From a virus (lineage: Duplodnaviria; Caudoviricetes), in IMG/VR virus record IMGVR_UViG_3300043394_000652, positions 1 to 60,519 of that record: a DNA stretch of 60,519 nt. One strand, given 5' to 3'. Both the position numbers and the translations under genes were made by a program. Of this stretch, positions 1 to 60,519 are shown piece by piece; position 1 is the stretch's first letter, and every line of letters starts with the position of its first letter. The notes under the pieces were generated by a model. It searched no databases. It worked only from the letters and a program-made list of their open reading frames with translations, and was not told where the DNA came from.

Positions 1-348
1 AATGAAATGAGACCAACATATGAGCCAGTACTTTGGGGAACAGGAACAGATAGAATCAAAGCTTATGGATATATGGTGAACAATGATTCTTATAGAGACC
101 AATTAAATGTAAGAGCTGATTTTGGATTATTTGAAATCTCAAGAACTGATGACGATATTTCAGCAACTGCGGTTAGAAATGCTCTTTTAGCAAACGATGA
201 AAAGGAATTTAAGAAATTAACTCCTAACGCAATTCACCCAATGTACAATGAATTAAAGTCAAAAATCGAAGATTCAATGGGTGTTGTTGCCGAAAATGTT
301 TCAACAGAAATTATGACATTCGAACAGTTCATTAAAAAAGATATATAG
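1..348 (+). CDS. C-terminal part of a nucleotidyltransferase-like protein, probably truncated by the window edge
   Basis: Frame is open from base 1. The ISATAVRNAL segment resembles the C-terminal motif of HIGH-type cytidylyltransferase-like proteins. Ends with IMTFEQFI. Confidence 0.5.
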   Translation, partial: NEMRPTYEPVLWGTGTDRIKAYGYMVNNDSYRDQLNVRADFGLFEISRTDDDISATAVRNALLANDEKEFKKLTPNAIHPMYNELKSKIEDSMGVVAENVSTEIMTFEQFIKKDI

Positions 349-371
349 AATAAATAAAATAATAAGATATT

Positions 372-2438
372 ATGAATTTCAATCAATTTATAAATGAAGC
401 CAAAAAATTCAAAATAGGTGATAAATGGGAATGGAACCATGTTGATGGTGCTAAAACCGTTGAGATTATCGAAATTAAGCCTAATGGAGATGTTGTTGGT
501 AAAGTTGAAGGTACCTCAGATAATTTCATTGTTAGAGATGCTAATAAGTATTTAAAGAAAAAAGTGAATGAATCTGTTGTTAATGAAAAACTAGACAAAG
601 CAGCAACTAAGAAAGTGGCTGAAACATTGGCAAAAGCAATTTCAAAACATGATGGTTGCAAATGCACAGTTAACATGAAATCTCTAGAAGAAGCTTCATT
701 TGACCTAGACATTGATGGAGAAGAGTATGACGGAGGTTCATATTATATTAATGATAGTGAAGAAGTAGTTAATGCTGCCGTAACTCCACATGAAGTTTAT
801 GGAACTGTTAATTCTTCGGTTGAAGATTTTATCAAAGGATTAAAGAAGCCTGTAAAGGAATCATTTTTAGATGCATATGATAAAGATTCTGAAGAGTTAG
901 ACGAATCTAAAATTACAGTCAAAAGAAGATATACTGATAATCACCCAGCACACACTGTAGGTAAATTTGCTACTATTAGAAACAAAGTACTTGAAGCAAT
1001 TAAAGATGGTAAAATTTCTAATGAGGAATTTAACAATATTGTTAAGGAAATGACTAAAGATTCTAGCAGATGGTTAAAAAGAAACGCACAGTATTTTAAT
1101 GTATCTGAAGAAGGAATTACGCTTTCTAAGATAGGTATGCGAGTTTTAAACTCAATTACAGTTAATGAAGCTACAAAAAAGAATCCAGAAATTTGGGTTC
1201 CTGGTGGATTTGACAAAGAAATTGGAAAACATCCAAATGCAAAAATTACTAGAAAACTTGTATTAGATGCAGCTAAAAAATGGGATGTAAAACCTGAAGA
1301 TGCAATCGCATATGTTGAATATGGTTGGATGGTTGACTTAGATGAAAATAAACAAAATAATAATATGAACAACTCAAAATTTATCTATGAATCATTCTCA
1401 GAATTCATTGAGAATAGATTAAACGAAAACGATGAATCACTTTTAGAAGCGATTAAGTCTTCAATCCTATCAGGATTCATTAGCATGTATGCTGCTCCAA
1501 AGGATTTATTCAAAGCGTTTTATCAATATACCAAAGCAGATTTAAATGCAATTGAAGATGCTGATTTTATTGAAATGGCACCAAGCGAAGCTTACAAATC
1601 TAAAAATTTAGGTGCAGCTATTGTATTCTATGTTTCAAGAAATGAAAAGGTAAATCCATATGCATCAGCTGAAGGTTATAGTAATGGAATGATTCCTGGA
1701 AATGCTTTACTTGCAATTGCAAATGGTCAAAATGAATTCTTTGCATTAGAATTTGGTAGATATAACCATGCATATGACAGCAAAGGTAAAAGACATAGAA
1801 TTATGGCTAATGTTGGTAAAGATGCAAATAGAAAAGATACTGCAGGTATTAGTAAAGATTATAAAGGATGGAACGCATCAGGTCTTTCAAATGTAAAAAG
1901 AATCTCTGAAGTTGCCGATGTTGCTTACGTTTTACCAATGGATGTTATTAGAGCTAAATATAGCACTGAAGCCATTAAAAGACAAAGAGAAGAAGCTAAA
2001 AGAGGTGCAACTGCCCTAATGGACCCTAGAAAAATTAAAGATGAGAACATCGCTAAATATAAAGAAATCTTAGCACAAAGATTGTTAAACAAAGATGAGG
2101 CAATCGATAAAGAGGTTGAGAAAGTAGTAACAGGTGTTAATCAATTTATTATGGATGGATTTGCAGCTAAGCAAATGTCGCAATACGGTGAGATTATTTT
2201 GGGTCGCGATCCTAAAGGTAGAGAAATTCGTGTAAGTGATGCTACTAATTATCTTAAAAATGTTTTAGAATATTATGCAAAATATGTTAATGCTGCAAAC
2301 GCATTAGAAACTGCAAAATCTAAAGGAGAAGATAAATGGGAAGTCGACTACCAAGAGAAAGAAATTAAACGATATACTCTTTCGACAAGAGAATACTTAA
2401 AAAAATGGAATGATAAAACTCCAAATATTGCATGGTAA
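372..2438 (+). CDS. Large modular putative virion/internal head protein
   Basis: Starts MNFNQFINE, has repeated (V/L/I)NE junctions, and is preceded by GATATATA at 340-347. Confidence 0.55.
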   Translation: MNFNQFINEAKKFKIGDKWEWNHVDGAKTVEIIEIKPNGDVVGKVEGTSDNFIVRDANKYLKKKVNESVVNEKLDKAATKKVAETLAKAISKHDGCKCTVNMKSLEEASFDLDIDGEEYDGGSYYINDSEEVVNAAVTPHEVYGTVNSSVEDFIKGLKKPVKESFLDAYDKDSEELDESKITVKRRYTDNHPAHTVGKFATIRNKVLEAIKDGKISNEEFNNIVKEMTKDSSRWLKRNAQYFNVSEEGITLSKIGMRVLNSITVNEATKKNPEIWVPGGFDKEIGKHPNAKITRKLVLDAAKKWDVKPEDAIAYVEYGWMVDLDENKQNNNMNNSKFIYESFSEFIENRLNENDESLLEAIKSSILSGFISMYAAPKDLFKAFYQYTKADLNAIEDADFIEMAPSEAYKSKNLGAAIVFYVSRNEKVNPYASAEGYSNGMIPGNALLAIANGQNEFFALEFGRYNHAYDSKGKRHRIMANVGKDANRKDTAGISKDYKGWNASGLSNVKRISEVADVAYVLPMDVIRAKYSTEAIKRQREEAKRGATALMDPRKIKDENIAKYKEILAQRLLNKDEAIDKEVEKVVTGVNQFIMDGFAAKQMSQYGEIILGRDPKGREIRVSDATNYLKNVLEYYAKYVNAANALETAKSKGEDKWEVDYQEKEIKRYTLSTREYLKKWNDKTPNIAW

Positions 2439-2440
2439 TT

Positions 2441-2986
2441 ATGAAGCATGTTAAACTATACGAGGAATTCGTAAATGAAAAAGTATACAGACTTACTGGT
2501 ATGTATGGATCAAAGGGTATCATTGGTAAAGTGATGCAGGCTTTTAAAAAGGAAATTGAAAGAGTTAAATTCGAAGGTGATGCTGAAGATACTTTAAAGG
2601 AAATTAATGATGCATGGGAGGATTTCAAAAAAGATGGTATTAAAATCATTTTAGCAGACGTTAATAAGACAGTTAAACACATGGAAGATGTTGTATATGT
2701 TCATGCTGCTGGATTTGCTGGAACTGGAACGTGGGTTGCAGATACAGTAAATAAATTAAATAGCCCAGGTGCATCTACATTATATGTTTGTCTTGATAAA
2801 GAATTCGTAATCAACGTTGGATTTGCTGATGATGTTGATGCTGGAAAATACTCTAGAAAACTTGGTGGAATGACAAACACTGCAATCGCAATCGGCGAAG
2901 ATATTTATGGTGCATTCGATGCCGAAATTGGATATAATAATGTCGAGATTAGAGGAAACGAATTTATGAATATTGACGCAAAATAA
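2441..2986 (+). CDS. Hypothetical protein with MKHVKLYEEFVNE N-terminal tag
   Basis: ATG at 2441 follows the upstream stop and begins the shared N-terminal motif. Confidence 0.7.
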   Translation: MKHVKLYEEFVNEKVYRLTGMYGSKGIIGKVMQAFKKEIERVKFEGDAEDTLKEINDAWEDFKKDGIKIILADVNKTVKHMEDVVYVHAAGFAGTGTWVADTVNKLNSPGASTLYVCLDKEFVINVGFADDVDAGKYSRKLGGMTNTAIAIGEDIYGAFDAEIGYNNVEIRGNEFMNIDAK

Positions 2987-2997
2987 AATTAATAATT

Positions 2998-3345
2998 ATG
3001 CCAAGTACAAGTAAATCACAACAAAGACTGATGGGTATGGCCTACTCTCTTAAAAAGGGAGAAATGGATCCAAAGGACGCAAGCCAAGAAGTCAAGGATC
3101 TAGCTGATTCAATGACACTTCAACAATTGAAAGATTTTGCATCTACCAAACATGAGGACTTACCTGAAAAGGCAGATGAAAATCTAACACCTGCAAATAT
3201 TGGAGGTATGGGAGCAACTCTTTTACCAACAGCAACTCAACCAGGTTCAGGAGATATTTTATCAGGTCCTGGAGACGCAGACGAAGAATATAAAAAGAAG
3301 CGTAAAAAGTTTCTTAAAACATTTGAACAATTTATAAATTCATAA
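2998..3345 (+). CDS. DUF3008-like small phage protein
   Basis: MPSTSKSQQRLMGMA...LKDFASTKHEDLPEK pattern; C-terminal LKTFEQFINS. Confidence 0.6.
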   Translation: MPSTSKSQQRLMGMAYSLKKGEMDPKDASQEVKDLADSMTLQQLKDFASTKHEDLPEKADENLTPANIGGMGATLLPTATQPGSGDILSGPGDADEEYKKKRKKFLKTFEQFINS

Positions 3346-3360
3346 CTCTAGAAAGGAAGT

Positions 3361-3388
3361 GAAACAAAAACGAAAGGCTCAGTATAAT
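3361..3388 (+). promoter_or_regulatory. Putative middle promoter GAAACA-N16-TATAAT
   Basis: Same motif and spacing recur at 3658, 5871, 13565, 17189, 23515 (N17), 32536, 34831 and 48685. Confidence 0.7.
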
Positions 3389-3402
3389 TACTGAGCTTTT
3401 TT
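3374..3402 (+). terminator. Intrinsic terminator overlapping the promoter
   Basis: GCTCAGT/ACTGAGC stem followed by a T-run. Confidence 0.7.
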
Positions 3403-3414
3403 AATTTAAATAGT

Positions 3415-3684
3415 ATGCAATATCTTTTTAGACCTGAAAATTGGAGCGAGTGGTCAAAACTTGCAGTTGAAAAAATCAATAAGGTAATAGATTCATGCGA
3501 ATCTAAAGAACATCTTGATGTTGCAAGAACAATGATTTCTAATTATGTATTTATTACAGCATTGGAAGATGGAACTGACGAGAAGACCCTAGAAGATATT
3601 ATGGAATTGTTTTGGTTTAAATTAGATTTAAAATCAAAATTAATTTCTCAAAAATTTGAAACAAAAGAAACTCAATTAGTATAA
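3415..3684 (+). CDS. Hypothetical protein
   Basis: 89 aa ORF downstream of a promoter motif. Confidence 0.65.
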   Translation: MQYLFRPENWSEWSKLAVEKINKVIDSCESKEHLDVARTMISNYVFITALEDGTDEKTLEDIMELFWFKLDLKSKLISQKFETKETQLV

Positions 3685-3707
3685 TTTAAGAATTTAAAAG
3701 AAACATT

Positions 3708-5135
3708 ATGAAATTTGTAGACGCTTTAAGACAAGAGGACATGGTAACAGAAAACGGAATGGCAACAAACTCAACTTCATTGAGTGCATGTGTTGACCTA
3801 TTTTTTAATATTGGTGCACTTCGAGGCCAAGATAAAACCCGTCTAATCTCTAATTTTTCTAAGGCGTTTAATGAAGATCCTAAACGTGCAATGAAAATTT
3901 TGTTTTGGGCACGCGATGTGCGTGGTGGAGCTGGAGAGCGTCAAATCTTTAGAGATGTGATGGCTTATTTAGCAGAAAACCATGATTTGGCTCTTAAACC
4001 AAATTTACACTTAATCCCAGAATATGGTCGTTGGGATGACTTACTAACACTTGTAGGAACTCGTTTGGAAAATGACGCATTCACATTAATTTCAGATGCT
4101 TTAATCGCTGAAAATGGTTTATGTGCAAAATGGATGCCACGTAAAGGATTTGTAGCTGAAAAGTTACGTAAATTTACAGGTATGTCTCCAAAGCAATATC
4201 GTAAATCTTTAGTTGGTTTGACTAATGTTGTTGAAACTAAAATGTGTGCCGGTGAATGGGATTCTATTGAATTTGGTAAATTACCATCAGTTGCCTCAGC
4301 GCGTTATCAAAAAGCTTTTGGTAAAAATGCATACGAAAGTTATTCAGCGTATATCCAATCTTTGGTGAAAGGTGAGGCTAAAATTAATGCAGGTGCAGTT
4401 TATCCTTACGACATTACAAAATCATTAAAACACGGAAAGTGGGAAGTTGCTAATGAGCAATGGAAAGCTCTTCCAAACTATATGGAAGGTTCTAATGAAA
4501 TGTTGTTACCTTTGGTTGATGTTTCAGGTTCAATGGAAACTGCAGCAGGTGGAAATCCAAATGTGACTTGTATGGATGTTGCAATTTCATTAGGTCTTTA
4601 TATTTCTGAAAGAAATGAAGGTGCCTTTAAAGATGCATTTATTACATTTTCAGATAATCCACAGTTACAAGTATTAAGTGGCTCATTAAAGGATCGCTAC
4701 ACACAGATGGCAAGAGCCGATTGGGGAATGTCAACGAATCTTGAGGCAGCCTTTAAGCTGATTTTAAATCAGGCCACTAAACATAATTTATCCCAAGATG
4801 AGATGCCAACTAAATTGTTAATCCTATCGGATATGGAATTTAATTATGCAACTCGAACTAGCAGTTGGGGAAATGAAACAAAATGGAATCCAACGGCTCA
4901 ACAGATGATTGAAAAAATGTATGTGGATGCAGGTTATAAAATGCCTCAAATCGTTTACTGGAATATTCAATCAAGAAACGGTGGAATTCCAGTTGCATTT
5001 GACAAACAAGGAACTGCATTAGTAAGTGGATTTTCACCAGCAATTATGTCTTCATTAGTTAAAGGTGAAATCACATCACCTCAACAAATTATGGATGATA
5101 CTATCTTAGGCGAAAGATATTCTCAAATAGTCTAA
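3708..5135 (+). CDS. DUF2828-family TROVE/Ro60-like protein with C-terminal vWA domain
   Basis: TENG, RDVRGGAGER, YGRWDDL, AKWMPR, vWA MIDAS DVSGSM, ILSDMEF, YWN and VSGFS motifs. Confidence 0.85.
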   Translation: MKFVDALRQEDMVTENGMATNSTSLSACVDLFFNIGALRGQDKTRLISNFSKAFNEDPKRAMKILFWARDVRGGAGERQIFRDVMAYLAENHDLALKPNLHLIPEYGRWDDLLTLVGTRLENDAFTLISDALIAENGLCAKWMPRKGFVAEKLRKFTGMSPKQYRKSLVGLTNVVETKMCAGEWDSIEFGKLPSVASARYQKAFGKNAYESYSAYIQSLVKGEAKINAGAVYPYDITKSLKHGKWEVANEQWKALPNYMEGSNEMLLPLVDVSGSMETAAGGNPNVTCMDVAISLGLYISERNEGAFKDAFITFSDNPQLQVLSGSLKDRYTQMARADWGMSTNLEAAFKLILNQATKHNLSQDEMPTKLLILSDMEFNYATRTSSWGNETKWNPTAQQMIEKMYVDAGYKMPQIVYWNIQSRNGGIPVAFDKQGTALVSGFSPAIMSSLVKGEITSPQQIMDDTILGERYSQIV

Positions 5136-5162
5136 GATATATAATAAAAATAATATAGAACG

Positions 5163-5483
5163 ATGAAGCATATTAAATTATTTGAACAATTCTTAAACGA
5201 AGGTTCAATTTGGAAAACAAATGATGGTTTAGGAATTAATCAATTAACTGCTAAATCTATTAACTCAGACATTAAGAAGATTATTAAAGCAAAAAACACA
5301 ATTGAAGGTAAAGATGGAAACATTCTTACCGATGATAAAGGAAACATTGTATTTTTTGAAGTAACTTCGATTGGAGAAGAAGTTGCAAAAGAACTTAAAG
5401 GTTCAGTTGTAACAAAAATTGAAACTAAAGATGGTTTAACACACTCTGCATCTTCTAGAGGTGGAGTAATGATAACTATCTAA
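5163..5483 (+). CDS. Hypothetical protein with MKHIKLFEQFLNE tag
   Basis: Shared N-terminal motif; GATATATA at 5136-5143. Confidence 0.7.
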   Translation: MKHIKLFEQFLNEGSIWKTNDGLGINQLTAKSINSDIKKIIKAKNTIEGKDGNILTDDKGNIVFFEVTSIGEEVAKELKGSVVTKIETKDGLTHSASSRGGVMITI

Positions 5484-5492
5484 TAATAAAAT

Positions 5493-5555
5493 TGGTTCCT
5501 TACAGCAACACATATCAATATTTATACAGTTAAGCAAATAAGGAAACGGAACCAG
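5493..5555 (+). ncRNA. Putative small RNA, ACAGC family unit 1
   Basis: TGGTTCC (5493-5499) pairs with GGAACCA (5548-5554); TACAGCAA starts one base after the 5' strand. Confidence 0.55.
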
Positions 5556-5557
5556 GT

Positions 5558-5813
5558 GGATCGGTACAGCAAAAAGTACACAAACTATGACAGAGGTCTG
5601 GAATAAAGTGGAGTTTTAGAATGGTTCGCCCTCTAAAATGTTGAAGCTTCAGACAAGGTGAAGACTAACATCGAAAATAGTCAAACGTCATACCACCCCA
5701 AATAGGAAGTAAGTAGGATGGGTCGAAGGTTTAGTAGACGCTCGCGAAAGCAAAGGCCGAAGACGTAAAAGAGGGTTATTCCGCCGGGAAGAAAATCACG
5801 AACAACGATCCCG
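5558..5813 (+). ncRNA. Putative ~255 nt structured RNA, ACAGC family unit 2
   Basis: GGATCG (5558-5563) pairs with CGATCC (5806-5811), TACAGCAA at 5565-5572, several internal helices, GC-richer than flanks, no ORF in the track, terminator follows. Confidence 0.6.
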
Positions 5814-5822
5814 TAAAAATTA

Positions 5823-5849
5823 AATCCCATAGCAATATGGGATTTTTTT
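5823..5849 (+). terminator. Intrinsic terminator
   Basis: AATCCCATA-GCAA-TATGGGATT plus T-run. Confidence 0.85.
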
Positions 5850-5915
5850 ATGTAAAGTTCACAGTTTTACGAAACATTACCCATAAATTTTATATAATAT
5901 CTAAACAATAATCAT

Positions 5916-6185
5916 ATGAATATTTTAGAAGAAGCTAATCAAATAGTAAATCACAGATCTGAAGAAGCAGATCGTAATTATGGTCCTTTCTCAGAAGGAA
6001 TGGATAGAGCTGCCATGATTTTTCAAGGCATGACTGGAATTGAAGTTACAGGTGAACATATGTTTAAAGCACTTGTGGCTCTTAAGTTTTCTCGCGAATC
6101 TTATAATCACAAACGCGATAATTTATTGGATGCAGTTGCATATATTCAAGGCTTAGACAACTACATTAACGAAAATTCAAAATAA
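5916..6185 (+). CDS. DUF6378-like small all-alpha protein (nucleotide-modification associated)
   Basis: ILEEA...R..YG...LKFSRE...HKRDNLLDAVAY pattern. Confidence 0.7.
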   Translation: MNILEEANQIVNHRSEEADRNYGPFSEGMDRAAMIFQGMTGIEVTGEHMFKALVALKFSRESYNHKRDNLLDAVAYIQGLDNYINENSK

Positions 6186-6186
6186 C

Positions 6187-7281
6187 ATGAAGATTCTATT
6201 TACAGGCTGTACTGCCAAACAAACTGACGATGATGCATGGAAACGTGCAAGAGTAAAACGTATTGATGATAGTTCTATTATCTGCAACTCACTTAGAAAG
6301 CAGGGTTATCAAGTTGACAGAAAAACTGTTAAATGGGGAGATGACCTTTCAGAATATGGATTGGCAATTGTAGGACTTGGGCAATTTGGTTCTAACAACT
6401 ATTCGGGAGAAATCTTTAATGCAATATATGCACTAAAGAATGTTAAGAATGTAATCATTTTTCATGAAGATTGGAAAATCGATGGAACTATGAAATCATG
6501 GACATCAATGTTAAATGAAGAGGTATTTAACAAATCAATCTCTAAGAAATGGAGTGATGGTAGACATTTTTATGGAGGTGTTGGCAATCCAAATTTCAAT
6601 CCAACTGAGGCAATGGAAATTATTCGTAAGGTTGTGGATGGAGAATTTGAAAATGCACTAATTCCTGCATTCGACTGGGGTAATAAAGAAAAGGTTAGAG
6701 ATATTATTAAAGCTAAAAATATTTTTAATATCGACCTAACTCCTTATGTGTTAGAGGATTGGAATATTAGCTTAGAGGTTACTCCTCAACCCAAAGAACG
6801 TAAACATATGCTGGCATCTCTTGTTGACCACAGACCATGGGTACGTAGAAATAAATTAAAATGGCCAGTTGATTATTTTGGTGCAAAGAGTATTAAGGAG
6901 GCTCGTCAACTTGCAACCGAAACTGATGTATTTGAAGCTTGTGGAAAATATTGGGGAATTCTTTGTCCTGAATATCCACATGCAGGTTCTGGTTGGTTCA
7001 GAATCAGATGGATTTATGCTGCAATCCAGCAATCTGTATTATTATCCTCTCCTAAAGACCTAGAGGCACTCGGTCTACCTGTGGTAAACATTGAGACTTT
7101 AAGTGATAGTGAATTGGCTAATTACGCAAAGTCACAGGCAGACACTGTATTGTCTTATATGTGGACTAAAGAAAAGTTCGATACGAAGGTTGATGAAATT
7201 GTAAGCACTTTATGTGATTCATTGACAAAAAACAAAGAGGCAAATACATCAAAAACACTTAAACAAAGCGCTCTTTTTTAA
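6187..7281 (+). CDS. Putative GT-B fold (beta-glucosyltransferase-like) DNA modification enzyme
   Basis: N-terminal MKILFTG Rossmann-like strand, 364 aa size, GILCPEYPHAGSGWFRIR motif, located between a DUF6378-like gene and a dCTPase. Confidence 0.45.
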   Translation: MKILFTGCTAKQTDDDAWKRARVKRIDDSSIICNSLRKQGYQVDRKTVKWGDDLSEYGLAIVGLGQFGSNNYSGEIFNAIYALKNVKNVIIFHEDWKIDGTMKSWTSMLNEEVFNKSISKKWSDGRHFYGGVGNPNFNPTEAMEIIRKVVDGEFENALIPAFDWGNKEKVRDIIKAKNIFNIDLTPYVLEDWNISLEVTPQPKERKHMLASLVDHRPWVRRNKLKWPVDYFGAKSIKEARQLATETDVFEACGKYWGILCPEYPHAGSGWFRIRWIYAAIQQSVLLSSPKDLEALGLPVVNIETLSDSELANYAKSQADTVLSYMWTKEKFDTKVDEIVSTLCDSLTKNKEANTSKTLKQSALF

Positions 7282-7303
7282 TAAAAGAATAAATAAATTT
7301 ATT

Positions 7304-7771
7304 ATGGCAAATATAGACAATGAATGTAAAGATTTAGAAGTAAAAGACTTCTATAATGATTCCACAACACACTTAGCCGATATCATGGAAAACCAAAAGA
7401 AAATGCAAGAGCAAACTTATGGTTTTAAATTTGAAGATATGACGATTAGAGAAGTAATGAACTTCTGGCATGTAAATACGCATGCAGTTATTGACGAAAT
7501 CCATGAAATGACAGATGCATTAGGTGGAATTAAAGATGGTGATGGTAACGCGGTTTGGAAATACTGGAAAAAAGCACATAGCAAATATGAAACTATGAAA
7601 ATTTCCGACCTATCTGAAGGTGATAAAAAGGAATTGTATATGGAATGGGTAGACATTCTACATTTCTTTATTAATTATGCTGCATCAATTGGATTAGATG
7701 CAAAAACAGCATACAATTATTATTTCGCAAAAGCAGAGGAAAACGTTAATCGCCAAAAAAACAACTATTAA
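7304..7771 (+). CDS. gp56: dCTP pyrophosphatase/dUTPase, T4 gp56-like
   Basis: NEC near the N-terminus, DEIHE, AVWKYWK, EWVDILHF and ENVNRQKNNY follow the T4 gp56 pattern. Confidence 0.85.
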   Translation: MANIDNECKDLEVKDFYNDSTTHLADIMENQKKMQEQTYGFKFEDMTIREVMNFWHVNTHAVIDEIHEMTDALGGIKDGDGNAVWKYWKKAHSKYETMKISDLSEGDKKELYMEWVDILHFFINYAASIGLDAKTAYNYYFAKAEENVNRQKNNY

Positions 7772-9168
7772 TGATATTAGATATCGAACAAAGAGAAAAG
7801 GATATTATTATCTCTTATTTTAATGAAAAAGGTGAAGTAGCATTCAAACAATATCCAGTTGACAAATTCCAAAACTGGTATGTATGTGATGACAAAGATA
7901 AAGCTGCGAGCACTCAATATAAAAATTGGGATGGCCGCAGTGTAAAATTAGGATATGGAAAACAATACAACAAGTTTTCCATTCTATATTTTATGGATTC
8001 TCTATCTGAAAGAGATAAAGCAGACCTAAGTGCTTACAACATGCCAAAGACATACTTTGTCGATATTGAAACTGAAATCGTTGATGGATTTCCAAAGGCT
8101 GAAGAGGCTAAAAGTAGAATCCTTTCATTCTCAATTATCACACCAGATCGTAAAGCAATTGTATTGGGTCTTGAAGACATGGATTCTGAAAACATTAAGA
8201 AAATTCAAGATGATACAAATGAGTACTTTAAAGATTTCGACATGGATTGGGAATTTAAGTACCACAAGTTTAAATCTGAATATGATATGGTGTACACATT
8301 CTTGATGAAGTTCTTACCTAAATTTCCAATGATGACAGGATGGAACTTTATTAACTATGACTGGCAATATATTGTAAATCGTTGTAAAAGATTACAGATT
8401 GATATTACAGAAGTTGGAATGACAAACGCAGTTGATAAAACAGATCAAAGACCACTACACATTGGAATTCTTGACTACATGCAATTATATGATAAATATG
8501 ACCGCTCTGTTAAGGTAAAAGAATCTAATTCATTGGACTATGTTTCAAGCCAAGTCTTAAATGTGAATAAGATTAAATTCACAGGTTCATTACAAGATTT
8601 ATATAGAGATAATTTTACAAAGTATATCTATTATAACGTAGTCGATTCTGTATTGGTTTATTATATTGACCAGAAATTAAAATCGATGGAAGTACTTTTA
8701 ACGCTGGCAAATATTACAAACATGCCATTGTATAAAGCAAGTTCTCCAGTGGCAGTTACTGAAGCTATTATGGCAAGAAAATTGGCAGAGCAAGGCATGC
8801 GAATTGGAAGCGAGGAAAAAATTGATGGACAAAAAGATGGTCAATATGCTGGAGCCTTTGTAAAGGAACCGATTCTTGGATTCTATGAAGGTGTAAGTGC
8901 ATTTGACTTTGCTTCCCTATATCCTTCAATTATGCGACAGTTTAATATTTCACCTGATGCATATATTGAAAAAATAAATAGAAGCGAAATTCCAGAACGC
9001 AGAAAAAACAAAGAAGTTATTGTGTGCGATAACGGTGTAGTTTACAATACTGAAGATTCAATTCTTAGAAAAATTTTAAGTGACCTTTATGCTCAACGTA
9101 AAGATTATAAGAAAACATCGTATGAGTATTACACTAAAGCTGACCAGTACAGAAAATTACTAAAATAA
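7771..9168 (+). CDS. gp43A: Family-B DNA polymerase, N-terminal half (3'-5' exonuclease, motif A, first fingers helix)
   Basis: Exo I DIETE, Exo II GWNFINYDWQYI, Exo III YNVVD, motif A FDFASLYPSIM; ends just after LYAQRKDYKK. Confidence 0.9.
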   Translation: MILDIEQREKDIIISYFNEKGEVAFKQYPVDKFQNWYVCDDKDKAASTQYKNWDGRSVKLGYGKQYNKFSILYFMDSLSERDKADLSAYNMPKTYFVDIETEIVDGFPKAEEAKSRILSFSIITPDRKAIVLGLEDMDSENIKKIQDDTNEYFKDFDMDWEFKYHKFKSEYDMVYTFLMKFLPKFPMMTGWNFINYDWQYIVNRCKRLQIDITEVGMTNAVDKTDQRPLHIGILDYMQLYDKYDRSVKVKESNSLDYVSSQVLNVNKIKFTGSLQDLYRDNFTKYIYYNVVDSVLVYYIDQKLKSMEVLLTLANITNMPLYKASSPVAVTEAIMARKLAEQGMRIGSEEKIDGQKDGQYAGAFVKEPILGFYEGVSAFDFASLYPSIMRQFNISPDAYIEKINRSEIPERRKNKEVIVCDNGVVYNTEDSILRKILSDLYAQRKDYKKTSYEYYTKADQYRKLLK

Positions 9169-9205
9169 CAATTATATATAATTAACAAAAATAAAAATTA
9201 CACAC

Positions 9206-10186
9206 ATGACTGGAAATATTTTTGAAAAGCGAATCAATATTTTACCTTATGAATATCCATCTCTACTTGCATTTAAAGATGCAATTAGACACTCATATTG
9301 GATTCATACTGAATTTAACTTTACATCAGATATTGATGATTTTAAAACAAAGGTTAGTGATTCTGAAAGAGAAGTAATTAAACGTGCTATGTTGGCAATT
9401 GCTCAAATCGAAGTTAATGTTAAAACTTTTTGGGCAGATCTTTATAAGAGAATGCCTATCACCGAAATCGGAGATGTTGGTATGACATTTGCTGAATCTG
9501 AGGTAAGACATAAGGACGCATATGCACAGCTACTTAGAATTCTTGGTTTAGAGGAAGAGTTTAAAGATGTTGTTGAAATTCCAGCAATCAAGGATAGAAT
9601 TGCATATCTATCAAAATATCTAGACGGAACTAGAAGTAAGGACAATAAAATGTATACAAAATCTGTATTGTTATTTTCATTGTTTATTGAACATGTTAGT
9701 TTATTCAGTCAATTCTTGATTATGATGAGTTTTAATAAAGAGAAAAACTTATTTAAAGGTATTTCAAATGTAGTTGAAGCTACCAGTAAAGAGGAGGAAA
9801 TTCATGGAAACTTTGGTTCTGAATTAATTAACATTATTAAAGAGGAAAATCCTGAATGGTTTGACACAGAATTTGAAAACTTAATTGACTCAGCTTGTAA
9901 AAAAGCCTATTTGGCAGAGGTTAAAATTCTTGATTGGATTTTCGAGCATGGCGAACTTGAATTCCTTTCAAAAGAAACAATCAAACAATTTATTCAAAAC
10001 AGATTCAATAACTCTCTACAAAGAATTGGTATGAAACCAGTATTCGATGTTGATTTTGTTGAAATTGAAAAAACATTATGGTTTGATGTAGAGGTTACAG
10101 CAACAAAAGAGGGAGACTTCTTTTACAAAAAACAGATTGATTATAATAAAAAGAGCAAATCAATCACAGAAGACGATTTATTTTAA
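9206..10186 (+). CDS. nrdB: Ribonucleotide reductase class I beta subunit
   Basis: ESEVRHKDAY, IEHVSLFSQF and EEEIH diiron-type motifs. Confidence 0.92.
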   Translation: MTGNIFEKRINILPYEYPSLLAFKDAIRHSYWIHTEFNFTSDIDDFKTKVSDSEREVIKRAMLAIAQIEVNVKTFWADLYKRMPITEIGDVGMTFAESEVRHKDAYAQLLRILGLEEEFKDVVEIPAIKDRIAYLSKYLDGTRSKDNKMYTKSVLLFSLFIEHVSLFSQFLIMMSFNKEKNLFKGISNVVEATSKEEEIHGNFGSELINIIKEENPEWFDTEFENLIDSACKKAYLAEVKILDWIFEHGELEFLSKETIKQFIQNRFNNSLQRIGMKPVFDVDFVEIEKTLWFDVEVTATKEGDFFYKKQIDYNKKSKSITEDDLF

Positions 10187-10210
10187 AATTAAAAAAAACA
10201 AAAGAACTAA

Positions 10211-11836
10211 ATGGAATACGAAAGATATTATTGGCTAAATGATGAAAGCCGATTGTTTTTATCTAGAGGTTATATTAATGAAACCCCTGAGCAAAGACTT
10301 AAAGACATTTCTAATATGGCGGAGAGATGGTTAAAAATTGAAGGATTTGCGAAGAAGTTTGAGGACTACATGGCAAGAGGGTTTTACAGTTTATCCACAC
10401 CAGTTTGGATTAACTTTGGAAAAGACAAAGGACTTCCAATTAGTTGCTATGGTAGCAATGTTGATGACACATTAGATAGTATCTTAAACGGAAGTAGAGA
10501 AATTGGAATGATGTCGAAATACGGAGGTGGAACTTCAATTTTCTTAGGAAATATTAGAGCAAGAGGCACACGAATTTCAACAGGTGGAACTGCAGATGGT
10601 CCTGTTCACTATGCAAGAATGTACGATACAACAGTAGATGTATGTAAGCAATCGGAGGCAAGAAGAGGAGCATGTGCAGCATGGTTGCCAGTAGAACATA
10701 ACGATATTTTAGAATTCTTGGATATTGGAATCGAAGGAAACCCTATTCAAAACCTACAATATGGAATTACAGTAACCGACCAATGGTTACAAGAAATGAA
10801 AGATGGTGATGTAGATAAACGTAAAATCTGGGCAAAAATAATTCAAAGAAGATCTGAGTTTGGATTTCCTTACATCATGTTTAAAGACAACTCAAATAAT
10901 AATTCACCATACAAAGAATTAGGACTTGATATTACTGCAAGTAATCTTTGTTCTGAGATTCAATTACCAACCGATTCTTTTAACTCATTTGTATGTTGTT
11001 TAGGTTCATTGAATTTATTACATTGGGATGAGATTAAAGAAACTGATGCAATCGAAACTTATATTCTTTTCTTGAATGCAGTAATGGATGAGTTTATTCA
11101 TAAATCATATAACATGCCAGGTATGAAACGTGCATGGAGATTTGCAAATGACCATAGAGCATTAGGGTTAGGAGTACTTGGTTACCATTCACTTTTCCAA
11201 TCAAAATTAATTGAATTTGAATCGTTAGAGGCAAAACAATTAAACTATGAAATCTTCAAAACAATGAAGGAAAGAAGTGAAGAGGCTTCAAAATGGTTAC
11301 ATGATGAGAAAGGTTATAAATCAATTCGCCCTGGATATGCAAACACTACAATGATTGCAGTTGCTCCAACAAAAAGTAGTTCATTTATTCATGGACAAGT
11401 AAGTATGGGAATTGAGCCAATTAAATCTAATTACTTTATTAAAGACTTGGCAAAAACAAAAACGATTTATAAGAATCCATTCTTAATTAAAGAACTTGAA
11501 AAATATGAATTGAATACACCAGAGGTTTGGGAAGGAATCTTAAAACGCGATGGAAGTGTACAACATCTAGATTTTCCAACCAAAGAAGTATTTAAATCTT
11601 TTATTGAAATTAGTCCAAGTGAGATTGTTTTACAGGCAGCTCAACGCCAACAATTCATTGATCAATCTCAATCTCTTAATTTAATGATTCACCCAAGTGT
11701 ACCAGCTAAGGATATTAATCAATTATATTTGAAAGCGCATGAATCTGGAGTTAAGACACTATATTATCAATTTAGCCAAAGCTCAGCACAATCATTCGCA
11801 AGAGATATTCTTGAATGTGCAAGCTGTGAGGCTTAA
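10211..11836 (+). CDS. nrdA: Ribonucleotide reductase class I alpha subunit (compact, no ATP cone)
   Basis: PISC, SNLCSEI, APTKSSS, DQSQSLN, KTLYY and C-terminal CASCE. Confidence 0.93.
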   Translation: MEYERYYWLNDESRLFLSRGYINETPEQRLKDISNMAERWLKIEGFAKKFEDYMARGFYSLSTPVWINFGKDKGLPISCYGSNVDDTLDSILNGSREIGMMSKYGGGTSIFLGNIRARGTRISTGGTADGPVHYARMYDTTVDVCKQSEARRGACAAWLPVEHNDILEFLDIGIEGNPIQNLQYGITVTDQWLQEMKDGDVDKRKIWAKIIQRRSEFGFPYIMFKDNSNNNSPYKELGLDITASNLCSEIQLPTDSFNSFVCCLGSLNLLHWDEIKETDAIETYILFLNAVMDEFIHKSYNMPGMKRAWRFANDHRALGLGVLGYHSLFQSKLIEFESLEAKQLNYEIFKTMKERSEEASKWLHDEKGYKSIRPGYANTTMIAVAPTKSSSFIHGQVSMGIEPIKSNYFIKDLAKTKTIYKNPFLIKELEKYELNTPEVWEGILKRDGSVQHLDFPTKEVFKSFIEISPSEIVLQAAQRQQFIDQSQSLNLMIHPSVPAKDINQLYLKAHESGVKTLYYQFSQSSAQSFARDILECASCEA

Positions 11837-11894
11837 CAATACGGCAATCTGAAACATGATTGCATTTTAGGACCGGGACTAGTTCACGGAAAGT

Positions 11895-11925
11895 AAGGCA
11901 GGGAATTCGCTACTCCCTGCCTTTT
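11895..11925 (+). terminator. Intrinsic terminator after nrdA
   Basis: AAGGCAGGGA/TCCCTGCCTT stem with short T-run. Confidence 0.75.
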
Positions 11926-12017
11926 ACGTAAATTAAAAGGATATATAATAAAATAATCTAAAATATTTTCATATATCAAATAAAATGATTATATTTGTAA
12001 AATAAAAACATAATAAT

Positions 12018-12560
12018 ATGAAACACATTAAATTATATGAAGAGTTTGTAAATGAATCAAGTGAAGAAAAAATAGCGCAAGATATTTTGCAAGATCTTTT
12101 AGGAGAACACGATCCATGGGAAATTCAAGAAATGCAAGCTGAAGAGGCTGAAGAAACTGTTGATTCTTATGGACATAAAGGTTCTAAAGCTAAAAAGATT
12201 GCAGCTGCATTATTAGACCTTGCACAATCTGGTGCATTTGAATCTAAACTTCATGAAAATTCTAGTCCAAAACCAGAAATTCTAGTAAAATTATTCAAAG
12301 AATTAGCTAAAGCCAAAAACGTAGAAAAGGTAATTTGGGGATATGATGATTCTGAAGAGTTTCCACATATTGTTCACTTTGCAAGTGGATTAGAATCAGA
12401 AGCACCAAGACACGAAGGAGAATTGGAAGAGTTTTCATTCTACTTAAATGATGATGGTAAAACTATCTTAGGTATTTATGATTTAAGTGGAAATGACCAA
12501 GAATTAAAAACAGTTAAAGATGCTGTTAATTGGTGTAGAGCAAATGAAAAACAAAAATAA
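12018..12560 (+). CDS. Hypothetical protein with MKHIKLYEEFVNE tag
   Basis: Shared N-terminal motif; GATATATA at 11940. Confidence 0.7.
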   Translation: MKHIKLYEEFVNESSEEKIAQDILQDLLGEHDPWEIQEMQAEEAEETVDSYGHKGSKAKKIAAALLDLAQSGAFESKLHENSSPKPEILVKLFKELAKAKNVEKVIWGYDDSEEFPHIVHFASGLESEAPRHEGELEEFSFYLNDDGKTILGIYDLSGNDQELKTVKDAVNWCRANEKQK

Positions 12561-12564
12561 TAAT

Positions 12565-12909
12565 ATGAAACGCATTAAATTATTCGAACAATTCGTTAAT
12601 GAGGAAAGTGCATTAAACCTACCAGAAGGTATGGAGCAATTTCAAAAGGATGAAAAGGAAGAAGGCAAGAAAGCAGATATTTACTTAGCTAAATTTGATG
12701 GTAGAAGTTTCAAAGCTCAAACTACTGATAAGACATGGGATGATGGAGTTCCTGTTACTAAGAACTTTACAAGAGGAGGATATAAAAGTGTTAATCCAAA
12801 GGGAGAACATTACATTATAGAAGGAGATACCTTTTGGTATTTTAGAGTAGGTAAAATGTGGTACGCTGTTAAGATGGCAGACTATGGAACCCCTCCATTT
12901 GAATATTAA
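12565..12909 (+). CDS. Hypothetical protein with MKRIKLFEQFVNE tag
   Basis: Likely start is the ATG at 12565, after the upstream stop and at the motif. Confidence 0.7.
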   Translation: MKRIKLFEQFVNEESALNLPEGMEQFQKDEKEEGKKADIYLAKFDGRSFKAQTTDKTWDDGVPVTKNFTRGGYKSVNPKGEHYIIEGDTFWYFRVGKMWYAVKMADYGTPPFEY

Positions 12910-12943
12910 AAAAACAAAACAAATAACAATGAAACAAATAACA

Positions 12944-13489
12944 ATGAAACATATTAAACTATTCGAACAATTCTTAGGGGAGAAAATGTTAGCAAAAGAT
13001 TTAAAAAAATTAGCAGTTGAAATATCATTAAAAATACCAAGTCTTCCTGGATTTACAAAATTTAAATCAACCGCTGCTAAAACGGAGATTAACGATCGTC
13101 TGGTATCTTTTAGTATTCCCGACGCTCCTAAATTATCTAACATCGGAAATTTTAAGGAAAACTTCATGAGACTAAATAGAAATCAAACTAGTTTTATAGA
13201 ATTTCGTAATGATGAAGGAGTTCAATTATTTCGAATAGTATACGTCATCAATCGACGAGGTAAAGGTTTATATGGAAATACATCAGTAGACTATACCAAC
13301 AGTTTTCAAATTATAGTAGGAGATAACTACAAGGTAATTTCTCCAGTAATGTCAATGATTCTTCCTGATGTTATCGATACGGATGCTGCAGAAGTTTTTA
13401 AGGATCACTTAAATAAAGCTTTAAATTCTCCTGGTTTTGTAGAATTAATTAAACAATACGCGGAAGCCGTTAAGGCAGTTAACAGTTAA
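12944..13489 (+). CDS. Hypothetical protein with MKHIKLFEQFLGE tag
   Basis: Likely start is the ATG at 12944, at the motif. Confidence 0.7.
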   Translation: MKHIKLFEQFLGEKMLAKDLKKLAVEISLKIPSLPGFTKFKSTAAKTEINDRLVSFSIPDAPKLSNIGNFKENFMRLNRNQTSFIEFRNDEGVQLFRIVYVINRRGKGLYGNTSVDYTNSFQIIVGDNYKVISPVMSMILPDVIDTDAAEVFKDHLNKALNSPGFVELIKQYAEAVKAVNS

Positions 13490-13533
13490 CCCCTCCTCAT
13501 GATAGAATCGGAGGACCGACTCATAAGAGTTTC

Positions 13534-13560
13534 AACCTGTCAGTAATGACAGGTTTTTTT
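13534..13560 (+). terminator. Intrinsic terminator
   Basis: AACCTGTCA-GTAA-TGACAGGTT plus T-run. Confidence 0.85.
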
Positions 13561-13616
13561 ATGTGAAACAAAATCATATTTTTGTTTATAATACTTAAAT
13601 AATTTAAACAAAAAAT

Positions 13617-14378
13617 ATGAAAATTAAAATTGACAAAGTAGACCAAAACAATTTCATCGGTTTTGTGAATAGACTTAAGGTTATTGATACCTTTATTTAT
13701 TTTAAAATTAAGGATGAAGTGGTACAAGCTTCTGCGTATTTACCACAAAGAGATGCAGTTAAACATCACAGAGTTCCTGTAAGCCATGTATTCCAAATGG
13801 AAGATGGAGCTTTAGAGGCAGCAGGTTCTAAAGAATTAAAAATTGCTTTCTTTGATGCTTCTAAATTAACTGATGCATTTAAACAATTCGAATTTGGAAA
13901 TGTTCGTGCTGAAATTGAATTCGTAGAAAACGATGAAGATTTTGTAGCAACTGAATTTATCGTTTACAATGACGAATTAGAAATTAGATTGGCTTGTTCA
14001 GAACCTTCATTAGGTTATAAAGATCTTACGGATGCTCAAATCCAGGCAATCTTTAACATTGACGCAGCAAACTATGTATTTGACATGGACTACACTGCAA
14101 TTTCAAAAGTACGTTCATTATTTGGATTGGATAAAGAGGAAACATTCTCTATCACAACAAATAATGATGGTGTAAGAATGAAAGGAAAAACTTACAACTA
14201 CTTAGTAACCGATTCTTTCCAAGGAACAGATGCATCTGAGGTTACTCTTTTCAAAAAATACTTAAATCTATTAGACAAAGAAGATTATTCAGCAAATGTT
14301 ATGGATAATCGAGTTGTTCTACGCTCTAAAGATTCAGAAACTCTTTTAACAATCGCTACTTGCCAAAACGCAGAATAA
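13617..14378 (+). CDS. Putative sliding clamp (gp45/PCNA-like)
   Basis: 253 aa acidic protein with a two-domain alpha/beta pattern, directly upstream of the polymerase C-terminal half; clamp loader is present elsewhere in the window. Confidence 0.55.
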   Translation: MKIKIDKVDQNNFIGFVNRLKVIDTFIYFKIKDEVVQASAYLPQRDAVKHHRVPVSHVFQMEDGALEAAGSKELKIAFFDASKLTDAFKQFEFGNVRAEIEFVENDEDFVATEFIVYNDELEIRLACSEPSLGYKDLTDAQIQAIFNIDAANYVFDMDYTAISKVRSLFGLDKEETFSITTNNDGVRMKGKTYNYLVTDSFQGTDASEVTLFKKYLNLLDKEDYSANVMDNRVVLRSKDSETLLTIATCQNAE

Positions 14379-14381
14379 TTT

Positions 14382-15578
14382 ATGACAATCGATGAATTAA
14401 TACTAAAACCAGAAGAAGATCTATCACAGGAAGAGATTAAAATCCTGGTTGAGCATTATTCAACATTGTCTGCTAAATATACCGCATATGAGCAAGCAGT
14501 AAAAGTAATGCTTAACTCAATCTATGGTGCATTTGGTAATAAGTGGTTTCACTTTTTTAATATAGACATCGCAGAATCGATTACTTTACAGGGTCAATCT
14601 GCGATTCTATATTCTGAAAAGATACTTAATAAGTATTTTCAAGAATTTTGGCATAAAGACAAGGCAGTACATGATTTTTTTAATGTTAAAGTTAAAAATA
14701 AACTAGTAAGACCTTCCGTTGTTTATATCGATACCGATTCTTGTTATGTGCAGTTTGAGGAAATGTATGAATCCATTGAATGGCTTGATGATAAATTGAC
14801 AATTGACCAATTTATTATGAAGCTGTACAACTTTAGGCTTAAAGAATATATCTTTAAGTGTATGGAAAAATACGCCGAAGCCACAAACACTGAAAACTTC
14901 CTTGTGTTTGAGTTGGAAACAATCGCATACTCAGGAATTTGGTTGGCTAAGAAAAAATATTTGCAAAACATTGCTTGGGAAGATAAAATTGGAATCGATG
15001 AAAGATACCCATCACTTAAGAAAATTAAGACGATTGGATATGATACAATCCAAAGTTCCACACCTGCTATTGCAAGAAAGCACTTGACTGAAGCCTTAAA
15101 ATTGATTCTTTCAGAAAAACCAACAGCATCATTGCTTAAAAAATTGGTTGACTATTTAAAACAATGTAAGAAGGAATTTCAATTGGCAAGCATTGACGAA
15201 ATTTGCTTCAATAAAAGAACAAACAATATTGAAAAATATATCGTAGATGATACGATTGAATTCCAATATGGACTTAAATGTCCACCTAATGTTAAGGCCG
15301 CCGGATTTTATAACTTCTTAATGAATCAAAATCCAAAGTACAAAAACAAATATAAAATGATTGGTAATGGTGAAAAGCTAAAACTATATCATTGTAAACA
15401 TGCAACTTGCGAAATTTTTGCATATCAACCAGGTTCACATCCTTATGAAATTGCACCACCAGTAGATTATGAGTTGCAGTTTGAAAAAAGTGTTATTGAC
15501 CCTTTAAATCGAGTTTTGGTTGCAGTTGGGTTACATACATTAAACAGAAATTTAATTTACTCAACATCATTATTTTAA
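14382..15578 (+). CDS. gp43B: Family-B DNA polymerase, C-terminal half (motifs B and C, thumb)
   Basis: KVMLNSIYGAFGN, ITLQG, YIDTDS, KKKY. Confidence 0.9.
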   Translation: MTIDELILKPEEDLSQEEIKILVEHYSTLSAKYTAYEQAVKVMLNSIYGAFGNKWFHFFNIDIAESITLQGQSAILYSEKILNKYFQEFWHKDKAVHDFFNVKVKNKLVRPSVVYIDTDSCYVQFEEMYESIEWLDDKLTIDQFIMKLYNFRLKEYIFKCMEKYAEATNTENFLVFELETIAYSGIWLAKKKYLQNIAWEDKIGIDERYPSLKKIKTIGYDTIQSSTPAIARKHLTEALKLILSEKPTASLLKKLVDYLKQCKKEFQLASIDEICFNKRTNNIEKYIVDDTIEFQYGLKCPPNVKAAGFYNFLMNQNPKYKNKYKMIGNGEKLKLYHCKHATCEIFAYQPGSHPYEIAPPVDYELQFEKSVIDPLNRVLVAVGLHTLNRNLIYSTSLF

Positions 15579-15580
15579 TT

Positions 15581-15778
15581 ATGGATATTAATATTGAAAA
15601 CCTAGACGAAGAACAATTATCTTATGTTAATCACTATAAGAGAATTAACCAAAGGCTTGAAACCTTACAGAAACAAATGACAATAATCCAGCACGAGGCA
15701 AAGGGTTTAATCGATGAATTAGAGGAATTGAGAATTAAAGAAAATAAAAAATATAACAAAGACAATGGCAAAAAATAA
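15581..15778 (+). CDS. Small coiled-coil hypothetical protein
   Basis: Tightly packed ORF within the operon. Confidence 0.6.
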   Translation: MDINIENLDEEQLSYVNHYKRINQRLETLQKQMTIIQHEAKGLIDELEELRIKENKKYNKDNGKK

Positions 15779-16877
15779 TTTTACATTTGACGATTTAAAC
15801 AAAGAATTGGCGGAATTAAATCCACTTGGTTCTGTGATGGAAAAATCTGATTTCTCAGGAGTCACTGAATGGATTCATACTGGAAATTTCCACTTGAATG
15901 CATGCGTGAGCGGATCCTTATTTGGCGGTTGGCCAAATAACCGTTCATGCTCTATTGCAGGTCCTTCAGGAACAGGTAAAACATTCTTAATGTTAAATTC
16001 TGTTAGAGAAGCAATTAATATGGGTTATAATGTAATCTATTATGATTCAGAAGCAGCAGTTGATAGAGAACAAATGGAAAAATTCAGCATTGATACTTCT
16101 AAGGTAAATTATCAACCAATCAATACTGTACAAGAATTTAGAACTTCAGTAACTTCAATTACTAAAAAATTACAGGAGGCAAAACGTAAGGGTGCTGAAA
16201 TTCCAAAAATCATGATTGTATTGGATTCTGCAGGTAACTTGGCAACTGCAAAGGAAATTGAAGATGCGGCAACAGGTAGCGAAAAGGCAGATATGACCAG
16301 ATCAAAAATCTTAAAATCTATCTTTAGAATTATTATGACTCCATTGGCTGATTTAAAGATTCCTTTCCTATTCACAAACCACACATACATGACACAGGAT
16401 TTTATTGCACGTCAAGTTGCGGGTGGTGGAACAGGACCTGAATATGCTGCATCAATTGTACTTATGTTAAATAAAGCTCAATTAAAAGATGGAGCTGACA
16501 AAGTAGGAATTGTAGTTACTGCAAAACCAGATAAAAATAGATTTGCAAAACCAACTCCAATCAAATTCCATTTACACTTTACAAAAGGTATGAATCCATA
16601 TGTTGGATTGGAACAGTATGCCACATGGGATATCTGTGGAATTACAAGAGGAACTATTGAAAAGGGTGTTAAAATTCCAAAAGCAACAGCGCGTGGATGG
16701 ATTTGTGAACACCTTGACGAAGTAGTTTCAAACGCAGAATTCTTCACCGAAAAGGTATTTACACAAGATGTATTAAAAAGAATTGATGAGTATATTAAAC
16801 CCTTGTTTAATTACAATACAGAAGATTCATCAATTGATCGAGACATTGAACAATTATTGGACATTGAAAATGATTAA
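15765..16877 (+). CDS. uvsX: RecA-like recombinase
   Basis: Walker A GPSGTGKT, YYDSEAA, VLDS, KADMTR, TNHTY, GGG. Confidence 0.9.
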   Translation: MAKNNFTFDDLNKELAELNPLGSVMEKSDFSGVTEWIHTGNFHLNACVSGSLFGGWPNNRSCSIAGPSGTGKTFLMLNSVREAINMGYNVIYYDSEAAVDREQMEKFSIDTSKVNYQPINTVQEFRTSVTSITKKLQEAKRKGAEIPKIMIVLDSAGNLATAKEIEDAATGSEKADMTRSKILKSIFRIIMTPLADLKIPFLFTNHTYMTQDFIARQVAGGGTGPEYAASIVLMLNKAQLKDGADKVGIVVTAKPDKNRFAKPTPIKFHLHFTKGMNPYVGLEQYATWDICGITRGTIEKGVKIPKATARGWICEHLDEVVSNAEFFTEKVFTQDVLKRIDEYIKPLFNYNTEDSSIDRDIEQLLDIEND

Positions 16878-16879
16878 TT

Positions 16880-17191
16880 ATGGAGTTGAATCTTTTTAAG
16901 ATTGATGAAGATAAACTACCTATAAAATATGTTTTAGGCATTCAGGAGGAATTGGAAAATTTCCCTGATGCCTTTGACATTATTCATTTATACGTGGTCG
17001 AAAGCATCAATAGACCAAACAGACCAAGATACACATTTTCAAAAGCATCATTGTTAAAATATCATGCAAAGGGAAATGTTGAAAATACAGAAAATGGAAT
17101 TGAGCAGGCAATTAATTTAGGTTTGATCGAGCAAACCAATTTTGAAGAGGGTAAGGAATCATACACAATTAAAATCAATCCTTTCCAATAA
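16880..17191 (+). CDS. Hypothetical protein
   Basis: In-operon ORF of 103 aa. Confidence 0.6.
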   Translation: MELNLFKIDEDKLPIKYVLGIQEELENFPDAFDIIHLYVVESINRPNRPRYTFSKASLLKYHAKGNVENTENGIEQAINLGLIEQTNFEEGKESYTIKINPFQ

Positions 17192-17236
17192 ACTAAGTAC
17201 AATACTTCTATATAATTCCTAGAAAAACAACAATAC

Positions 17237-18550
17237 ATGAAATTCGGACAAGATTTTGAAACAATATTCTTTAAATTATCTTTGGCAAAACCAAAATACT
17301 TAGAGAAAATACATAAAGGCTTTTACACATCAGACGAAATAGATACAATGCATTTTCTTGCAACAAAGTTTTATGAGAAATTCCATGAAACTCCAAAGGC
17401 AGAGCAAATGAAAGTTCTTGTACAAAGTCCAAAATTTAAAGGTAAAGTAGAAGAGTCAATCATTGATTTGGTTTATAATAAAGACCTGACACAATTTGAC
17501 GAAGAGTGGTTACAATCAACAGCAGAGGCTTGGATTAAATGGAGAACATTTGACACAACCCTGATTGACACAATTGAATACATCAAAACAACTGAAGTTA
17601 CTCCAGATAATGCTGATTCTATTATCTCTAAGGTTAAGACCTTAATCAATGATAGAAACTCAATCGTATTTAACTCAGACTTAGGATTGGACTTCTTTAA
17701 TCCAGATGACCATGGACATGAAGGTCGAGCAAAGATTTCAAGCGGTTATTCATTTCTTGACAGATTATTAGGTGGAGGTTATGACAAAGACGGTTCATTG
17801 GTAGTTTATGTTGGAGAGCAAAATATTGGTAAGTCCATTTATCTTGCAAATGATGCTGCAAACTTTGTAAAAATGGGAGTTAACACTGCATTCGTTTCAG
17901 CTGAGATGGCAGCCCACAAAGTACTTAAAAGAATTGGAGCAAACTTACTTACAATTTCAATGAATGAGTATGATGAAAAGGCAAAGAACAAGGAACTAAT
18001 CAAACGAAAACTTGAAAATGTAGGTGATGGTTTAACTCCTCCAGGACAATTATTCGTAAAACAATTTCCAACATCACAAGCAACTGTATTGGATATTGAA
18101 GCCTACTTAAAACAAATTGAAGAGGAAAGAAAAATAAAATTAGGTTGTATTGTAATTGACTATATTAACATTCTAGCAAACTACAGAAATCCAAACTCTG
18201 AAAATATGTACCTTAAAATCAAGCAAATCGCTGAGGATTTACGTGCAATGGGAGTTAGAAATGGATGGTTAATTGTAACAGCAACCCAAATCAACAGAAA
18301 TAGTTATAATTCAAGTGATATTGGCATGGGAGACGTTGCAGAATCCGCAGGTCTTTCACATACAGCAGATTTAATGCTTGGAATTATTCAGGATGACTTA
18401 ATGCGAGCAAGTAATGAATATTGGCTTAAAGTATTAAAGATCCGTGATGGTGAAGGAAAGGGTGTTAAGTGTAAGCTTGACATTAATTATAACTACATGA
18501 GATTAACAGAAACAGATAACGTAACAAATTCAAATATACATAATTTATAA
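17237..18550 (+). CDS. gp41: DnaB-like replicative helicase
   Basis: GEQNIGKS, SAEM, IDYINI, TATQINR, AESAGL. Confidence 0.9.
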   Translation: MKFGQDFETIFFKLSLAKPKYLEKIHKGFYTSDEIDTMHFLATKFYEKFHETPKAEQMKVLVQSPKFKGKVEESIIDLVYNKDLTQFDEEWLQSTAEAWIKWRTFDTTLIDTIEYIKTTEVTPDNADSIISKVKTLINDRNSIVFNSDLGLDFFNPDDHGHEGRAKISSGYSFLDRLLGGGYDKDGSLVVYVGEQNIGKSIYLANDAANFVKMGVNTAFVSAEMAAHKVLKRIGANLLTISMNEYDEKAKNKELIKRKLENVGDGLTPPGQLFVKQFPTSQATVLDIEAYLKQIEEERKIKLGCIVIDYINILANYRNPNSENMYLKIKQIAEDLRAMGVRNGWLIVTATQINRNSYNSSDIGMGDVAESAGLSHTADLMLGIIQDDLMRASNEYWLKVLKIRDGEGKGVKCKLDINYNYMRLTETDNVTNSNIHNL

Positions 18551-18993
18551 TGAGAACACATAGAGATAAAATATTCGACAATACATTCGAGGATACTGAG
18601 TTCGAAATGGACCCTTCGTTCTCTTTTAATATTGCTGCAAGTTACACAGATGATAGAGATGAAGAGGATAAAATTGAAACAGGAATCATTGTTAAAAAAA
18701 TTCATGAACTTATTGAATCTTCAAGATTTAAAAAGTTTAATGACATTAATGAATTTGAGCAAACTGTAAAACTTAAAAAGATTGAAATCAATGAGATTTA
18801 TGAGTATATTTCAGATGAATTAAGAAAAAATCATTCAATTATTGAAATATTTTCAGAGCTATGCGATTATTTCAATATTAATCCAAGCAAATTTTATCAA
18901 TCACTTGGAAACAAATTTAAAGAGGAACTAATTGAAGCACTTGATAGAAAAACAAACGTGCTTAAGAAAAAGAATATAAATAGATTGTTCTAA
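18550..18993 (+). CDS. Putative late transcription coactivator, gp33-like
   Basis: Acidic N-terminus, IIEIFSELCDYFNINP...KEELIEA helical pattern, C-terminal RLF. Confidence 0.45.
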   Translation: MRTHRDKIFDNTFEDTEFEMDPSFSFNIAASYTDDRDEEDKIETGIIVKKIHELIESSRFKKFNDINEFEQTVKLKKIEINEIYEYISDELRKNHSIIEIFSELCDYFNINPSKFYQSLGNKFKEELIEALDRKTNVLKKKNINRLF

Positions 18994-18995
18994 TT

Positions 18996-20108
18996 ATGAT
19001 AGATTTAAAAACATTAAACAAACCAGTAAAAAGAATTTGGATTCTTGGTGATATGCACCTAGGAGTAAGATCTAACTCTTTGGAATGGTTGGAAATGCAA
19101 AAAGACTTCTATGATAATCAATTTATTCCAACCATTCTTGAAAATTATCAAGAAGGAGATATTTTAGTACAGGTTGGAGATGCGTTCGACAACCGTCAAA
19201 GTATTAATATTAAAGTACTTCACTATGCAGTCGATCTTTTTGAAAGACTGGGTAAAATCTTACCAACCCATGTTATTTGCGGAAACCATGATATTTGGGC
19301 AAAGAAAAGCAATGAAGTAAGTTCAATCGATGCATTAAAATGGATTCCAAATGTTGCAATTTATAAAGAACCAAAAACTTTCAAATGGGGTGACAAAGAA
19401 GTTTTGTTAATGCCATGGCGCCGAGACACAGAGCATGAAGTTGAAACATTACAGAAGTTTCCAAATGCACAAATTGTATTCTGCCATTCAGAAGTTAGAG
19501 GTATTAAATTAAATAATAAAGTCGATAATCATGAGGGTACTGACACTGACTCATACAATCGATTTGAAGCAGTTTATTCAGGACATATTCACTATCGCCA
19601 ACGTAAAGGTAAGTTGAGAATGGTAGGAACTCCATATGAATTAACACGTTCAGACATGGATAACACTAAAGGGTTTGACCTGGTTAATTTAGAGGACATG
19701 CAAGAAACTTTCTTTGAAAATACAATTTCACCAAAGTTCGTTAAATTTAATTTAACCCAGCTGTATAATGTGCCTCTAGGAGAATTTAAAGAAAAAATTA
19801 GAAATAATTATGTGGATCTTTTTGTTCCTTCAAACATTGCAACTACATCTGCTCTTTCAAGATTAATTAATAAGGTGCAAAAAATCAGTAGAAAAATAGA
19901 TCCAAATATTTATGAATTGGATTCTTATATTGATAGTGACCTATATGACATGGACCAAATTGAAGACCTTTATAAAAACTATAATATATTACACCTATGT
20001 AATATTTATGTTGATAGTCTAACACATGATGAGAATACTAAAAATCAAATTAAAGACAGATTAAAGAAACTTCATGACTTTCACGCATATAATAATCAAA
20101 CAGATTAA
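18996..20108 (+). CDS. gp47: Mre11/SbcD-like recombination nuclease
   Basis: GDMHLG, GDAFDNR, GNHD, SGHIH. Confidence 0.9.
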   Translation: MIDLKTLNKPVKRIWILGDMHLGVRSNSLEWLEMQKDFYDNQFIPTILENYQEGDILVQVGDAFDNRQSINIKVLHYAVDLFERLGKILPTHVICGNHDIWAKKSNEVSSIDALKWIPNVAIYKEPKTFKWGDKEVLLMPWRRDTEHEVETLQKFPNAQIVFCHSEVRGIKLNNKVDNHEGTDTDSYNRFEAVYSGHIHYRQRKGKLRMVGTPYELTRSDMDNTKGFDLVNLEDMQETFFENTISPKFVKFNLTQLYNVPLGEFKEKIRNNYVDLFVPSNIATTSALSRLINKVQKISRKIDPNIYELDSYIDSDLYDMDQIEDLYKNYNILHLCNIYVDSLTHDENTKNQIKDRLKKLHDFHAYNNQTD

Positions 20109-20111
20109 ATT

Positions 20112-21785
20112 ATGAAAATACAAAGCATAGAATTAAAAAACTTTGCTTCCTATGGTAATAAGATTCAAAAAATCGAATTCGACGAGGATAAATCTGAGTT
20201 ATTTTTAACATTAGGTAAAAATGGAGAAGGCAAAACGACTATTGCAAACGCGATAGTTTTTGCTCTATATGGTAAAGTGGAAGGTGTTAAAATGTCGGAC
20301 TTACCAAACCGTATTAATAAAGAACTTTGGGTAAGAATTAAGTTGCAATGTAAATCTACGAACGTTGTAATTGAAAGAGGGCTTGCACCTGGTATTTTCA
20401 AAGTTTATTTAAATGGAATTGAATTCGACAAGGCTGGTAAAAAATCAGTACAAGATTATTTAGAAGAGGAAATCTTCGGAATCCCATATCATGTATTCAA
20501 AAACATTATTATTCTTTCGGTTAATGATTTTAAATCATTTTTAACAATGAGTAATAGTGATAAAAGACAAATCATTGATAAAATGTTTGGCTTCTCTATC
20601 TTAAATGATATGCAAACCGCAATCAAAGATGAACGTAGAAGTTTAAAAAATGAAATTGATTCTTTTACAAGAGAACTAACACAAATCAATGAAAATATCG
20701 AATCGGTTAAAGAAAAGCTTGAGACATTGATGCTTGAAAGTCAAGAAAAGGATAAGCAAAAAATTCAAGAGCTTAAAGATTCTTTAATTAGATACGACGA
20801 AAATAAAAAGAAATTGGAAGATGCTCAAACAAAAATTACAGAAAGCTTGGGTTCTTTTACAACAAATCTACAGGCAACACAGAGTATTGAATCTGAGCTA
20901 AAATATAAAATCTCAGAACTGCAAAAGAAATTAGACCTATATGAAAATAACACATGTCCAGTTTGTGAAAGTGAATTATGTGGAGATTTTCATGAGGAAA
21001 GAAAAAAGGAAATACAAAATGAGCTCACAGATTTGCCATCTAAATTAAAGAGTGCAACTGATGAAGTAGCACAAATTAGACAATCAATCTCAGACCTTAG
21101 GGAAAAGGATCGTGCTGTTCGTGACAAAGTTTCAACAATTAATACAAACATTCGAAACTTTAAAAATGAATTAATTAAGATTAAAGATTCTTTACAAGGA
21201 ACTGCTGATTTTTCTCATTTAGAGCAAATCATTAAAGACTTTGAAACTCAAGAAAAACAAAAGGAAGAGTCAAAGGATTTTAAATCAAATGAGTACCAAT
21301 TCCTTGAAATGCTTGAGGAAGTACTTGGCGAAGATGGCGTTAAAAACCTTGCAATCAAAACAATTTTGCCAGGATTAAACGCAAATATTGCCGCAATGGT
21401 ACAAACAATGCACTTACATTTCCATATTAGATTTGATGAGAAGTTCAATTGTATTATTAATCACTTAGGTGAGGAAATTAACCCAATGACCCTTTCAACA
21501 GGTGAGCGTAAGAAGGCAGACTTTATTGTTATTATTGCAATCATTAAAATTCTTAAGTTGAGATTTCCACAATTGAATTTATTATTCTTAGATGAGTTAT
21601 TAAGTTCAGTGGATGCAGATGGAATTCATAACATCTTAAAAATCTTGAGCCAGGTTATTAAAGAAAGCAAGATAAATACATTTGTAATTAATCATACCCC
21701 ACTTCCTAGAGAAATCTTTGATGCAGAGGTTCAAATTTACAGAGAAAATGGATTCTCTAAGTTTGATGTAATAAAAATAGATTAA
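20112..21785 (+). CDS. gp46: Rad50/SbcC-like recombination ATPase
   Basis: GKNGEGKTT, coiled coil with CPVC zinc hook, LSTGE signature, FLDE. Confidence 0.92.
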   Translation: MKIQSIELKNFASYGNKIQKIEFDEDKSELFLTLGKNGEGKTTIANAIVFALYGKVEGVKMSDLPNRINKELWVRIKLQCKSTNVVIERGLAPGIFKVYLNGIEFDKAGKKSVQDYLEEEIFGIPYHVFKNIIILSVNDFKSFLTMSNSDKRQIIDKMFGFSILNDMQTAIKDERRSLKNEIDSFTRELTQINENIESVKEKLETLMLESQEKDKQKIQELKDSLIRYDENKKKLEDAQTKITESLGSFTTNLQATQSIESELKYKISELQKKLDLYENNTCPVCESELCGDFHEERKKEIQNELTDLPSKLKSATDEVAQIRQSISDLREKDRAVRDKVSTINTNIRNFKNELIKIKDSLQGTADFSHLEQIIKDFETQEKQKEESKDFKSNEYQFLEMLEEVLGEDGVKNLAIKTILPGLNANIAAMVQTMHLHFHIRFDEKFNCIINHLGEEINPMTLSTGERKKADFIVIIAIIKILKLRFPQLNLLFLDELLSSVDADGIHNILKILSQVIKESKINTFVINHTPLPREIFDAEVQIYRENGFSKFDVIKID

Positions 21786-21797
21786 GATATATACTAA

Positions 21798-22619
21798 ATG
21801 GCATCATATAATTTAAAATACAATTCCGATGATAGTGTAGTTAGACACCTAATCGTCGGATTTTTAGCGGACTTAAACAGTAAAGTTTATTTCCATAGAC
21901 AGATTTCCAATAGCGAAAGAGTATTGGTTGATGTTCCATTTTATTATTCAATTACAGGTGATGACCAATTCTTAAGAGACAATTTTCTATTCTCTACTGC
22001 AAGTGGTCCAAATTGTACACCAGACCTTGGATTTGCGGATGCTAATTATGATGCGATTCCAAGGGGTGTTGCTAATCTAACATCATTGACAATTGATTCG
22101 TCAAAACTTGTAAATAAAAGAAATGTTGGAACATATACAAAAATGAATTCTGAAGGTGCAATGGAAGGTTACACTGCAGAATTTGATATGATTCCAATTA
22201 CAATGGGATTTGATATTGAAATTTTAGTATCTTCAACACTTGACTCATTTAAAATTACCGAATCAATTATCAAAAGACTTTACAAATCAAATTACTATAA
22301 TGTAGAGGTTGGACATTTAGAAGAAGGAACCTATAGACTTCCAGCTTATTATGCGTTTCCAGAGGACTACACTCAAGAAAGACCAATTGAGTTTACATTT
22401 GAGGATAAAGATAAATACAAAGTCACATTTAGTATAGAAGTTAATTCATTTATTCCTGCATTTAACTGGGGTAATGAGGAAAGCTTTGGATTGGCAAAAG
22501 AATCTACCGAAAGACATGTTGCTAATCGAATGTACGAAATCAAATCTAACGTTATTAATACTGAATCGTCTGAGTTTACTCAAAGAAACATTGATGAGAC
22601 CGATATTGACAACAGATAA
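21798..22619 (+). CDS. gp15: Tail terminator/sheath stabiliser, gp15-like
   Basis: VRHLIVGF...RQ...VDVPFYY, IPR and IPITMGFDIEI segments resemble T4 gp15. Confidence 0.65.
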   Translation: MASYNLKYNSDDSVVRHLIVGFLADLNSKVYFHRQISNSERVLVDVPFYYSITGDDQFLRDNFLFSTASGPNCTPDLGFADANYDAIPRGVANLTSLTIDSSKLVNKRNVGTYTKMNSEGAMEGYTAEFDMIPITMGFDIEILVSSTLDSFKITESIIKRLYKSNYYNVEVGHLEEGTYRLPAYYAFPEDYTQERPIEFTFEDKDKYKVTFSIEVNSFIPAFNWGNEESFGLAKESTERHVANRMYEIKSNVINTESSEFTQRNIDETDIDNR

Positions 22620-22671
22620 TTGTATAAAAAATTAGTGATATATAATAAAAGAAAATAAATTAAAATAAAAT

Positions 22672-23433
22672 ATGACAACTAACATTCTTGCACCATTCGC
22701 GAAAGTAGGAGAATCATTCCAATTCTATATAAACGGAAGAATTTTCGAAATGAATGAAAACGAAATTAAGGAGGTTGAATTTTCAACAGACTCTACCTTA
22801 AACAATGCAATTAGAGCATTTGAATCATTTGAATTCTCTCATGATTCTATTAAATGGTTCCATGGTCCAAGTAAATTTATTTATAACTTGGCTGAAGGTA
22901 AATTCCAACATAATACTTCATTGATTGAAGGAAATACTTTCTCAACACATGTATTATCTTCTGGTATGGTAAGATATAATGAAAAACATGTTGCAGACTT
23001 ATTTGAATCATTGCCATCATTATTAAATAACTTTATCACTCTTGATTTTGCTGCAACGTACGAAGGAAACAATATTGTTGTTAACTTATTTAAAATCAAC
23101 GAAGATGTTTATGTTGCACGTTTAAATAATGAAACAAAAATTTCAAAATTCTTTAAAGCAAATTCTGCTAATGAAGCAGTAGAATATGTTAAAACAGAAA
23201 CTAGTGAATCAGCACACTCTTTCTTAGCTGAAATGTTAGAAGGTGAAGAGAAAATCTTCGCAGAAAACGCTGCAAAGATTGAAACTTACGAATCAATGAT
23301 CGCTTTCTTAAAAGACCAAAAAGGATTATTGTCTGAGGCAGATAGAAACGATGAAGCAATTAAAGAAGCTGAAAACTTAATCAATTCAGAAATTAAATCT
23401 TGGGAAGATAAAATTGCTGAGTTACAAGCTTAA
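22672..23433 (+). CDS. Hypothetical late protein
   Basis: GATATATA at 22637; C-terminal coiled coil. Confidence 0.65.
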   Translation: MTTNILAPFAKVGESFQFYINGRIFEMNENEIKEVEFSTDSTLNNAIRAFESFEFSHDSIKWFHGPSKFIYNLAEGKFQHNTSLIEGNTFSTHVLSSGMVRYNEKHVADLFESLPSLLNNFITLDFAATYEGNNIVVNLFKINEDVYVARLNNETKISKFFKANSANEAVEYVKTETSESAHSFLAEMLEGEEKIFAENAAKIETYESMIAFLKDQKGLLSEADRNDEAIKEAENLINSEIKSWEDKIAELQA

Positions 23434-23452
23434 GAATTATATAGTATTTTAG

Positions 23453-23481
23453 AAAAAAGGGACGCAAAGCGCCCCTTTTTC
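23453..23481 (+). terminator. Intrinsic terminator
   Basis: GGGACGC-AAA-GCGCCCC imperfect stem with A and T flanks. Confidence 0.7.
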
Positions 23482-23572
23482 TTTTTTAACAAAATGGCAC
23501 TCAATATAATATATGAAACAAATCAATATATGTGCAGTATAATAATCATATAAATTTTAAAAATTAATTAAA

Positions 23573-23947
23573 GTGGCTAAAACAAAACACTATTTAAACA
23601 ATAAAGATTTTCATGCGGCGATGAGTGAATCCAAAGAACTTGGAAAATTAACACCAACTGCAGAGAAAATGTTATTCTTATTGGCAGAAAGAGCAATTAA
23701 TAAAATGCCGTATGTGAATAATGATGATAGACAAGATTGCCTACAGTTTGCAATCTTAGATTTATTAAAATACTGGAAAAACTTTAACCCTGATTATCCA
23801 AACGCATTTGCTTATTTTACAGAGATTGCAAAGAAAGGATACGCAAAGGGTTGGAATAAAATCCATCCAGTAAAATACAAAGGAACAATTTCAATTGATA
23901 GCTCATCAGGTGATGGTGAGGACTATGGCGGAATTTACAGTATTTAA
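23573..23947 (+). CDS. gp55: Late sigma factor, T4 gp55-like (short)
   Basis: HYLNNKDF and KNFNPDYPNAFAYFTEIA motifs; GTG start. Confidence 0.85.
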   Translation: MAKTKHYLNNKDFHAAMSESKELGKLTPTAEKMLFLLAERAINKMPYVNNDDRQDCLQFAILDLLKYWKNFNPDYPNAFAYFTEIAKKGYAKGWNKIHPVKYKGTISIDSSSGDGEDYGGIYSI

Positions 23948-23949
23948 TA

Positions 23950-24438
23950 ATGTCCATTAAAAACGTCAAACCTACAAAAAATTCAGGATTTAATCAGGGT
24001 TATTTTACCCCAAAGAATCCACATAAATATGCAGGCCCAACTCCTATAATTTATAGAAGTTCATGGGAGTATAAATTTATGATTTGGTGTGATGTTAATG
24101 ACAAAGTTTTAATATGGTCTAGTGAACCTGTTGAAATTAAATATTGGTCAAGACAAGGAAATAAACAAAGAACATATCACCCAGACTTTTATTTTAAAAT
24201 CCTAAAACAAGATGGTACATTTGAGGAATTTTTGGCTGAAATCAAGCCAAAGTCTCAAATTCAAAAGCCAACTCCTCCGACTAAAATGTCAAAGAAAGCA
24301 TTAGCATCCTATAAATTTCTTGCAGAACAATATGTGAAAAATATGGATAAATATAATGCAGCAAAAAGATATGCTGAGGAAAGAAACTGGAGGTTTATCG
24401 TTTTAACCGAGGACACAATTAAAAATGGGTTATATTAA
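23950..24438 (+). CDS. gp4: Head completion nuclease, gp4-like (TnsA-type fold)
   Basis: IIYRSSWE, WSSE, YHPDF, EIKP, FIVLTE. Confidence 0.88.
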   Translation: MSIKNVKPTKNSGFNQGYFTPKNPHKYAGPTPIIYRSSWEYKFMIWCDVNDKVLIWSSEPVEIKYWSRQGNKQRTYHPDFYFKILKQDGTFEEFLAEIKPKSQIQKPTPPTKMSKKALASYKFLAEQYVKNMDKYNAAKRYAEERNWRFIVLTEDTIKNGLY

Positions 24439-25024
24439 AAAAAGAATAAATGAACTATCAAAGGAGCATGGTGGCCGAACAAAGGCTGCAGCATACTCTG
24501 AGAAATGGTTTCAAGATGGCATCAAAAGTCGAAAGGTTAAGGAGGCACAAATTACAAGAAACCGTTTTGATGCTGGTAAAATTTATGTGTTTGGATATAA
24601 ACCAAAATTTGAAAAGGAATTGCCATGGTTTGATGAAAATCCCGTGGTATTGGCAATAGAACAAACTGGTGAAAATGACTTTGGAGTTAATCTTAATTTA
24701 TTACCAGTCAATGTTAAAGAAAAACTATTGGATGATTTATATACTAAAATGCAGGGCTTTGTAAAATCAACAACAAAGACAGCTTCAAATCCACTTACCG
24801 AAAAACCTTTAAAAATTTCTTACATAGGTATGAAAAAATATCTAGAGAAATTTGGTTGTGAATTTGCACTTAGACAATATATACCATCCCGAAAAATTAA
24901 TCAAGCAGTGGTTAGTTATCAAAAATGGCCAGAGATTGTGTTATGCGATTTTATGCAATTAAATGGTACAAATATCGTCCAATTAACTGCAGAATACAAA
25001 GACTATTTAAAAAGGAATATATAA
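24425..25024 (+). CDS. gp2: DNA end protector protein, gp2-like
   Basis: GKIYVFGYKPK...LPWFDENPVV...GVNLNLLP. Confidence 0.8.
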   Translation: MGYIKKRINELSKEHGGRTKAAAYSEKWFQDGIKSRKVKEAQITRNRFDAGKIYVFGYKPKFEKELPWFDENPVVLAIEQTGENDFGVNLNLLPVNVKEKLLDDLYTKMQGFVKSTTKTASNPLTEKPLKISYIGMKKYLEKFGCEFALRQYIPSRKINQAVVSYQKWPEIVLCDFMQLNGTNIVQLTAEYKDYLKRNI

Positions 25025-25045
25025 CTAAAATAATATTATAATATA

Positions 25046-26647
25046 ATGGCAGGATTCGTAGAAAGAAATGGACCATTGAGTACAAATAAAAGACCATTCA
25101 CTCTTAGTGATACACTGAAGAAGTTATCTTCTTTTGGTATGTACTATGATGACTTAGTATTAAGACAATCCCAGGCGATTGGACCTGTGGAAGATGCATT
25201 TGGTTATGGTGGAATGAATCCACTAGGACTTGACAATGATGATATGTATGGTGCATTTGCAGCCCTTTCAATGGCTGACACTACAATGCGTAAAAATATT
25301 CCATTCTTTGACCAAGCATATAAAGGTAAAAGAGATGAATTAAGAAAATTCGCACAACATGATGAGATTGAAGACATATTAGATATTCTATGTGATGAGT
25401 CAATTGTCTACGATAACAAGAATTTTATCGCCAATCCAGAAATTATCGGTATGGAAGTTTCTGAAGAGGTGCAAAAATATTTAAACAAAGCTTATAGAGA
25501 TATTTACCAATACTTTGGATTTGCAGCTGACCAATCTGCATGGTATTTCTTTAGAAAATGGTTGATTGATGGATATTTATCGTTTGAGATTATTTACAAT
25601 CCAGAAATGACCGAGATTATTGGTTTCAAGGAAATTGACCCAATCACACTTGTACCAGGTTATAACCACGAAGATGGTAAAAAGGTATGGATTCAATTTA
25701 AAGATGTACCTGGTAAAGAAAGAAAACTTTACGATTCTCAAATTGTTTATATTTCATACTCATCAATTACTACCGCATCGAGAGTTTCTTACCTTGAAAG
25801 ATTAGTAAGAGCATTCAACTTAATGAGAATTATGGAGCACACCAGAGTTATTTGGGCTGTTACCAACTCATCTTATAGAATGAAGTTTATTATTCCTGTT
25901 GGAGGTAAATCTAAAACTAGAGCAAAACAATCATTATCACAATTAATGAGTAACTATAAAGAAGTTGTTGATTTTGATTGGGACAGTGCATCTCTGACAA
26001 CAAATGGAAAACCAATGTTACAATTCAACAAAGAATATTGGTTACCTTCTAAGGACGGTGAGCAACCTGAGATTGAAACTTTAGGAGGCGAAGGTCCAGA
26101 ATTAAGTGATACTGAATCATTAAAATATTTCTCAGATAAACTTAAAGCTGTTTCAAAAATCCCATATTCTAGATTTATGTATGAAGATGGTGGTGGTGAA
26201 TTTGGAATTGAGGCAGATGGAATGATTAGAGACGAAATCAAATTTGCGAAATTCATTAAACGTTTACGTAGTTCATGGCAAGAAATTCTTGTTAAACCTT
26301 TATGGATTCAAATGTGTTTAAAATTCCCTGAATTTAAAGATGATGCAGGATTTAAAACTCAAATTTCGTTAATGTTTAATGAGGAAAATATGTTTGCCGA
26401 ATTAAAGCAAATGGAAATCATGACAAAACGTTTAGACTTTATTGGAACTATGAAGGATTCTCTTGTTAAAACTGACCCAATTACAATGGAAGAGACACCA
26501 TACTTCGACATGGAATTCTTGGTTGATAGATACTTAAAATTATCACCAGATGATAAAGCGGCAAATGAAGCTTATAAAGCAAGAAATGAAGCTAAAAAGG
26601 CAGAGGAACCTGAACCAGAGGATCCAATGGCTATGGGAGGAATATAA
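25046..26647 (+). CDS. gp20: Portal protein
   Basis: FRKWLIDG, SYLE, EYWLP...EIETLGG, KIPYSR, RDEIKFAKFIKRLR. Confidence 0.92.
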   Translation: MAGFVERNGPLSTNKRPFTLSDTLKKLSSFGMYYDDLVLRQSQAIGPVEDAFGYGGMNPLGLDNDDMYGAFAALSMADTTMRKNIPFFDQAYKGKRDELRKFAQHDEIEDILDILCDESIVYDNKNFIANPEIIGMEVSEEVQKYLNKAYRDIYQYFGFAADQSAWYFFRKWLIDGYLSFEIIYNPEMTEIIGFKEIDPITLVPGYNHEDGKKVWIQFKDVPGKERKLYDSQIVYISYSSITTASRVSYLERLVRAFNLMRIMEHTRVIWAVTNSSYRMKFIIPVGGKSKTRAKQSLSQLMSNYKEVVDFDWDSASLTTNGKPMLQFNKEYWLPSKDGEQPEIETLGGEGPELSDTESLKYFSDKLKAVSKIPYSRFMYEDGGGEFGIEADGMIRDEIKFAKFIKRLRSSWQEILVKPLWIQMCLKFPEFKDDAGFKTQISLMFNEENMFAELKQMEIMTKRLDFIGTMKDSLVKTDPITMEETPYFDMEFLVDRYLKLSPDDKAANEAYKARNEAKKAEEPEPEDPMAMGGI

Positions 26648-26668
26648 TTAAAATAAAATAAATATACA

Positions 26669-27016
26669 ATGAGAATAATTAAAACATTCGAGGAATTCAC
26701 AGGTTCATTGCAGGAAGATGCAATTGAAGCAGGTGAAGATTCTAAAGTAGTAGTTGATGACGTTACTCTTGATTCAGGAGATGAAATTAAATCAACAGAA
26801 ATCTTAGGGGCAATTATGTCTTCTATGAGTGAAAAGGAATTTAAAGAGTACTTTTACGAAACATATGGTAACGATGCTTTCACAGAGGAGGATATGTTTA
26901 CATTAGTCAAATTCTATAATGAGTATCAGAAAGAACAGGCTGAAAAGGAAAAAGAGGAGGAAAAAGATAAAGAATCAGAAGGTGGTGGGGAAGAAGATCC
27001 ACTTACTGGACTATAA
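26669..27016 (+). CDS. Acidic prohead core-like protein with MRIIKTFEEF tag
   Basis: Lies between portal and protease, where T4 has gp67/gp68. Confidence 0.55.
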   Translation: MRIIKTFEEFTGSLQEDAIEAGEDSKVVVDDVTLDSGDEIKSTEILGAIMSSMSEKEFKEYFYETYGNDAFTEEDMFTLVKFYNEYQKEQAEKEKEEEKDKESEGGGEEDPLTGL

Positions 27017-27079
27017 ATTTTGATTTTTTCATAAAATTACACTGATATATAATAGAAATATAATAATAAAATAATAATT

Positions 27080-29005
27080 ATGGCTAAGAACTTACTAATC
27101 CTAGAGAGATCGTCTACCGAGTTAGAGTTTAAACAAGATGGCGGTACCTATGTTCTAGAAGGTATTTTTGGAGAAATCGATAAAAAGAATCGTAATAACC
27201 GAATCTATACTGAAAGCGAATATTTACCACAAATTGAAGCTCTTCAGGCAAAAATTAAATCATCTAAATTATTAGGTGAATTAGACCACCCTAGTACATT
27301 TGATGTATCTCTTAAAAATGTTTCACATATCATTGAGGAACTTACTTATGATAAAGAAACAAAACAAGTTAAAGGACGTATCAGATTATTAGATACTGAT
27401 GCAGGTAGACAAGCAAAAGCTCTTGTGGATGCTGGAGTTCCATTACAAATCTCATCTAGAGCTGCAGGTGCTGTTGAATCTAACGGTACTGTAAAAATCA
27501 AACAATTATTTACTTACGATTTAGTAGCAGACCCTGGGTTTGAGAACGCTGAATTAAAAAGAGTTAATGAGGCTTATGGCTTTGTTAATGAAGGAAACGA
27601 TCTATTCATTTATGAAGTAGACGGAAATGAAACAAAATCAATCGAAAATATAAACGAAACAAAAATGGCAGAGTCTAAATTTATTACGGTTGAGGATTTT
27701 AACAAATACTCTAAATATCTTTCTGAAGAAATTAAATCTATTAAAGAAGGTATGAATGCTTTAACCGAAGCTGAGTCAACAAGTTCTCAATTAGAAACAT
27801 TAAAAGAGTACACTGATTATTTAGCTAAGAAATTAGACGAATCAATTAAATACTCAGAGCATATCGCTGAAAAAGCAGACCAAGGAATTCAATATACTGA
27901 AAGTCTTGCTGAAACTTTAGATAATTCAATCCAATATTCTGAGCATATCGCTGAGAGCGTTGAATCTATTAAAAACTACACAAACTATTTAGCAGAATCT
28001 TACAACGAAGGTGTAACTTCTCACGAGAACTTAATTAAATATACTGAATATTTAAGAGAGAACTTAGAGAAAGTAACTGAGTATGCTGAGTATGTTGCTG
28101 AAACTGTAAACTCTAACCTATTATTAGAAGACGAAGGTGAAGCTGCAGGTTTACCAGCTGAAGATATTAAAGATGAAACTAAAGATGTTTCTCCTGAAGT
28201 TATCGATGCAGACGGAAACAAGTATGATGCTGAAAAAGTTGAAGACAAAGAAAAAGAATTAGAATTAGCTGGTGAAGGTGATGCTGCTGGTGAAGAAATC
28301 ACTGAAGGTGATGACGCCGGAATCCCTGCTGAAGATATTAAAGATGAAACTAAAGATGTTTCTCCTGAAGTTATCGATGCTGATGGTAATAAATATGATG
28401 CTGAAAAAGTTGAAGACAAAGAAAAGGATCTTGAACTTGAAGGTGAAGGTGATGCTGCTGGTAAAGATGTTGATGCTATGGAAGCTTACAAAAATTCAAT
28501 CACTGCTAAATTAGAAGCACTTGTTGAAAAAGTAAATGCTAAGAAAAGCGAAGATCCAGCATTCTTTAAATTTATCTCTGAAGAGAAAGTAAACGAATTC
28601 AATACATTATCAGAAGAAGATAAAGCAAAAGTTACTGCTGCTGTTGAAGGTAGAGGTTATTTAACTGAAAGCCAAATCTTAGGATTATGGAATGGTGTAC
28701 TTTTAGGAAACGTTGAAACAATCAACACACCTGCGGTTATTTCAATGATGCCTGCTGAATACCAAGAAACTTGGGCAAAATTATCAGAAGGTAAAAAGAA
28801 TCAAATCTTAGCACAATCTAAATACCATAGATTAGAAACTTCTTACCAAGTTGCTAATTTCTGGCAAACAAGAGATTTGAGAGAAACTGCCCCAGTTATG
28901 GAAAAAATTGCAATGGTTGCTGAATCAACTGAAGTTGAAACAAAAACTATTGGATACGATGTTACTGGAATTGCTGAAGAAATTGCAAAAAAATTCAGAA
29001 AGTAA
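27080..29005 (+). CDS. gp21: Prohead protease (gp21-like) fused to a scaffold-like acidic region
   Basis: LEGIF, KNRNNRIY, GELDHP, ISSRAAG, DLVADP, followed by acidic coiled-coil repeats. Confidence 0.88.
   Translation: MAKNLLILERSSTELEFKQDGGTYVLEGIFGEIDKKNRNNRIYTESEYLPQIEALQAKIKSSKLLGELDHPSTFDVSLKNVSHIIEELTYDKETKQVKGRIRLLDTDAGRQAKALVDAGVPLQISSRAAGAVESNGTVKIKQLFTYDLVADPGFENAELKRVNEAYGFVNEGNDLFIYEVDGNETKSIENINETKMAESKFITVEDFNKYSKYLSEEIKSIKEGMNALTEAESTSSQLETLKEYTDYLAKKLDESIKYSEHIAEKADQGIQYTESLAETLDNSIQYSEHIAESVESIKNYTNYLAESYNEGVTSHENLIKYTEYLRENLEKVTEYAEYVAETVNSNLLLEDEGEAAGLPAEDIKDETKDVSPEVIDADGNKYDAEKVEDKEKELELAGEGDAAGEEITEGDDAGIPAEDIKDETKDVSPEVIDADGNKYDAEKVEDKEKDLELEGEGDAAGKDVDAMEAYKNSITAKLEALVEKVNAKKSEDPAFFKFISEEKVNEFNTLSEEDKAKVTAAVEGRGYLTESQILGLWNGVLLGNVETINTPAVISMMPAEYQETWAKLSEGKKNQILAQSKYHRLETSYQVANFWQTRDLRETAPVMEKIAMVAESTEVETKTIGYDVTGIAEEIAKKFRK
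28133..28462 (+). repeat. Tandem intragenic duplication, 171 nt (57 aa) period
   Basis: PAEDIKDETKDVSPEVIDADGNKYDAEKVEDKEK occurs twice; the GCTGAAGATATTAAAGATG anchors are at 28157 and 28328. Confidence 0.9.
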
Positions 29006-29055
29006 TAAAAAATCCTAATTTTTTGATTTTTTTAAAAAAAGACGGAAATAATAAG

Positions 29056-29063
29056 GATATATA
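29056..29063 (+). promoter_or_regulatory. Putative late promoter RATATATA (example before the capsid gene)
   Basis: GATATATA or AATATATA recurs at 340, 5136, 11940, 21786, 22637, 25016, 27044, 30736, 35955, 40895, 43847, 45962, 54792 and 58749. Confidence 0.75.
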
Positions 29064-29174
29064 ATAATATTAAAACATATTCGATGCTCAGTTAAGAAGC
29101 AAAAAACTGAAATTATATCGAAAACTCGTAAAATACGAACAAATAAAACCATTAAAAAATAAATTAAACAAAAA

Positions 29175-30665
29175 ATGGCAAATTTAATTAATGAATCAGA
29201 AATCAGAGCAACATGGTCTCCGATTATCGAATCTGCGACAGGTATCAACGACGCTAGCAAATTAGCTTGGATGTCAGAATACTGTCATAATCACAAATTG
29301 TACGAAGACGCAAACCAAATGTCTTTAAATCCAGGTATGAACTTAGCTGGTATGGGTGCTACTGTATTACCATCAGGATATGCTAACGGTGTTTCTACTG
29401 TTAACGGTTCAGGTGACAAAGCTCCAACTTTATTACCTTTAGCAATGCAAGTTGCTGCACAAACTGTAGGTTTAGATTTAGTACCTGTAGTTCCTATGGC
29501 TGGACCAATGGGATTATTATCTTACTTAGACTTCGTATACGAAGGTGGTACTTTAGGTTCTGTTAACGGTGCTGACGGTAAAGTTGCTCCAACTTACATT
29601 AAAGCTGACGCTGCTTTTGCTGGTGTTATAGACATCGCTGCAGCTGCTGGTAACGTTGGATTTACATATATCGGTGAATCTAGAATCGATGGTAAATCAA
29701 TTTTCAAAGTTTTAGGTAATCCTATCACTTCTAATGTTGCTGGAGATTTAGCTGTTGCAACTGGAGAATCTACTTCAGATTTAGCTGTTGAATTAGTAAA
29801 AGCTTTAGAAGACCACATCAAAGGATTCGTAGGAAACGGTACTGATGCTGATGGTTATCCACAACCATTCTCAAGAGCTGAAGGTGAATCTACGAAAGAC
29901 AAAATCATGGGCCTATCTTTATTCTCTAAATCAGTTTCAGCTGAAACTTTCCAAGTTGCTGCTGCTGTAACTAGAGAGCAAGTTCAAGATTTAAAACAAT
30001 TCGGTGTTGATGCTGTTGCTCAAGTTGAAGCTGTTTTAACTAACGAATTAACTCAATCAATCAACCAATACATCTTAGGAAGATTAAGAAAATTGGGTAC
30101 TACTAACATCACTGCTGCATTTGGTGCTGCAATTGATTTCGATATTACTTTACCTGCTGCTTCTGCATTAGGTGGTGGTGGTGAAACTTTACCATCTGTT
30201 CACAGAAGAATCCTTTCTCAAGTTTTAGCTGCTGCTAACTTGATCGCTAACAGAGGTAGAAGAGGTGCTGGTAACTTTGCTGTTGTTGGTCCACAAACTG
30301 CAACTGTATTACAATCAATCGCTGGTTTCGTTGCTAACCCGATGGCTAACACTTTCGCACAAGCTGCTGGAGCTATCTATCCATTAGGATCTGTTGCTGG
30401 TATCAATGTTTACACTGATCCAACAATGGAATGGGGAGATTACTCAATCACTGTAGGTAGAAAAGGTGACGGTAATGGTCCAGGTGTTGTATTCATGCCT
30501 TACTTAATGGCTGAATCAGTACAAACAATTGCTGAAGGAACTATGGCTCCTAAAGTAGCTGTTAAATCTAGATTCGCATTAGTTGATGCAGGTTTCCACC
30601 CTGAAACTCAATACGTAACGTTTGCAGTTAAAGGTTCTTGGACTAACTTATTAACATTAGCTTAA
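29175..30665 (+). CDS. gp23: Major capsid protein
   Basis: DLVPVVPMAGPMG, ELTQSINQYIL, RRGAGNF, FMPY, PKVAVKSRFAL. Confidence 0.93.
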   Translation: MANLINESEIRATWSPIIESATGINDASKLAWMSEYCHNHKLYEDANQMSLNPGMNLAGMGATVLPSGYANGVSTVNGSGDKAPTLLPLAMQVAAQTVGLDLVPVVPMAGPMGLLSYLDFVYEGGTLGSVNGADGKVAPTYIKADAAFAGVIDIAAAAGNVGFTYIGESRIDGKSIFKVLGNPITSNVAGDLAVATGESTSDLAVELVKALEDHIKGFVGNGTDADGYPQPFSRAEGESTKDKIMGLSLFSKSVSAETFQVAAAVTREQVQDLKQFGVDAVAQVEAVLTNELTQSINQYILGRLRKLGTTNITAAFGAAIDFDITLPAASALGGGGETLPSVHRRILSQVLAAANLIANRGRRGAGNFAVVGPQTATVLQSIAGFVANPMANTFAQAAGAIYPLGSVAGINVYTDPTMEWGDYSITVGRKGDGNGPGVVFMPYLMAESVQTIAEGTMAPKVAVKSRFALVDAGFHPETQYVTFAVKGSWTNLLTLA

Positions 30666-30700
30666 TATTTTATCTTAGAATTAACATTCTATAAATACTC

Positions 30701-30733
30701 AAAAGGGAATCGAGAAATCGGTTCCCTTTTTTT
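30701..30733 (+). terminator. Intrinsic terminator after the capsid gene
   Basis: AAAAGGGAATCGA/TCGGTTCCCTTTT stem plus T-run. Confidence 0.85.
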
Positions 30734-30773
30734 GTGATATATAATACATAATTACAAAATAATTAAATTACTT

Positions 30774-32021
30774 ATGGAAAAATTTGAAACATGGTATAAT
30801 AAATTTATGAATGAGGCACAGGAAACTGCAACTGTTGAAAGCCCAGTTACTACATCTGACATTTCAAGCGATGTCGATACTATTATCAATTCATTAGAAA
30901 CTTTGGCTAATGAATTAAGAGAAGAATTAGAAACAATTGAAATTGAAGCTATTCATGAAGCAAACCCAGTTGACTTCGTTAAAACATGGATTACAAGTCT
31001 TATGGCAGTAAAAGCCCAAAAGAAAGTTAATAAGATTAGAATGAATGCTGCTGATATTGAGATTGCATCTAAAAAGGCTGAAGGAGACTCTAAAACAAAT
31101 CTCGAGGATAAGGCAGATATGGCTAAAGACCAGGCGGATGATTTACAGGATATGGTAAATGATAAATTTAAAGGTAAAGGTGCTATCGTTGATAAGAGAT
31201 TAGCTCAAGCAAAAATTGAAGGACAACTTGAAATTATCAAAAGAAATACCGGTATGGAAGATGACCCTGCGGTTAAAGCTGATTTAAAGGCTAAATTAAA
31301 AGAATTGGCAGATAAATACAGAGAGGAAGGCGAGGCTATTAAGGAAATTGAAGATGAAAACAAAGATGCAATAGAAGCCGAAAAAGAAAGAATCAGACAG
31401 GAAAGAGAAAGAGAAAGAGAAAGAATTAAGGCAGAAAAAGAGCCTAAAGAAACCGAAACTTCAAATGATACTCCTGAAACTACAGATAAACCTGAAACTT
31501 CAAATGATGCTCCTGAAACTAAGGAAGAGCCTGAAACTAAGGAAGAGCCTAAAGCGGATCCAACTGCTGAAAAAGAGGCTGCAATCGCACAATACGATAC
31601 AAATATTAAAGATGAAATTGCTAGAAAAACCGGTTTGCAAACTAAATTAAAAGAGGCAACTGACGAGTTAACAACTACAACTGATAAAGAAAGTACTCAG
31701 GCAAAGATAACCGCAATTAAAACCGAAATCGAAAATTCAGACGAAGATATTAAACAAATGAAAGCGGAAAAAGCTAAATTGGTAAAAGAATTATCAAAAG
31801 AACCAAGCGCTAAAGAATCATTAGTAATTAGAGCTAACTCTATTGGAAATGTTGAATTAGCCGAAGAAATTGCAAGTAAATTAGATTGGCAATTTGAAAA
31901 TCATTCAATGCTATATACCAAATATAACACATTGATTTCTAAGATTGAAAACGATAATAAATTAAATGAGTCTAAATATACTACATTAGATATTAAATCA
32001 AAATTCAATACTCTATTGTAA
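30774..32021 (+). CDS. Charged coiled-coil late protein (putative internal head protein)
   Basis: Late promoter motif upstream, KFMNE near the N-terminus, PET low-complexity repeats. Confidence 0.6.
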   Translation: MEKFETWYNKFMNEAQETATVESPVTTSDISSDVDTIINSLETLANELREELETIEIEAIHEANPVDFVKTWITSLMAVKAQKKVNKIRMNAADIEIASKKAEGDSKTNLEDKADMAKDQADDLQDMVNDKFKGKGAIVDKRLAQAKIEGQLEIIKRNTGMEDDPAVKADLKAKLKELADKYREEGEAIKEIEDENKDAIEAEKERIRQERERERERIKAEKEPKETETSNDTPETTDKPETSNDAPETKEEPETKEEPKADPTAEKEAAIAQYDTNIKDEIARKTGLQTKLKEATDELTTTTDKESTQAKITAIKTEIENSDEDIKQMKAEKAKLVKELSKEPSAKESLVIRANSIGNVELAEEIASKLDWQFENHSMLYTKYNTLISKIENDNKLNESKYTTLDIKSKFNTLL

Positions 32022-32522
32022 TTATTTTTTAGAATTCTTTCTAACAAGTTTTAAAAACTCCTCCTGTTGATTCAAGAGGAGTTTTTTTATGTGTTGTTGA
32101 AACTCAATAGAAGACTTTACAATCCTTGCATCTACAACATTACCCCCTAATGTATCATGATAACTAGGGTGTACGAAGTTCTCTGGGCTAAAGTTGTTTA
32201 TGTTTGAGCGGATGGGTTCACCAGAGAGTGCGCAAGTCCAATCTATGGTGTCGTAGTTTTCTTGCAAATCTTCCATTTTCATGAAATCGCCAGTTGACCA
32301 ATCATAATAGTACTTATTCTTTGACGTTCTGTTAGTGTATCTACTAACTTCAAATAGGATTTGTAGAAATTGATCGTCTTGTGCTCTTTCCTTAATTAGT
32401 GGATTTTCAAGCAATAATCTACGTTGTTGACGAGAAAGACCTTCATAGCAAACGCCATATCTATTTCTTGGATATGGACCTCCAGTTCGCTTGATTTCAG
32501 GATATTTATTGTTGTACGCCAT
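32022..32522 (-). CDS. Hypothetical protein; the only convincing minus-strand gene
   Basis: 166 aa ORF that fills the gap between two + strand genes. Confidence 0.7.
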   Translation of the reverse strand: MAYNNKYPEIKRTGGPYPRNRYGVCYEGLSRQQRRLLLENPLIKERAQDDQFLQILFEVSRYTNRTSKNKYYYDWSTGDFMKMEDLQENYDTIDWTCALSGEPIRSNINNFSPENFVHPSYHDTLGGNVVDARIVKSSIEFQQHIKKLLLNQQEEFLKLVRKNSKK

Positions 32523-32581
32523 GTTATATTTATTTGAAACATATTTGGTTCAATTCATATAATATCTAAAATATTAAAAAG

Positions 32582-33532
32582 ATGATTCATACACTATTTA
32601 CAGAGAAGTACAGACCTAAGAATTTAGAAGATTTGATTTTGCCAGAACGCGTAATGTCAAAATTTAAAGATGGATTAACTCAAAATATGTTATTGGCAGG
32701 AAGTCCAGGTACTGGAAAAACTTCAACTGCAAAGGCTATTGTAAAGCAATTTGATTTACCGTATATTTATATTAATGCATCTACCGATACTTCAGTTGAT
32801 GTAATTAGAACGAGAATCACTGATTTTTGTTCTACTATGTCGATTCTTGATGATAGAGGAAAATTCAAAGTAGTTATATTGGATGAGGTTGATGGTGTAT
32901 CAGACCAATTTTTTAAAGCACTTCGTGCAACAATGGAACAATTTGCATCAAATTCTCGTTTTATTGCAACTTGTAATTATGTGAATAAAATTCCAGACCC
33001 AATTCTTTCACGTTTTGAGGTAATTAACTTTGACTTTGACAAAAGCGAAGAAAGCGAATTGACTAGAAAGTACATTAAAAGAGTATATGATATTTGTGGC
33101 AAAGAGGGTATGACGATCGAAAAGCCAGCATTGGTAGAATTTGTTAAACGTAATTTTCCAGATTTACGTAGTACTTTAAATAAATTACAGGGTTATAAAT
33201 CTCAAGGCACAATTAATATTACATTAGAGGATGTTAAGAAATTTAACTCAGTTTATAAGGATGTGTTTGAATTAATCTTTAATGAAACCGACCCTGTTGC
33301 AAATTACAAACATCTTGTTGGTGAATATTCAAATAGAGTTGATGATGTATTACAAACTTTAGGCGAGGATTTCATCGAGTACATCCAATCCGAAAAACCA
33401 AACAACGCCCGCCATATTCCACAGATTGCAATTTGTGTTGCAGAGCACCAAGCACAAAGAAATTTTGTAATCGATCCAGTAATCACACTTTTAGCTTGTG
33501 TGTATAAAATTCAGGAAATAGTTAGAGGCTAA
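32582..33532 (+). CDS. gp44: Clamp loader AAA+ subunit
   Basis: EKYRP, GSPGTGKT, LDEVD, SRF, FPDLR. Confidence 0.92.
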   Translation: MIHTLFTEKYRPKNLEDLILPERVMSKFKDGLTQNMLLAGSPGTGKTSTAKAIVKQFDLPYIYINASTDTSVDVIRTRITDFCSTMSILDDRGKFKVVILDEVDGVSDQFFKALRATMEQFASNSRFIATCNYVNKIPDPILSRFEVINFDFDKSEESELTRKYIKRVYDICGKEGMTIEKPALVEFVKRNFPDLRSTLNKLQGYKSQGTINITLEDVKKFNSVYKDVFELIFNETDPVANYKHLVGEYSNRVDDVLQTLGEDFIEYIQSEKPNNARHIPQIAICVAEHQAQRNFVIDPVITLLACVYKIQEIVRG

Positions 33533-33600
33533 AAAAATATCAATAAATATTTTCACGGGTCACCGGAATTGATTATATTTACATAAATAAAGATAACATT

Positions 33601-34833
33601 ATGAAAATAGGAAAGCACACACTAATAATTGATGGAAATTATTTTGTGCATAGTAGACTTTTTGTGTTGCCACGTGCAAATGGCGAACAATTATTAGAGA
33701 GTAGAGAAGGACAGGAGCAATTTATGCGTAAATTGTGTATTGACTTTGCATCTGAAGTTCGTAAGATGACTCCATTTATTGACCAAATCGTAGTTGCTGT
33801 TGATTCAAAATCATGGCGTAAGGATTTATTCCCTGATGCAGAATACAAAGGTACACGAGTTGCGGATAGTTCTGTAAATTGGGAAAATGTATTTAATGTA
33901 TACGTTTCATTTCAAGAAATACTTGCAAAATATGGTGTTATTATTCATAAAGTTGCAGGTGCAGAAGCCGATGACATTTTATTTGGATGGTCAACTCAAC
34001 TAAACAATGAAGGTAAGAATTGTATTGTATGGACTGGCGATAGAGATTTGATTCAATTAGTAAATTATAATGATGCTACAGACGCATACACATTATGGTA
34101 TTATAATTCGCAGAGAAAGCTTCTTGCATTTGAAGGATTTCAAACTCTTTTACAAAAGTCTGGAGCAGCAGAACTAAGCAACGATGATATGTTATTCAAT
34201 ATGTCTTCAAGTGAGGTTATGGGTGATAAACTCAAAGAAGACTTTCAAAATTGGATTGTAAAAAATACAGTGAAGATTGAGGAAGTTAACTGTGACGATT
34301 TTATCTTTTCAAAGATTTTACAAGGAGATAAAAGTGACAATATCAAATCAGTTGTTACATGGTCAAAACGTACAAGTTCAGGTTCTATTAGAAACTATTC
34401 CATTACTGAAAAACACGCACAGCAAATCTTAGAAAGGTATAGAGCAACAGAAGGTAATTTTCATATTGACCATTTCTTTTCAGCTCCACAAGTTGACATC
34501 ATGGTAGATTTAATTTATGATGTTGTCGGTAAATCTACTAAAGAGGAAATTCGTGTTGCGTTCAATCGCAATTTAGATTTAATGTTATTGCACTATAATA
34601 CAATACCAGAAGCAATTCAAAAATGTATCTATAATGAAATTGAAAAGGACTTCAATGTTTCTACTCAATTAATTAATCTATCTCAGATGGAAAAAATCCT
34701 TGAAGGAACTGACTGGAATTCTGCAAAAACAAAAGGTAACATTGTGCCGAAGGCCTATGATGCTTTTGCTACATTAAATTTGGACAAAATGAATGAGCAG
34801 CCAAAGACCAAAAAAATTAACACATTATTCTAA
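33601..34833 (+). CDS. rnh: T4 RNase H / 5'-3' flap exonuclease
   Basis: IIDGN, SWRK, YKGTR, EADD, GDRDLIQL, GDKSDNI. Confidence 0.85.
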   Translation: MKIGKHTLIIDGNYFVHSRLFVLPRANGEQLLESREGQEQFMRKLCIDFASEVRKMTPFIDQIVVAVDSKSWRKDLFPDAEYKGTRVADSSVNWENVFNVYVSFQEILAKYGVIIHKVAGAEADDILFGWSTQLNNEGKNCIVWTGDRDLIQLVNYNDATDAYTLWYYNSQRKLLAFEGFQTLLQKSGAAELSNDDMLFNMSSSEVMGDKLKEDFQNWIVKNTVKIEEVNCDDFIFSKILQGDKSDNIKSVVTWSKRTSSGSIRNYSITEKHAQQILERYRATEGNFHIDHFFSAPQVDIMVDLIYDVVGKSTKEEIRVAFNRNLDLMLLHYNTIPEAIQKCIYNEIEKDFNVSTQLINLSQMEKILEGTDWNSAKTKGNIVPKAYDAFATLNLDKMNEQPKTKKINTLF

Positions 34834-34862
34834 ACATTAAGGCTTAATCACATATAATTTAT

Positions 34863-35291
34863 ATGCTAGACGAAACAAAATTATTTGACTTTATTAAAAT
34901 ACTTTTTACAAAGCCTAACGATTATAAAAAAATTAGCGTGCACAATAAAAAGCGCCACCATTTTATGATTAATAGATTCTTTGCAATTAAGTACCCTGCA
35001 AATGCGCAACTATTTAATAAGAATGGAATCAATCCAATTGCAGTTATTGATAGTTGGTCTCTTGTCGGTGCAAGATTCAAAGGTGTGCCAGGTTGGATTT
35101 ATACAAAGACAAATAAATCAAAGCCAGAGGTATCTTCTAAAAGTAAATATATACCATCAGAAGCCACTATTAGTTTTTTCATGGAAAAGAATGAAATAGG
35201 GCAAAGAGAATTTAAAGAACTTGAAAAATTTGCTAAAGAAGAGCTTTACTCTAACTTAAAGAGAATTGAAGATTCAATGCAAGTTTACTAA
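34863..35291 (+). CDS. Putative clamp loader small subunit, gp62-like
   Basis: LFDFIK...FMINRFF pattern, size, and proximity to gp44. Confidence 0.5.
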   Translation: MLDETKLFDFIKILFTKPNDYKKISVHNKKRHHFMINRFFAIKYPANAQLFNKNGINPIAVIDSWSLVGARFKGVPGWIYTKTNKSKPEVSSKSKYIPSEATISFFMEKNEIGQREFKELEKFAKEELYSNLKRIEDSMQVY

Positions 35292-35301
35292 TTTGTAAAT
35301 T

Positions 35302-35946
35302 ATGAAATCATTTGAATTAAGTCTGTTGCCGACTGCAGTGGATGTTACATTATATAAATACAACTATATTGACAATAAGCTTTGGACAAGAATTCAAAAC
35401 GATATAGATTTTATTCAAACACAAGATGATTCTGTGCTAATATCAGCAACCCAATTAAAATATTTATTGGACACATATTATATTAAAGATGTGAATAGAA
35501 TCAAAACCCTTGGAAATGATGTAATGCACAAAGAGGTCAACTCAATCTATTTCTTATATAGAATGTTGACAGACATGGTTAATTTACAATACATAAAATT
35601 CAATTTAAATTCTGACAAAGGTTATAATAGATTAATTAGTGTTGAAGGCAAGAAGGTCTTGCAGTTTGGATTTAAAATTATCACAGCAACTTTACGATTA
35701 AGTGACCTTTATGACGATGATGAAATTCATTTAGTGAATAAAGCCCTTTATAAAATGGGAATCCTTTCAGAAGACTCTCATTATGTCAGAATTTTTGCAA
35801 GCGAATTGGCAGATCGAATCGATGATTTTTTAACAGAGAATGAAGAGGATGATTATGAGGCAGGAGTTGTTGCGGATATCATTGACGTTATTGAATCTAA
35901 ATTAGAACCTGAAAACACTTTAATACTTTTGATAACTGATTACTAA
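35302..35946 (+). CDS. Hypothetical protein
   Basis: 214 aa in-operon ORF. Confidence 0.65.
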   Translation: MKSFELSLLPTAVDVTLYKYNYIDNKLWTRIQNDIDFIQTQDDSVLISATQLKYLLDTYYIKDVNRIKTLGNDVMHKEVNSIYFLYRMLTDMVNLQYIKFNLNSDKGYNRLISVEGKKVLQFGFKIITATLRLSDLYDDDEIHLVNKALYKMGILSEDSHYVRIFASELADRIDDFLTENEEDDYEAGVVADIIDVIESKLEPENTLILLITDY

Positions 35947-35987
35947 TTTTTTCGAATATATAATATAGAAAAAATATTATGTAATCA

Positions 35988-36389
35988 ATGACATTCTTTA
36001 ATAACTTCGGTAAAAGAGAAGCTCTAATTTATATTATCGTCTTTTTATGGGTGGCAATAGGACTTTTAGGAGCTTATAAAAATGCTAGTTTCTCAGATCT
36101 TGCAGTTTACTTTGGATCTTTAACAGCATACGCTGCAACCTATATTTGGTCAGAGGCAAAAAGACCAACAGACAAAACAAAACTATTTCGAAAAGGACCC
36201 AACTCTAGAAGAGAGGTAATGATTTATGTAATCGTTATAATTTGGGCAATTGCAGGTGGAGCCGCAATTTGGTTTAAAGCCAATATTGGAGAGCTTGCAC
36301 TTTACTTTGTATCGTTAACAGGATTTATTGCATCATGGATTGCCGGTGAAGTTTACGTACCTGAAGGAAGTAAAAAAACTGAAGAGTAA
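35988..36389 (+). CDS. Four-TM membrane protein with internal duplication
   Basis: Two copies of RE..IY.IV..W...G.......LA.YF.SLT. Confidence 0.7.
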   Translation: MTFFNNFGKREALIYIIVFLWVAIGLLGAYKNASFSDLAVYFGSLTAYAATYIWSEAKRPTDKTKLFRKGPNSRREVMIYVIVIIWAIAGGAAIWFKANIGELALYFVSLTGFIASWIAGEVYVPEGSKKTEE

Positions 36390-38353
36390 TGGTAACAGGA
36401 TATACAGCAAATGAATATGGTGACTATCTAATAGCCTCACTTCAACAACCATATACTAATACACTTAAGGTTATTGATTGGGAAATTATAGTTGGACTTA
36501 AAACTCCATCGATGACAGGTACTGTTTCTGGTGTTGCAGGTAACGTTGAGCTTGATGGTATTGGAACTCAATTTACTCAAGCATTTACGACAGGAGACAT
36601 TATAATTATCGGTAACATTGAATACGTAATTGACCAAGTAATTTCGGCAAATGAAATTATTTTAGATACTCCACTATCAATAAGTGTTACAGGCGCAAGT
36701 TATTACATTAAACCAAACGCAAATAATTATTTTGAATATGAATACCGATGGTCACAAACCAATGGCGTATTTTCACAATTTAATCCATTAACGACAAATT
36801 CTGCTTATGGAGACCTATTGGCAATTACATTTGATACAACAAAACCTGTTTGGATTGATGTAAAGGCGGAGGTTGCCGGATTAACACCAGGAAATACATT
36901 ATCTCTTCTTTCAATCACATATACTATTGAAACAGTTGATGGAATTATTGAATCATGTCCAAACTTTTGTACTGAATGTACAGACCCATTTGCAATGAAT
37001 GGTTGTGCAAACATTGAAGTTTCATGCAATGCTAATAATTTATTTAATCCATATAATCTTACAAAATCAGTTGGAATTTACAAACAGCTTTCAAATGTGA
37101 TTAATGGAATATTTGGACATGAGGTTAATTACTTTAGAACAGAGCCAGATTTAAGAACAAGCGATGTAATTTTAATGGAGTACTCATTACATAATGTAGT
37201 TGACAACCAAAATATTAAAATATTGGTGCCAGGGAATGAATTTCCAACTGAAGCAAATACATATGATATTTTTGGAATTGAGTTAGAGGACTTTGAAGTA
37301 CATATTACTGCACAGGAATTTGAATCTCATTTTGGTGCTGGAAAAACTCCAAGAAATAAGGATTATATGTTTATTCCAATTATGAATAGAATGTATGAAA
37401 TTAGTTCAGTTTCATTAGCGGATGAGTTTAATCTTGCAAATACATATTGGAGAGTTAAATTGGTTAAATACCAAGACAGGAGCGATGTTATCAAAGGACA
37501 ATTTGATGCAGCTACAGATGTGCTTGTAACTGGAATCGAAGAAATCTTTGGAGAAAAGATTAAAGAGGAATATCATAAAGATACTAAACCTGAACAATTC
37601 CAAACAGTAACATTGACTTATAAAGATGGTGTTAGAGAGTTTGTAAATAAGAAACTTAAAATCGTTGATTATGATTTAAAAAATAGATGGACCGTTGTCA
37701 GTAAAAACTACTATGATTTTACTGCAATGCCATTAGATGATATTGCACTATTTTATGAGGCTCCATCAAAGGTTGCACCAGGAAAAAATGCAGCATTTAC
37801 AGGTTGGTTTTCTCCTAAATTTCCATCAACATCAACAAACGATTATTTCCTATTTGGAGATAATGACGCATTGACAGGATTTAGATTAACAATTAGCAAT
37901 ACCGAATTTAAAGTAACGGTAAATGGTATATCAGAAACTTTTACACATGGAATTAATTTATATAATAATGTGTGGTATGCATATATTGTTAACGTAAACA
38001 ATGAATTTATGCAACTTGAAGTTTCAATTTATAGTTTAGACCCTAATAGTAATATTATAACTAATGTTGGAGGTTCAAATGTAATGCCTCAGGTGTCTTC
38101 TAATAACCTTATTTCAGAGTTTCATGAAAACAGATTAATGCCATTAAATATTGCATGGGAGTCAACCTCTCATTATGCACTTAGAGCAAATAGTATGTGG
38201 ATGACAAACATTAGGGTATTTAATACTCCAATTGAATTTGAACAACATTCAAACATATTAAATCAATATGTTGTTAGAGATGTTCAGTTATCGGTTGTAA
38301 TCGATAATGCGATTCCTTCAATTGGATTCCAAAAATTTGCTAACGCAAGATAA
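36389..38353 (+). CDS. Virion protein with a central gp14-like neck domain and beta-rich flanks
   Basis: FGHEVNYF...FGIELED...PRNKDYMFIPIMNRMYEI resembles T4 gp14; the C-terminus looks lectin/LamG-like. Confidence 0.6.
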   Translation: MVTGYTANEYGDYLIASLQQPYTNTLKVIDWEIIVGLKTPSMTGTVSGVAGNVELDGIGTQFTQAFTTGDIIIIGNIEYVIDQVISANEIILDTPLSISVTGASYYIKPNANNYFEYEYRWSQTNGVFSQFNPLTTNSAYGDLLAITFDTTKPVWIDVKAEVAGLTPGNTLSLLSITYTIETVDGIIESCPNFCTECTDPFAMNGCANIEVSCNANNLFNPYNLTKSVGIYKQLSNVINGIFGHEVNYFRTEPDLRTSDVILMEYSLHNVVDNQNIKILVPGNEFPTEANTYDIFGIELEDFEVHITAQEFESHFGAGKTPRNKDYMFIPIMNRMYEISSVSLADEFNLANTYWRVKLVKYQDRSDVIKGQFDAATDVLVTGIEEIFGEKIKEEYHKDTKPEQFQTVTLTYKDGVREFVNKKLKIVDYDLKNRWTVVSKNYYDFTAMPLDDIALFYEAPSKVAPGKNAAFTGWFSPKFPSTSTNDYFLFGDNDALTGFRLTISNTEFKVTVNGISETFTHGINLYNNVWYAYIVNVNNEFMQLEVSIYSLDPNSNIITNVGGSNVMPQVSSNNLISEFHENRLMPLNIAWESTSHYALRANSMWMTNIRVFNTPIEFEQHSNILNQYVVRDVQLSVVIDNAIPSIGFQKFANAR

Positions 38354-38395
38354 TTTAGATAAATATTATAATATTATATCTAATAAAACTTATAT

Positions 38396-39040
38396 ATGTC
38401 AGAAGAAAAGAAAACAATACGAGAGCAAGCGGACGATATACGAAGAGACCTTGACGAATTAATTGGTGCAGATACTTCAACTGAAATTTCAGATGTTATT
38501 GAAACAGATCCTCAACTTCCTGCAAGAAGACAAGAGGAATATGTTTCATTTGCCCAACTTAAAGATAATTCAACCAAAAAAGCTAAAAAGACAATTTCAG
38601 CCCTAATGAAATTTTATTTAGATGAGGATATTATCGAAAAGGACGAGTATATTCAGGCTAAAAAGAAGATGGACGAAATGACAATGAGTTCATTAGTGTA
38701 TCAATTACAGGCAGGGGAACGTGCCCTTACAACCTTATTAAATACAATTGAAGATGGAGAAGTTGCACCCCGAATGTTCGAGGTACTTGCAACACTTCAA
38801 AAATCAATGTTGGATATTATCAAATCGCAAACAATGTACTTAATGGCAACTGAGGAAAGTACCAAAAGAATTGCAAGAGACATTGAAATCTATAAGAAAC
38901 GTGATGATATTAGAGAAATTGAATCTTCAGGTGGAGAAATCACTTCTGGAAATACTCAACGCGGAACTAAGGATTTAATGCGAATGATTAGAGATGGTAT
39001 CGCTGATAGTGAAATAGAGGATGTTGAAACAACAGAATAA
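38396..39040 (+). CDS. gp16: Terminase small subunit, gp16-like
   Basis: PRMFEVLATL motif; directly upstream of the large terminase. Confidence 0.7.
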   Translation: MSEEKKTIREQADDIRRDLDELIGADTSTEISDVIETDPQLPARRQEEYVSFAQLKDNSTKKAKKTISALMKFYLDEDIIEKDEYIQAKKKMDEMTMSSLVYQLQAGERALTTLLNTIEDGEVAPRMFEVLATLQKSMLDIIKSQTMYLMATEESTKRIARDIEIYKKRDDIREIESSGGEITSGNTQRGTKDLMRMIRDGIADSEIEDVETTE

Positions 39041-39043
39041 TTT

Positions 39044-40876
39044 ATGGCGAACGAAGGATATATTGGAGACAATAGATGGATTCCATCAGGTGAGTCAGAA
39101 AAAGATTCACAAAAACTTGTATGGTCAACTAAAACCGTAAGCGATTTAATAGTTGCACTTGATAAAGGTTATAGACCTCAGGTGAGTATGCCCTTTTATG
39201 AGGGTAAGCAATTCTTAAAACGAGGTAATATCGTTTTTGAATATACTGATGAGGAAATCAGAGAAATTGCAAAGTGTGCAAATGACATTGTTTATTTTGC
39301 AGAAAAATACGCAGTGGTAATGACCGATAATGGTATTCAAAAGGTAAAACTTAGAGAATATCAAAAAGATTTATTAAGAGATTTTCAACATAATAGATTT
39401 AATATTGTATTGGCATCTCGACAAATGGGTAAAACTGTAACTGCATCTATTTTTAATGCATGGTACTTGACATTTAACTATGACAAAACTACTCTATTAC
39501 TTGCAAATAAGGCAGAATCAACAAAGGAAATTATCGACAAGGCGAAAGTAGTAATTGAAAACCTTCCATTTTATATGAAGCCAGGAATTATTAAGTATGA
39601 CGTTATGAACGTTCGTGCTGATAATGGTTGTCGTTTAATTGGACAATCAACTACCGCAAAATCAGGTATTGGTTTTACGATTCATAATTTATATTTGGAT
39701 GAGTTTGCCCACGTACACCCTACTATCGTGGATTCATTTTACGAAAACGTTTATCCTACACTTTCTGCATCTAAGATTTCAAGAATCAACATTACTTCTA
39801 CACCAAATGGATTTAATAAGTTTTATGAAATTTTTGCGGATGCTGAACAGGGAAAAAACGAATATAAAGCAACACGAATTGATTGGTGGCAACACCCTGA
39901 CCGAGATGATGCTTGGTATCAACGAGAGCTTGGAAATCTTGGATCTGAGGATGCATTTAATAGACAATATGGAAATGAGTTTACAAGCTCATCAAGTTTG
40001 TTATTAAGCCCAGCAACCATGAAGATAATTAGAAAGAATGCAAAGAAATTTATTCACCATGATTTAGAGGAATTTGAGAATATCCATATTCAAACTGATG
40101 GATTTTTATCATTTAGCCCAGACTTCGATATTGATAGTGCAGGTGATTCCGACAAATACTATTTATTTTCTGTAGATATTGCAGAAGGAAATGGAGGAGA
40201 CTACTCGGTTATTAATGTATTTGAGGTGGAACCAATGACCGATAAACACATTGAAACATTTGTTAGCCCAGGCGCGATGTATGATTTTTTCAGACTTAAT
40301 CAAGTTGCAACATTTAGAAGTAATGAGCATCCAATCGAAGATTTCGCAAAGGTTTTATACACCTTAGCACTCGATATTTTTAACCCAGAAAACATCAAGA
40401 TGATTATAGAGTACAATACTTATGGAAGTGTTTTATTACAATACCTTTCTACAGTGTTTCCAGGGCGTAATGAATTTGAAGATGAGATGGTACTTAGATT
40501 TAAGCATCGTCATGATTCAAAAACATTAAAGCCAGGTATTCGATTAAAATCGGATAACAAATCTGTATTTTGTCAAAACTTTAAGAAATTAATTGAAATG
40601 AATCGTGTTATTATTAATGACATTACAACAGTACAGGAAGCAAGTTTATTTGGTACTTTAAAAAATGGAAGTTATGGAGCACAAATGGGAAATGATGATA
40701 CAATTATGACATGTATCACTGCAACTGAATTTTTTACAACAAGTGATTATGCAGATTATGTTGAGGAATTACTTGACATAATTGAACCTGAAAAGCATCA
40801 ACTTATGGAAAAGGTTTTATATAAAGATTCAGATGTACAAGGAGATTTACAATACGATATTTATGATTTGTTGTAA
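39044..40876 (+). CDS. gp17: Terminase large subunit
   Basis: LREYQ, SRQMGKT, LDEFA, TSTPNG, VDIAEG, DD nuclease residues. Confidence 0.93.
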   Translation: MANEGYIGDNRWIPSGESEKDSQKLVWSTKTVSDLIVALDKGYRPQVSMPFYEGKQFLKRGNIVFEYTDEEIREIAKCANDIVYFAEKYAVVMTDNGIQKVKLREYQKDLLRDFQHNRFNIVLASRQMGKTVTASIFNAWYLTFNYDKTTLLLANKAESTKEIIDKAKVVIENLPFYMKPGIIKYDVMNVRADNGCRLIGQSTTAKSGIGFTIHNLYLDEFAHVHPTIVDSFYENVYPTLSASKISRINITSTPNGFNKFYEIFADAEQGKNEYKATRIDWWQHPDRDDAWYQRELGNLGSEDAFNRQYGNEFTSSSSLLLSPATMKIIRKNAKKFIHHDLEEFENIHIQTDGFLSFSPDFDIDSAGDSDKYYLFSVDIAEGNGGDYSVINVFEVEPMTDKHIETFVSPGAMYDFFRLNQVATFRSNEHPIEDFAKVLYTLALDIFNPENIKMIIEYNTYGSVLLQYLSTVFPGRNEFEDEMVLRFKHRHDSKTLKPGIRLKSDNKSVFCQNFKKLIEMNRVIINDITTVQEASLFGTLKNGSYGAQMGNDDTIMTCITATEFFTTSDYADYVEELLDIIEPEKHQLMEKVLYKDSDVQGDLQYDIYDLL

Positions 40877-40930
40877 ATATACACAATTAAAATAGATATA
40901 TAATAAAAGAAAAAAAATACAATTAAAATT

Positions 40931-43843
40931 ATGGCATTAAGTCCTCAATTATTGAATTTTAAGAGCTCAGGGGTTTATAGACTTGAGTTTGACAAATCTC
41001 AAACGGCAAATATTAACACCGAGACTCTTAGATTAGTGGTAGGTCACTCTAGAAAAGGACCTTACAACACACCGGTTTTAATTGATTCACAAGAAACATT
41101 TAACAATGTTTTTGGTTCAATCGATAAAAGCTTAGAGAAAAAAGGAATGTTTTTCCACAGATCTTGTTTAGAAGCTCTTTCAAGAGGTCCAATCTTGGCA
41201 TTAAACCTAGGTAAATTTACATCAGGTACTGATATTGCAAACTATCAATCATTATCAACTAATGGTTCGGTACAAGGAAATTCAGCAGTATTTGGTGATG
41301 CAGATTATGAAGATTTCTTCGATAATGATAAATTCATGACTCCATCTGATGTTAACACTTTAACAACTATCGGTAATGGTGACAATAACATTTTAAATTT
41401 TGTAAACATTAAACAAGATTCAATTACAGTTATTGTAAGACAAGCTGCGAGCGTTAAAGAATTTGATTTAACTGCAAGAGAATGGTATGGTGAAGGAAAC
41501 GTTCCAGAATACTTAAATGAATTTGACAAAATGTCAGATTTCATGGTTGATGTATTTGTATTCAAAGGAGAATTCGATTCTGCTTTAATGGCAAATGACC
41601 CAATCTATTCTGAATTCTTTACAACAGATGGTTTAATCAAAGAAAAATTAAACGAATTTGCAAACTTAAGACAAGTTAGCTTAATCGCACAATATACTGG
41701 TTCTATTTTACCAGGATTTAAAGATTTAGAAGGTAGAAACCTATATATTGAATCAATGGTTAACGCAGAAGCAAGAAGAACAGGTTTATTCTGTGCCGTT
41801 GATGAAGATGCAGTATTAGATGAAAACGGAACTAAAGTTGATTTCGTAGGACATGATGTTGATTCAACTCAAGATTATGAATTATTATCACATTTAGCTG
41901 CTCAAACAGTTGAAGTTCACCACCCGATTGAATTAACGGGTATTGAGACAATTATTGTTACAGGTGATACTTTGACTATTGAAGATATTACTGAAGCTGA
42001 AGCTTTAGTTGCAACTGAAGGAGAAGATTCTTTATTAGGAGCTACAAATGGTGAGTATGTAACTATTTCAAATGCTGCATGGGTTGAAACTACTCCTGCA
42101 ACACCTGCAGTTATACCGAATCAATCACAATTTTTTAATACAGGTACTCTTCCATTGGCAGTATCTTACGATTCATTAAACAACGAAACTACTATTATAT
42201 GGAATCAAATTTTGGCAGGTGCTAATCAACAACTTAACGTTGGTGACTGGTTAGCAGGACCATTAAATGATGGAACAGATAACGCTGAAATAATAAGTAT
42301 GACAGATGCAGGTGGTTCTGCTCCTACTACAATTATAGTAGCAGGTCCAATCCACTCACAGTACACTGGATTAGCTTCAGGACTTCCAGCTGCAGTATAT
42401 GATGGTATTTATACTCCAGCAATGCCAGCTTTAGGAACTCTTACTTTAGATTGTACTGGAAACATTAGCACATCTTACCAAGCTTTATCAGGAACTACAA
42501 ATGATTTTGAATTCTTGCATGTGACAAGCGGTAGAGTAAGTTTACATGAATTTGGAAACAACTACAATGGAGTAGTTACACCAGGATTAAATAACAGTAC
42601 AAGTTTCACAGTTACTTATTTAACTTCAGGTCTTCCAAATGGATTTGCTTTTCCAATTGTTGTTGGTAACTATGTTGATTCTGCAACTAACGCTAGATTA
42701 GCAAGAGTTAATAGAATTTCTAAGAAAATTGTAGGTAATAATACTGTATTTGAAGTATTCACTGATATTACACCAGCATACAATGATAGAATTATCAAAT
42801 CATTTGAAGCTGCTTCACCAGTTTACAAAACTTTCGTGTTGGCTAAAGCTGAAATCGGAGTTAAAAACTTAAGCGATTATTTATCAGTTCTTACAGGTGG
42901 TAATGGTTTATATGATGCATTAATCGACAAAGATATTATCGATTTTAGATATGTTGTAGATACATTTACTTCTTATGACGTAAACGGAATCAATAACAAG
43001 TCAAATCTTTCTCAATTGGCTAAAGACAGACAAAATGCTTCAGCAATCTTAAATGCACCAACAATTGAAGATTTCAAAAAATCTACAGACCCATCATTCA
43101 CAGATGAGAATGGAGTATTTAACACAGTTTACGTAACAACTGGAGGTAACCAAGATAAAAATCCAACTAAAGTGTATGCGTTACCTAGTATTAATGCAGG
43201 TGCAAACTATGCATTTTACTACGGTCCAGGATTAATTGTATCTGATAATGGTAAAGACATTATCGTACCACCTGCGGCTTACGTATCTAATAACTTTATG
43301 GACAAATATACATCTGCACTTCCATGGTCAATCGTTGCAGGTCCAAGACGTGGAGTTGTTGCTGGAACAAACGTAAAAGGAGTTGAATATTCATTTGACA
43401 AAGATGATAGAGATAACTTAGAACCATTTGGAATCAACCCAATCGTATTCCAAAGAGGTGTAGGTTTAACAATCTTAGGAAATAAAACTGCACAACAATC
43501 TATTAAATCAGCACTATCTTCAGCACATGTAAGAGAGGCATTGATTTATATCCAAGATGGTATGGCAAACATTCTTAAGGACTATGTATTTGAATTTAAT
43601 AACTCACAAACCAGATTAGAAATTAAAACATTAGCGGATGCATTCATGGAAGGTGTTAAACAAGATGGTGGTGTTTACGAGTTCAGAAACATTATGGATA
43701 CGACTAACAACACTAATGAGGTTATCGATAACAACATCGGAATCATTGACACTTATGTTGAGCCGGTTAAAGGTTTAGAAATTGTAGTTCACAGAACAAC
43801 AATTTTAAATACTGGAGAAATTCAATCTGGTAACCTAGGTTAA
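40931..43843 (+). CDS. gp18: Contractile tail sheath protein with a large insertion
   Basis: SSGVYRLEFD, KGPYNTPV, PWSIVAGPRRG, INPI, VFEFN. Confidence 0.9.
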   Translation: MALSPQLLNFKSSGVYRLEFDKSQTANINTETLRLVVGHSRKGPYNTPVLIDSQETFNNVFGSIDKSLEKKGMFFHRSCLEALSRGPILALNLGKFTSGTDIANYQSLSTNGSVQGNSAVFGDADYEDFFDNDKFMTPSDVNTLTTIGNGDNNILNFVNIKQDSITVIVRQAASVKEFDLTAREWYGEGNVPEYLNEFDKMSDFMVDVFVFKGEFDSALMANDPIYSEFFTTDGLIKEKLNEFANLRQVSLIAQYTGSILPGFKDLEGRNLYIESMVNAEARRTGLFCAVDEDAVLDENGTKVDFVGHDVDSTQDYELLSHLAAQTVEVHHPIELTGIETIIVTGDTLTIEDITEAEALVATEGEDSLLGATNGEYVTISNAAWVETTPATPAVIPNQSQFFNTGTLPLAVSYDSLNNETTIIWNQILAGANQQLNVGDWLAGPLNDGTDNAEIISMTDAGGSAPTTIIVAGPIHSQYTGLASGLPAAVYDGIYTPAMPALGTLTLDCTGNISTSYQALSGTTNDFEFLHVTSGRVSLHEFGNNYNGVVTPGLNNSTSFTVTYLTSGLPNGFAFPIVVGNYVDSATNARLARVNRISKKIVGNNTVFEVFTDITPAYNDRIIKSFEAASPVYKTFVLAKAEIGVKNLSDYLSVLTGGNGLYDALIDKDIIDFRYVVDTFTSYDVNGINNKSNLSQLAKDRQNASAILNAPTIEDFKKSTDPSFTDENGVFNTVYVTTGGNQDKNPTKVYALPSINAGANYAFYYGPGLIVSDNGKDIIVPPAAYVSNNFMDKYTSALPWSIVAGPRRGVVAGTNVKGVEYSFDKDDRDNLEPFGINPIVFQRGVGLTILGNKTAQQSIKSALSSAHVREALIYIQDGMANILKDYVFEFNNSQTRLEIKTLADAFMEGVKQDGGVYEFRNIMDTTNNTNEVIDNNIGIIDTYVEPVKGLEIVVHRTTILNTGEIQSGNLG

Positions 43844-43875
43844 TAAGATATATAAAAAAATAAAAATTAATAAAC

Positions 43876-44430
43876 ATGGCTTTACCACATTATTCACAAG
43901 ACCAAACGTCTAGAAAAGGTAGAAACTTCGAACCAGTTCAAGGTAATTTATTTGAAGTTACAATCTTACCTCCAGCTGGAGTGTCTGATGCACCTTTAAT
44001 GCTTCAACATATTAACTCAATCAGCGGATTAGATTTACATAAAGAAGTTGCGGCAGTTGAACAAAAATATAAATTTGCTACAAGATCTTTTGCAGGTATG
44101 CCTGATGGTACTGCAGTTGATGTTACTGTTAACTTTTCATTAAACTTAAATGAAGCTAATCAAGCTTATTTATATAAATCAATGAGACAATGGTATCATA
44201 AACAATACGATCCAACTACAGGTTCTATGGGACTTAAGAGAGATTATGTTGGAACTATCGTTGTTGTTCAATTCAACCGTGCCGGAGACATTTTTAGAAC
44301 TGTAACTCTTGAAGATTGTTTAATCACTTCAGGATTAGGTTTTACAAATGATTTAGGATATGATTCAGCAGATGCAGCTACTTTAGAAGTAACTTGGAGA
44401 TGCGACGCATGGAAAGAAGAATTAGCATAA
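43876..44430 (+). CDS. gp19: Tail tube protein
   Basis: Follows the sheath; NLFEV, MRQW, KRDYVGTI, LEVTWRCD. Confidence 0.8.
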   Translation: MALPHYSQDQTSRKGRNFEPVQGNLFEVTILPPAGVSDAPLMLQHINSISGLDLHKEVAAVEQKYKFATRSFAGMPDGTAVDVTVNFSLNLNEANQAYLYKSMRQWYHKQYDPTTGSMGLKRDYVGTIVVVQFNRAGDIFRTVTLEDCLITSGLGFTNDLGYDSADAATLEVTWRCDAWKEELA

Positions 44431-44442
44431 ATCTATTTCATA

Positions 44443-44480
44443 TAAAGGGAGGTAGTTGGTAAGATTATCTCCCTTTTTTT
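44443..44480 (+). terminator. Intrinsic terminator
   Basis: AAAGGGAGGTAG/TTATCTCCCTTT stem plus T-run. Confidence 0.8.
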
Positions 44481-44527
44481 ATGAAACAAAAACATAATAT
44501 AATGATAATATAATATATTAAATCTAA

Positions 44528-44743
44528 ATGGATAAATTGACGAAAAAATTACAGGTGCTTCTATCAGAGGAGGAAGTATCTTTAATTAACAGAATTATCC
44601 TTAACGAAGCAATTGAAACTGGGGAAAGACCAATTTCAATTTCTGCATTTATTAGGGAATTAATTAGACAAGAAATAGAAAACAAGGTAAAAGATGACAA
44701 GCCTTTTGAGAAAATTGACATCAGAAAACTTAAAGACAAATAA
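44528..44743 (+). CDS. Ribbon-helix-helix DNA-binding protein
   Basis: KKLQVLLSEEE...SISAFIRELIR. Confidence 0.65.
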   Translation: MDKLTKKLQVLLSEEEVSLINRIILNEAIETGERPISISAFIRELIRQEIENKVKDDKPFEKIDIRKLKDK

Positions 44744-44746
44744 TTT

Positions 44747-45700
44747 ATGAGTAACGAAAACGAAATGAATTTAGAAGACCAATACAAAAATTTGGTTGAA
44801 TCTAGTGAAGCAACTCAGGAGAATCAAGAGAACCATAATAACTTAGGTAAAGTTGATATGAACCGTTTTGCAACACAAAAAGCTGAAACAGCAGATTTTC
44901 ACTTGGGATATCACACAATTCCTACGATTTCATTACCTTCCGGCGGTATGTTTTATCCAGAAGGAACTGAAATTTCTATTAGATCTGCAAAGGTTGCAGA
45001 GGTAAGACATTTTTCAACAATCGATGAAACTAACGTATTGGATATTGATGAAAAATTAAATCAAATTGTCGAATCATGTATTAGAATCACATGTGCCACT
45101 AAAAGATTATCTTACAAGGATATTCTTGAAGAGGATAGATTCTATATTATTTTATCAATCAGAGAATTAACATTCCCTGAGCCAGAATCTTCTCTTAAAG
45201 TTGAGCATACTAGCAAAAAAGGAGAGAAGCATCAAATTGAAATTAAAAAGGATTATTTTCAATACTTTAAAATTCCAACAGAATTGGACAAATACTATGA
45301 CAATGATGAGAAAACTTTCATGGTAGAAACTAAATCTTTTGGTACAATTTCAATGCGCCCACCTTCAATCGGTGTTATGCAAAAAATCACATCTCATATT
45401 AGAGAAAAACAACAACGTGGTGAAAAGGTAGACCAATCAGTTCTACAAATTATTCCTTACTTACACCATGACTGGAGAGGATTTAATGATAAAACTCTTT
45501 TTGATTTTGAAATTGAGTTAAACGGATGGTCAAGTAAAAAATATAATTTAGTATATACGTTGGCAGAAAAGATGAAAATCGGAATCCAACCAAATATGCT
45601 AGTACAACTGGGGGACGAGGAGGAAGAGGTTCCCATTAACTTTCGTGACGGCATCAAATCTCTTTTCATTGTTCAAGATATCGCTGGAGAACTTCTTTAA
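44747..45700 (+). CDS. Baseplate hub / tail assembly chaperone, gp26-like
   Basis: LPSGGMFY, DRFYIILSIR and MRPP motifs; lies between tube and tape measure genes. Confidence 0.65.
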   Translation: MSNENEMNLEDQYKNLVESSEATQENQENHNNLGKVDMNRFATQKAETADFHLGYHTIPTISLPSGGMFYPEGTEISIRSAKVAEVRHFSTIDETNVLDIDEKLNQIVESCIRITCATKRLSYKDILEEDRFYIILSIRELTFPEPESSLKVEHTSKKGEKHQIEIKKDYFQYFKIPTELDKYYDNDEKTFMVETKSFGTISMRPPSIGVMQKITSHIREKQQRGEKVDQSVLQIIPYLHHDWRGFNDKTLFDFEIELNGWSSKKYNLVYTLAEKMKIGIQPNMLVQLGDEEEEVPINFRDGIKSLFIVQDIAGELL

Positions 45701-45920
45701 GACTAAATTTCACATTTATCTTAAATTACGTATTCAGCCAAGTGAACTTGAAAATTTGGAATATTATGAATTTCATTATTTAGTGAAAGACTTAATTGAA
45801 CATATTAAGGCAGAGAATAAACAAAATGAAGGCCAACAGGATGCAACATCAAATATGATGGGCAATATGAAAATGCCAAACCTGAAAATGCCAAACATGA
45901 AAATGCCGAATTTAAAATAA
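45645..45920 (+). CDS. gp51-like tail assembly segment (start uncertain; possible frameshift extension)
   Basis: SLENFFKTKF...PSELENL resembles gp51-type proteins; overlaps the upstream gene in the +1 frame with no ATG near its 5' end. Confidence 0.6.
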   Translation: MTASNLFSLFKISLENFFKTKFHIYLKLRIQPSELENLEYYEFHYLVKDLIEHIKAENKQNEGQQDATSNMMGNMKMPNLKMPNMKMPNLK

Positions 45921-45931
45921 TACTAAAAATT

Positions 45932-45955
45932 AAGGGTCCTGATGGACCCTTTTTT
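45932..45955 (+). terminator. Intrinsic terminator
   Basis: AAGGGTCC-TGAT-GGACCCTT plus T-run. Confidence 0.85.
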
Positions 45956-46005
45956 ATTTTAGATATATACCTATAGATATATCATAATAAAAAAATATTG
46001 TTCAC

Positions 46006-48687
46006 GTGACCAATAACTCAAAACAACTTTCAATTTTAGCTTCTCCTTTACAGAGAATTGCAGATGCTACAGAGGCATCATCTAATTTATTGACACAAAT
46101 CAATAATGTGGTTTTAAGTACAAATACTTATGCACTTGAAACTGTACAGGAACTTAGAAAGCAAACATCAATCTTATTAGATATTAAAAGCATTTTAAAA
46201 GACCAAAATAAGTCTATTGAAAGAGGTGCTGGTGCAAAGGCTGGTCCAGCTGCTGGTAAATTTACACCAATGGCAGCAGAGGATGTTAAGTTGACTGCCC
46301 TAATGATTTTAGGTGTCGCTGGTGCCATTGTTGGTGCTGCATCAATATTTTCATTAATTCCAGTTATTTCAATAGGACAATTATTTACAGCGTTGGCGGT
46401 TGCGGGTATTTTTGCCCTAATAGCACCAGTGTTTATTAGAATTTCAGACACTCTTAGCAAAAATGCAAGCATGCTGGCAGGAACTAGCAAAGGTAAAATT
46501 AATCCAGCAAATCCAAATTCATTATTTCAAATAGCGGGAGCAACAACTCTTGCAATGATGTCAATTGCAGGTTCACTTGTTTTATCGGCTGCTATATTTT
46601 CATTAATGCCAGTCGTGAATCCAGTTCAATTATTAATGGCATTGGCGGTTTCAGTTATTATGATTCCAGCTGCGTTTGCATTTTCAATGATTCTTAAGGC
46701 AACTAAAGACCTTAAAACAGAACACTTGATATTCGCTGCAATATCAATTCCATTAATGGCACTTGGTATTGTTGGTGCTGCATTGGCATTTTCATTAATG
46801 CCTGCAAATCCAGTTGCACCAGATCCAATATGGGTACTTAAATCTGCACTTGCAATTGGACTTTATTCGGTTGGTTTTTATTTTATTATGAAAGCAATTA
46901 AAGGTGCAGAACTTAGAGATGTAATATTTGGAGCAATCGCAATTCCATTAATGGCACTTGGTATTGTTGGAACTGCATTTGCATTTATGTTAATGCCTGC
47001 AAACCCTGGAGCTCCAGATCCGTTATGGGTTCTTAAATCTGCGTTTGCAATTGGACTTTATGCTATTGGATTTTATTTTATAATGAAGGCTATTAAAGGC
47101 GCTTCATTACCTGAACTTATTTATGGAAGTATTGCAATTCCATTAATGGCACTTGGTATTGTTGGAACTGCATTCATATTTCAAGCGCTATCGAGTGTTG
47201 GTGAATATATTGCACCAGATCCAATGTGGGTTCTTAAATCAGGATTTGCCCTATTAGTATTTAGTATTCCTTTCTTTTTAGTATCTAAAGCAATTAAAGG
47301 AATGGGAGTAAAGGAATTGATATTTATGACATTAGCAATTCCAATCGTCGCGTTTGGAGTTCTTGCTACTGCATGGATTTTCCAAGGACTTTCAGGTATT
47401 CAATACTTTGCACCTGAGGCACAATGGACACTTAAGGCAGGATTATCATTAGCAATATTTGGATTAAGCTTATTCTTAATTGGTAAAACCGTGGGACAAA
47501 TGTCGTATGGTGATATGTTAAAGGCACTTGTTGGTGTTGTGGTAACTGCGTTTGCCCTAATTGCAACTGCTTGGTTATTTCAACTATTACCTGGAACAAT
47601 GATAGCACCTGAATATGATTGGACATTAAAGGCATCATTAGCACTTGGTGTTATGGGAGCTGCAATCGTTGTAATGGGAATAGCGGTAATGGCACTTACA
47701 CCAGCTGGACTTTTATTAGGAGCACTTGGTATTATTATAGCAGCAGTTGTAGTTGTTGCGGTTGGATGGATTTTATCTGCACTTGCCCCTGCAATGCCAG
47801 CATTGGTAACAGTATCACAAGGATTAACTCAAGCACTTTTAACTCCAGTTAATGGAATCATCGATGTATTTGCAAGATTTAAAAATGAGATTGGTATTGA
47901 AAATATGCTTGGTCTTGCAATTGGTGTTGCAGCATTAGGAGGAGCTTGGCTTTTATTCTCGGCTGCAATTGGTGGAGCAAGTGTTGTTGGAGGAATCGGA
48001 AATGCAATTGGAGGATTATTTGAAGGTATTGGAAAACTATTTGGTGGAGACCAACCATCTCCAATTGAAATTCTTGAAAGAATTGCAGCCGTTGGTCCAA
48101 AGATTCAAACTCTTGCAGGTCCATTGATTAATGTAGGTAAAGGATTCTCTGCAATTAACGTTGCTTCAGGTGGAGTAATTAAAGCATTTAGTAAAATTAT
48201 TGAATTTAACGATGAGGTTGATGTTGATGACTTCAAGGAAAGAGCAAACTCAATTGTTAAAATCGCGAACTCATACCAGAAAATTGCAAATTCAAGTAAA
48301 GCAATGAATATTAAAGCAATTTATGCAACTACAAATATGTTTAAGGCGCTTGATGATTTGGCTAAAAATGGAGGTGCTTCAGCAATGGGAGTACTTGCTG
48401 ATAAATTAATGGAGGCAGTAAAACAATTAACAGGTACTGTAACTAACCTTGAAAAATCAGTTGAAAAACAAGGTAAGGCAACAAGTGGAATTGGTGATGC
48501 ACTTTCTGGAGCAATCGATACCGTAAAAGAAACGGTAACAGGTGTTAAGAAAAATGTTGATAAAATGAATAAAGATACTAAAGCTGCTGCAATTGATTTA
48601 CAACCATTAATTGATGCTATTGCAGATCTTGAGTCAAGATTTGATAGAGCAATTAAGATTATTGATGTAACCAATGAAATGAAGTAA
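46006..48687 (+). CDS. Probable tape measure protein with hydrophobic 65 aa repeats
   Basis: Ala/Gly/Ile/Leu-rich; ATTCCATTAATGGCACTTGGTATTGTTGG repeats at 46747, 46942 and 47137; follows the tail chaperone genes. Confidence 0.7.
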   Translation: MTNNSKQLSILASPLQRIADATEASSNLLTQINNVVLSTNTYALETVQELRKQTSILLDIKSILKDQNKSIERGAGAKAGPAAGKFTPMAAEDVKLTALMILGVAGAIVGAASIFSLIPVISIGQLFTALAVAGIFALIAPVFIRISDTLSKNASMLAGTSKGKINPANPNSLFQIAGATTLAMMSIAGSLVLSAAIFSLMPVVNPVQLLMALAVSVIMIPAAFAFSMILKATKDLKTEHLIFAAISIPLMALGIVGAALAFSLMPANPVAPDPIWVLKSALAIGLYSVGFYFIMKAIKGAELRDVIFGAIAIPLMALGIVGTAFAFMLMPANPGAPDPLWVLKSAFAIGLYAIGFYFIMKAIKGASLPELIYGSIAIPLMALGIVGTAFIFQALSSVGEYIAPDPMWVLKSGFALLVFSIPFFLVSKAIKGMGVKELIFMTLAIPIVAFGVLATAWIFQGLSGIQYFAPEAQWTLKAGLSLAIFGLSLFLIGKTVGQMSYGDMLKALVGVVVTAFALIATAWLFQLLPGTMIAPEYDWTLKASLALGVMGAAIVVMGIAVMALTPAGLLLGALGIIIAAVVVVAVGWILSALAPAMPALVTVSQGLTQALLTPVNGIIDVFARFKNEIGIENMLGLAIGVAALGGAWLLFSAAIGGASVVGGIGNAIGGLFEGIGKLFGGDQPSPIEILERIAAVGPKIQTLAGPLINVGKGFSAINVASGGVIKAFSKIIEFNDEVDVDDFKERANSIVKIANSYQKIANSSKAMNIKAIYATTNMFKALDDLAKNGGASAMGVLADKLMEAVKQLTGTVTNLEKSVEKQGKATSGIGDALSGAIDTVKETVTGVKKNVDKMNKDTKAAAIDLQPLIDAIADLESRFDRAIKIIDVTNEMK

Positions 48688-48734
48688 ACAATTTAACTTA
48701 TTCATATATAATATCTAAACTTAAATTTAAAATC

Positions 48735-48992
48735 ATGAAATACCTTTATTTTAGTGCACCGTGGTGTGGACCATGTAAAATGCTGGCTCCTAAAATGGAA
48801 CTAGTGGCCGAGGCAGACATTACTGTTGAAAAAATCCTAGTGGATGATAATGCAGAAATGACGCAGAAGTTTGGAATCAGAAATATTCCAACAGTAATAT
48901 TAATTGATGAAAACGAAAATGAAATCGAAAGATTCGTAGGAGTACATGATGTTGGATTCTATCTTGAAAAATTTGAGGAGCATGCAAACTAG
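48735..48992 (+). CDS. trx: Thioredoxin
   Basis: WCGPC active site and IPT cis-Pro motif. Confidence 0.9.
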   Translation: MKYLYFSAPWCGPCKMLAPKMELVAEADITVEKILVDDNAEMTQKFGIRNIPTVILIDENENEIERFVGVHDVGFYLEKFEEHAN

Positions 48993-49284
48993 AGAATCAA
49001 TTGTTCAAAGACTATTTAGCGAGGGACTAATAACAGCAGAAGAGGCTGTTGTTTTACTAAAGACCGAGGTTACAAAATGGCTACCAAGTCCAAATCAAAT
49101 ACAACCATGGATTGGACCAGGCCCTGGAACTGTACCATATCAGCCTTATTATCCAAATCAACCGATTCAACCAATTAATGTACCTTATTGTGATTGGCAT
49201 ACTGGGACAGGAAATCCAAATCCAGTAAGTTTTACAACAACATATACCTCCCCAGGTATTAACAAAAATTCAACAGACAAATAG
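48982..49284 (+). CDS. Hypothetical Pro-rich protein
   Basis: Likely start MQTRES at 48982, overlapping the thioredoxin end. Confidence 0.55.
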   Translation: MQTRESIVQRLFSEGLITAEEAVVLLKTEVTKWLPSPNQIQPWIGPGPGTVPYQPYYPNQPIQPINVPYCDWHTGTGNPNPVSFTTTYTSPGINKNSTDK

Positions 49285-49886
49285 TGAAAAGATTTTCATT
49301 ATATCTTATATTGATTGTAGCATTTTTATCGCTTGGAATTACTTCTCCAACCTATAAGAATGTTACAATCAATAATAGCGTTTATAGTGTAGTTTACTCA
49401 CAAGATTTTGAACAACCTATTGAAGTTAGGTATACTGTAGAATGTAATAAAAATTCAAAGAAGTATTATAGCCGTAAAGGTATGGATTTCTATGAGGTTA
49501 AAGGCATTCATACTTCAAATAATGCAGACTACTATAATAATGTATGGGACAAGGGTCACATGGCACCCGCAGCAGGCTTTAATTGCAACTACGAGAAGCT
49601 AAAACTTACATTTTCTTATGTGAATTGCGCTCTTCAGCACCAGGACTTAAACAGAGGTGCATGGAAGGAACTTGAAGCATACGAGAAGGAACTTGCGATT
49701 AATAATGTTGTTACAATTGTAATTTATGTTGATTTCTCAGAATCATCCAGATTGCCTTCAGGCGCAATGATTCCAACTGGCTTTAGTAAAATTATCTCAT
49801 TGAATGGAAAAAAGTTTAAGTCCTATTATTTTCCAAATCAATCAATTAAGTCAAATTACGAAAAATATTTAGTAAAAAAGTTCTAA
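49284..49886 (+). CDS. DNA/RNA non-specific endonuclease (NucA/EndA type) with N-terminal signal or TM segment
   Basis: DKGHMAP, TFSYVNCALQ and LNRGAWKELE motifs. Confidence 0.88.
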   Translation: MKRFSLYLILIVAFLSLGITSPTYKNVTINNSVYSVVYSQDFEQPIEVRYTVECNKNSKKYYSRKGMDFYEVKGIHTSNNADYYNNVWDKGHMAPAAGFNCNYEKLKLTFSYVNCALQHQDLNRGAWKELEAYEKELAINNVVTIVIYVDFSESSRLPSGAMIPTGFSKIISLNGKKFKSYYFPNQSIKSNYEKYLVKKF

Positions 49887-49939
49887 AATATTTTTTTGTT
49901 TCAAATATTTTGTTTATATTTGCTATATAAATAAACAAG

Positions 49940-50089
49940 ATGGAAAATAACAATCAAAATAAAAAGCTTACAAAGATTAACATCACACTAGAGGAATGGT
50001 TTGATGCGTTAAAGGTACCTGCCCCATATCGAAATAAAAAGAAGTACTACAGAAAAGAAAAGCACAAAGGAAAGTCTAAAGATTGTTAA
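49940..50089 (+). CDS. 49 aa basic protein with an ArfA-like motif (absent from the ORF track)
   Basis: MENNNQNKKLTKINITLEEWFDALKVPAPYRNKKKYYRKEKHKGKSKDC; TATATTTG box at 49915. Confidence 0.6.
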   Translation: MENNNQNKKLTKINITLEEWFDALKVPAPYRNKKKYYRKEKHKGKSKDC

Positions 50090-50175
50090 TAACTTTAACA
50101 AAAAATTAACATAAAAAGTTTTTAGGATTCAAATGGTTTGATTATATTTACATATCAAATTAAAACAATATAATT

Positions 50176-50379
50176 ATGACAACCACAACTTATATTTACG
50201 AAACAAGCAAAGGAGTAAACCGCGAATCATTTACATCAAATGGTTATGTAACATTAGAAAGAAATGGTTTACATGTTTACGAACATCATTTTGGAAGTTT
50301 GGCTATTAAACTACAAGAACAAATGTTAGTAAATGAATTAGAATCAAGAAATATAAAATATACTTTAATAAAAAATTAA
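50176..50379 (+). CDS. Hypothetical early protein
   Basis: Follows a TATATTTAC promoter box. Confidence 0.6.
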   Translation: MTTTTYIYETSKGVNRESFTSNGYVTLERNGLHVYEHHFGSLAIKLQEQMLVNELESRNIKYTLIKN

Positions 50380-50390
50380 CAATAATTAAT

Positions 50391-50528
50391 ATGAAAGTAA
50401 TCTATATGGAGCAAACGCTAAACTTAATGGCAGCTCAAGATTTAGAAGGGGTTAAAGCCCTTGTTTCCACAGGAATTGTGAAACAAAAAGAATTTGGAAA
50501 CTATTTAGTAATTGAAACAAAATCATAA
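50391..50528 (+). CDS. 45 aa hypothetical protein (absent from the ORF track)
   Basis: MKVIYMEQ...LVIETKS fills the gap and has an AT-rich leader. Confidence 0.55.
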   Translation: MKVIYMEQTLNLMAAQDLEGVKALVSTGIVKQKEFGNYLVIETKS

Positions 50529-50545
50529 CAACAAATATAATTAAC

Positions 50546-50764
50546 ATGGAAAGATTATCAGAAGGATTAGGATTAATTTTAGGTGGAATTGCACTTATTA
50601 TTTTCGCAGCAGTAATATTGGCGTTGCCAGTACAATTATTATGGAATGGATGTTTAGTTGATGCAGTAGACGGAATTCACCCGATTGGATTTTGGCAAGC
50701 AATGGGACTAAATTTCCTATTCTCAATTTTATTTAAAGCATCTACATCTTCAAATAAAAAATAA
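50546..50764 (+). CDS. Small membrane protein
   Basis: Two hydrophobic segments; LLWN...IGFWQA motif. Confidence 0.65.
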   Translation: MERLSEGLGLILGGIALIIFAAVILALPVQLLWNGCLVDAVDGIHPIGFWQAMGLNFLFSILFKASTSSNKK

Positions 50765-51132
50765 TGACCCGAATTAACACAGGTATTCGAGCAAAGGAAT
50801 TGCCAGACAAATTATTATTGGCTGAGCTTAGAGAGATTAAACGAATCCCAAATGTTATTTCAAAAGGAAATTATCGGCTTGAAGGTATACCTGATGAGTT
50901 TACACTTGGAACAGGCCACGTTAAATTCTTTTATAATAAATTAGAATATTTATTGGAAAGATATAATGAACTCAGAGGTGAAGCCTTGAAACGAGGGTTT
51001 AATGTAAGTGACTTTACGGAGGCATGGTCTAATGTGCCTCCGGATTTAATGAATAACTATACCGAAACACAAAGGGATAGGGAAATTCTAATCGAAAGAA
51101 TTTCAGAAAAGGGATTTGAATTATTAAACTAA
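50764..51132 (+). CDS. denV: Pyrimidine-dimer DNA glycosylase (endonuclease V)
   Basis: MTRIN, LAELREIKRI, FTLGTGHVKFFYNKL. Confidence 0.92.
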   Translation: MTRINTGIRAKELPDKLLLAELREIKRIPNVISKGNYRLEGIPDEFTLGTGHVKFFYNKLEYLLERYNELRGEALKRGFNVSDFTEAWSNVPPDLMNNYTETQRDREILIERISEKGFELLN

Positions 51133-51137
51133 ATATT

Positions 51138-51332
51138 ATGTTTCTTTATTTTTTAATGGGTGCTCTATACACTCTATTTACATTATGGGTCAATGATTAT
51201 GTGATTAAAAATGGAGGAGATGAAAAGGATAGAATTACTCATACCGAATCATTAATCCTATTTTTCTTATGGCCAGTGTATGTGTTATTAATTATCGCAT
51301 ATCTTTTGAAACATAATGATAGTGAAAAATAA
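51138..51332 (+). CDS. Small membrane protein
   Basis: Two hydrophobic segments; FLWPV. Confidence 0.6.
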   Translation: MFLYFLMGALYTLFTLWVNDYVIKNGGDEKDRITHTESLILFFLWPVYVLLIIAYLLKHNDSEK

Positions 51333-51363
51333 AACCAATATATAATATTCTAAAACACTTTAT

Positions 51364-51843
51364 ATGAAAGGAAAAATAGCATTAGTAGGTGCTGCAACTT
51401 CAGGCAAAGACTATTTAAGAAAACGATTTATGAATCGAGGCTTTGTGTATGGAGTATCTTGTACTACTCGTCCTCCTCGCCCTGGGGAAGTACATGGTGA
51501 AGATTACTATTTCTTGACCGACGAGGAATTTGAAGCAAATATTGAACGTGGACAATTTGTTGAATGGCAAGCTTTCAATGATTGGAAGTATGGATTAACA
51601 ATCGATGAATTTAATAGATGCGATGTGATGATTTTAAATGCTGAAGCAGTTGAATTACTTGCCGATGAATATAGAAATCGTTTATTTGTAATCTATTTAA
51701 ACATTCCAGAGGAAATCAGAAGAGCCAGATTACATCAACGAAACGACAAAGACGATACTATCGAACGTAGAATTCAGGCGGACAATGAACAATTCGGAAA
51801 CTTTCTGAATTATGATTGTATAATAACTAACGAAAACTTTTAA
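51364..51843 (+). CDS. gmk: Guanylate kinase-like protein
   Basis: GAATSGKD, SCTTRPPRPGEVHGEDYYF, YG. Confidence 0.88.
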   Translation: MKGKIALVGAATSGKDYLRKRFMNRGFVYGVSCTTRPPRPGEVHGEDYYFLTDEEFEANIERGQFVEWQAFNDWKYGLTIDEFNRCDVMILNAEAVELLADEYRNRLFVIYLNIPEEIRRARLHQRNDKDDTIERRIQADNEQFGNFLNYDCIITNENF

Positions 51844-51857
51844 AATAAAAATCAAAG

Positions 51858-52379
51858 ATGGCAAAAACAAAATCATTAAAAGACTTAAAAGACCTTAGAG
51901 CTAAATTGGAGGTTGAAGTAAATGAATTTCAAAAAGAATTGGCTGAAAGAGAATATTCAGTTGACATTGAAAATGCAGCAAATTTAAATGCAATTCTTAC
52001 TCAAATCGACAAAAGTTACGAGTGGAATATTAAGAATGCAGCTTTCTTGATTAATTTATACGATTCTTTACAAGACCAACGTAAAATTAACTTGAATGCT
52101 AAGGAAAGTGAAAAAACAACTACAGTGTTATTGAATAGCATGCAATTAAACACATTGTACACTGTATTAACAAATATCAGTGGTGTTGGAATTGAATCAG
52201 CACGTAGATTCACTAAATTGTTAACTAATGTGGGTGCTCAAATTACAAATGCACTTAACGAAATGGCAGATAACAACAAGTCTATTCAACAAAGACACGT
52301 TGAATTGGCTGAATTGGATTTGGAAATCGAAAAAGCTTCAAAACCAACAGTAGAGGTTGAGCCAGTCTTAAAAAATTAA
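51858..52379 (+). CDS. Hypothetical helical protein
   Basis: 173 aa in-operon ORF. Confidence 0.65.
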   Translation: MAKTKSLKDLKDLRAKLEVEVNEFQKELAEREYSVDIENAANLNAILTQIDKSYEWNIKNAAFLINLYDSLQDQRKINLNAKESEKTTTVLLNSMQLNTLYTVLTNISGVGIESARRFTKLLTNVGAQITNALNEMADNNKSIQQRHVELAELDLEIEKASKPTVEVEPVLKN

Positions 52380-52384
52380 TTGAT

Positions 52385-52921
52385 ATGAAATTAGCAAGTA
52401 AATCTAAAAAACGTTTAGATCTGCTAGAAGCTATTCAGGATGGTATCACTACCCGTGATATTTTCGAAACAATTGACTATAAATCACAGAGTGAGGATAA
52501 GATAAAGCAATTTATCTATCCTCACCTTTTAGAACAATTGACAGATTATATTTCTGAGAAAAAAGGTTTTAGTAGAGGTCTTGCCAAAGAAAAGGCAAGA
52601 ACTATGATTAAATGGGAGGGTAACGTTAACACAACAGTTAAGAACATCCAGTTTATGGGAACTGCGAATCGACCTGATATGACTGTTGAGGGTGAAGGTG
52701 TTACTATTGCAATTGAATTTAAAAAGGGTGATAGAGGTTCAGCTCTTCGTGAAGGATTTGGACAATCTATAATCTACTCAACTGCATATGACTTTGTGAT
52801 GTATATGTTTATTGATACATCAATTGACAGTAAAATCGTAAATGGTTCTACTGCAGTAAATGAACAAAGATTTTTGCAAACTCTTTGGGACAATTTTAAC
52901 ATTAAATTTGCAATCGTATAA
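52385..52921 (+). CDS. PD-(D/E)xK nuclease-fold protein
   Basis: RPDM...IAIEFK...GQSIIY. Confidence 0.65.
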   Translation: MKLASKSKKRLDLLEAIQDGITTRDIFETIDYKSQSEDKIKQFIYPHLLEQLTDYISEKKGFSRGLAKEKARTMIKWEGNVNTTVKNIQFMGTANRPDMTVEGEGVTIAIEFKKGDRGSALREGFGQSIIYSTAYDFVMYMFIDTSIDSKIVNGSTAVNEQRFLQTLWDNFNIKFAIV

Positions 52922-53442
52922 TGAAGGTATTCGTCACATCTAATCAACAGTTTGGAAGAAAGGGTGCTATTAAAGCATATAAAAGACCATTCATCGATAT
53001 TGAGGACATGAATTTACAATTAGTAGAAGCATGGAACTCAGTGGTTTCTAATGATGACATTGTATATGTTTTAGGTAACTTTGCATGGGACCCAGAAACA
53101 TTAGAGGTGATGACCAATGCATTAAATGGAGACATTATTGTAATTTCAGGAGAATATGACAAGGCTGCAAAGGAATTGGCAGAAAGCCTTGGACTATTGG
53201 ACATTGAATATTTACATAATGCAATTGAGTACCACCCTGAAATTAATGCATCGCTATCATATTGGCCATTAAGCGAATGGCAAGGAAAGGCTAAAGGTGC
53301 CTATTCGATTATTGGCTATCCAGATAAAAAATACTTGACAGACCACAAGAAAAAATTAATTAATTGTGCCTGCGACCTATGGGACTTTAAACCTGTGGAG
53401 ATAGAAAAGGTAATCGGTCTATTTGAGGATGTTGTTTCATAA
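52921..53442 (+). CDS. Calcineurin-like phosphoesterase homolog with substituted metal ligands
   Basis: VFVTSNQQFG, RPF, WNSVV...VYVLGNF, ISGEYD, SYWP. Confidence 0.7.
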   Translation: MKVFVTSNQQFGRKGAIKAYKRPFIDIEDMNLQLVEAWNSVVSNDDIVYVLGNFAWDPETLEVMTNALNGDIIVISGEYDKAAKELAESLGLLDIEYLHNAIEYHPEINASLSYWPLSEWQGKAKGAYSIIGYPDKKYLTDHKKKLINCACDLWDFKPVEIEKVIGLFEDVVS

Positions 53443-53522
53443 TTGTTAATAACTTTGTGAAAATAAATTGAAAAATATTTTCACAAGTCAAAGTTTATAG
53501 TTATATTTACATTATAATTAAA
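53443..53522 (+). repeat. 80 bp early-promoter repeat, copy A
   Basis: Differs from 55856-55935 at 5 of 80 positions; contains TTGTTAATAACTTT, the inverted repeat TGTGAAAA/TTTTCACA and TATATTTAC. Confidence 0.85.
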
Positions 53523-53538
53523 AAACAAAACAATCATT

Positions 53539-53829
53539 ATGAAAGCAAATCAAGTTTTAGCAGCAATTACAGAAGGTAAATTTTCAGATGCAGAATTACG
53601 TCAAATCAATGAGGTTTTAGTTGCTCGTTTAAAGGCTAGTCGCCAAGTTAAAAACGCAGCAGCAAAAGCCACATTATCAATTGGAATGAAGGTTATTGTT
53701 AACCATCCTAAATTGGCAAATCGTGAATTTATCCTTACTGAAATTAAGCGATCTAAAGCTACTGTTCGCCCAGAGGGAGATATTTTTGGAGGTTATAATG
53801 TTCCACTAAGTTTAGTTGAAACAATTTAA
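53539..53829 (+). CDS. Hypothetical early protein
   Basis: Follows the early-promoter repeat. Confidence 0.65.
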   Translation: MKANQVLAAITEGKFSDAELRQINEVLVARLKASRQVKNAAAKATLSIGMKVIVNHPKLANREFILTEIKRSKATVRPEGDIFGGYNVPLSLVETI

Positions 53830-53917
53830 CAAAAAATTAACAAAAATATTTTCACGGGTCAAAATTAATAGTTATATTTACACTATAATTAAAACACAAA
53901 TTAAACATATCACATTT

Positions 53918-54514
53918 ATGCCAAGTTACAGAGAATTAACCGAAAACTTTTTACAAACACGTTCAGAATCAGATTTTACTGCGCTATTTTACAAGGTCAA
54001 ACCAGGATTAACATCTTATATTAACAAAATTGTTAAAGATAAAGAGGTTTCAGAGGATATCGCAATTAATACTTTGACTAAGTTATGGACTAAAATCGAC
54101 CAATACGATCCACAATATCAAATCACAACTTGGCTTTACCGTATTGCATTCAATGATGCGCTTGGTTATATTAATAGTCGCAACAAAAAGACATCACTAG
54201 ATGCACTTGCTGATTTTGGTGTTGAAATTAATGAGGCTGGTGAATTTACCACAGGTTTGCAAGGTGCTTTTGAAGAGTATGAAATGAAAACCGAACAAGA
54301 TTTCATTGATGAGGATAACGAAACCATGGAAACTTATGGTAAAGCGTTAAAGGCAATGGAAAACCTTAAGGAAATGTATAAAGGCATTGTAATCGATCGT
54401 TTGATTAATGAAATGAAGTATGAAGATATTGCTGAAAAATACAATCTTCCGCTTCAAACTATCAAGAATCGAATTCGTAGAGGAAAAGCAATCATCGAAG
54501 AAACTATTGCATAA
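53918..54514 (+). CDS. ECF-type sigma-70 factor
   Basis: Region 2 SEDIA...KLWTKIDQYD...TTWLYRIAFN and region 4 YEDIAEKYNLPLQTIKNRIRRGK; likely start MPSYREL at 53918. Confidence 0.9.
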   Translation: MPSYRELTENFLQTRSESDFTALFYKVKPGLTSYINKIVKDKEVSEDIAINTLTKLWTKIDQYDPQYQITTWLYRIAFNDALGYINSRNKKTSLDALADFGVEINEAGEFTTGLQGAFEEYEMKTEQDFIDEDNETMETYGKALKAMENLKEMYKGIVIDRLINEMKYEDIAEKYNLPLQTIKNRIRRGKAIIEETIA

Positions 54515-54726
54515 TGGTAGTTGTAGTTTATAGAAAATCAGAAAGCTCAAAGAAAAAATACATGATAGTATTTCCTGAAGAGCAAAATCCAGACAAATTA
54601 ATTAATGGTAGGGCACGAAAGCCATTAATTCCAGATAACTATATTATTGACGAGATTGGTATTGGTGAAAGATTTATTGAGGACTATAAAAAACAATACA
54701 AAATAAAAACGCACGAAATAGCATAA
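54514..54726 (+). CDS. Hypothetical protein
   Basis: Translationally coupled (TAATG) to the sigma gene. Confidence 0.6.
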   Translation: MVVVVYRKSESSKKKYMIVFPEEQNPDKLINGRARKPLIPDNYIIDEIGIGERFIEDYKKQYKIKTHEIA

Positions 54727-54731
54727 TTTTT

Positions 54732-54761
54732 AACCTGACATTTTTACATGTCAGGTTTTTT
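54732..54761 (+). terminator. Intrinsic terminator overlapping an early-promoter motif
   Basis: AACCTGACA/TGTCAGGTT plus T-run. Confidence 0.75.
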
Positions 54762-54803
54762 GTTTATATTTACATTGTAATTAAAAATTAGAATATATAC
54801 AAT

Positions 54804-55340
54804 ATGAAAGCAATAATGACATTTGAAAAATACACAACCTATGCTGAATTAAGTAAAGGTAAGTGGGGTTCTCCTGAAGAGATGTTGGAGGACGCTAAAT
54901 TTGTTCTTGGAAGGATATTACCGACCAATGATGAAAAATGGATTAAAAATATTGAAGACCAATCCACAAATCAGGGTATTAAATTTCAAGTAACTTTGGA
55001 TGGTGGTGATGTGATTCATATGTACATGATTTCAAAATGGAGAATGAACATGGACTCGTGGGAATTCTATTTAAATAAAAAGAAAATCAAAGTAAATGAT
55101 TTAAGACAAGCATTAGAGGACAAACATATGACTGCCCTTGAAAAATTCTTAAAGTATGCATTTTCATATGATTTCTATGCACAATACATTGATAATGGAG
55201 CTCAATACAAGAGAGCAACCTCAAACAATGATGCAATCGAAAAGGAATTTAAAGCCTTAAGTTCTGCTGATAAAAAGAAAGCAATTGAAGCTTTAGAAAC
55301 AAAATTCGGTAAAGAAGAAGTAGCCAAAGTTTTTAAATAA
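54804..55340 (+). CDS. Hypothetical protein with MKAIMTFEKY tag variant
   Basis: AATATATA ends 4 nt before the ATG. Confidence 0.65.
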   Translation: MKAIMTFEKYTTYAELSKGKWGSPEEMLEDAKFVLGRILPTNDEKWIKNIEDQSTNQGIKFQVTLDGGDVIHMYMISKWRMNMDSWEFYLNKKKIKVNDLRQALEDKHMTALEKFLKYAFSYDFYAQYIDNGAQYKRATSNNDAIEKEFKALSSADKKKAIEALETKFGKEEVAKVFK

Positions 55341-55370
55341 ATTGTTAATAACTTTAACAAAAATTTAACA

Positions 55371-55398
55371 CTCCAGATTTTTTAGTCTGGAGTTTTTT
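55371..55398 (+). terminator. Intrinsic terminator-like hairpin overlapping an early-promoter motif
   Basis: CTCCAGA/TCTGGAG plus T-run. Confidence 0.7.
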
Positions 55399-55431
55399 GT
55401 TTATATTTACATTATAATTAAAAATAAAGAT

Positions 55432-55854
55432 ATGGAACAATATGTTAAAGTAATTCACATTACTGATGAAACCACTGAAGATAGTTTACACTATGTAAAA
55501 CACCATGAACTTGGAATTGACGATGAAATCGAGGTTAGTGAAATCCGCGAAGGAAATCCAAATGTATTTACATCTCCAATACGTATCGATAAAATGTTGG
55601 ATATGTTAACATCAATGGTACGTAGAGGATGTACGCACATTGCAATGGATTATCACTGTGACCATGATGGTTATGATTTCTCTGGATTTGAAATTAGATG
55701 TGCAACTGAAGAAGAGGCCTTGGAACATATTGCAAAGGAGAGTAATCGAAAAGAACTTGAAAATCGTAAGGCACAATTAAGAAAGGAATTGGCTGAGTTA
55801 GAAAAGTCCGGAATGGAGAATATTAAAAAGGATTTTGAAGATTTGCCATTCTAA
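55432..55854 (+). CDS. Hypothetical early protein ending in EDLPF
   Basis: ORF downstream of an early-promoter motif. Confidence 0.65.
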   Translation: MEQYVKVIHITDETTEDSLHYVKHHELGIDDEIEVSEIREGNPNVFTSPIRIDKMLDMLTSMVRRGCTHIAMDYHCDHDGYDFSGFEIRCATEEEALEHIAKESNRKELENRKAQLRKELAELEKSGMENIKKDFEDLPF

Positions 55855-55855
55855 A

Positions 55856-55935
55856 TTGTTAATAACTTTGTGAAAATAAATTGAAAAAAGTTTTCACAGG
55901 TCAAATATTATAGTTATATTTACATTATAATTAAA
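55856..55935 (+). repeat. 80 bp early-promoter repeat, copy B
   Basis: Near-identical to 53443-53522. Confidence 0.85.
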
Positions 55936-55946
55936 ACAATAACATT

Positions 55947-56279
55947 ATGAAAACGTTTAAAGTATTAGATTTTCAAGAAGCAGATAGTTTAACAGTTGGT
56001 TCATCCAATAAAGGTTATATAAATGCAACGTATGGTCAATTGATAGCATCACTAGGAGAACCTACGTATGACGAACCGTCTGGAGATGATAAAGTTCAAG
56101 TAGAATGGGTTGTAGAATTCAATGATGAAATATTTACAATTTATGATTGGAAAACGTACTCAAGAGAATACACTGAAAACAAATTAATGGAGTTTAATAT
56201 AGGTGGTAAAACATATGCTGGAGATTTTATTGATGCATTAGATGCACTTATTAAGTCTAATGTTAAATCATTAAGTTAA
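55947..56279 (+). CDS. Phage hypothetical protein
   Basis: LGEP...DKVQVEW...FTIYDWK...FNIGG pattern seen in phage early genes. Confidence 0.7.
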   Translation: MKTFKVLDFQEADSLTVGSSNKGYINATYGQLIASLGEPTYDEPSGDDKVQVEWVVEFNDEIFTIYDWKTYSREYTENKLMEFNIGGKTYAGDFIDALDALIKSNVKSLS

Positions 56280-56431
56280 TGGACAAGGACAAAGAAACAA
56301 ATTGGATAATCCTTATAATACTATTGACAGGATTTGCTTTTGGATTTATAGTTGCTCAGGCAATATATGATAAAAGACCAATTACAGAAGAAGATTACAG
56401 AGAATCACAAAAAACAGAATGGTATGAATAA
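56279..56431 (+). CDS. 50 aa single-TM protein (absent from the ORF track)
   Basis: MDKDKETNWIILIILLTGFAFGFIVAQAIY...; overlaps both neighbours at the stop/start junctions. Confidence 0.6.
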   Translation: MDKDKETNWIILIILLTGFAFGFIVAQAIYDKRPITEEDYRESQKTEWYE

Positions 56432-56822
56432 AGTACTTTACATAGTAAGAGGTTTGCCTGGAAGCGGTAAATCTACATTTGCAAAAATTTTAACAGGCGG
56501 CTCAGGTCCAACGCATTATGAAGCCGATATGTATTTTATGCAAGATGGAAAATATAAATTCGATGCATCAAAACTTAGATTTGCACATGAATGGTGCAAA
56601 GATAGGGTACTTATGGATATGATGAAAGAGGTACCAGCCATTGGGGTTTCAAACACATTTACCCAAGAGTGGGAAATGCAAGCATATATGGATTTGGCAA
56701 AAGAGTATGGCTATACTGTATTTACAATCATCGTAGAAAACAGACATGGAGGTGTAAATGAACATAATGTACCCGATGAAGTATTAACTAAAATGAGAGA
56801 TCGTTTTGAAATTAAATTGTAA
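56424..56822 (+). CDS. P-loop kinase (AAA_33 / polynucleotide kinase-like)
   Basis: IVRGLPGSGKST, EADMYF, VSNTF, HNVP; likely start at 56424. Confidence 0.85.
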   Translation: MNKVLYIVRGLPGSGKSTFAKILTGGSGPTHYEADMYFMQDGKYKFDASKLRFAHEWCKDRVLMDMMKEVPAIGVSNTFTQEWEMQAYMDLAKEYGYTVFTIIVENRHGGVNEHNVPDEVLTKMRDRFEIKL

Positions 56823-57220
56823 TGTATAAACCATTTAGTATTGCTGACATCAGGGACATTGAGTTGCTTGAAGAGAATATACACAGAGAAGCTTCTGCAA
56901 TTTGGGAGAATGTAAATTTACGTAGAAACAGAAACTTTGAAGAGCTCAAATCATCTGTGCGACAGGGAAAAATCGCAGAACAATGGTTAATTGAAAATCA
57001 TGGTTTCACACAGGCAAGAATTAAATATCATGATGTGGTTAATCCAGACCGAGAATATGTCGAGGTAAAGGCATATTCATATGGAGATATTTTTGCATCA
57101 TTTGTACAAAGAGACTTACAGAAGTACAAAGCTGCAAATTGGTCACAGGCAAAATGGTATGTGCTTTTTAATTGCGTAAATGGTGTTTATAATCACATGG
57201 CAACTGTTAAAATTAAATAA
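56822..57220 (+). CDS. Hypothetical protein, possible PD-(D/E)xK fold
   Basis: GKIAE...HD...VEVK. Confidence 0.5.
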   Translation: MYKPFSIADIRDIELLEENIHREASAIWENVNLRRNRNFEELKSSVRQGKIAEQWLIENHGFTQARIKYHDVVNPDREYVEVKAYSYGDIFASFVQRDLQKYKAANWSQAKWYVLFNCVNGVYNHMATVKIK

Positions 57221-57240
57221 ACTATTTAAATCAATAAATT

Positions 57241-57534
57241 ATGTTAAACAGGAAAAAATTGGCAACTGTAGAAGAGTACATTGCATTAATTTCAAAGGAC
57301 TATCAATTTAATCCAAACCATCCAGATTATTGTGGATTTATTAATATTGACACAAATTCTGCATTTGAATTAGGAGGTGTAGATTTTAGAGAAGTTGCGC
57401 AAAAGATTGCAATGAATCCTGATGCATTTGAGAAAACAGCAAACAAATATGGTTTAACGATCTCATCTGCATATGAAGATGAAATAATTTTTGCAGAATT
57501 GAGCCCAAAACCAAAATTAAACCAATTGTACTAA
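57241..57534 (+). CDS. Hypothetical protein
   Basis: In-operon ORF. Confidence 0.6.
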   Translation: MLNRKKLATVEEYIALISKDYQFNPNHPDYCGFINIDTNSAFELGGVDFREVAQKIAMNPDAFEKTANKYGLTISSAYEDEIIFAELSPKPKLNQLY

Positions 57535-58115
57535 TGAAACTATACACAGAAAAACAGGTTAAAGAATTATTAGATACACAGAAAGGTAATTGTTACGTTG
57601 CAGTTTTAACTGAAACCAAAGATGAGAAGGTTTCAGTTATTGCAGGCTCAGCACCATATCCAGGAGGAGATCAGTTCGATAAACTATATGGAATCGACCC
57701 TGAACAATTACTAATTGAGGACTTGGCAGATAATGAACTTTCATTAAGATATGAACGCTTTAAAAAGGATCTTGCATACTCAAAGGAAAAATACAATGAA
57801 TTGGTTCCAATACTTAATGAAAGAATACAATTGATTGATGCGTTAAAGGAATTAATTGTTGGACTTGCATCTCAAGGAATGTCAACCCTAAATGCTGGTA
57901 ATGATTTAAAGATTGCTGTCGATGAATTGAAGCAATATAAGGAAACTGCAGATAACTTCATGAAACAAATCAATGAAAATAAAAAATTGATTAAGGATTA
58001 TGATGATTGGTCTGAGCGTAAGTTATTTATGCACTGGAAATATTTAACACATTTTAAAGTTGTTAAAGAGGATTGGATAACATGGAAGGCTCAACATAAG
58101 GGCATAATAATATAA
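57534..58115 (+). CDS. Hypothetical coiled-coil protein
   Basis: Translationally coupled ORF. Confidence 0.6.
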   Translation: MKLYTEKQVKELLDTQKGNCYVAVLTETKDEKVSVIAGSAPYPGGDQFDKLYGIDPEQLLIEDLADNELSLRYERFKKDLAYSKEKYNELVPILNERIQLIDALKELIVGLASQGMSTLNAGNDLKIAVDELKQYKETADNFMKQINENKKLIKDYDDWSERKLFMHWKYLTHFKVVKEDWITWKAQHKGIII

Positions 58116-58121
58116 ATAAAA

Positions 58122-58191
58122 GAACCCGCTACAAAACGAGGCGCCAAATTAATTTCGACTTGTACAGTCTGGAAGGTCAGGCCGGGTTCAG
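58122..58191 (+). ncRNA. Putative small RNA, ACAGC family unit 3 (variant TACAAAA)
   Basis: GAACCCG (58122-58128) pairs with CGGGTTC (58183-58189). Confidence 0.45.
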
Positions 58192-58192
58192 G

Positions 58193-58273
58193 GGTCAAGT
58201 AATACGTAATGGCAAAATGGTTATGTCATCCTTAATGGTTGTATTGTTGTAGGTTCGAATCCTACCTTGACTA
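58193..58273 (+). ncRNA. tRNA-like element with acceptor stem and T-arm but no canonical D or anticodon arm
   Basis: GGTCAAG/CTTGACT acceptor; GTAGG-TTCGAAT-CCTAC T-arm. Confidence 0.65.
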
Positions 58274-58287
58274 CTCTAATTAAGCTA

Positions 58288-58331
58288 GTTTATGAACAGC
58301 CTTTGAGGTGGGATGCTCTCATTATAAACGG
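58288..58331 (+). ncRNA. Putative small RNA, ACAGC family unit 4
   Basis: GTTTAT (58288-58293) pairs with ATAAAC (58324-58329); AACAGC starts one base after the 5' strand. Confidence 0.45.
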
Positions 58332-58332
58332 A

Positions 58333-58424
58333 AGTCAGGTGGCGGAATGGTAGACGCATTGGGTTCTCTGCCCGATACCTTTGTTAAGGCAAAAAGCTTA
58401 CAGGTTCGAATCCTGTCCTGGCTG
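58333..58424 (+). tRNA. Atypical class II (Leu-type body) tRNA with anticodon-position CTC; possibly a pseudo-tRNA
   Basis: AGTCAGG/CCTGGCT acceptor, GCGGAATGGTAGACGC D-arm, TTGGG-TTCTCTG-CCCGA anticodon arm, long variable arm, ACAGG-TTCGAAT-CCTGT T-arm. Confidence 0.65.
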
Positions 58425-58439
58425 CAAAAAAATTAAATT

Positions 58440-58646
58440 ATGGAACAAAAAATAAGCAAAGAAACCGATGAGTTTATTGATAAATTAGACCATCTATGTT
58501 GGGAACATCACTTTGAAATTTGGCCAACTGACACCATCAATAAAAGAAATGAAGATGGTTCATATCCTACATTTACTATCCATAATATGAGTACCGGTGA
58601 AAAGGTGAAGCTTATATATGTCGATGGTGACGGAAGAGGTAAATAA
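58440..58646 (+). CDS. Hypothetical protein inside the tRNA-like cluster
   Basis: 68 aa ORF with an AT-rich leader. Confidence 0.6.
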   Translation: MEQKISKETDEFIDKLDHLCWEHHFEIWPTDTINKRNEDGSYPTFTIHNMSTGEKVKLIYVDGDGRGK

Positions 58647-58652
58647 TTAAAT

Positions 58653-58737
58653 AGTCAGGTGACGGAAAATGGTGTGACCTACCTAAGTGCAATGAGTCCG
58701 TTAATGGTTTATACAGGTTCGAATCCCGTCCTGACTA
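58653..58737 (+). ncRNA. tRNA-like element with acceptor stem and T-arm but a non-canonical middle
   Basis: AGTCAGG/CCTGACT acceptor; ACAGG-TTCGAAT-CCCGT T-arm; inner ACGGA/TCCGT stem. Confidence 0.65.
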
Positions 58738-58760
58738 CAAATATAGTGGATATATAATCT

Positions 58761-59708
58761 ATGAAAAAGATTAAACTATTTGAAGAGTTTCTTACTGAAA
58801 AAACTCAGAATGCAGATTTACATAAGATTTATTTGGCAATAAATCCTGATAGTGGTCACCGATGGTGGTCATACAAGGACTTTGCTGGTGATAATTTCTT
58901 TATTCAAGTAACACTTGAAAATTATAAGGATTTAAATATTAATCCAGAATACCCTATCCTTACATACAATTCTAAGGTGACTCAGACCCTATTAGATGAA
59001 GGTCTAATCAAAAAGGAAAATGTTTACAATTTACCAGAGTTTATTAAACAATCTGGTTCTAAGGCAGAATTTCATAAATTGGTTGATGGAGATGAAAATA
59101 TTCCAAAGACTGCACACAATGAAGAGGAAGCCCTAAAGATTGGTTTTCCATTAATTGCAAAACCAGCAGAAGGTCACTCTGGCTTAGGTATTCAAATCTT
59201 TAAAAATCAAGAGGATTGGGATGCTGCAGACCACTCGAAATTTGATGTGTATTCAGAATATATTGATAAAAAGAGTGAGCATAGATTAATTACATTTAAG
59301 GGCAAACCTTTCTTTTGGATGGAAAGATTACCAATGAATGATAAAGCAAAATCAGGAGAGGGTAAGGGAGACGAACAAATGATGTTTAAATACATTAAAC
59401 ATAACGTTGATAATATTCCAACCAAATTCAATGAGTTGGTTGAAAAGTTTGGAACGATCTTTAAGGACCTACCTTATATTTGTTTTGATGTTATGGAAGA
59501 CCAGGATGGAAAGCTTTATATTATTGAAAGTAATAGTCAACCAGGAGTTCCATTTGATTCTACAATTCAGGCATATCGTGTTATTTTTGAAGACTTTTAT
59601 GGTAAAAAGGTAAATGCTGAATGTGATAAAAAACTTTTAGAATTGTCAAAATACATGTGTAATAAAACCCTTGAACTTGACCCAAAAAGATTTGAAATTA
59701 AAGACTAA
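58761..59708 (+). CDS. ATP-grasp (RimK-like) ligase with MKKIKLFEEFLTE tag
   Basis: IPKT, FPLIAKPAEGHSGLGI, SEYID, EHR, FDVM, IIESNSQPG. Confidence 0.8.
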   Translation: MKKIKLFEEFLTEKTQNADLHKIYLAINPDSGHRWWSYKDFAGDNFFIQVTLENYKDLNINPEYPILTYNSKVTQTLLDEGLIKKENVYNLPEFIKQSGSKAEFHKLVDGDENIPKTAHNEEEALKIGFPLIAKPAEGHSGLGIQIFKNQEDWDAADHSKFDVYSEYIDKKSEHRLITFKGKPFFWMERLPMNDKAKSGEGKGDEQMMFKYIKHNVDNIPTKFNELVEKFGTIFKDLPYICFDVMEDQDGKLYIIESNSQPGVPFDSTIQAYRVIFEDFYGKKVNAECDKKLLELSKYMCNKTLELDPKRFEIKD

Positions 59709-60325
59709 TGGAAAGAATTAAATTATTTGAAGAGTTCATTGCTGAAAAACTTGAATGGAAGGATTCAGATGCACCTGACGCAAATGGTAGGTTTAAAGAA
59801 TTATCAATCAAAGATTTGGCTGCCTGGTTAATTAAGACAAGAGACAAAGATTTAAGAAAGATAACAGGTTCTATCAATCAACAAATTGCATTTAATAAAA
59901 ATGACGATAAAGAGTATGTTGATAAAATGGAAAAGGTTCGTCAAGAAGTTTATAAGCAACTTGGTAGAGAGGATTTAATGGAATCTTTAAATGAAGCTGA
60001 GGAAACTTATAATGATTATCCTGCGGCCGCCAAAAAGAACGCTAAACAGGCACTTGAATGGAGAGATAAATATGGCCGTGATGAGGTAGATGCAGGAACT
60101 GCAGTTGGTTGGCAACGTGCAAATCAATTGGCAAAGGGTGAAAAACTTTCAGTTGATGTAATTTCTCGCATGGCACAATTTAATCGTCATAGAAAAAATT
60201 CAAAGATTGCACCTGAATTTAAGGAGACTCCATGGAAGGACCGAGGATATGTTGCATTTTTAATTTGGGGTGGAGATGAAGGAGTTGATTGGGCAATCGA
60301 AAAAATGAAACAATTAAAAAAATAA
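59708..60325 (+). CDS. Putative head-associated protein with MERIKLFEEFIAE tag
   Basis: GTAVGWQRANQLA...RMAQFNRH...WGGDEG domain common in phage head regions. Confidence 0.65.
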   Translation: MERIKLFEEFIAEKLEWKDSDAPDANGRFKELSIKDLAAWLIKTRDKDLRKITGSINQQIAFNKNDDKEYVDKMEKVRQEVYKQLGREDLMESLNEAEETYNDYPAAAKKNAKQALEWRDKYGRDEVDAGTAVGWQRANQLAKGEKLSVDVISRMAQFNRHRKNSKIAPEFKETPWKDRGYVAFLIWGGDEGVDWAIEKMKQLKK

Positions 60326-60332
60326 TTTCAAC

Positions 60333-60515
60333 ATGGAAAAAACGTTAGGAATCATTAGACATGCACTAACCTTTATTGGTGGTATCTTTGTAACGGAAGG
60401 ATATGTAACCGAATCAGAAATGAATTTGGCTGCAGGTGCAATTGTAACATTGACTGGTGTTATCTGGTCAATCGTTAGCAAAAATAAGGCAAAGGTTGTA
60501 GATATTTCAGAATAA
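60333..60515 (+). CDS. Putative small two-TM holin
   Basis: GIIRHALTFIGG...G...WS...K pattern of small phage holin-like proteins. Confidence 0.6.
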   Translation: MEKTLGIIRHALTFIGGIFVTEGYVTESEMNLAAGAIVTLTGVIWSIVSKNKAKVVDISE

Positions 60516-60519
60516 TTTT

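Follow-up and report, generated by a model that had tools for sequence, protein, structure and literature searches.

A putative non-coding RNA island in a T4-like jumbo phage, with the candidate structured RNA U3 at the head of tRNA-like modules

Bacteriophage T4 makes two stable small RNAs, rnaC (species 1) and rnaD (species 2), to which, according to one account, no role was assigned for decades (PMC3014915). Both are encoded inside the tRNA cluster and on the tRNA strand, with rnaD 1 nt past tRNA-Arg and rnaC 6 nt past rnaD.

Other systems use the tRNA shape for purposes other than decoding. In MALAT1/mascRNA, the tRNA-miRNA RNAs of gammaherpesvirus 68 and the t-elements of plant mitochondria, a non-decoding tRNA-shaped module recruits tRNA enzymes, defines the ends of the neighbouring RNA and receives CCA; these systems are eukaryotic, organellar or from animal viruses, and RNase P or RNase Z splits the partner from the module. 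The non-coding RNA YrlA also contains a tRNA mimic, which is internal, so placed that the two ends of the molecule form a Ro-binding stem. Among RNAs that pair with themselves, the dimerisation initiation site of HIV-1 has a kissing-loop format in which a GC-rich 6-nt palindrome is preceded by two bases and followed by one A. GOLLD and ROOL, RNAs of 600-800 nt, come from phages and prophages, where their genes often lie near tRNA islands and tRNAs are sometimes covalently linked to them. For OLE and GOLLD, cross-chain kissing loops are described as backed by loops that switch from one palindrome to another (10.1101/2024.12.08.627333).

Layout of the island and its tRNA-like modules

The window, by which we mean the whole 60,519-nt stretch of viral DNA that was analysed, carries structural genes for a Gp23 capsid protein, a Gp20 portal, a T4-type terminase and a tail sheath, and its source is an uncultivated T4-like jumbo phage; the completeness of this contig is estimated at 21%, and its relatives measure 234-236 kb. 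Positions 58118-58737 of the + strand probably constitute a non-coding RNA island, in which the elements follow one another in the order U3, A, U4 and B, with a third tRNA-like module, C, further downstream (Table 1). A sequence-only reading of this DNA had noticed that U3 is followed by a tRNA-like element from 58193 and U4 by an atypical tRNA from 58333, and both adjacencies were recovered, with lengths of 70 nt for U3 and 58 nt for U4. Its statement that the spacing is the same in the two cases holds approximately, as there is a 3-nt linker after the closing stem of U3 whereas U4 abuts module B with a gap of 0. The 68-aa open frame that separates B from C probably represents an inserted small gene with no part in the RNA products; it had no Pfam or PHROG match and no DNA match in relatives, and metatranscriptome contigs cover it at a depth of 0-19, versus hundreds on both flanks.

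Table 1. Features of the island and its immediate surroundings (positions are those of the window).
Feature	Position	Strand	Basis or remark
5' end zone of abundant RNA	58112-58121	+	A/T-rich tail just past the stop codon (58113-58115) of a 193-aa gene
U3, three-way-junction RNA	58122-58190/58191 (~70 nt)	+	R1 model, 95.9 bits
Self-complementary hexamer GGCGCC	58140-58145	+	5' side of arm-1 loop (58140-58154)
Linker AGG between U3 closing stem and module A	58190-58192	+	
tRNA-like module A	58193-58273, then C58274	+	Rfam tRNA 21.6 bits
U4, weakly structured 58-nt leader/spacer	58275-58332	+	Conserved in relatives
tRNA-like module B, 'atypical tRNA'	58333-58424	+	ARAGORN 58333-58425; Rfam tRNA 43.6 bits
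68-aa open frame between B and C	58440-58646	+	Open-frame list
tRNA-like module C	58653-58737	+	Rfam tRNA 23.9 bits

The notion that U3 and U4 are copies of one 'ACAGC unit' did not survive analysis. ACAGC occurs 45 times in the window compared with 64.2 +/- 6.5 expected, all 100 shuffles contained at least 45 copies, and the sole copy within 58122-58424 (58296-58300) lies in U4; the window copy of U3 has ACAGT, by way of a window-specific A at 58166 where the other 38 distinct U3 sequences have T. A U3 model (R1) finds U3 alone, and a U4 profile matches a single place in the window. The numbering of the elements implied further copies (U1 and U2), and neither R1 nor the U4 profile found one in the window.

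The three modules keep a tRNA-Leu-type shell of acceptor stem, D arm and T arm, with cores that differ. Module A has a 7-bp acceptor stem (with a G1-U72 pair), a D-like hairpin containing GG, a T arm and discriminator A58273; the place of the anticodon arm is taken by a 2-bp mini-arm, with 2 conserved pairs and a loop of 4 to 30 nt, and there is no 7-nt anticodon loop. The consensus fold of A, drawn from 9 homologues, contains 24 pairs, with compensatory changes in 9. In module B the D arm is of the tRNA-Leu type, the variable arm is long and the discriminator is G; B is the only one of the three that ARAGORN calls ('Glu CTC', 93 nt). A canonical tRNA is expected to have a 5-bp anticodon stem and a 7-nt loop with U33 and a purine at position 37. 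The stem of B has 5 bp, its loop reads UUCUCUG and so carries U at 37, and this loop is identical in all 4 copies found, the three further copies being on other contigs and none having U4 in front. Module C resembles B in its acceptor stem and T arm around a degenerate core, and a module finder scored 7/7 acceptor pairs and 4/5 T-stem pairs in it. In a relative's module, a 22-nt D-arm block is 100% identical to E. coli tRNA-Leu; global alignment with the tRNAs of T4 itself was uninformative for A, B and C. ARAGORN called no tmRNA in the whole window.

U4 is 86-93% identical in relatives and was found in 9 distinct contexts, with a tRNA-like module before it in all 9 and after it in 8. Its consensus fold reaches only -3.9 kcal/mol with 2 covarying pairs, and the single-sequence fold has a z-score of +0.66; this weakly structured element could matter as DNA. 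A sigma-70 consensus scan returned no site within U4. By eye, a -35-like and a -10-like hexamer can be picked out in it, with a spacer of only 14-15 nt.

U3, a candidate RNA family at the head of tRNA arrays

U3 folds into a three-way junction whose closing stem pairs 58122-58128 with 58183-58189; arm 1 pairs 58130-58134 with 58160-58164 and 58137-58139 with 58155-58157, and arm 2 pairs 58167-58172 with 58177-58182. The R1 model yielded 51 matches, 39 of them distinct, in 82 sources, and when it was run on the window with filters off the only match was U3 itself (58122-58191), the runner-up reaching 12.5 bits (E 0.76). In the R1 family alignment 99.1% of cells are paired and 12 of the 21 pairs show double changes; the number of double-change cells is 127 compared with 39.5 in shuffles, and the covariation score was reached by none of 500 shuffles. 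A plain MAFFT alignment agrees (99.6% paired, double changes in 11/24 pairs). U3 ranges from 62 to 74 nt and falls into a short and a long class, the window copy belonging to the latter, and it is present once in the window, once in a 234-kb relative and once in a 72-kb relative. It is 81-92% identical in relatives, even though the protein encoded upstream is only 48-54% identical there.

These features argue against the proposal that the modules are decaying tRNA pseudogenes with U3 and U4 as junk between them. Such a proposal can draw on the scores of A and C, which fall below the Rfam tRNA (RF00005) cut-off of 29 bits that B exceeds, on the mismatched T stem of C, and on one relative's B-type copy with a degenerate T arm. 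It is nevertheless contradicted by covariation, since compensatory changes are found both in A (9 of 24 pairs) and in U3, and it also has to face a nucleotide conservation far above that of the neighbouring protein, as well as the very high RNA depth and the CCA addition described below. We consider decay highly improbable.

U3 is proposed as a compact, well-supported candidate RNA family that is absent from Rfam 15. When the region and the loci of 8 relatives were searched against Rfam 15 at permissive thresholds, the only matches were of the modules to tRNA, and U3, U4 and the larger intervening modules drew none. The region, U3-A and a short-class U3 were also compared by blastn with 50,697 GenBank phage records, which gave generic T-arm matches and no U3, so that no cultured phage with U3 was found at this sensitivity. 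A pattern scan of GTDB genomes returned at least 120 stretches, and one of the 80 loci listed contains U3, on a 637-nt contig of an Aequorivita MAG (66.8 bits); a single MAG contig is too thin a basis on which to name a host for the phages that carry U3.

The sequence-only reading had proposed a survey of the adjacency in related phages, and there it proved to be conserved. A tRNA or tRNA-like module starts no more than 6 nt downstream of U3 in 32 of 45 distinct contexts, and ARAGORN places a tRNA directly downstream in 20 of the 45, 14 of these being tRNA-Cys. The distance from U3 to the first tRNA or module is 3-8 nt, whereas a tRNA within 600 nt upstream of U3 was seen in only 2 of 42 contexts. 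U3 is therefore a conserved, single-copy head element of tRNA and tRNA-like arrays, and its position would make it a useful landmark for annotating such arrays in phages. In most contexts an ATAAA-like A/T-rich tract lies immediately 5' of U3; a promoter scan gave no match upstream of U3 in the window, and the phage's recurrent TATATTTACA motif is not present between 56,200 and U3.

This arrangement also raises the prospect that the array transcript has in U3 a cis-acting 5' leader, which might for instance stabilise the 5' end or modify the polymerase in the manner of put/antitermination elements, and which RNase P trims off the first tRNA or module; U4 would then be an inter-tRNA spacer. Its place as the first and only copy, 3-8 nt ahead of the array, together with the A/T-rich tract, is what such a leader would show. 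In addition, those 20 contexts place U3 ahead of a bona fide tRNA, which requires a free 5' end; a real tRNA after U3 must be freed to work, so U3 may normally be a cleaved leader. We regard this account as possible rather than probable, in part because a mere leader leaves the palindromic loop of U3 unexplained.

The apical loop of U3 contains a 6-nt GC-rich palindrome in 44 of the 45 distinct contexts, in the form of six different hexamers, whereas 2000 loop shuffles produced a palindrome in a mean of 5.7 and a maximum of 14 contexts out of 45. The corresponding columns (20-25) of alignment A1 are self-complementary in 100% of cells, with double changes at 2 of the 3 position pairs. This switching among six palindromes suggests that the hexamer is a kissing-loop dimerisation site, through which U3-bearing RNAs would probably pair head to head. 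In its sequence, the U3 loop behaves in this respect as the loops of OLE and GOLLD do, although U3 is far shorter than GOLLD or ROOL. Rfam models of those two RNAs had no match in the window, nor in the loci of 8 relatives at E values up to 1. The 9-nt loop of short-class U3, made up of two bases, the GC-rich hexamer and one A, shares the format of the HIV-1 dimerisation site, although the biology is unrelated; long-class U3, the window copy included, is unlike that site in that its palindrome sits within a 15-nt loop. By virtue of this loop U3 is a candidate for a small natural RNA that associates with itself, a class of which only a handful are described as known (10.64898/2026.07.01.735769; 10.1101/2024.12.08.627333).

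Abundance, ends and joints of the island RNAs

Evidence at the RNA level comes from assembled contigs of four freshwater metatranscriptomes (X1-X4) from four studies. Each contig has one mean depth, a value that pools relatives with a likeness of 90% or more and does not reveal the number of reads crossing a joint; true ends and strand are not resolved in such data, DNA carry-over may contribute to the signal, and stretches that lack RNA contig cover in some runs were left out of the evidence. Across 58112-58264 the depth is 587-10889 in the four runs, with U3-A contigs roughly 100 to 1000 times as deep as those of the flanking genes; the upstream gene has a depth of 0-10 almost throughout (55 in one X3 bin at its start) and the downstream gene 2-34. 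The zone of module C (58673-58774) is also deep (319-392 in X1, 1421-2190 in X4), beyond which, from 58775, the depth drops to about 3 in X1 and 3-34 in X4. U3 is therefore among the most deeply covered stretches and does not look like an unstable fragment. Together with the conserved adjacency, this goes against the outcome that the sequence-only reading had named as its refutation.

Several contigs speak to whether U3 and U4 remain joined to the modules that follow them. The U3/A boundary is bridged, with at least 31 nt on each side, by record 3 of X1 (depth 213) and record 12 of X2 (depth 1445), and the U4/B boundary by one contig, record 15 of X2 (depth 13.5). Position 58118 is where contigs of three runs begin (X1 record 3; X2 records 9 and 10; X4 record 25), and none of the 12 rows listed has a 5' end at the first base of A (58193). 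The depth of module A in X2 exceeds that of U3 about fourfold (9315 versus 2010-2252), which fits either partial RNase P cleavage or copies of A in other contexts.

For the cleaved-leader account, the deeper coverage of A in X2 is a point in favour, and the bridging contigs would be precursors. Precursors of this kind are harder to reconcile with the X2 bridging contig, which matches the deepest of any exact-match contig in that run, with U3 coverage as deep as that of the modules, or with the missing 5' end at 58193 among the rows listed. As to the suggestion in the sequence-only reading that the tRNA-like parts are processing signals releasing the RNAs next to them, the bridging contigs argue that RNase P release of free U3 or U4 is at most partial; what stands of it is a part for the modules in 3'-end formation and CCA addition, seen as non-templated CA.

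Further information comes from head-to-tail joints, which land at 58118, 58116, 58115 and 58112. One of them connects 58274, followed by non-templated CA, to 58118 (depth 876 in X2 and 2684 in X4), and the same sequence occurs as loose ends in X1 and X3; another connects ...CCA to 58275, the start of U4 (depth 110 in X1 and 26 in X2). Module ends of the ...ACTA+CCA kind were found in joints of 4 runs. These observations support, at the level of contigs, that the 3' ends of modules receive CCA, and relatives of the phage encode a nucleotidyltransferase of the PolyA_pol/CCA type. B-like and C-like CCA ends, too, are joined to the 5' ends of U3 and U4; since different modules are connected in this way, the joints may be template switches by reverse transcriptase and not natural molecules. 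A genome-encoded CCA before U4, or a tandem U3-A copy, may also be their source.

If the joints were real, a phage RNA ligase could have circularised or ligated U3-A-CCA and other leader-module RNAs and so made them resistant to exonucleases. The 58274-to-58118 joint and its loose ends would be accounted for in this way, U3 is single-copy in the DNA, and 1.3 kb upstream (56352-56822) lies a P-loop kinase with PHROG similarity to PNK and RNA ligase. Against ligation, intermolecular joints of B-like and C-like CCA ends are what template switching between abundant RNAs gives, and the mean depth of a contig is silent on reads crossing the joint. On balance ligation seems unlikely.

Proposed composite RNAs with tRNA-like 3' handles

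The explanation towards which we lean is that the island produces composite RNAs, each a leader plus a tRNA mimic, with the tRNA-like modules as CCA-receiving 3' handles. Modules A, B and C would have retained the parts recognised by the enzymes of tRNA maturation (the acceptor stem, the T arm and the GG of the D loop) while the decoding arm was lost or replaced, and would act as 3'-end-forming, CCA-receiving and stabilising handles. Nucleases would cut the precursor just past each module (after 58274 in the case of A), whereupon CCA would be completed. The leaders in front of the modules would not be removed efficiently, so that the main products would be composite RNAs: U3-A-CCA (about 159 nt, with a 5' end near 58118 set by initiation of transcription or by cleavage), probably U4-B-CCA (starting at 58275), and C. 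One guess at the role of these products is that they serve during infection as stable tRNA mimics and engage a host or phage factor that binds tRNA. Unlike in systems of the mascRNA type, the RNA on the 5' side seems to remain joined to the module, which forms the 3' end of the product.

A more specific and tentative version is that U3-driven, head-to-head pairing of two leader-mimic RNAs creates a two-armed, CCA-tailed tRNA decoy. The synthetase for tRNA-Leu is not known to read the anticodon, so with their tRNA-Leu shell the mimics, and the many differently cored modules of relatives, could be charged or bound like tRNA-Leu. Were the decoy to exist, the phage would be displaying an arbitrary RNA 'cargo' on a tRNA body, or titrating a tRNA-binding host factor or defence nuclease; it would be a natural phage counterpart of the engineered tRNA scaffold, and would provide a first testable function for T4-type stable RNAs.

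The composite RNAs also bear on another suggestion of the sequence-only reading, that these are Y-RNA-like molecules. That they are composite is borne out by the bridging contigs, by 5' ends at U3 and U4 and by 3' ends consisting of a module plus CCA, whereas membership of the Y RNA family is not. Bacterial-type, YrlA-like Y RNAs that tether a Ro/Rsr protein would share with the island RNAs only the general idea of a structured stem beside a tRNA mimic, and the mimic here is 3'-terminal and CCA-tailed, unlike the internal one of YrlA. No Y RNA or YrlA match was found in 57900-58900 at E values up to 10, nor any such match at gathering score in the window as a whole, assuming that Rfam 15 holds these models. 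A TROVE/Ro gene (PF05731) was found in none of three records (the window, the 234-kb relative, which is 87% complete, and the 72-kb relative) by a search that was positive in 2 of 14 control genomes. The Y RNA reading is largely refuted by these results, and we find it barely credible.

The closest known analogues of the island RNAs are T4 rnaC and rnaD, in that a small RNA is encoded in line with tRNA or tRNA-like genes by a phage of the T4 type. One way of drawing the final 93 nt of rnaC gives them an acceptor stem and a canonical T arm (17.5 bits, below the threshold of the tRNA model), so that rnaC, too, may consist of a 5' domain and a 3' tRNA-like part; its minimum-energy fold pairs the two ends otherwise than this drawing does. 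T4 differs in having no U3-type head element: R1 found nothing in the T4 tRNA region (best score 9.6 bits, E 0.42), and a blastn comparison of the window to phages gave no match to the rnaC/rnaD region.

In this island the T4 stable-RNA idea seems to recur, in expanded and modular form, in freshwater jumbo phages of the T4 type. Covariation, palindrome switching, modules built as a shell plus cargo, and very high RNA levels together turn an old puzzle into testable hypotheses. From IMG/VR, a 2023 screen is reported to have yielded 8,495 predicted structured RNAs without names (PMC10690425), and U3 or the modules may already be among them.

Layout of the island and its flanks

The window, a 60.5-kb IMG/VR viral contig with a completeness estimate of 21%, has a G+C content of 31-35% and bears almost every long frame on its + strand. 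Among its products are a portal (Gp20), major capsid protein (Gp23), prohead protease, large terminase and tail sheath, all of T4 type, and relatives found via neighbouring proteins reach 234-236 kb; therefore, the contig is part of the genome of an uncultivated T4-like jumbo phage. Its island of non-coding RNA, in which the leader elements U3 and U4 stand in front of the tRNA-like modules A, B and C, is laid out below together with the RNA depth discussed later.

Features of the island and its flanks, with RNA depth in metatranscriptome contigs
Feature	Position	Basis or remark	RNA depth
193-aa gene	57534-58115	upstream flank	0-10 over almost the whole gene; one X3 bin at gene start, 55
U3	58122-58190	then linker AGG; sequence reading and folding	587-10889 (U3 + A, 58112-58264)
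Module A	58193-58273	Rfam tRNA 21.6 bits, under cut-off	
U4	58275-58332	sequence reading and folding	884-2134 (first bin, which takes in the last 10 nt of A)
Module B	58333-58424	Rfam tRNA 43.6 bits, sole module above cut-off	16-368 (3' part)
68-aa open frame	58440-58646	between B and C	0-19
Module C	58653-58737	Rfam tRNA 23.9 bits, under cut-off	17-2190
ATP-grasp gene	58761-59708	downstream flank	2-34

Neither a Pfam nor a PHROG match was obtained for the 68-aa frame, and at the DNA level it is missing from the islands of relatives, some of which contain other small frames (L051, L048/L055). A P-loop kinase of 156 aa (56352-56822; AAA_33, E 5.6e-10) is encoded 1.3 kb upstream of the island; in PHROG it resembles, less strongly, families of polynucleotide kinases and of RNA ligases. 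Downstream, the ATP-grasp gene and the next gene start with 42 nt that are 83% identical (58761-58802 and 59708-59749; repeat D5), so an N-terminal stretch is common to both proteins.

U3, a structured RNA at the head of tRNA arrays

U3 retains 81-92% nucleotide identity in relatives whose upstream protein is only 48-54% identical. A covariance model built from 11 sequences (R1) matched 51 U3 copies, 39 of them distinct, in 82 sources. In the fold, the closing stem has 7 bp, the long arm runs through 5 bp, a 2x2 internal loop and 3 bp to a large terminal loop, and a 6-bp hairpin is stacked beside the closing stem. In the model-fitted alignment 99.1% of cells pair, both sides change in 12 of 21 pairs, and there are 127 double-change cells versus 39.5 in shuffles, with no shuffle or slid register coming near; a plain MAFFT alignment gave 99.6% pairing and double changes in 11 of 24 pairs. 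A search of Rfam 15 with U3 returned no match. U3 is a conserved structured RNA, a well-supported family absent from Rfam 15.

In 44 of 45 contexts the 5' side of the large U3 loop holds a palindromic, GC-rich hexamer (GGCGCC at 58140-58145 in the window), as compared with a mean of 5.7 and a maximum of 14 of 45 contexts in 2000 loop shuffles. It varies by lineage (GGCGCC, CGCGCG, CACGTG, ACCGGT, AGCGCT or CGATCG), with several of these hexamers found on otherwise near-identical U3 backbones, and in the MAFFT alignment double changes that keep complementarity occur at its two outer position pairs. A run of six neighbouring bases cannot fold back on itself within a single molecule, and the hexamer is most simply read as pairing with that of a second copy, which makes it a candidate kissing loop. 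In the short U3 class the 9-nt loop is two bases, the palindrome and one A, and it is in this format that it resembles the dimerisation hairpin of HIV-1, whose loop is built in the same way. Palindrome switching is also used as an argument for cross-chain bridges in OLE and GOLLD, in 10.1101/2024.12.08.627333. The sole U3 variant without a 6-nt palindrome (L096:6352-6415, - strand; ACGT only) is also the one located within a tRNA array, with five tRNAs upstream, and not at an array head.

The sequence-only reading had proposed that ACAGC units abut tRNA-like modules, and the adjacency itself is real: a tRNA or tRNA-like module begins within 6 nt of the R1 match in 32 of 45 distinct contexts. 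The next element is an ARAGORN tRNA in 20 of the 45, including 14 tRNA-Cys(GCA), and in many of these 20 contexts more tRNA genes (Leu, Thr, Gly, Glu, Ala) come after it within ~700 nt; on the upstream side, only 2 of 42 contexts have a tRNA inside 600 nt. Therefore, U3 is a head element of phage tRNA arrays. It is single-copy: a 234-kb relative (87% complete) and a 72-kb relative each have one, and three shorter fragments have none. In the window's lineage U3 heads an island of tRNA-like modules apart from the main tRNA array, which in close relatives begins a few kb past the ATP-grasp gene, a position that would here fall outside the window.

The shared ACAGC unit did not survive analysis. 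ACAGC is scarcer in the window than expected (45 copies versus 64.2 +/- 6.5), and only one copy, inside U4, falls within the elements concerned; U3 reads ACAGT owing solely to an A at 58166 that is absent from all other 38 distinct U3 sequences, and most RNA contigs carry T there. U3 and U4 are also unrelated, as R1 with filters off (95.9 bits; next best 12.5 bits) and a U4 profile each find a single place in the window.

Bacterial-type tRNA-Leu normally has a long variable arm; the second gene of the U3-headed tRNA arrays of relatives (L088, L132, L129, L163, L093, L128 and others) is a tRNA-Leu(TAG) of 73-75 nt by ARAGORN, which is short for such a tRNA. U3 also occurs (L257:390-458, 66.8 bits) on a contig of 637 nt from the bin of a MAG assigned to Aequorivita (Flavobacteriaceae); this contig is probably phage DNA that strayed into the bin, and as a pointer to the host it is faint at best.

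U4 and the mosaic of modules

U4 is 86-93% identical in relatives, starts directly after the base following a module's discriminator in all nine contexts, and in eight of them runs into another module, which differs by genome (B-type, A-type or a 66-nt mini-module). Its single-sequence fold is weak (z +0.66), and its consensus fold, from six sequences only, has -3.9 kcal/mol and two covarying pairs; U4 is treated here as a conserved leader.

The islands of relatives are mosaics. Many modules have nearly the same acceptor stem and T arm, often together with a D-arm block of which 22 nt are 100% identical to E. coli tRNA-Leu genes, and the stretch between D arm and T arm varies widely. Module length as a whole is 58-143 nt, and certain cores reappear inside different shells. 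Two modules (L059:1160-1297 and L061:5258-5395) have a ~27-nt insert in the D loop that parts the two halves of the tRNA-Leu-type block. Conserved, apparently structured elements without an Rfam match also occur between modules of relatives, and none is found in the window: a stem-closed one of ~160 nt with visible compensatory changes (L047:4743-4903, L050:4909-5069, L046:5154-5312 and others), and others of ~170 nt (L048, L055, L063) and ~400 nt (L049, L059, L061, L051) that follow U3 or U4.

Module A belongs to a conserved family (24 consensus pairs, 9 with compensatory changes) that has a D-like hairpin with GG and a T arm, but a 2-bp mini-arm in place of the anticodon arm; it is unable to decode. 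Within the island ARAGORN called B alone, as a 93-nt 'tRNA-Glu CTC'. This module has a 5-bp stem and a 7-nt loop, UUCUCUG, in which position 37 is U; its variable arm is long, a feature that no tRNA-Glu is known to have. The loop is identical in three further copies on other contigs, none of them preceded by U4.

RNA products and their relation to known RNAs

One index search gave six metatranscriptome runs, of which four freshwater runs from four studies (X1-X4) were analysed as assembled contigs; every contig contributes its mean depth, and the values are totalled across relatives with 90% or higher likeness. Bridging contigs, which extend 31 nt or more to either side, span the U3/A boundary in X1 (record 3, 58118-58258, depth 213) and X2 (record 12, 58148-58258, depth 1445, no mismatch) and the U4/B boundary in X2 (record 15, depth 13.5), and contigs start at 58118 in three runs. 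In X2, A is ~4 times deeper than U3, an excess that may reflect partial cleavage at the U3/A junction or copies of A from other contexts.

Twelve RNA joints contain extra letters. Six end in the 5' zone of U3 (58112-58118), four of them connected to A's 58274 through CA or C, one to a B-like end ...GGCTA+CCA and one to a module end ...ACTA+CC; since TCTA is what follows 58274 in the genome, the CA there is non-templated. Two more joints connect a module end plus CCA to 58275, one (depth 3.3) leads to the first base of B, and three simply reproduce a relative's gene order (U4 then A). The depth-3.3 joint (X1, 58420 to 58333) has CCACC between a module 3' end and B's first bases, which could represent either a CCA-type tail in tandem or a leader of 2 nt. 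A nucleotidyltransferase of the PolyA_pol family (CCA-type) is encoded by relatives. As to their origin, the joints may be circles, trans-ligations or template switches made by reverse transcriptase; the fact that various modules are connected to U3 and U4 favours switching among RNAs of very high abundance.

Module 3' ends would be matured to CCA, and RNA 5' ends would be located ahead of U3 and at the U4 start, not at A's first base, so that the products can be read as leader plus module. It had been suggested that these are composite Y-RNA-like molecules or that the tRNA-like parts are processing signals. The bridging contigs agree with composite molecules; kinship to Y RNAs is not borne out, as Y RNA/YrlA models gave no match, three records contain no Ro gene, and the topology differs. 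The CCA-type 3' ends fit processing signals; from the bridging contigs, 5'-side cleavage that frees U3 or U4 would be partial at most. What is said here of function, of nucleases, of the kind of 5' end and of dimerisation is what we infer from these data.

ARAGORN found no tmRNA in the window, and Rfam gave no GOLLD or ROOL match in the window or the relatives' loci. The closest known case is phage T4 rnaC/rnaD, the roles of which are given as unknown in PMC3014915. Inside the T4 tRNA cluster rnaD follows tRNA-Arg within 1 nt, and rnaC follows within 6 nt. A tRNA model matches the final 93 nt of rnaC weakly (17.5 bits), the acceptor stem and T arm being clear, and in the minimum-energy fold of rnaC the true ends are paired differently from the tRNA-like drawing. 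R1 found no U3 in T4, and blastn of U3 against GenBank phage records gave no match. The island is of a kind already known, stable non-tRNA RNAs processed with phage tRNAs, to which it adds the U3 family, its palindrome-switching loop, and the shell-and-cargo design of the tRNA-like modules. An IMG/VR screen predicted 8,495 unnamed structured RNAs, some tRNA-like, according to PMC10690425, and U3 may already be listed among them.

In relatives, the island ends with a 10-mer, TATATTTACA, that is repeated in the window (33574, 50143, 53502, 53873, 54765, 55402 and 55915 on the + strand, and others), with eight of nine exact copies on the + strand and 30 matches at up to one mismatch versus 16.7 +/- 3.8 expected. 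Several copies lie ~30 nt upstream of start codons in a block of short genes at 50-56 kb, and the motif is probably a phage promoter element.
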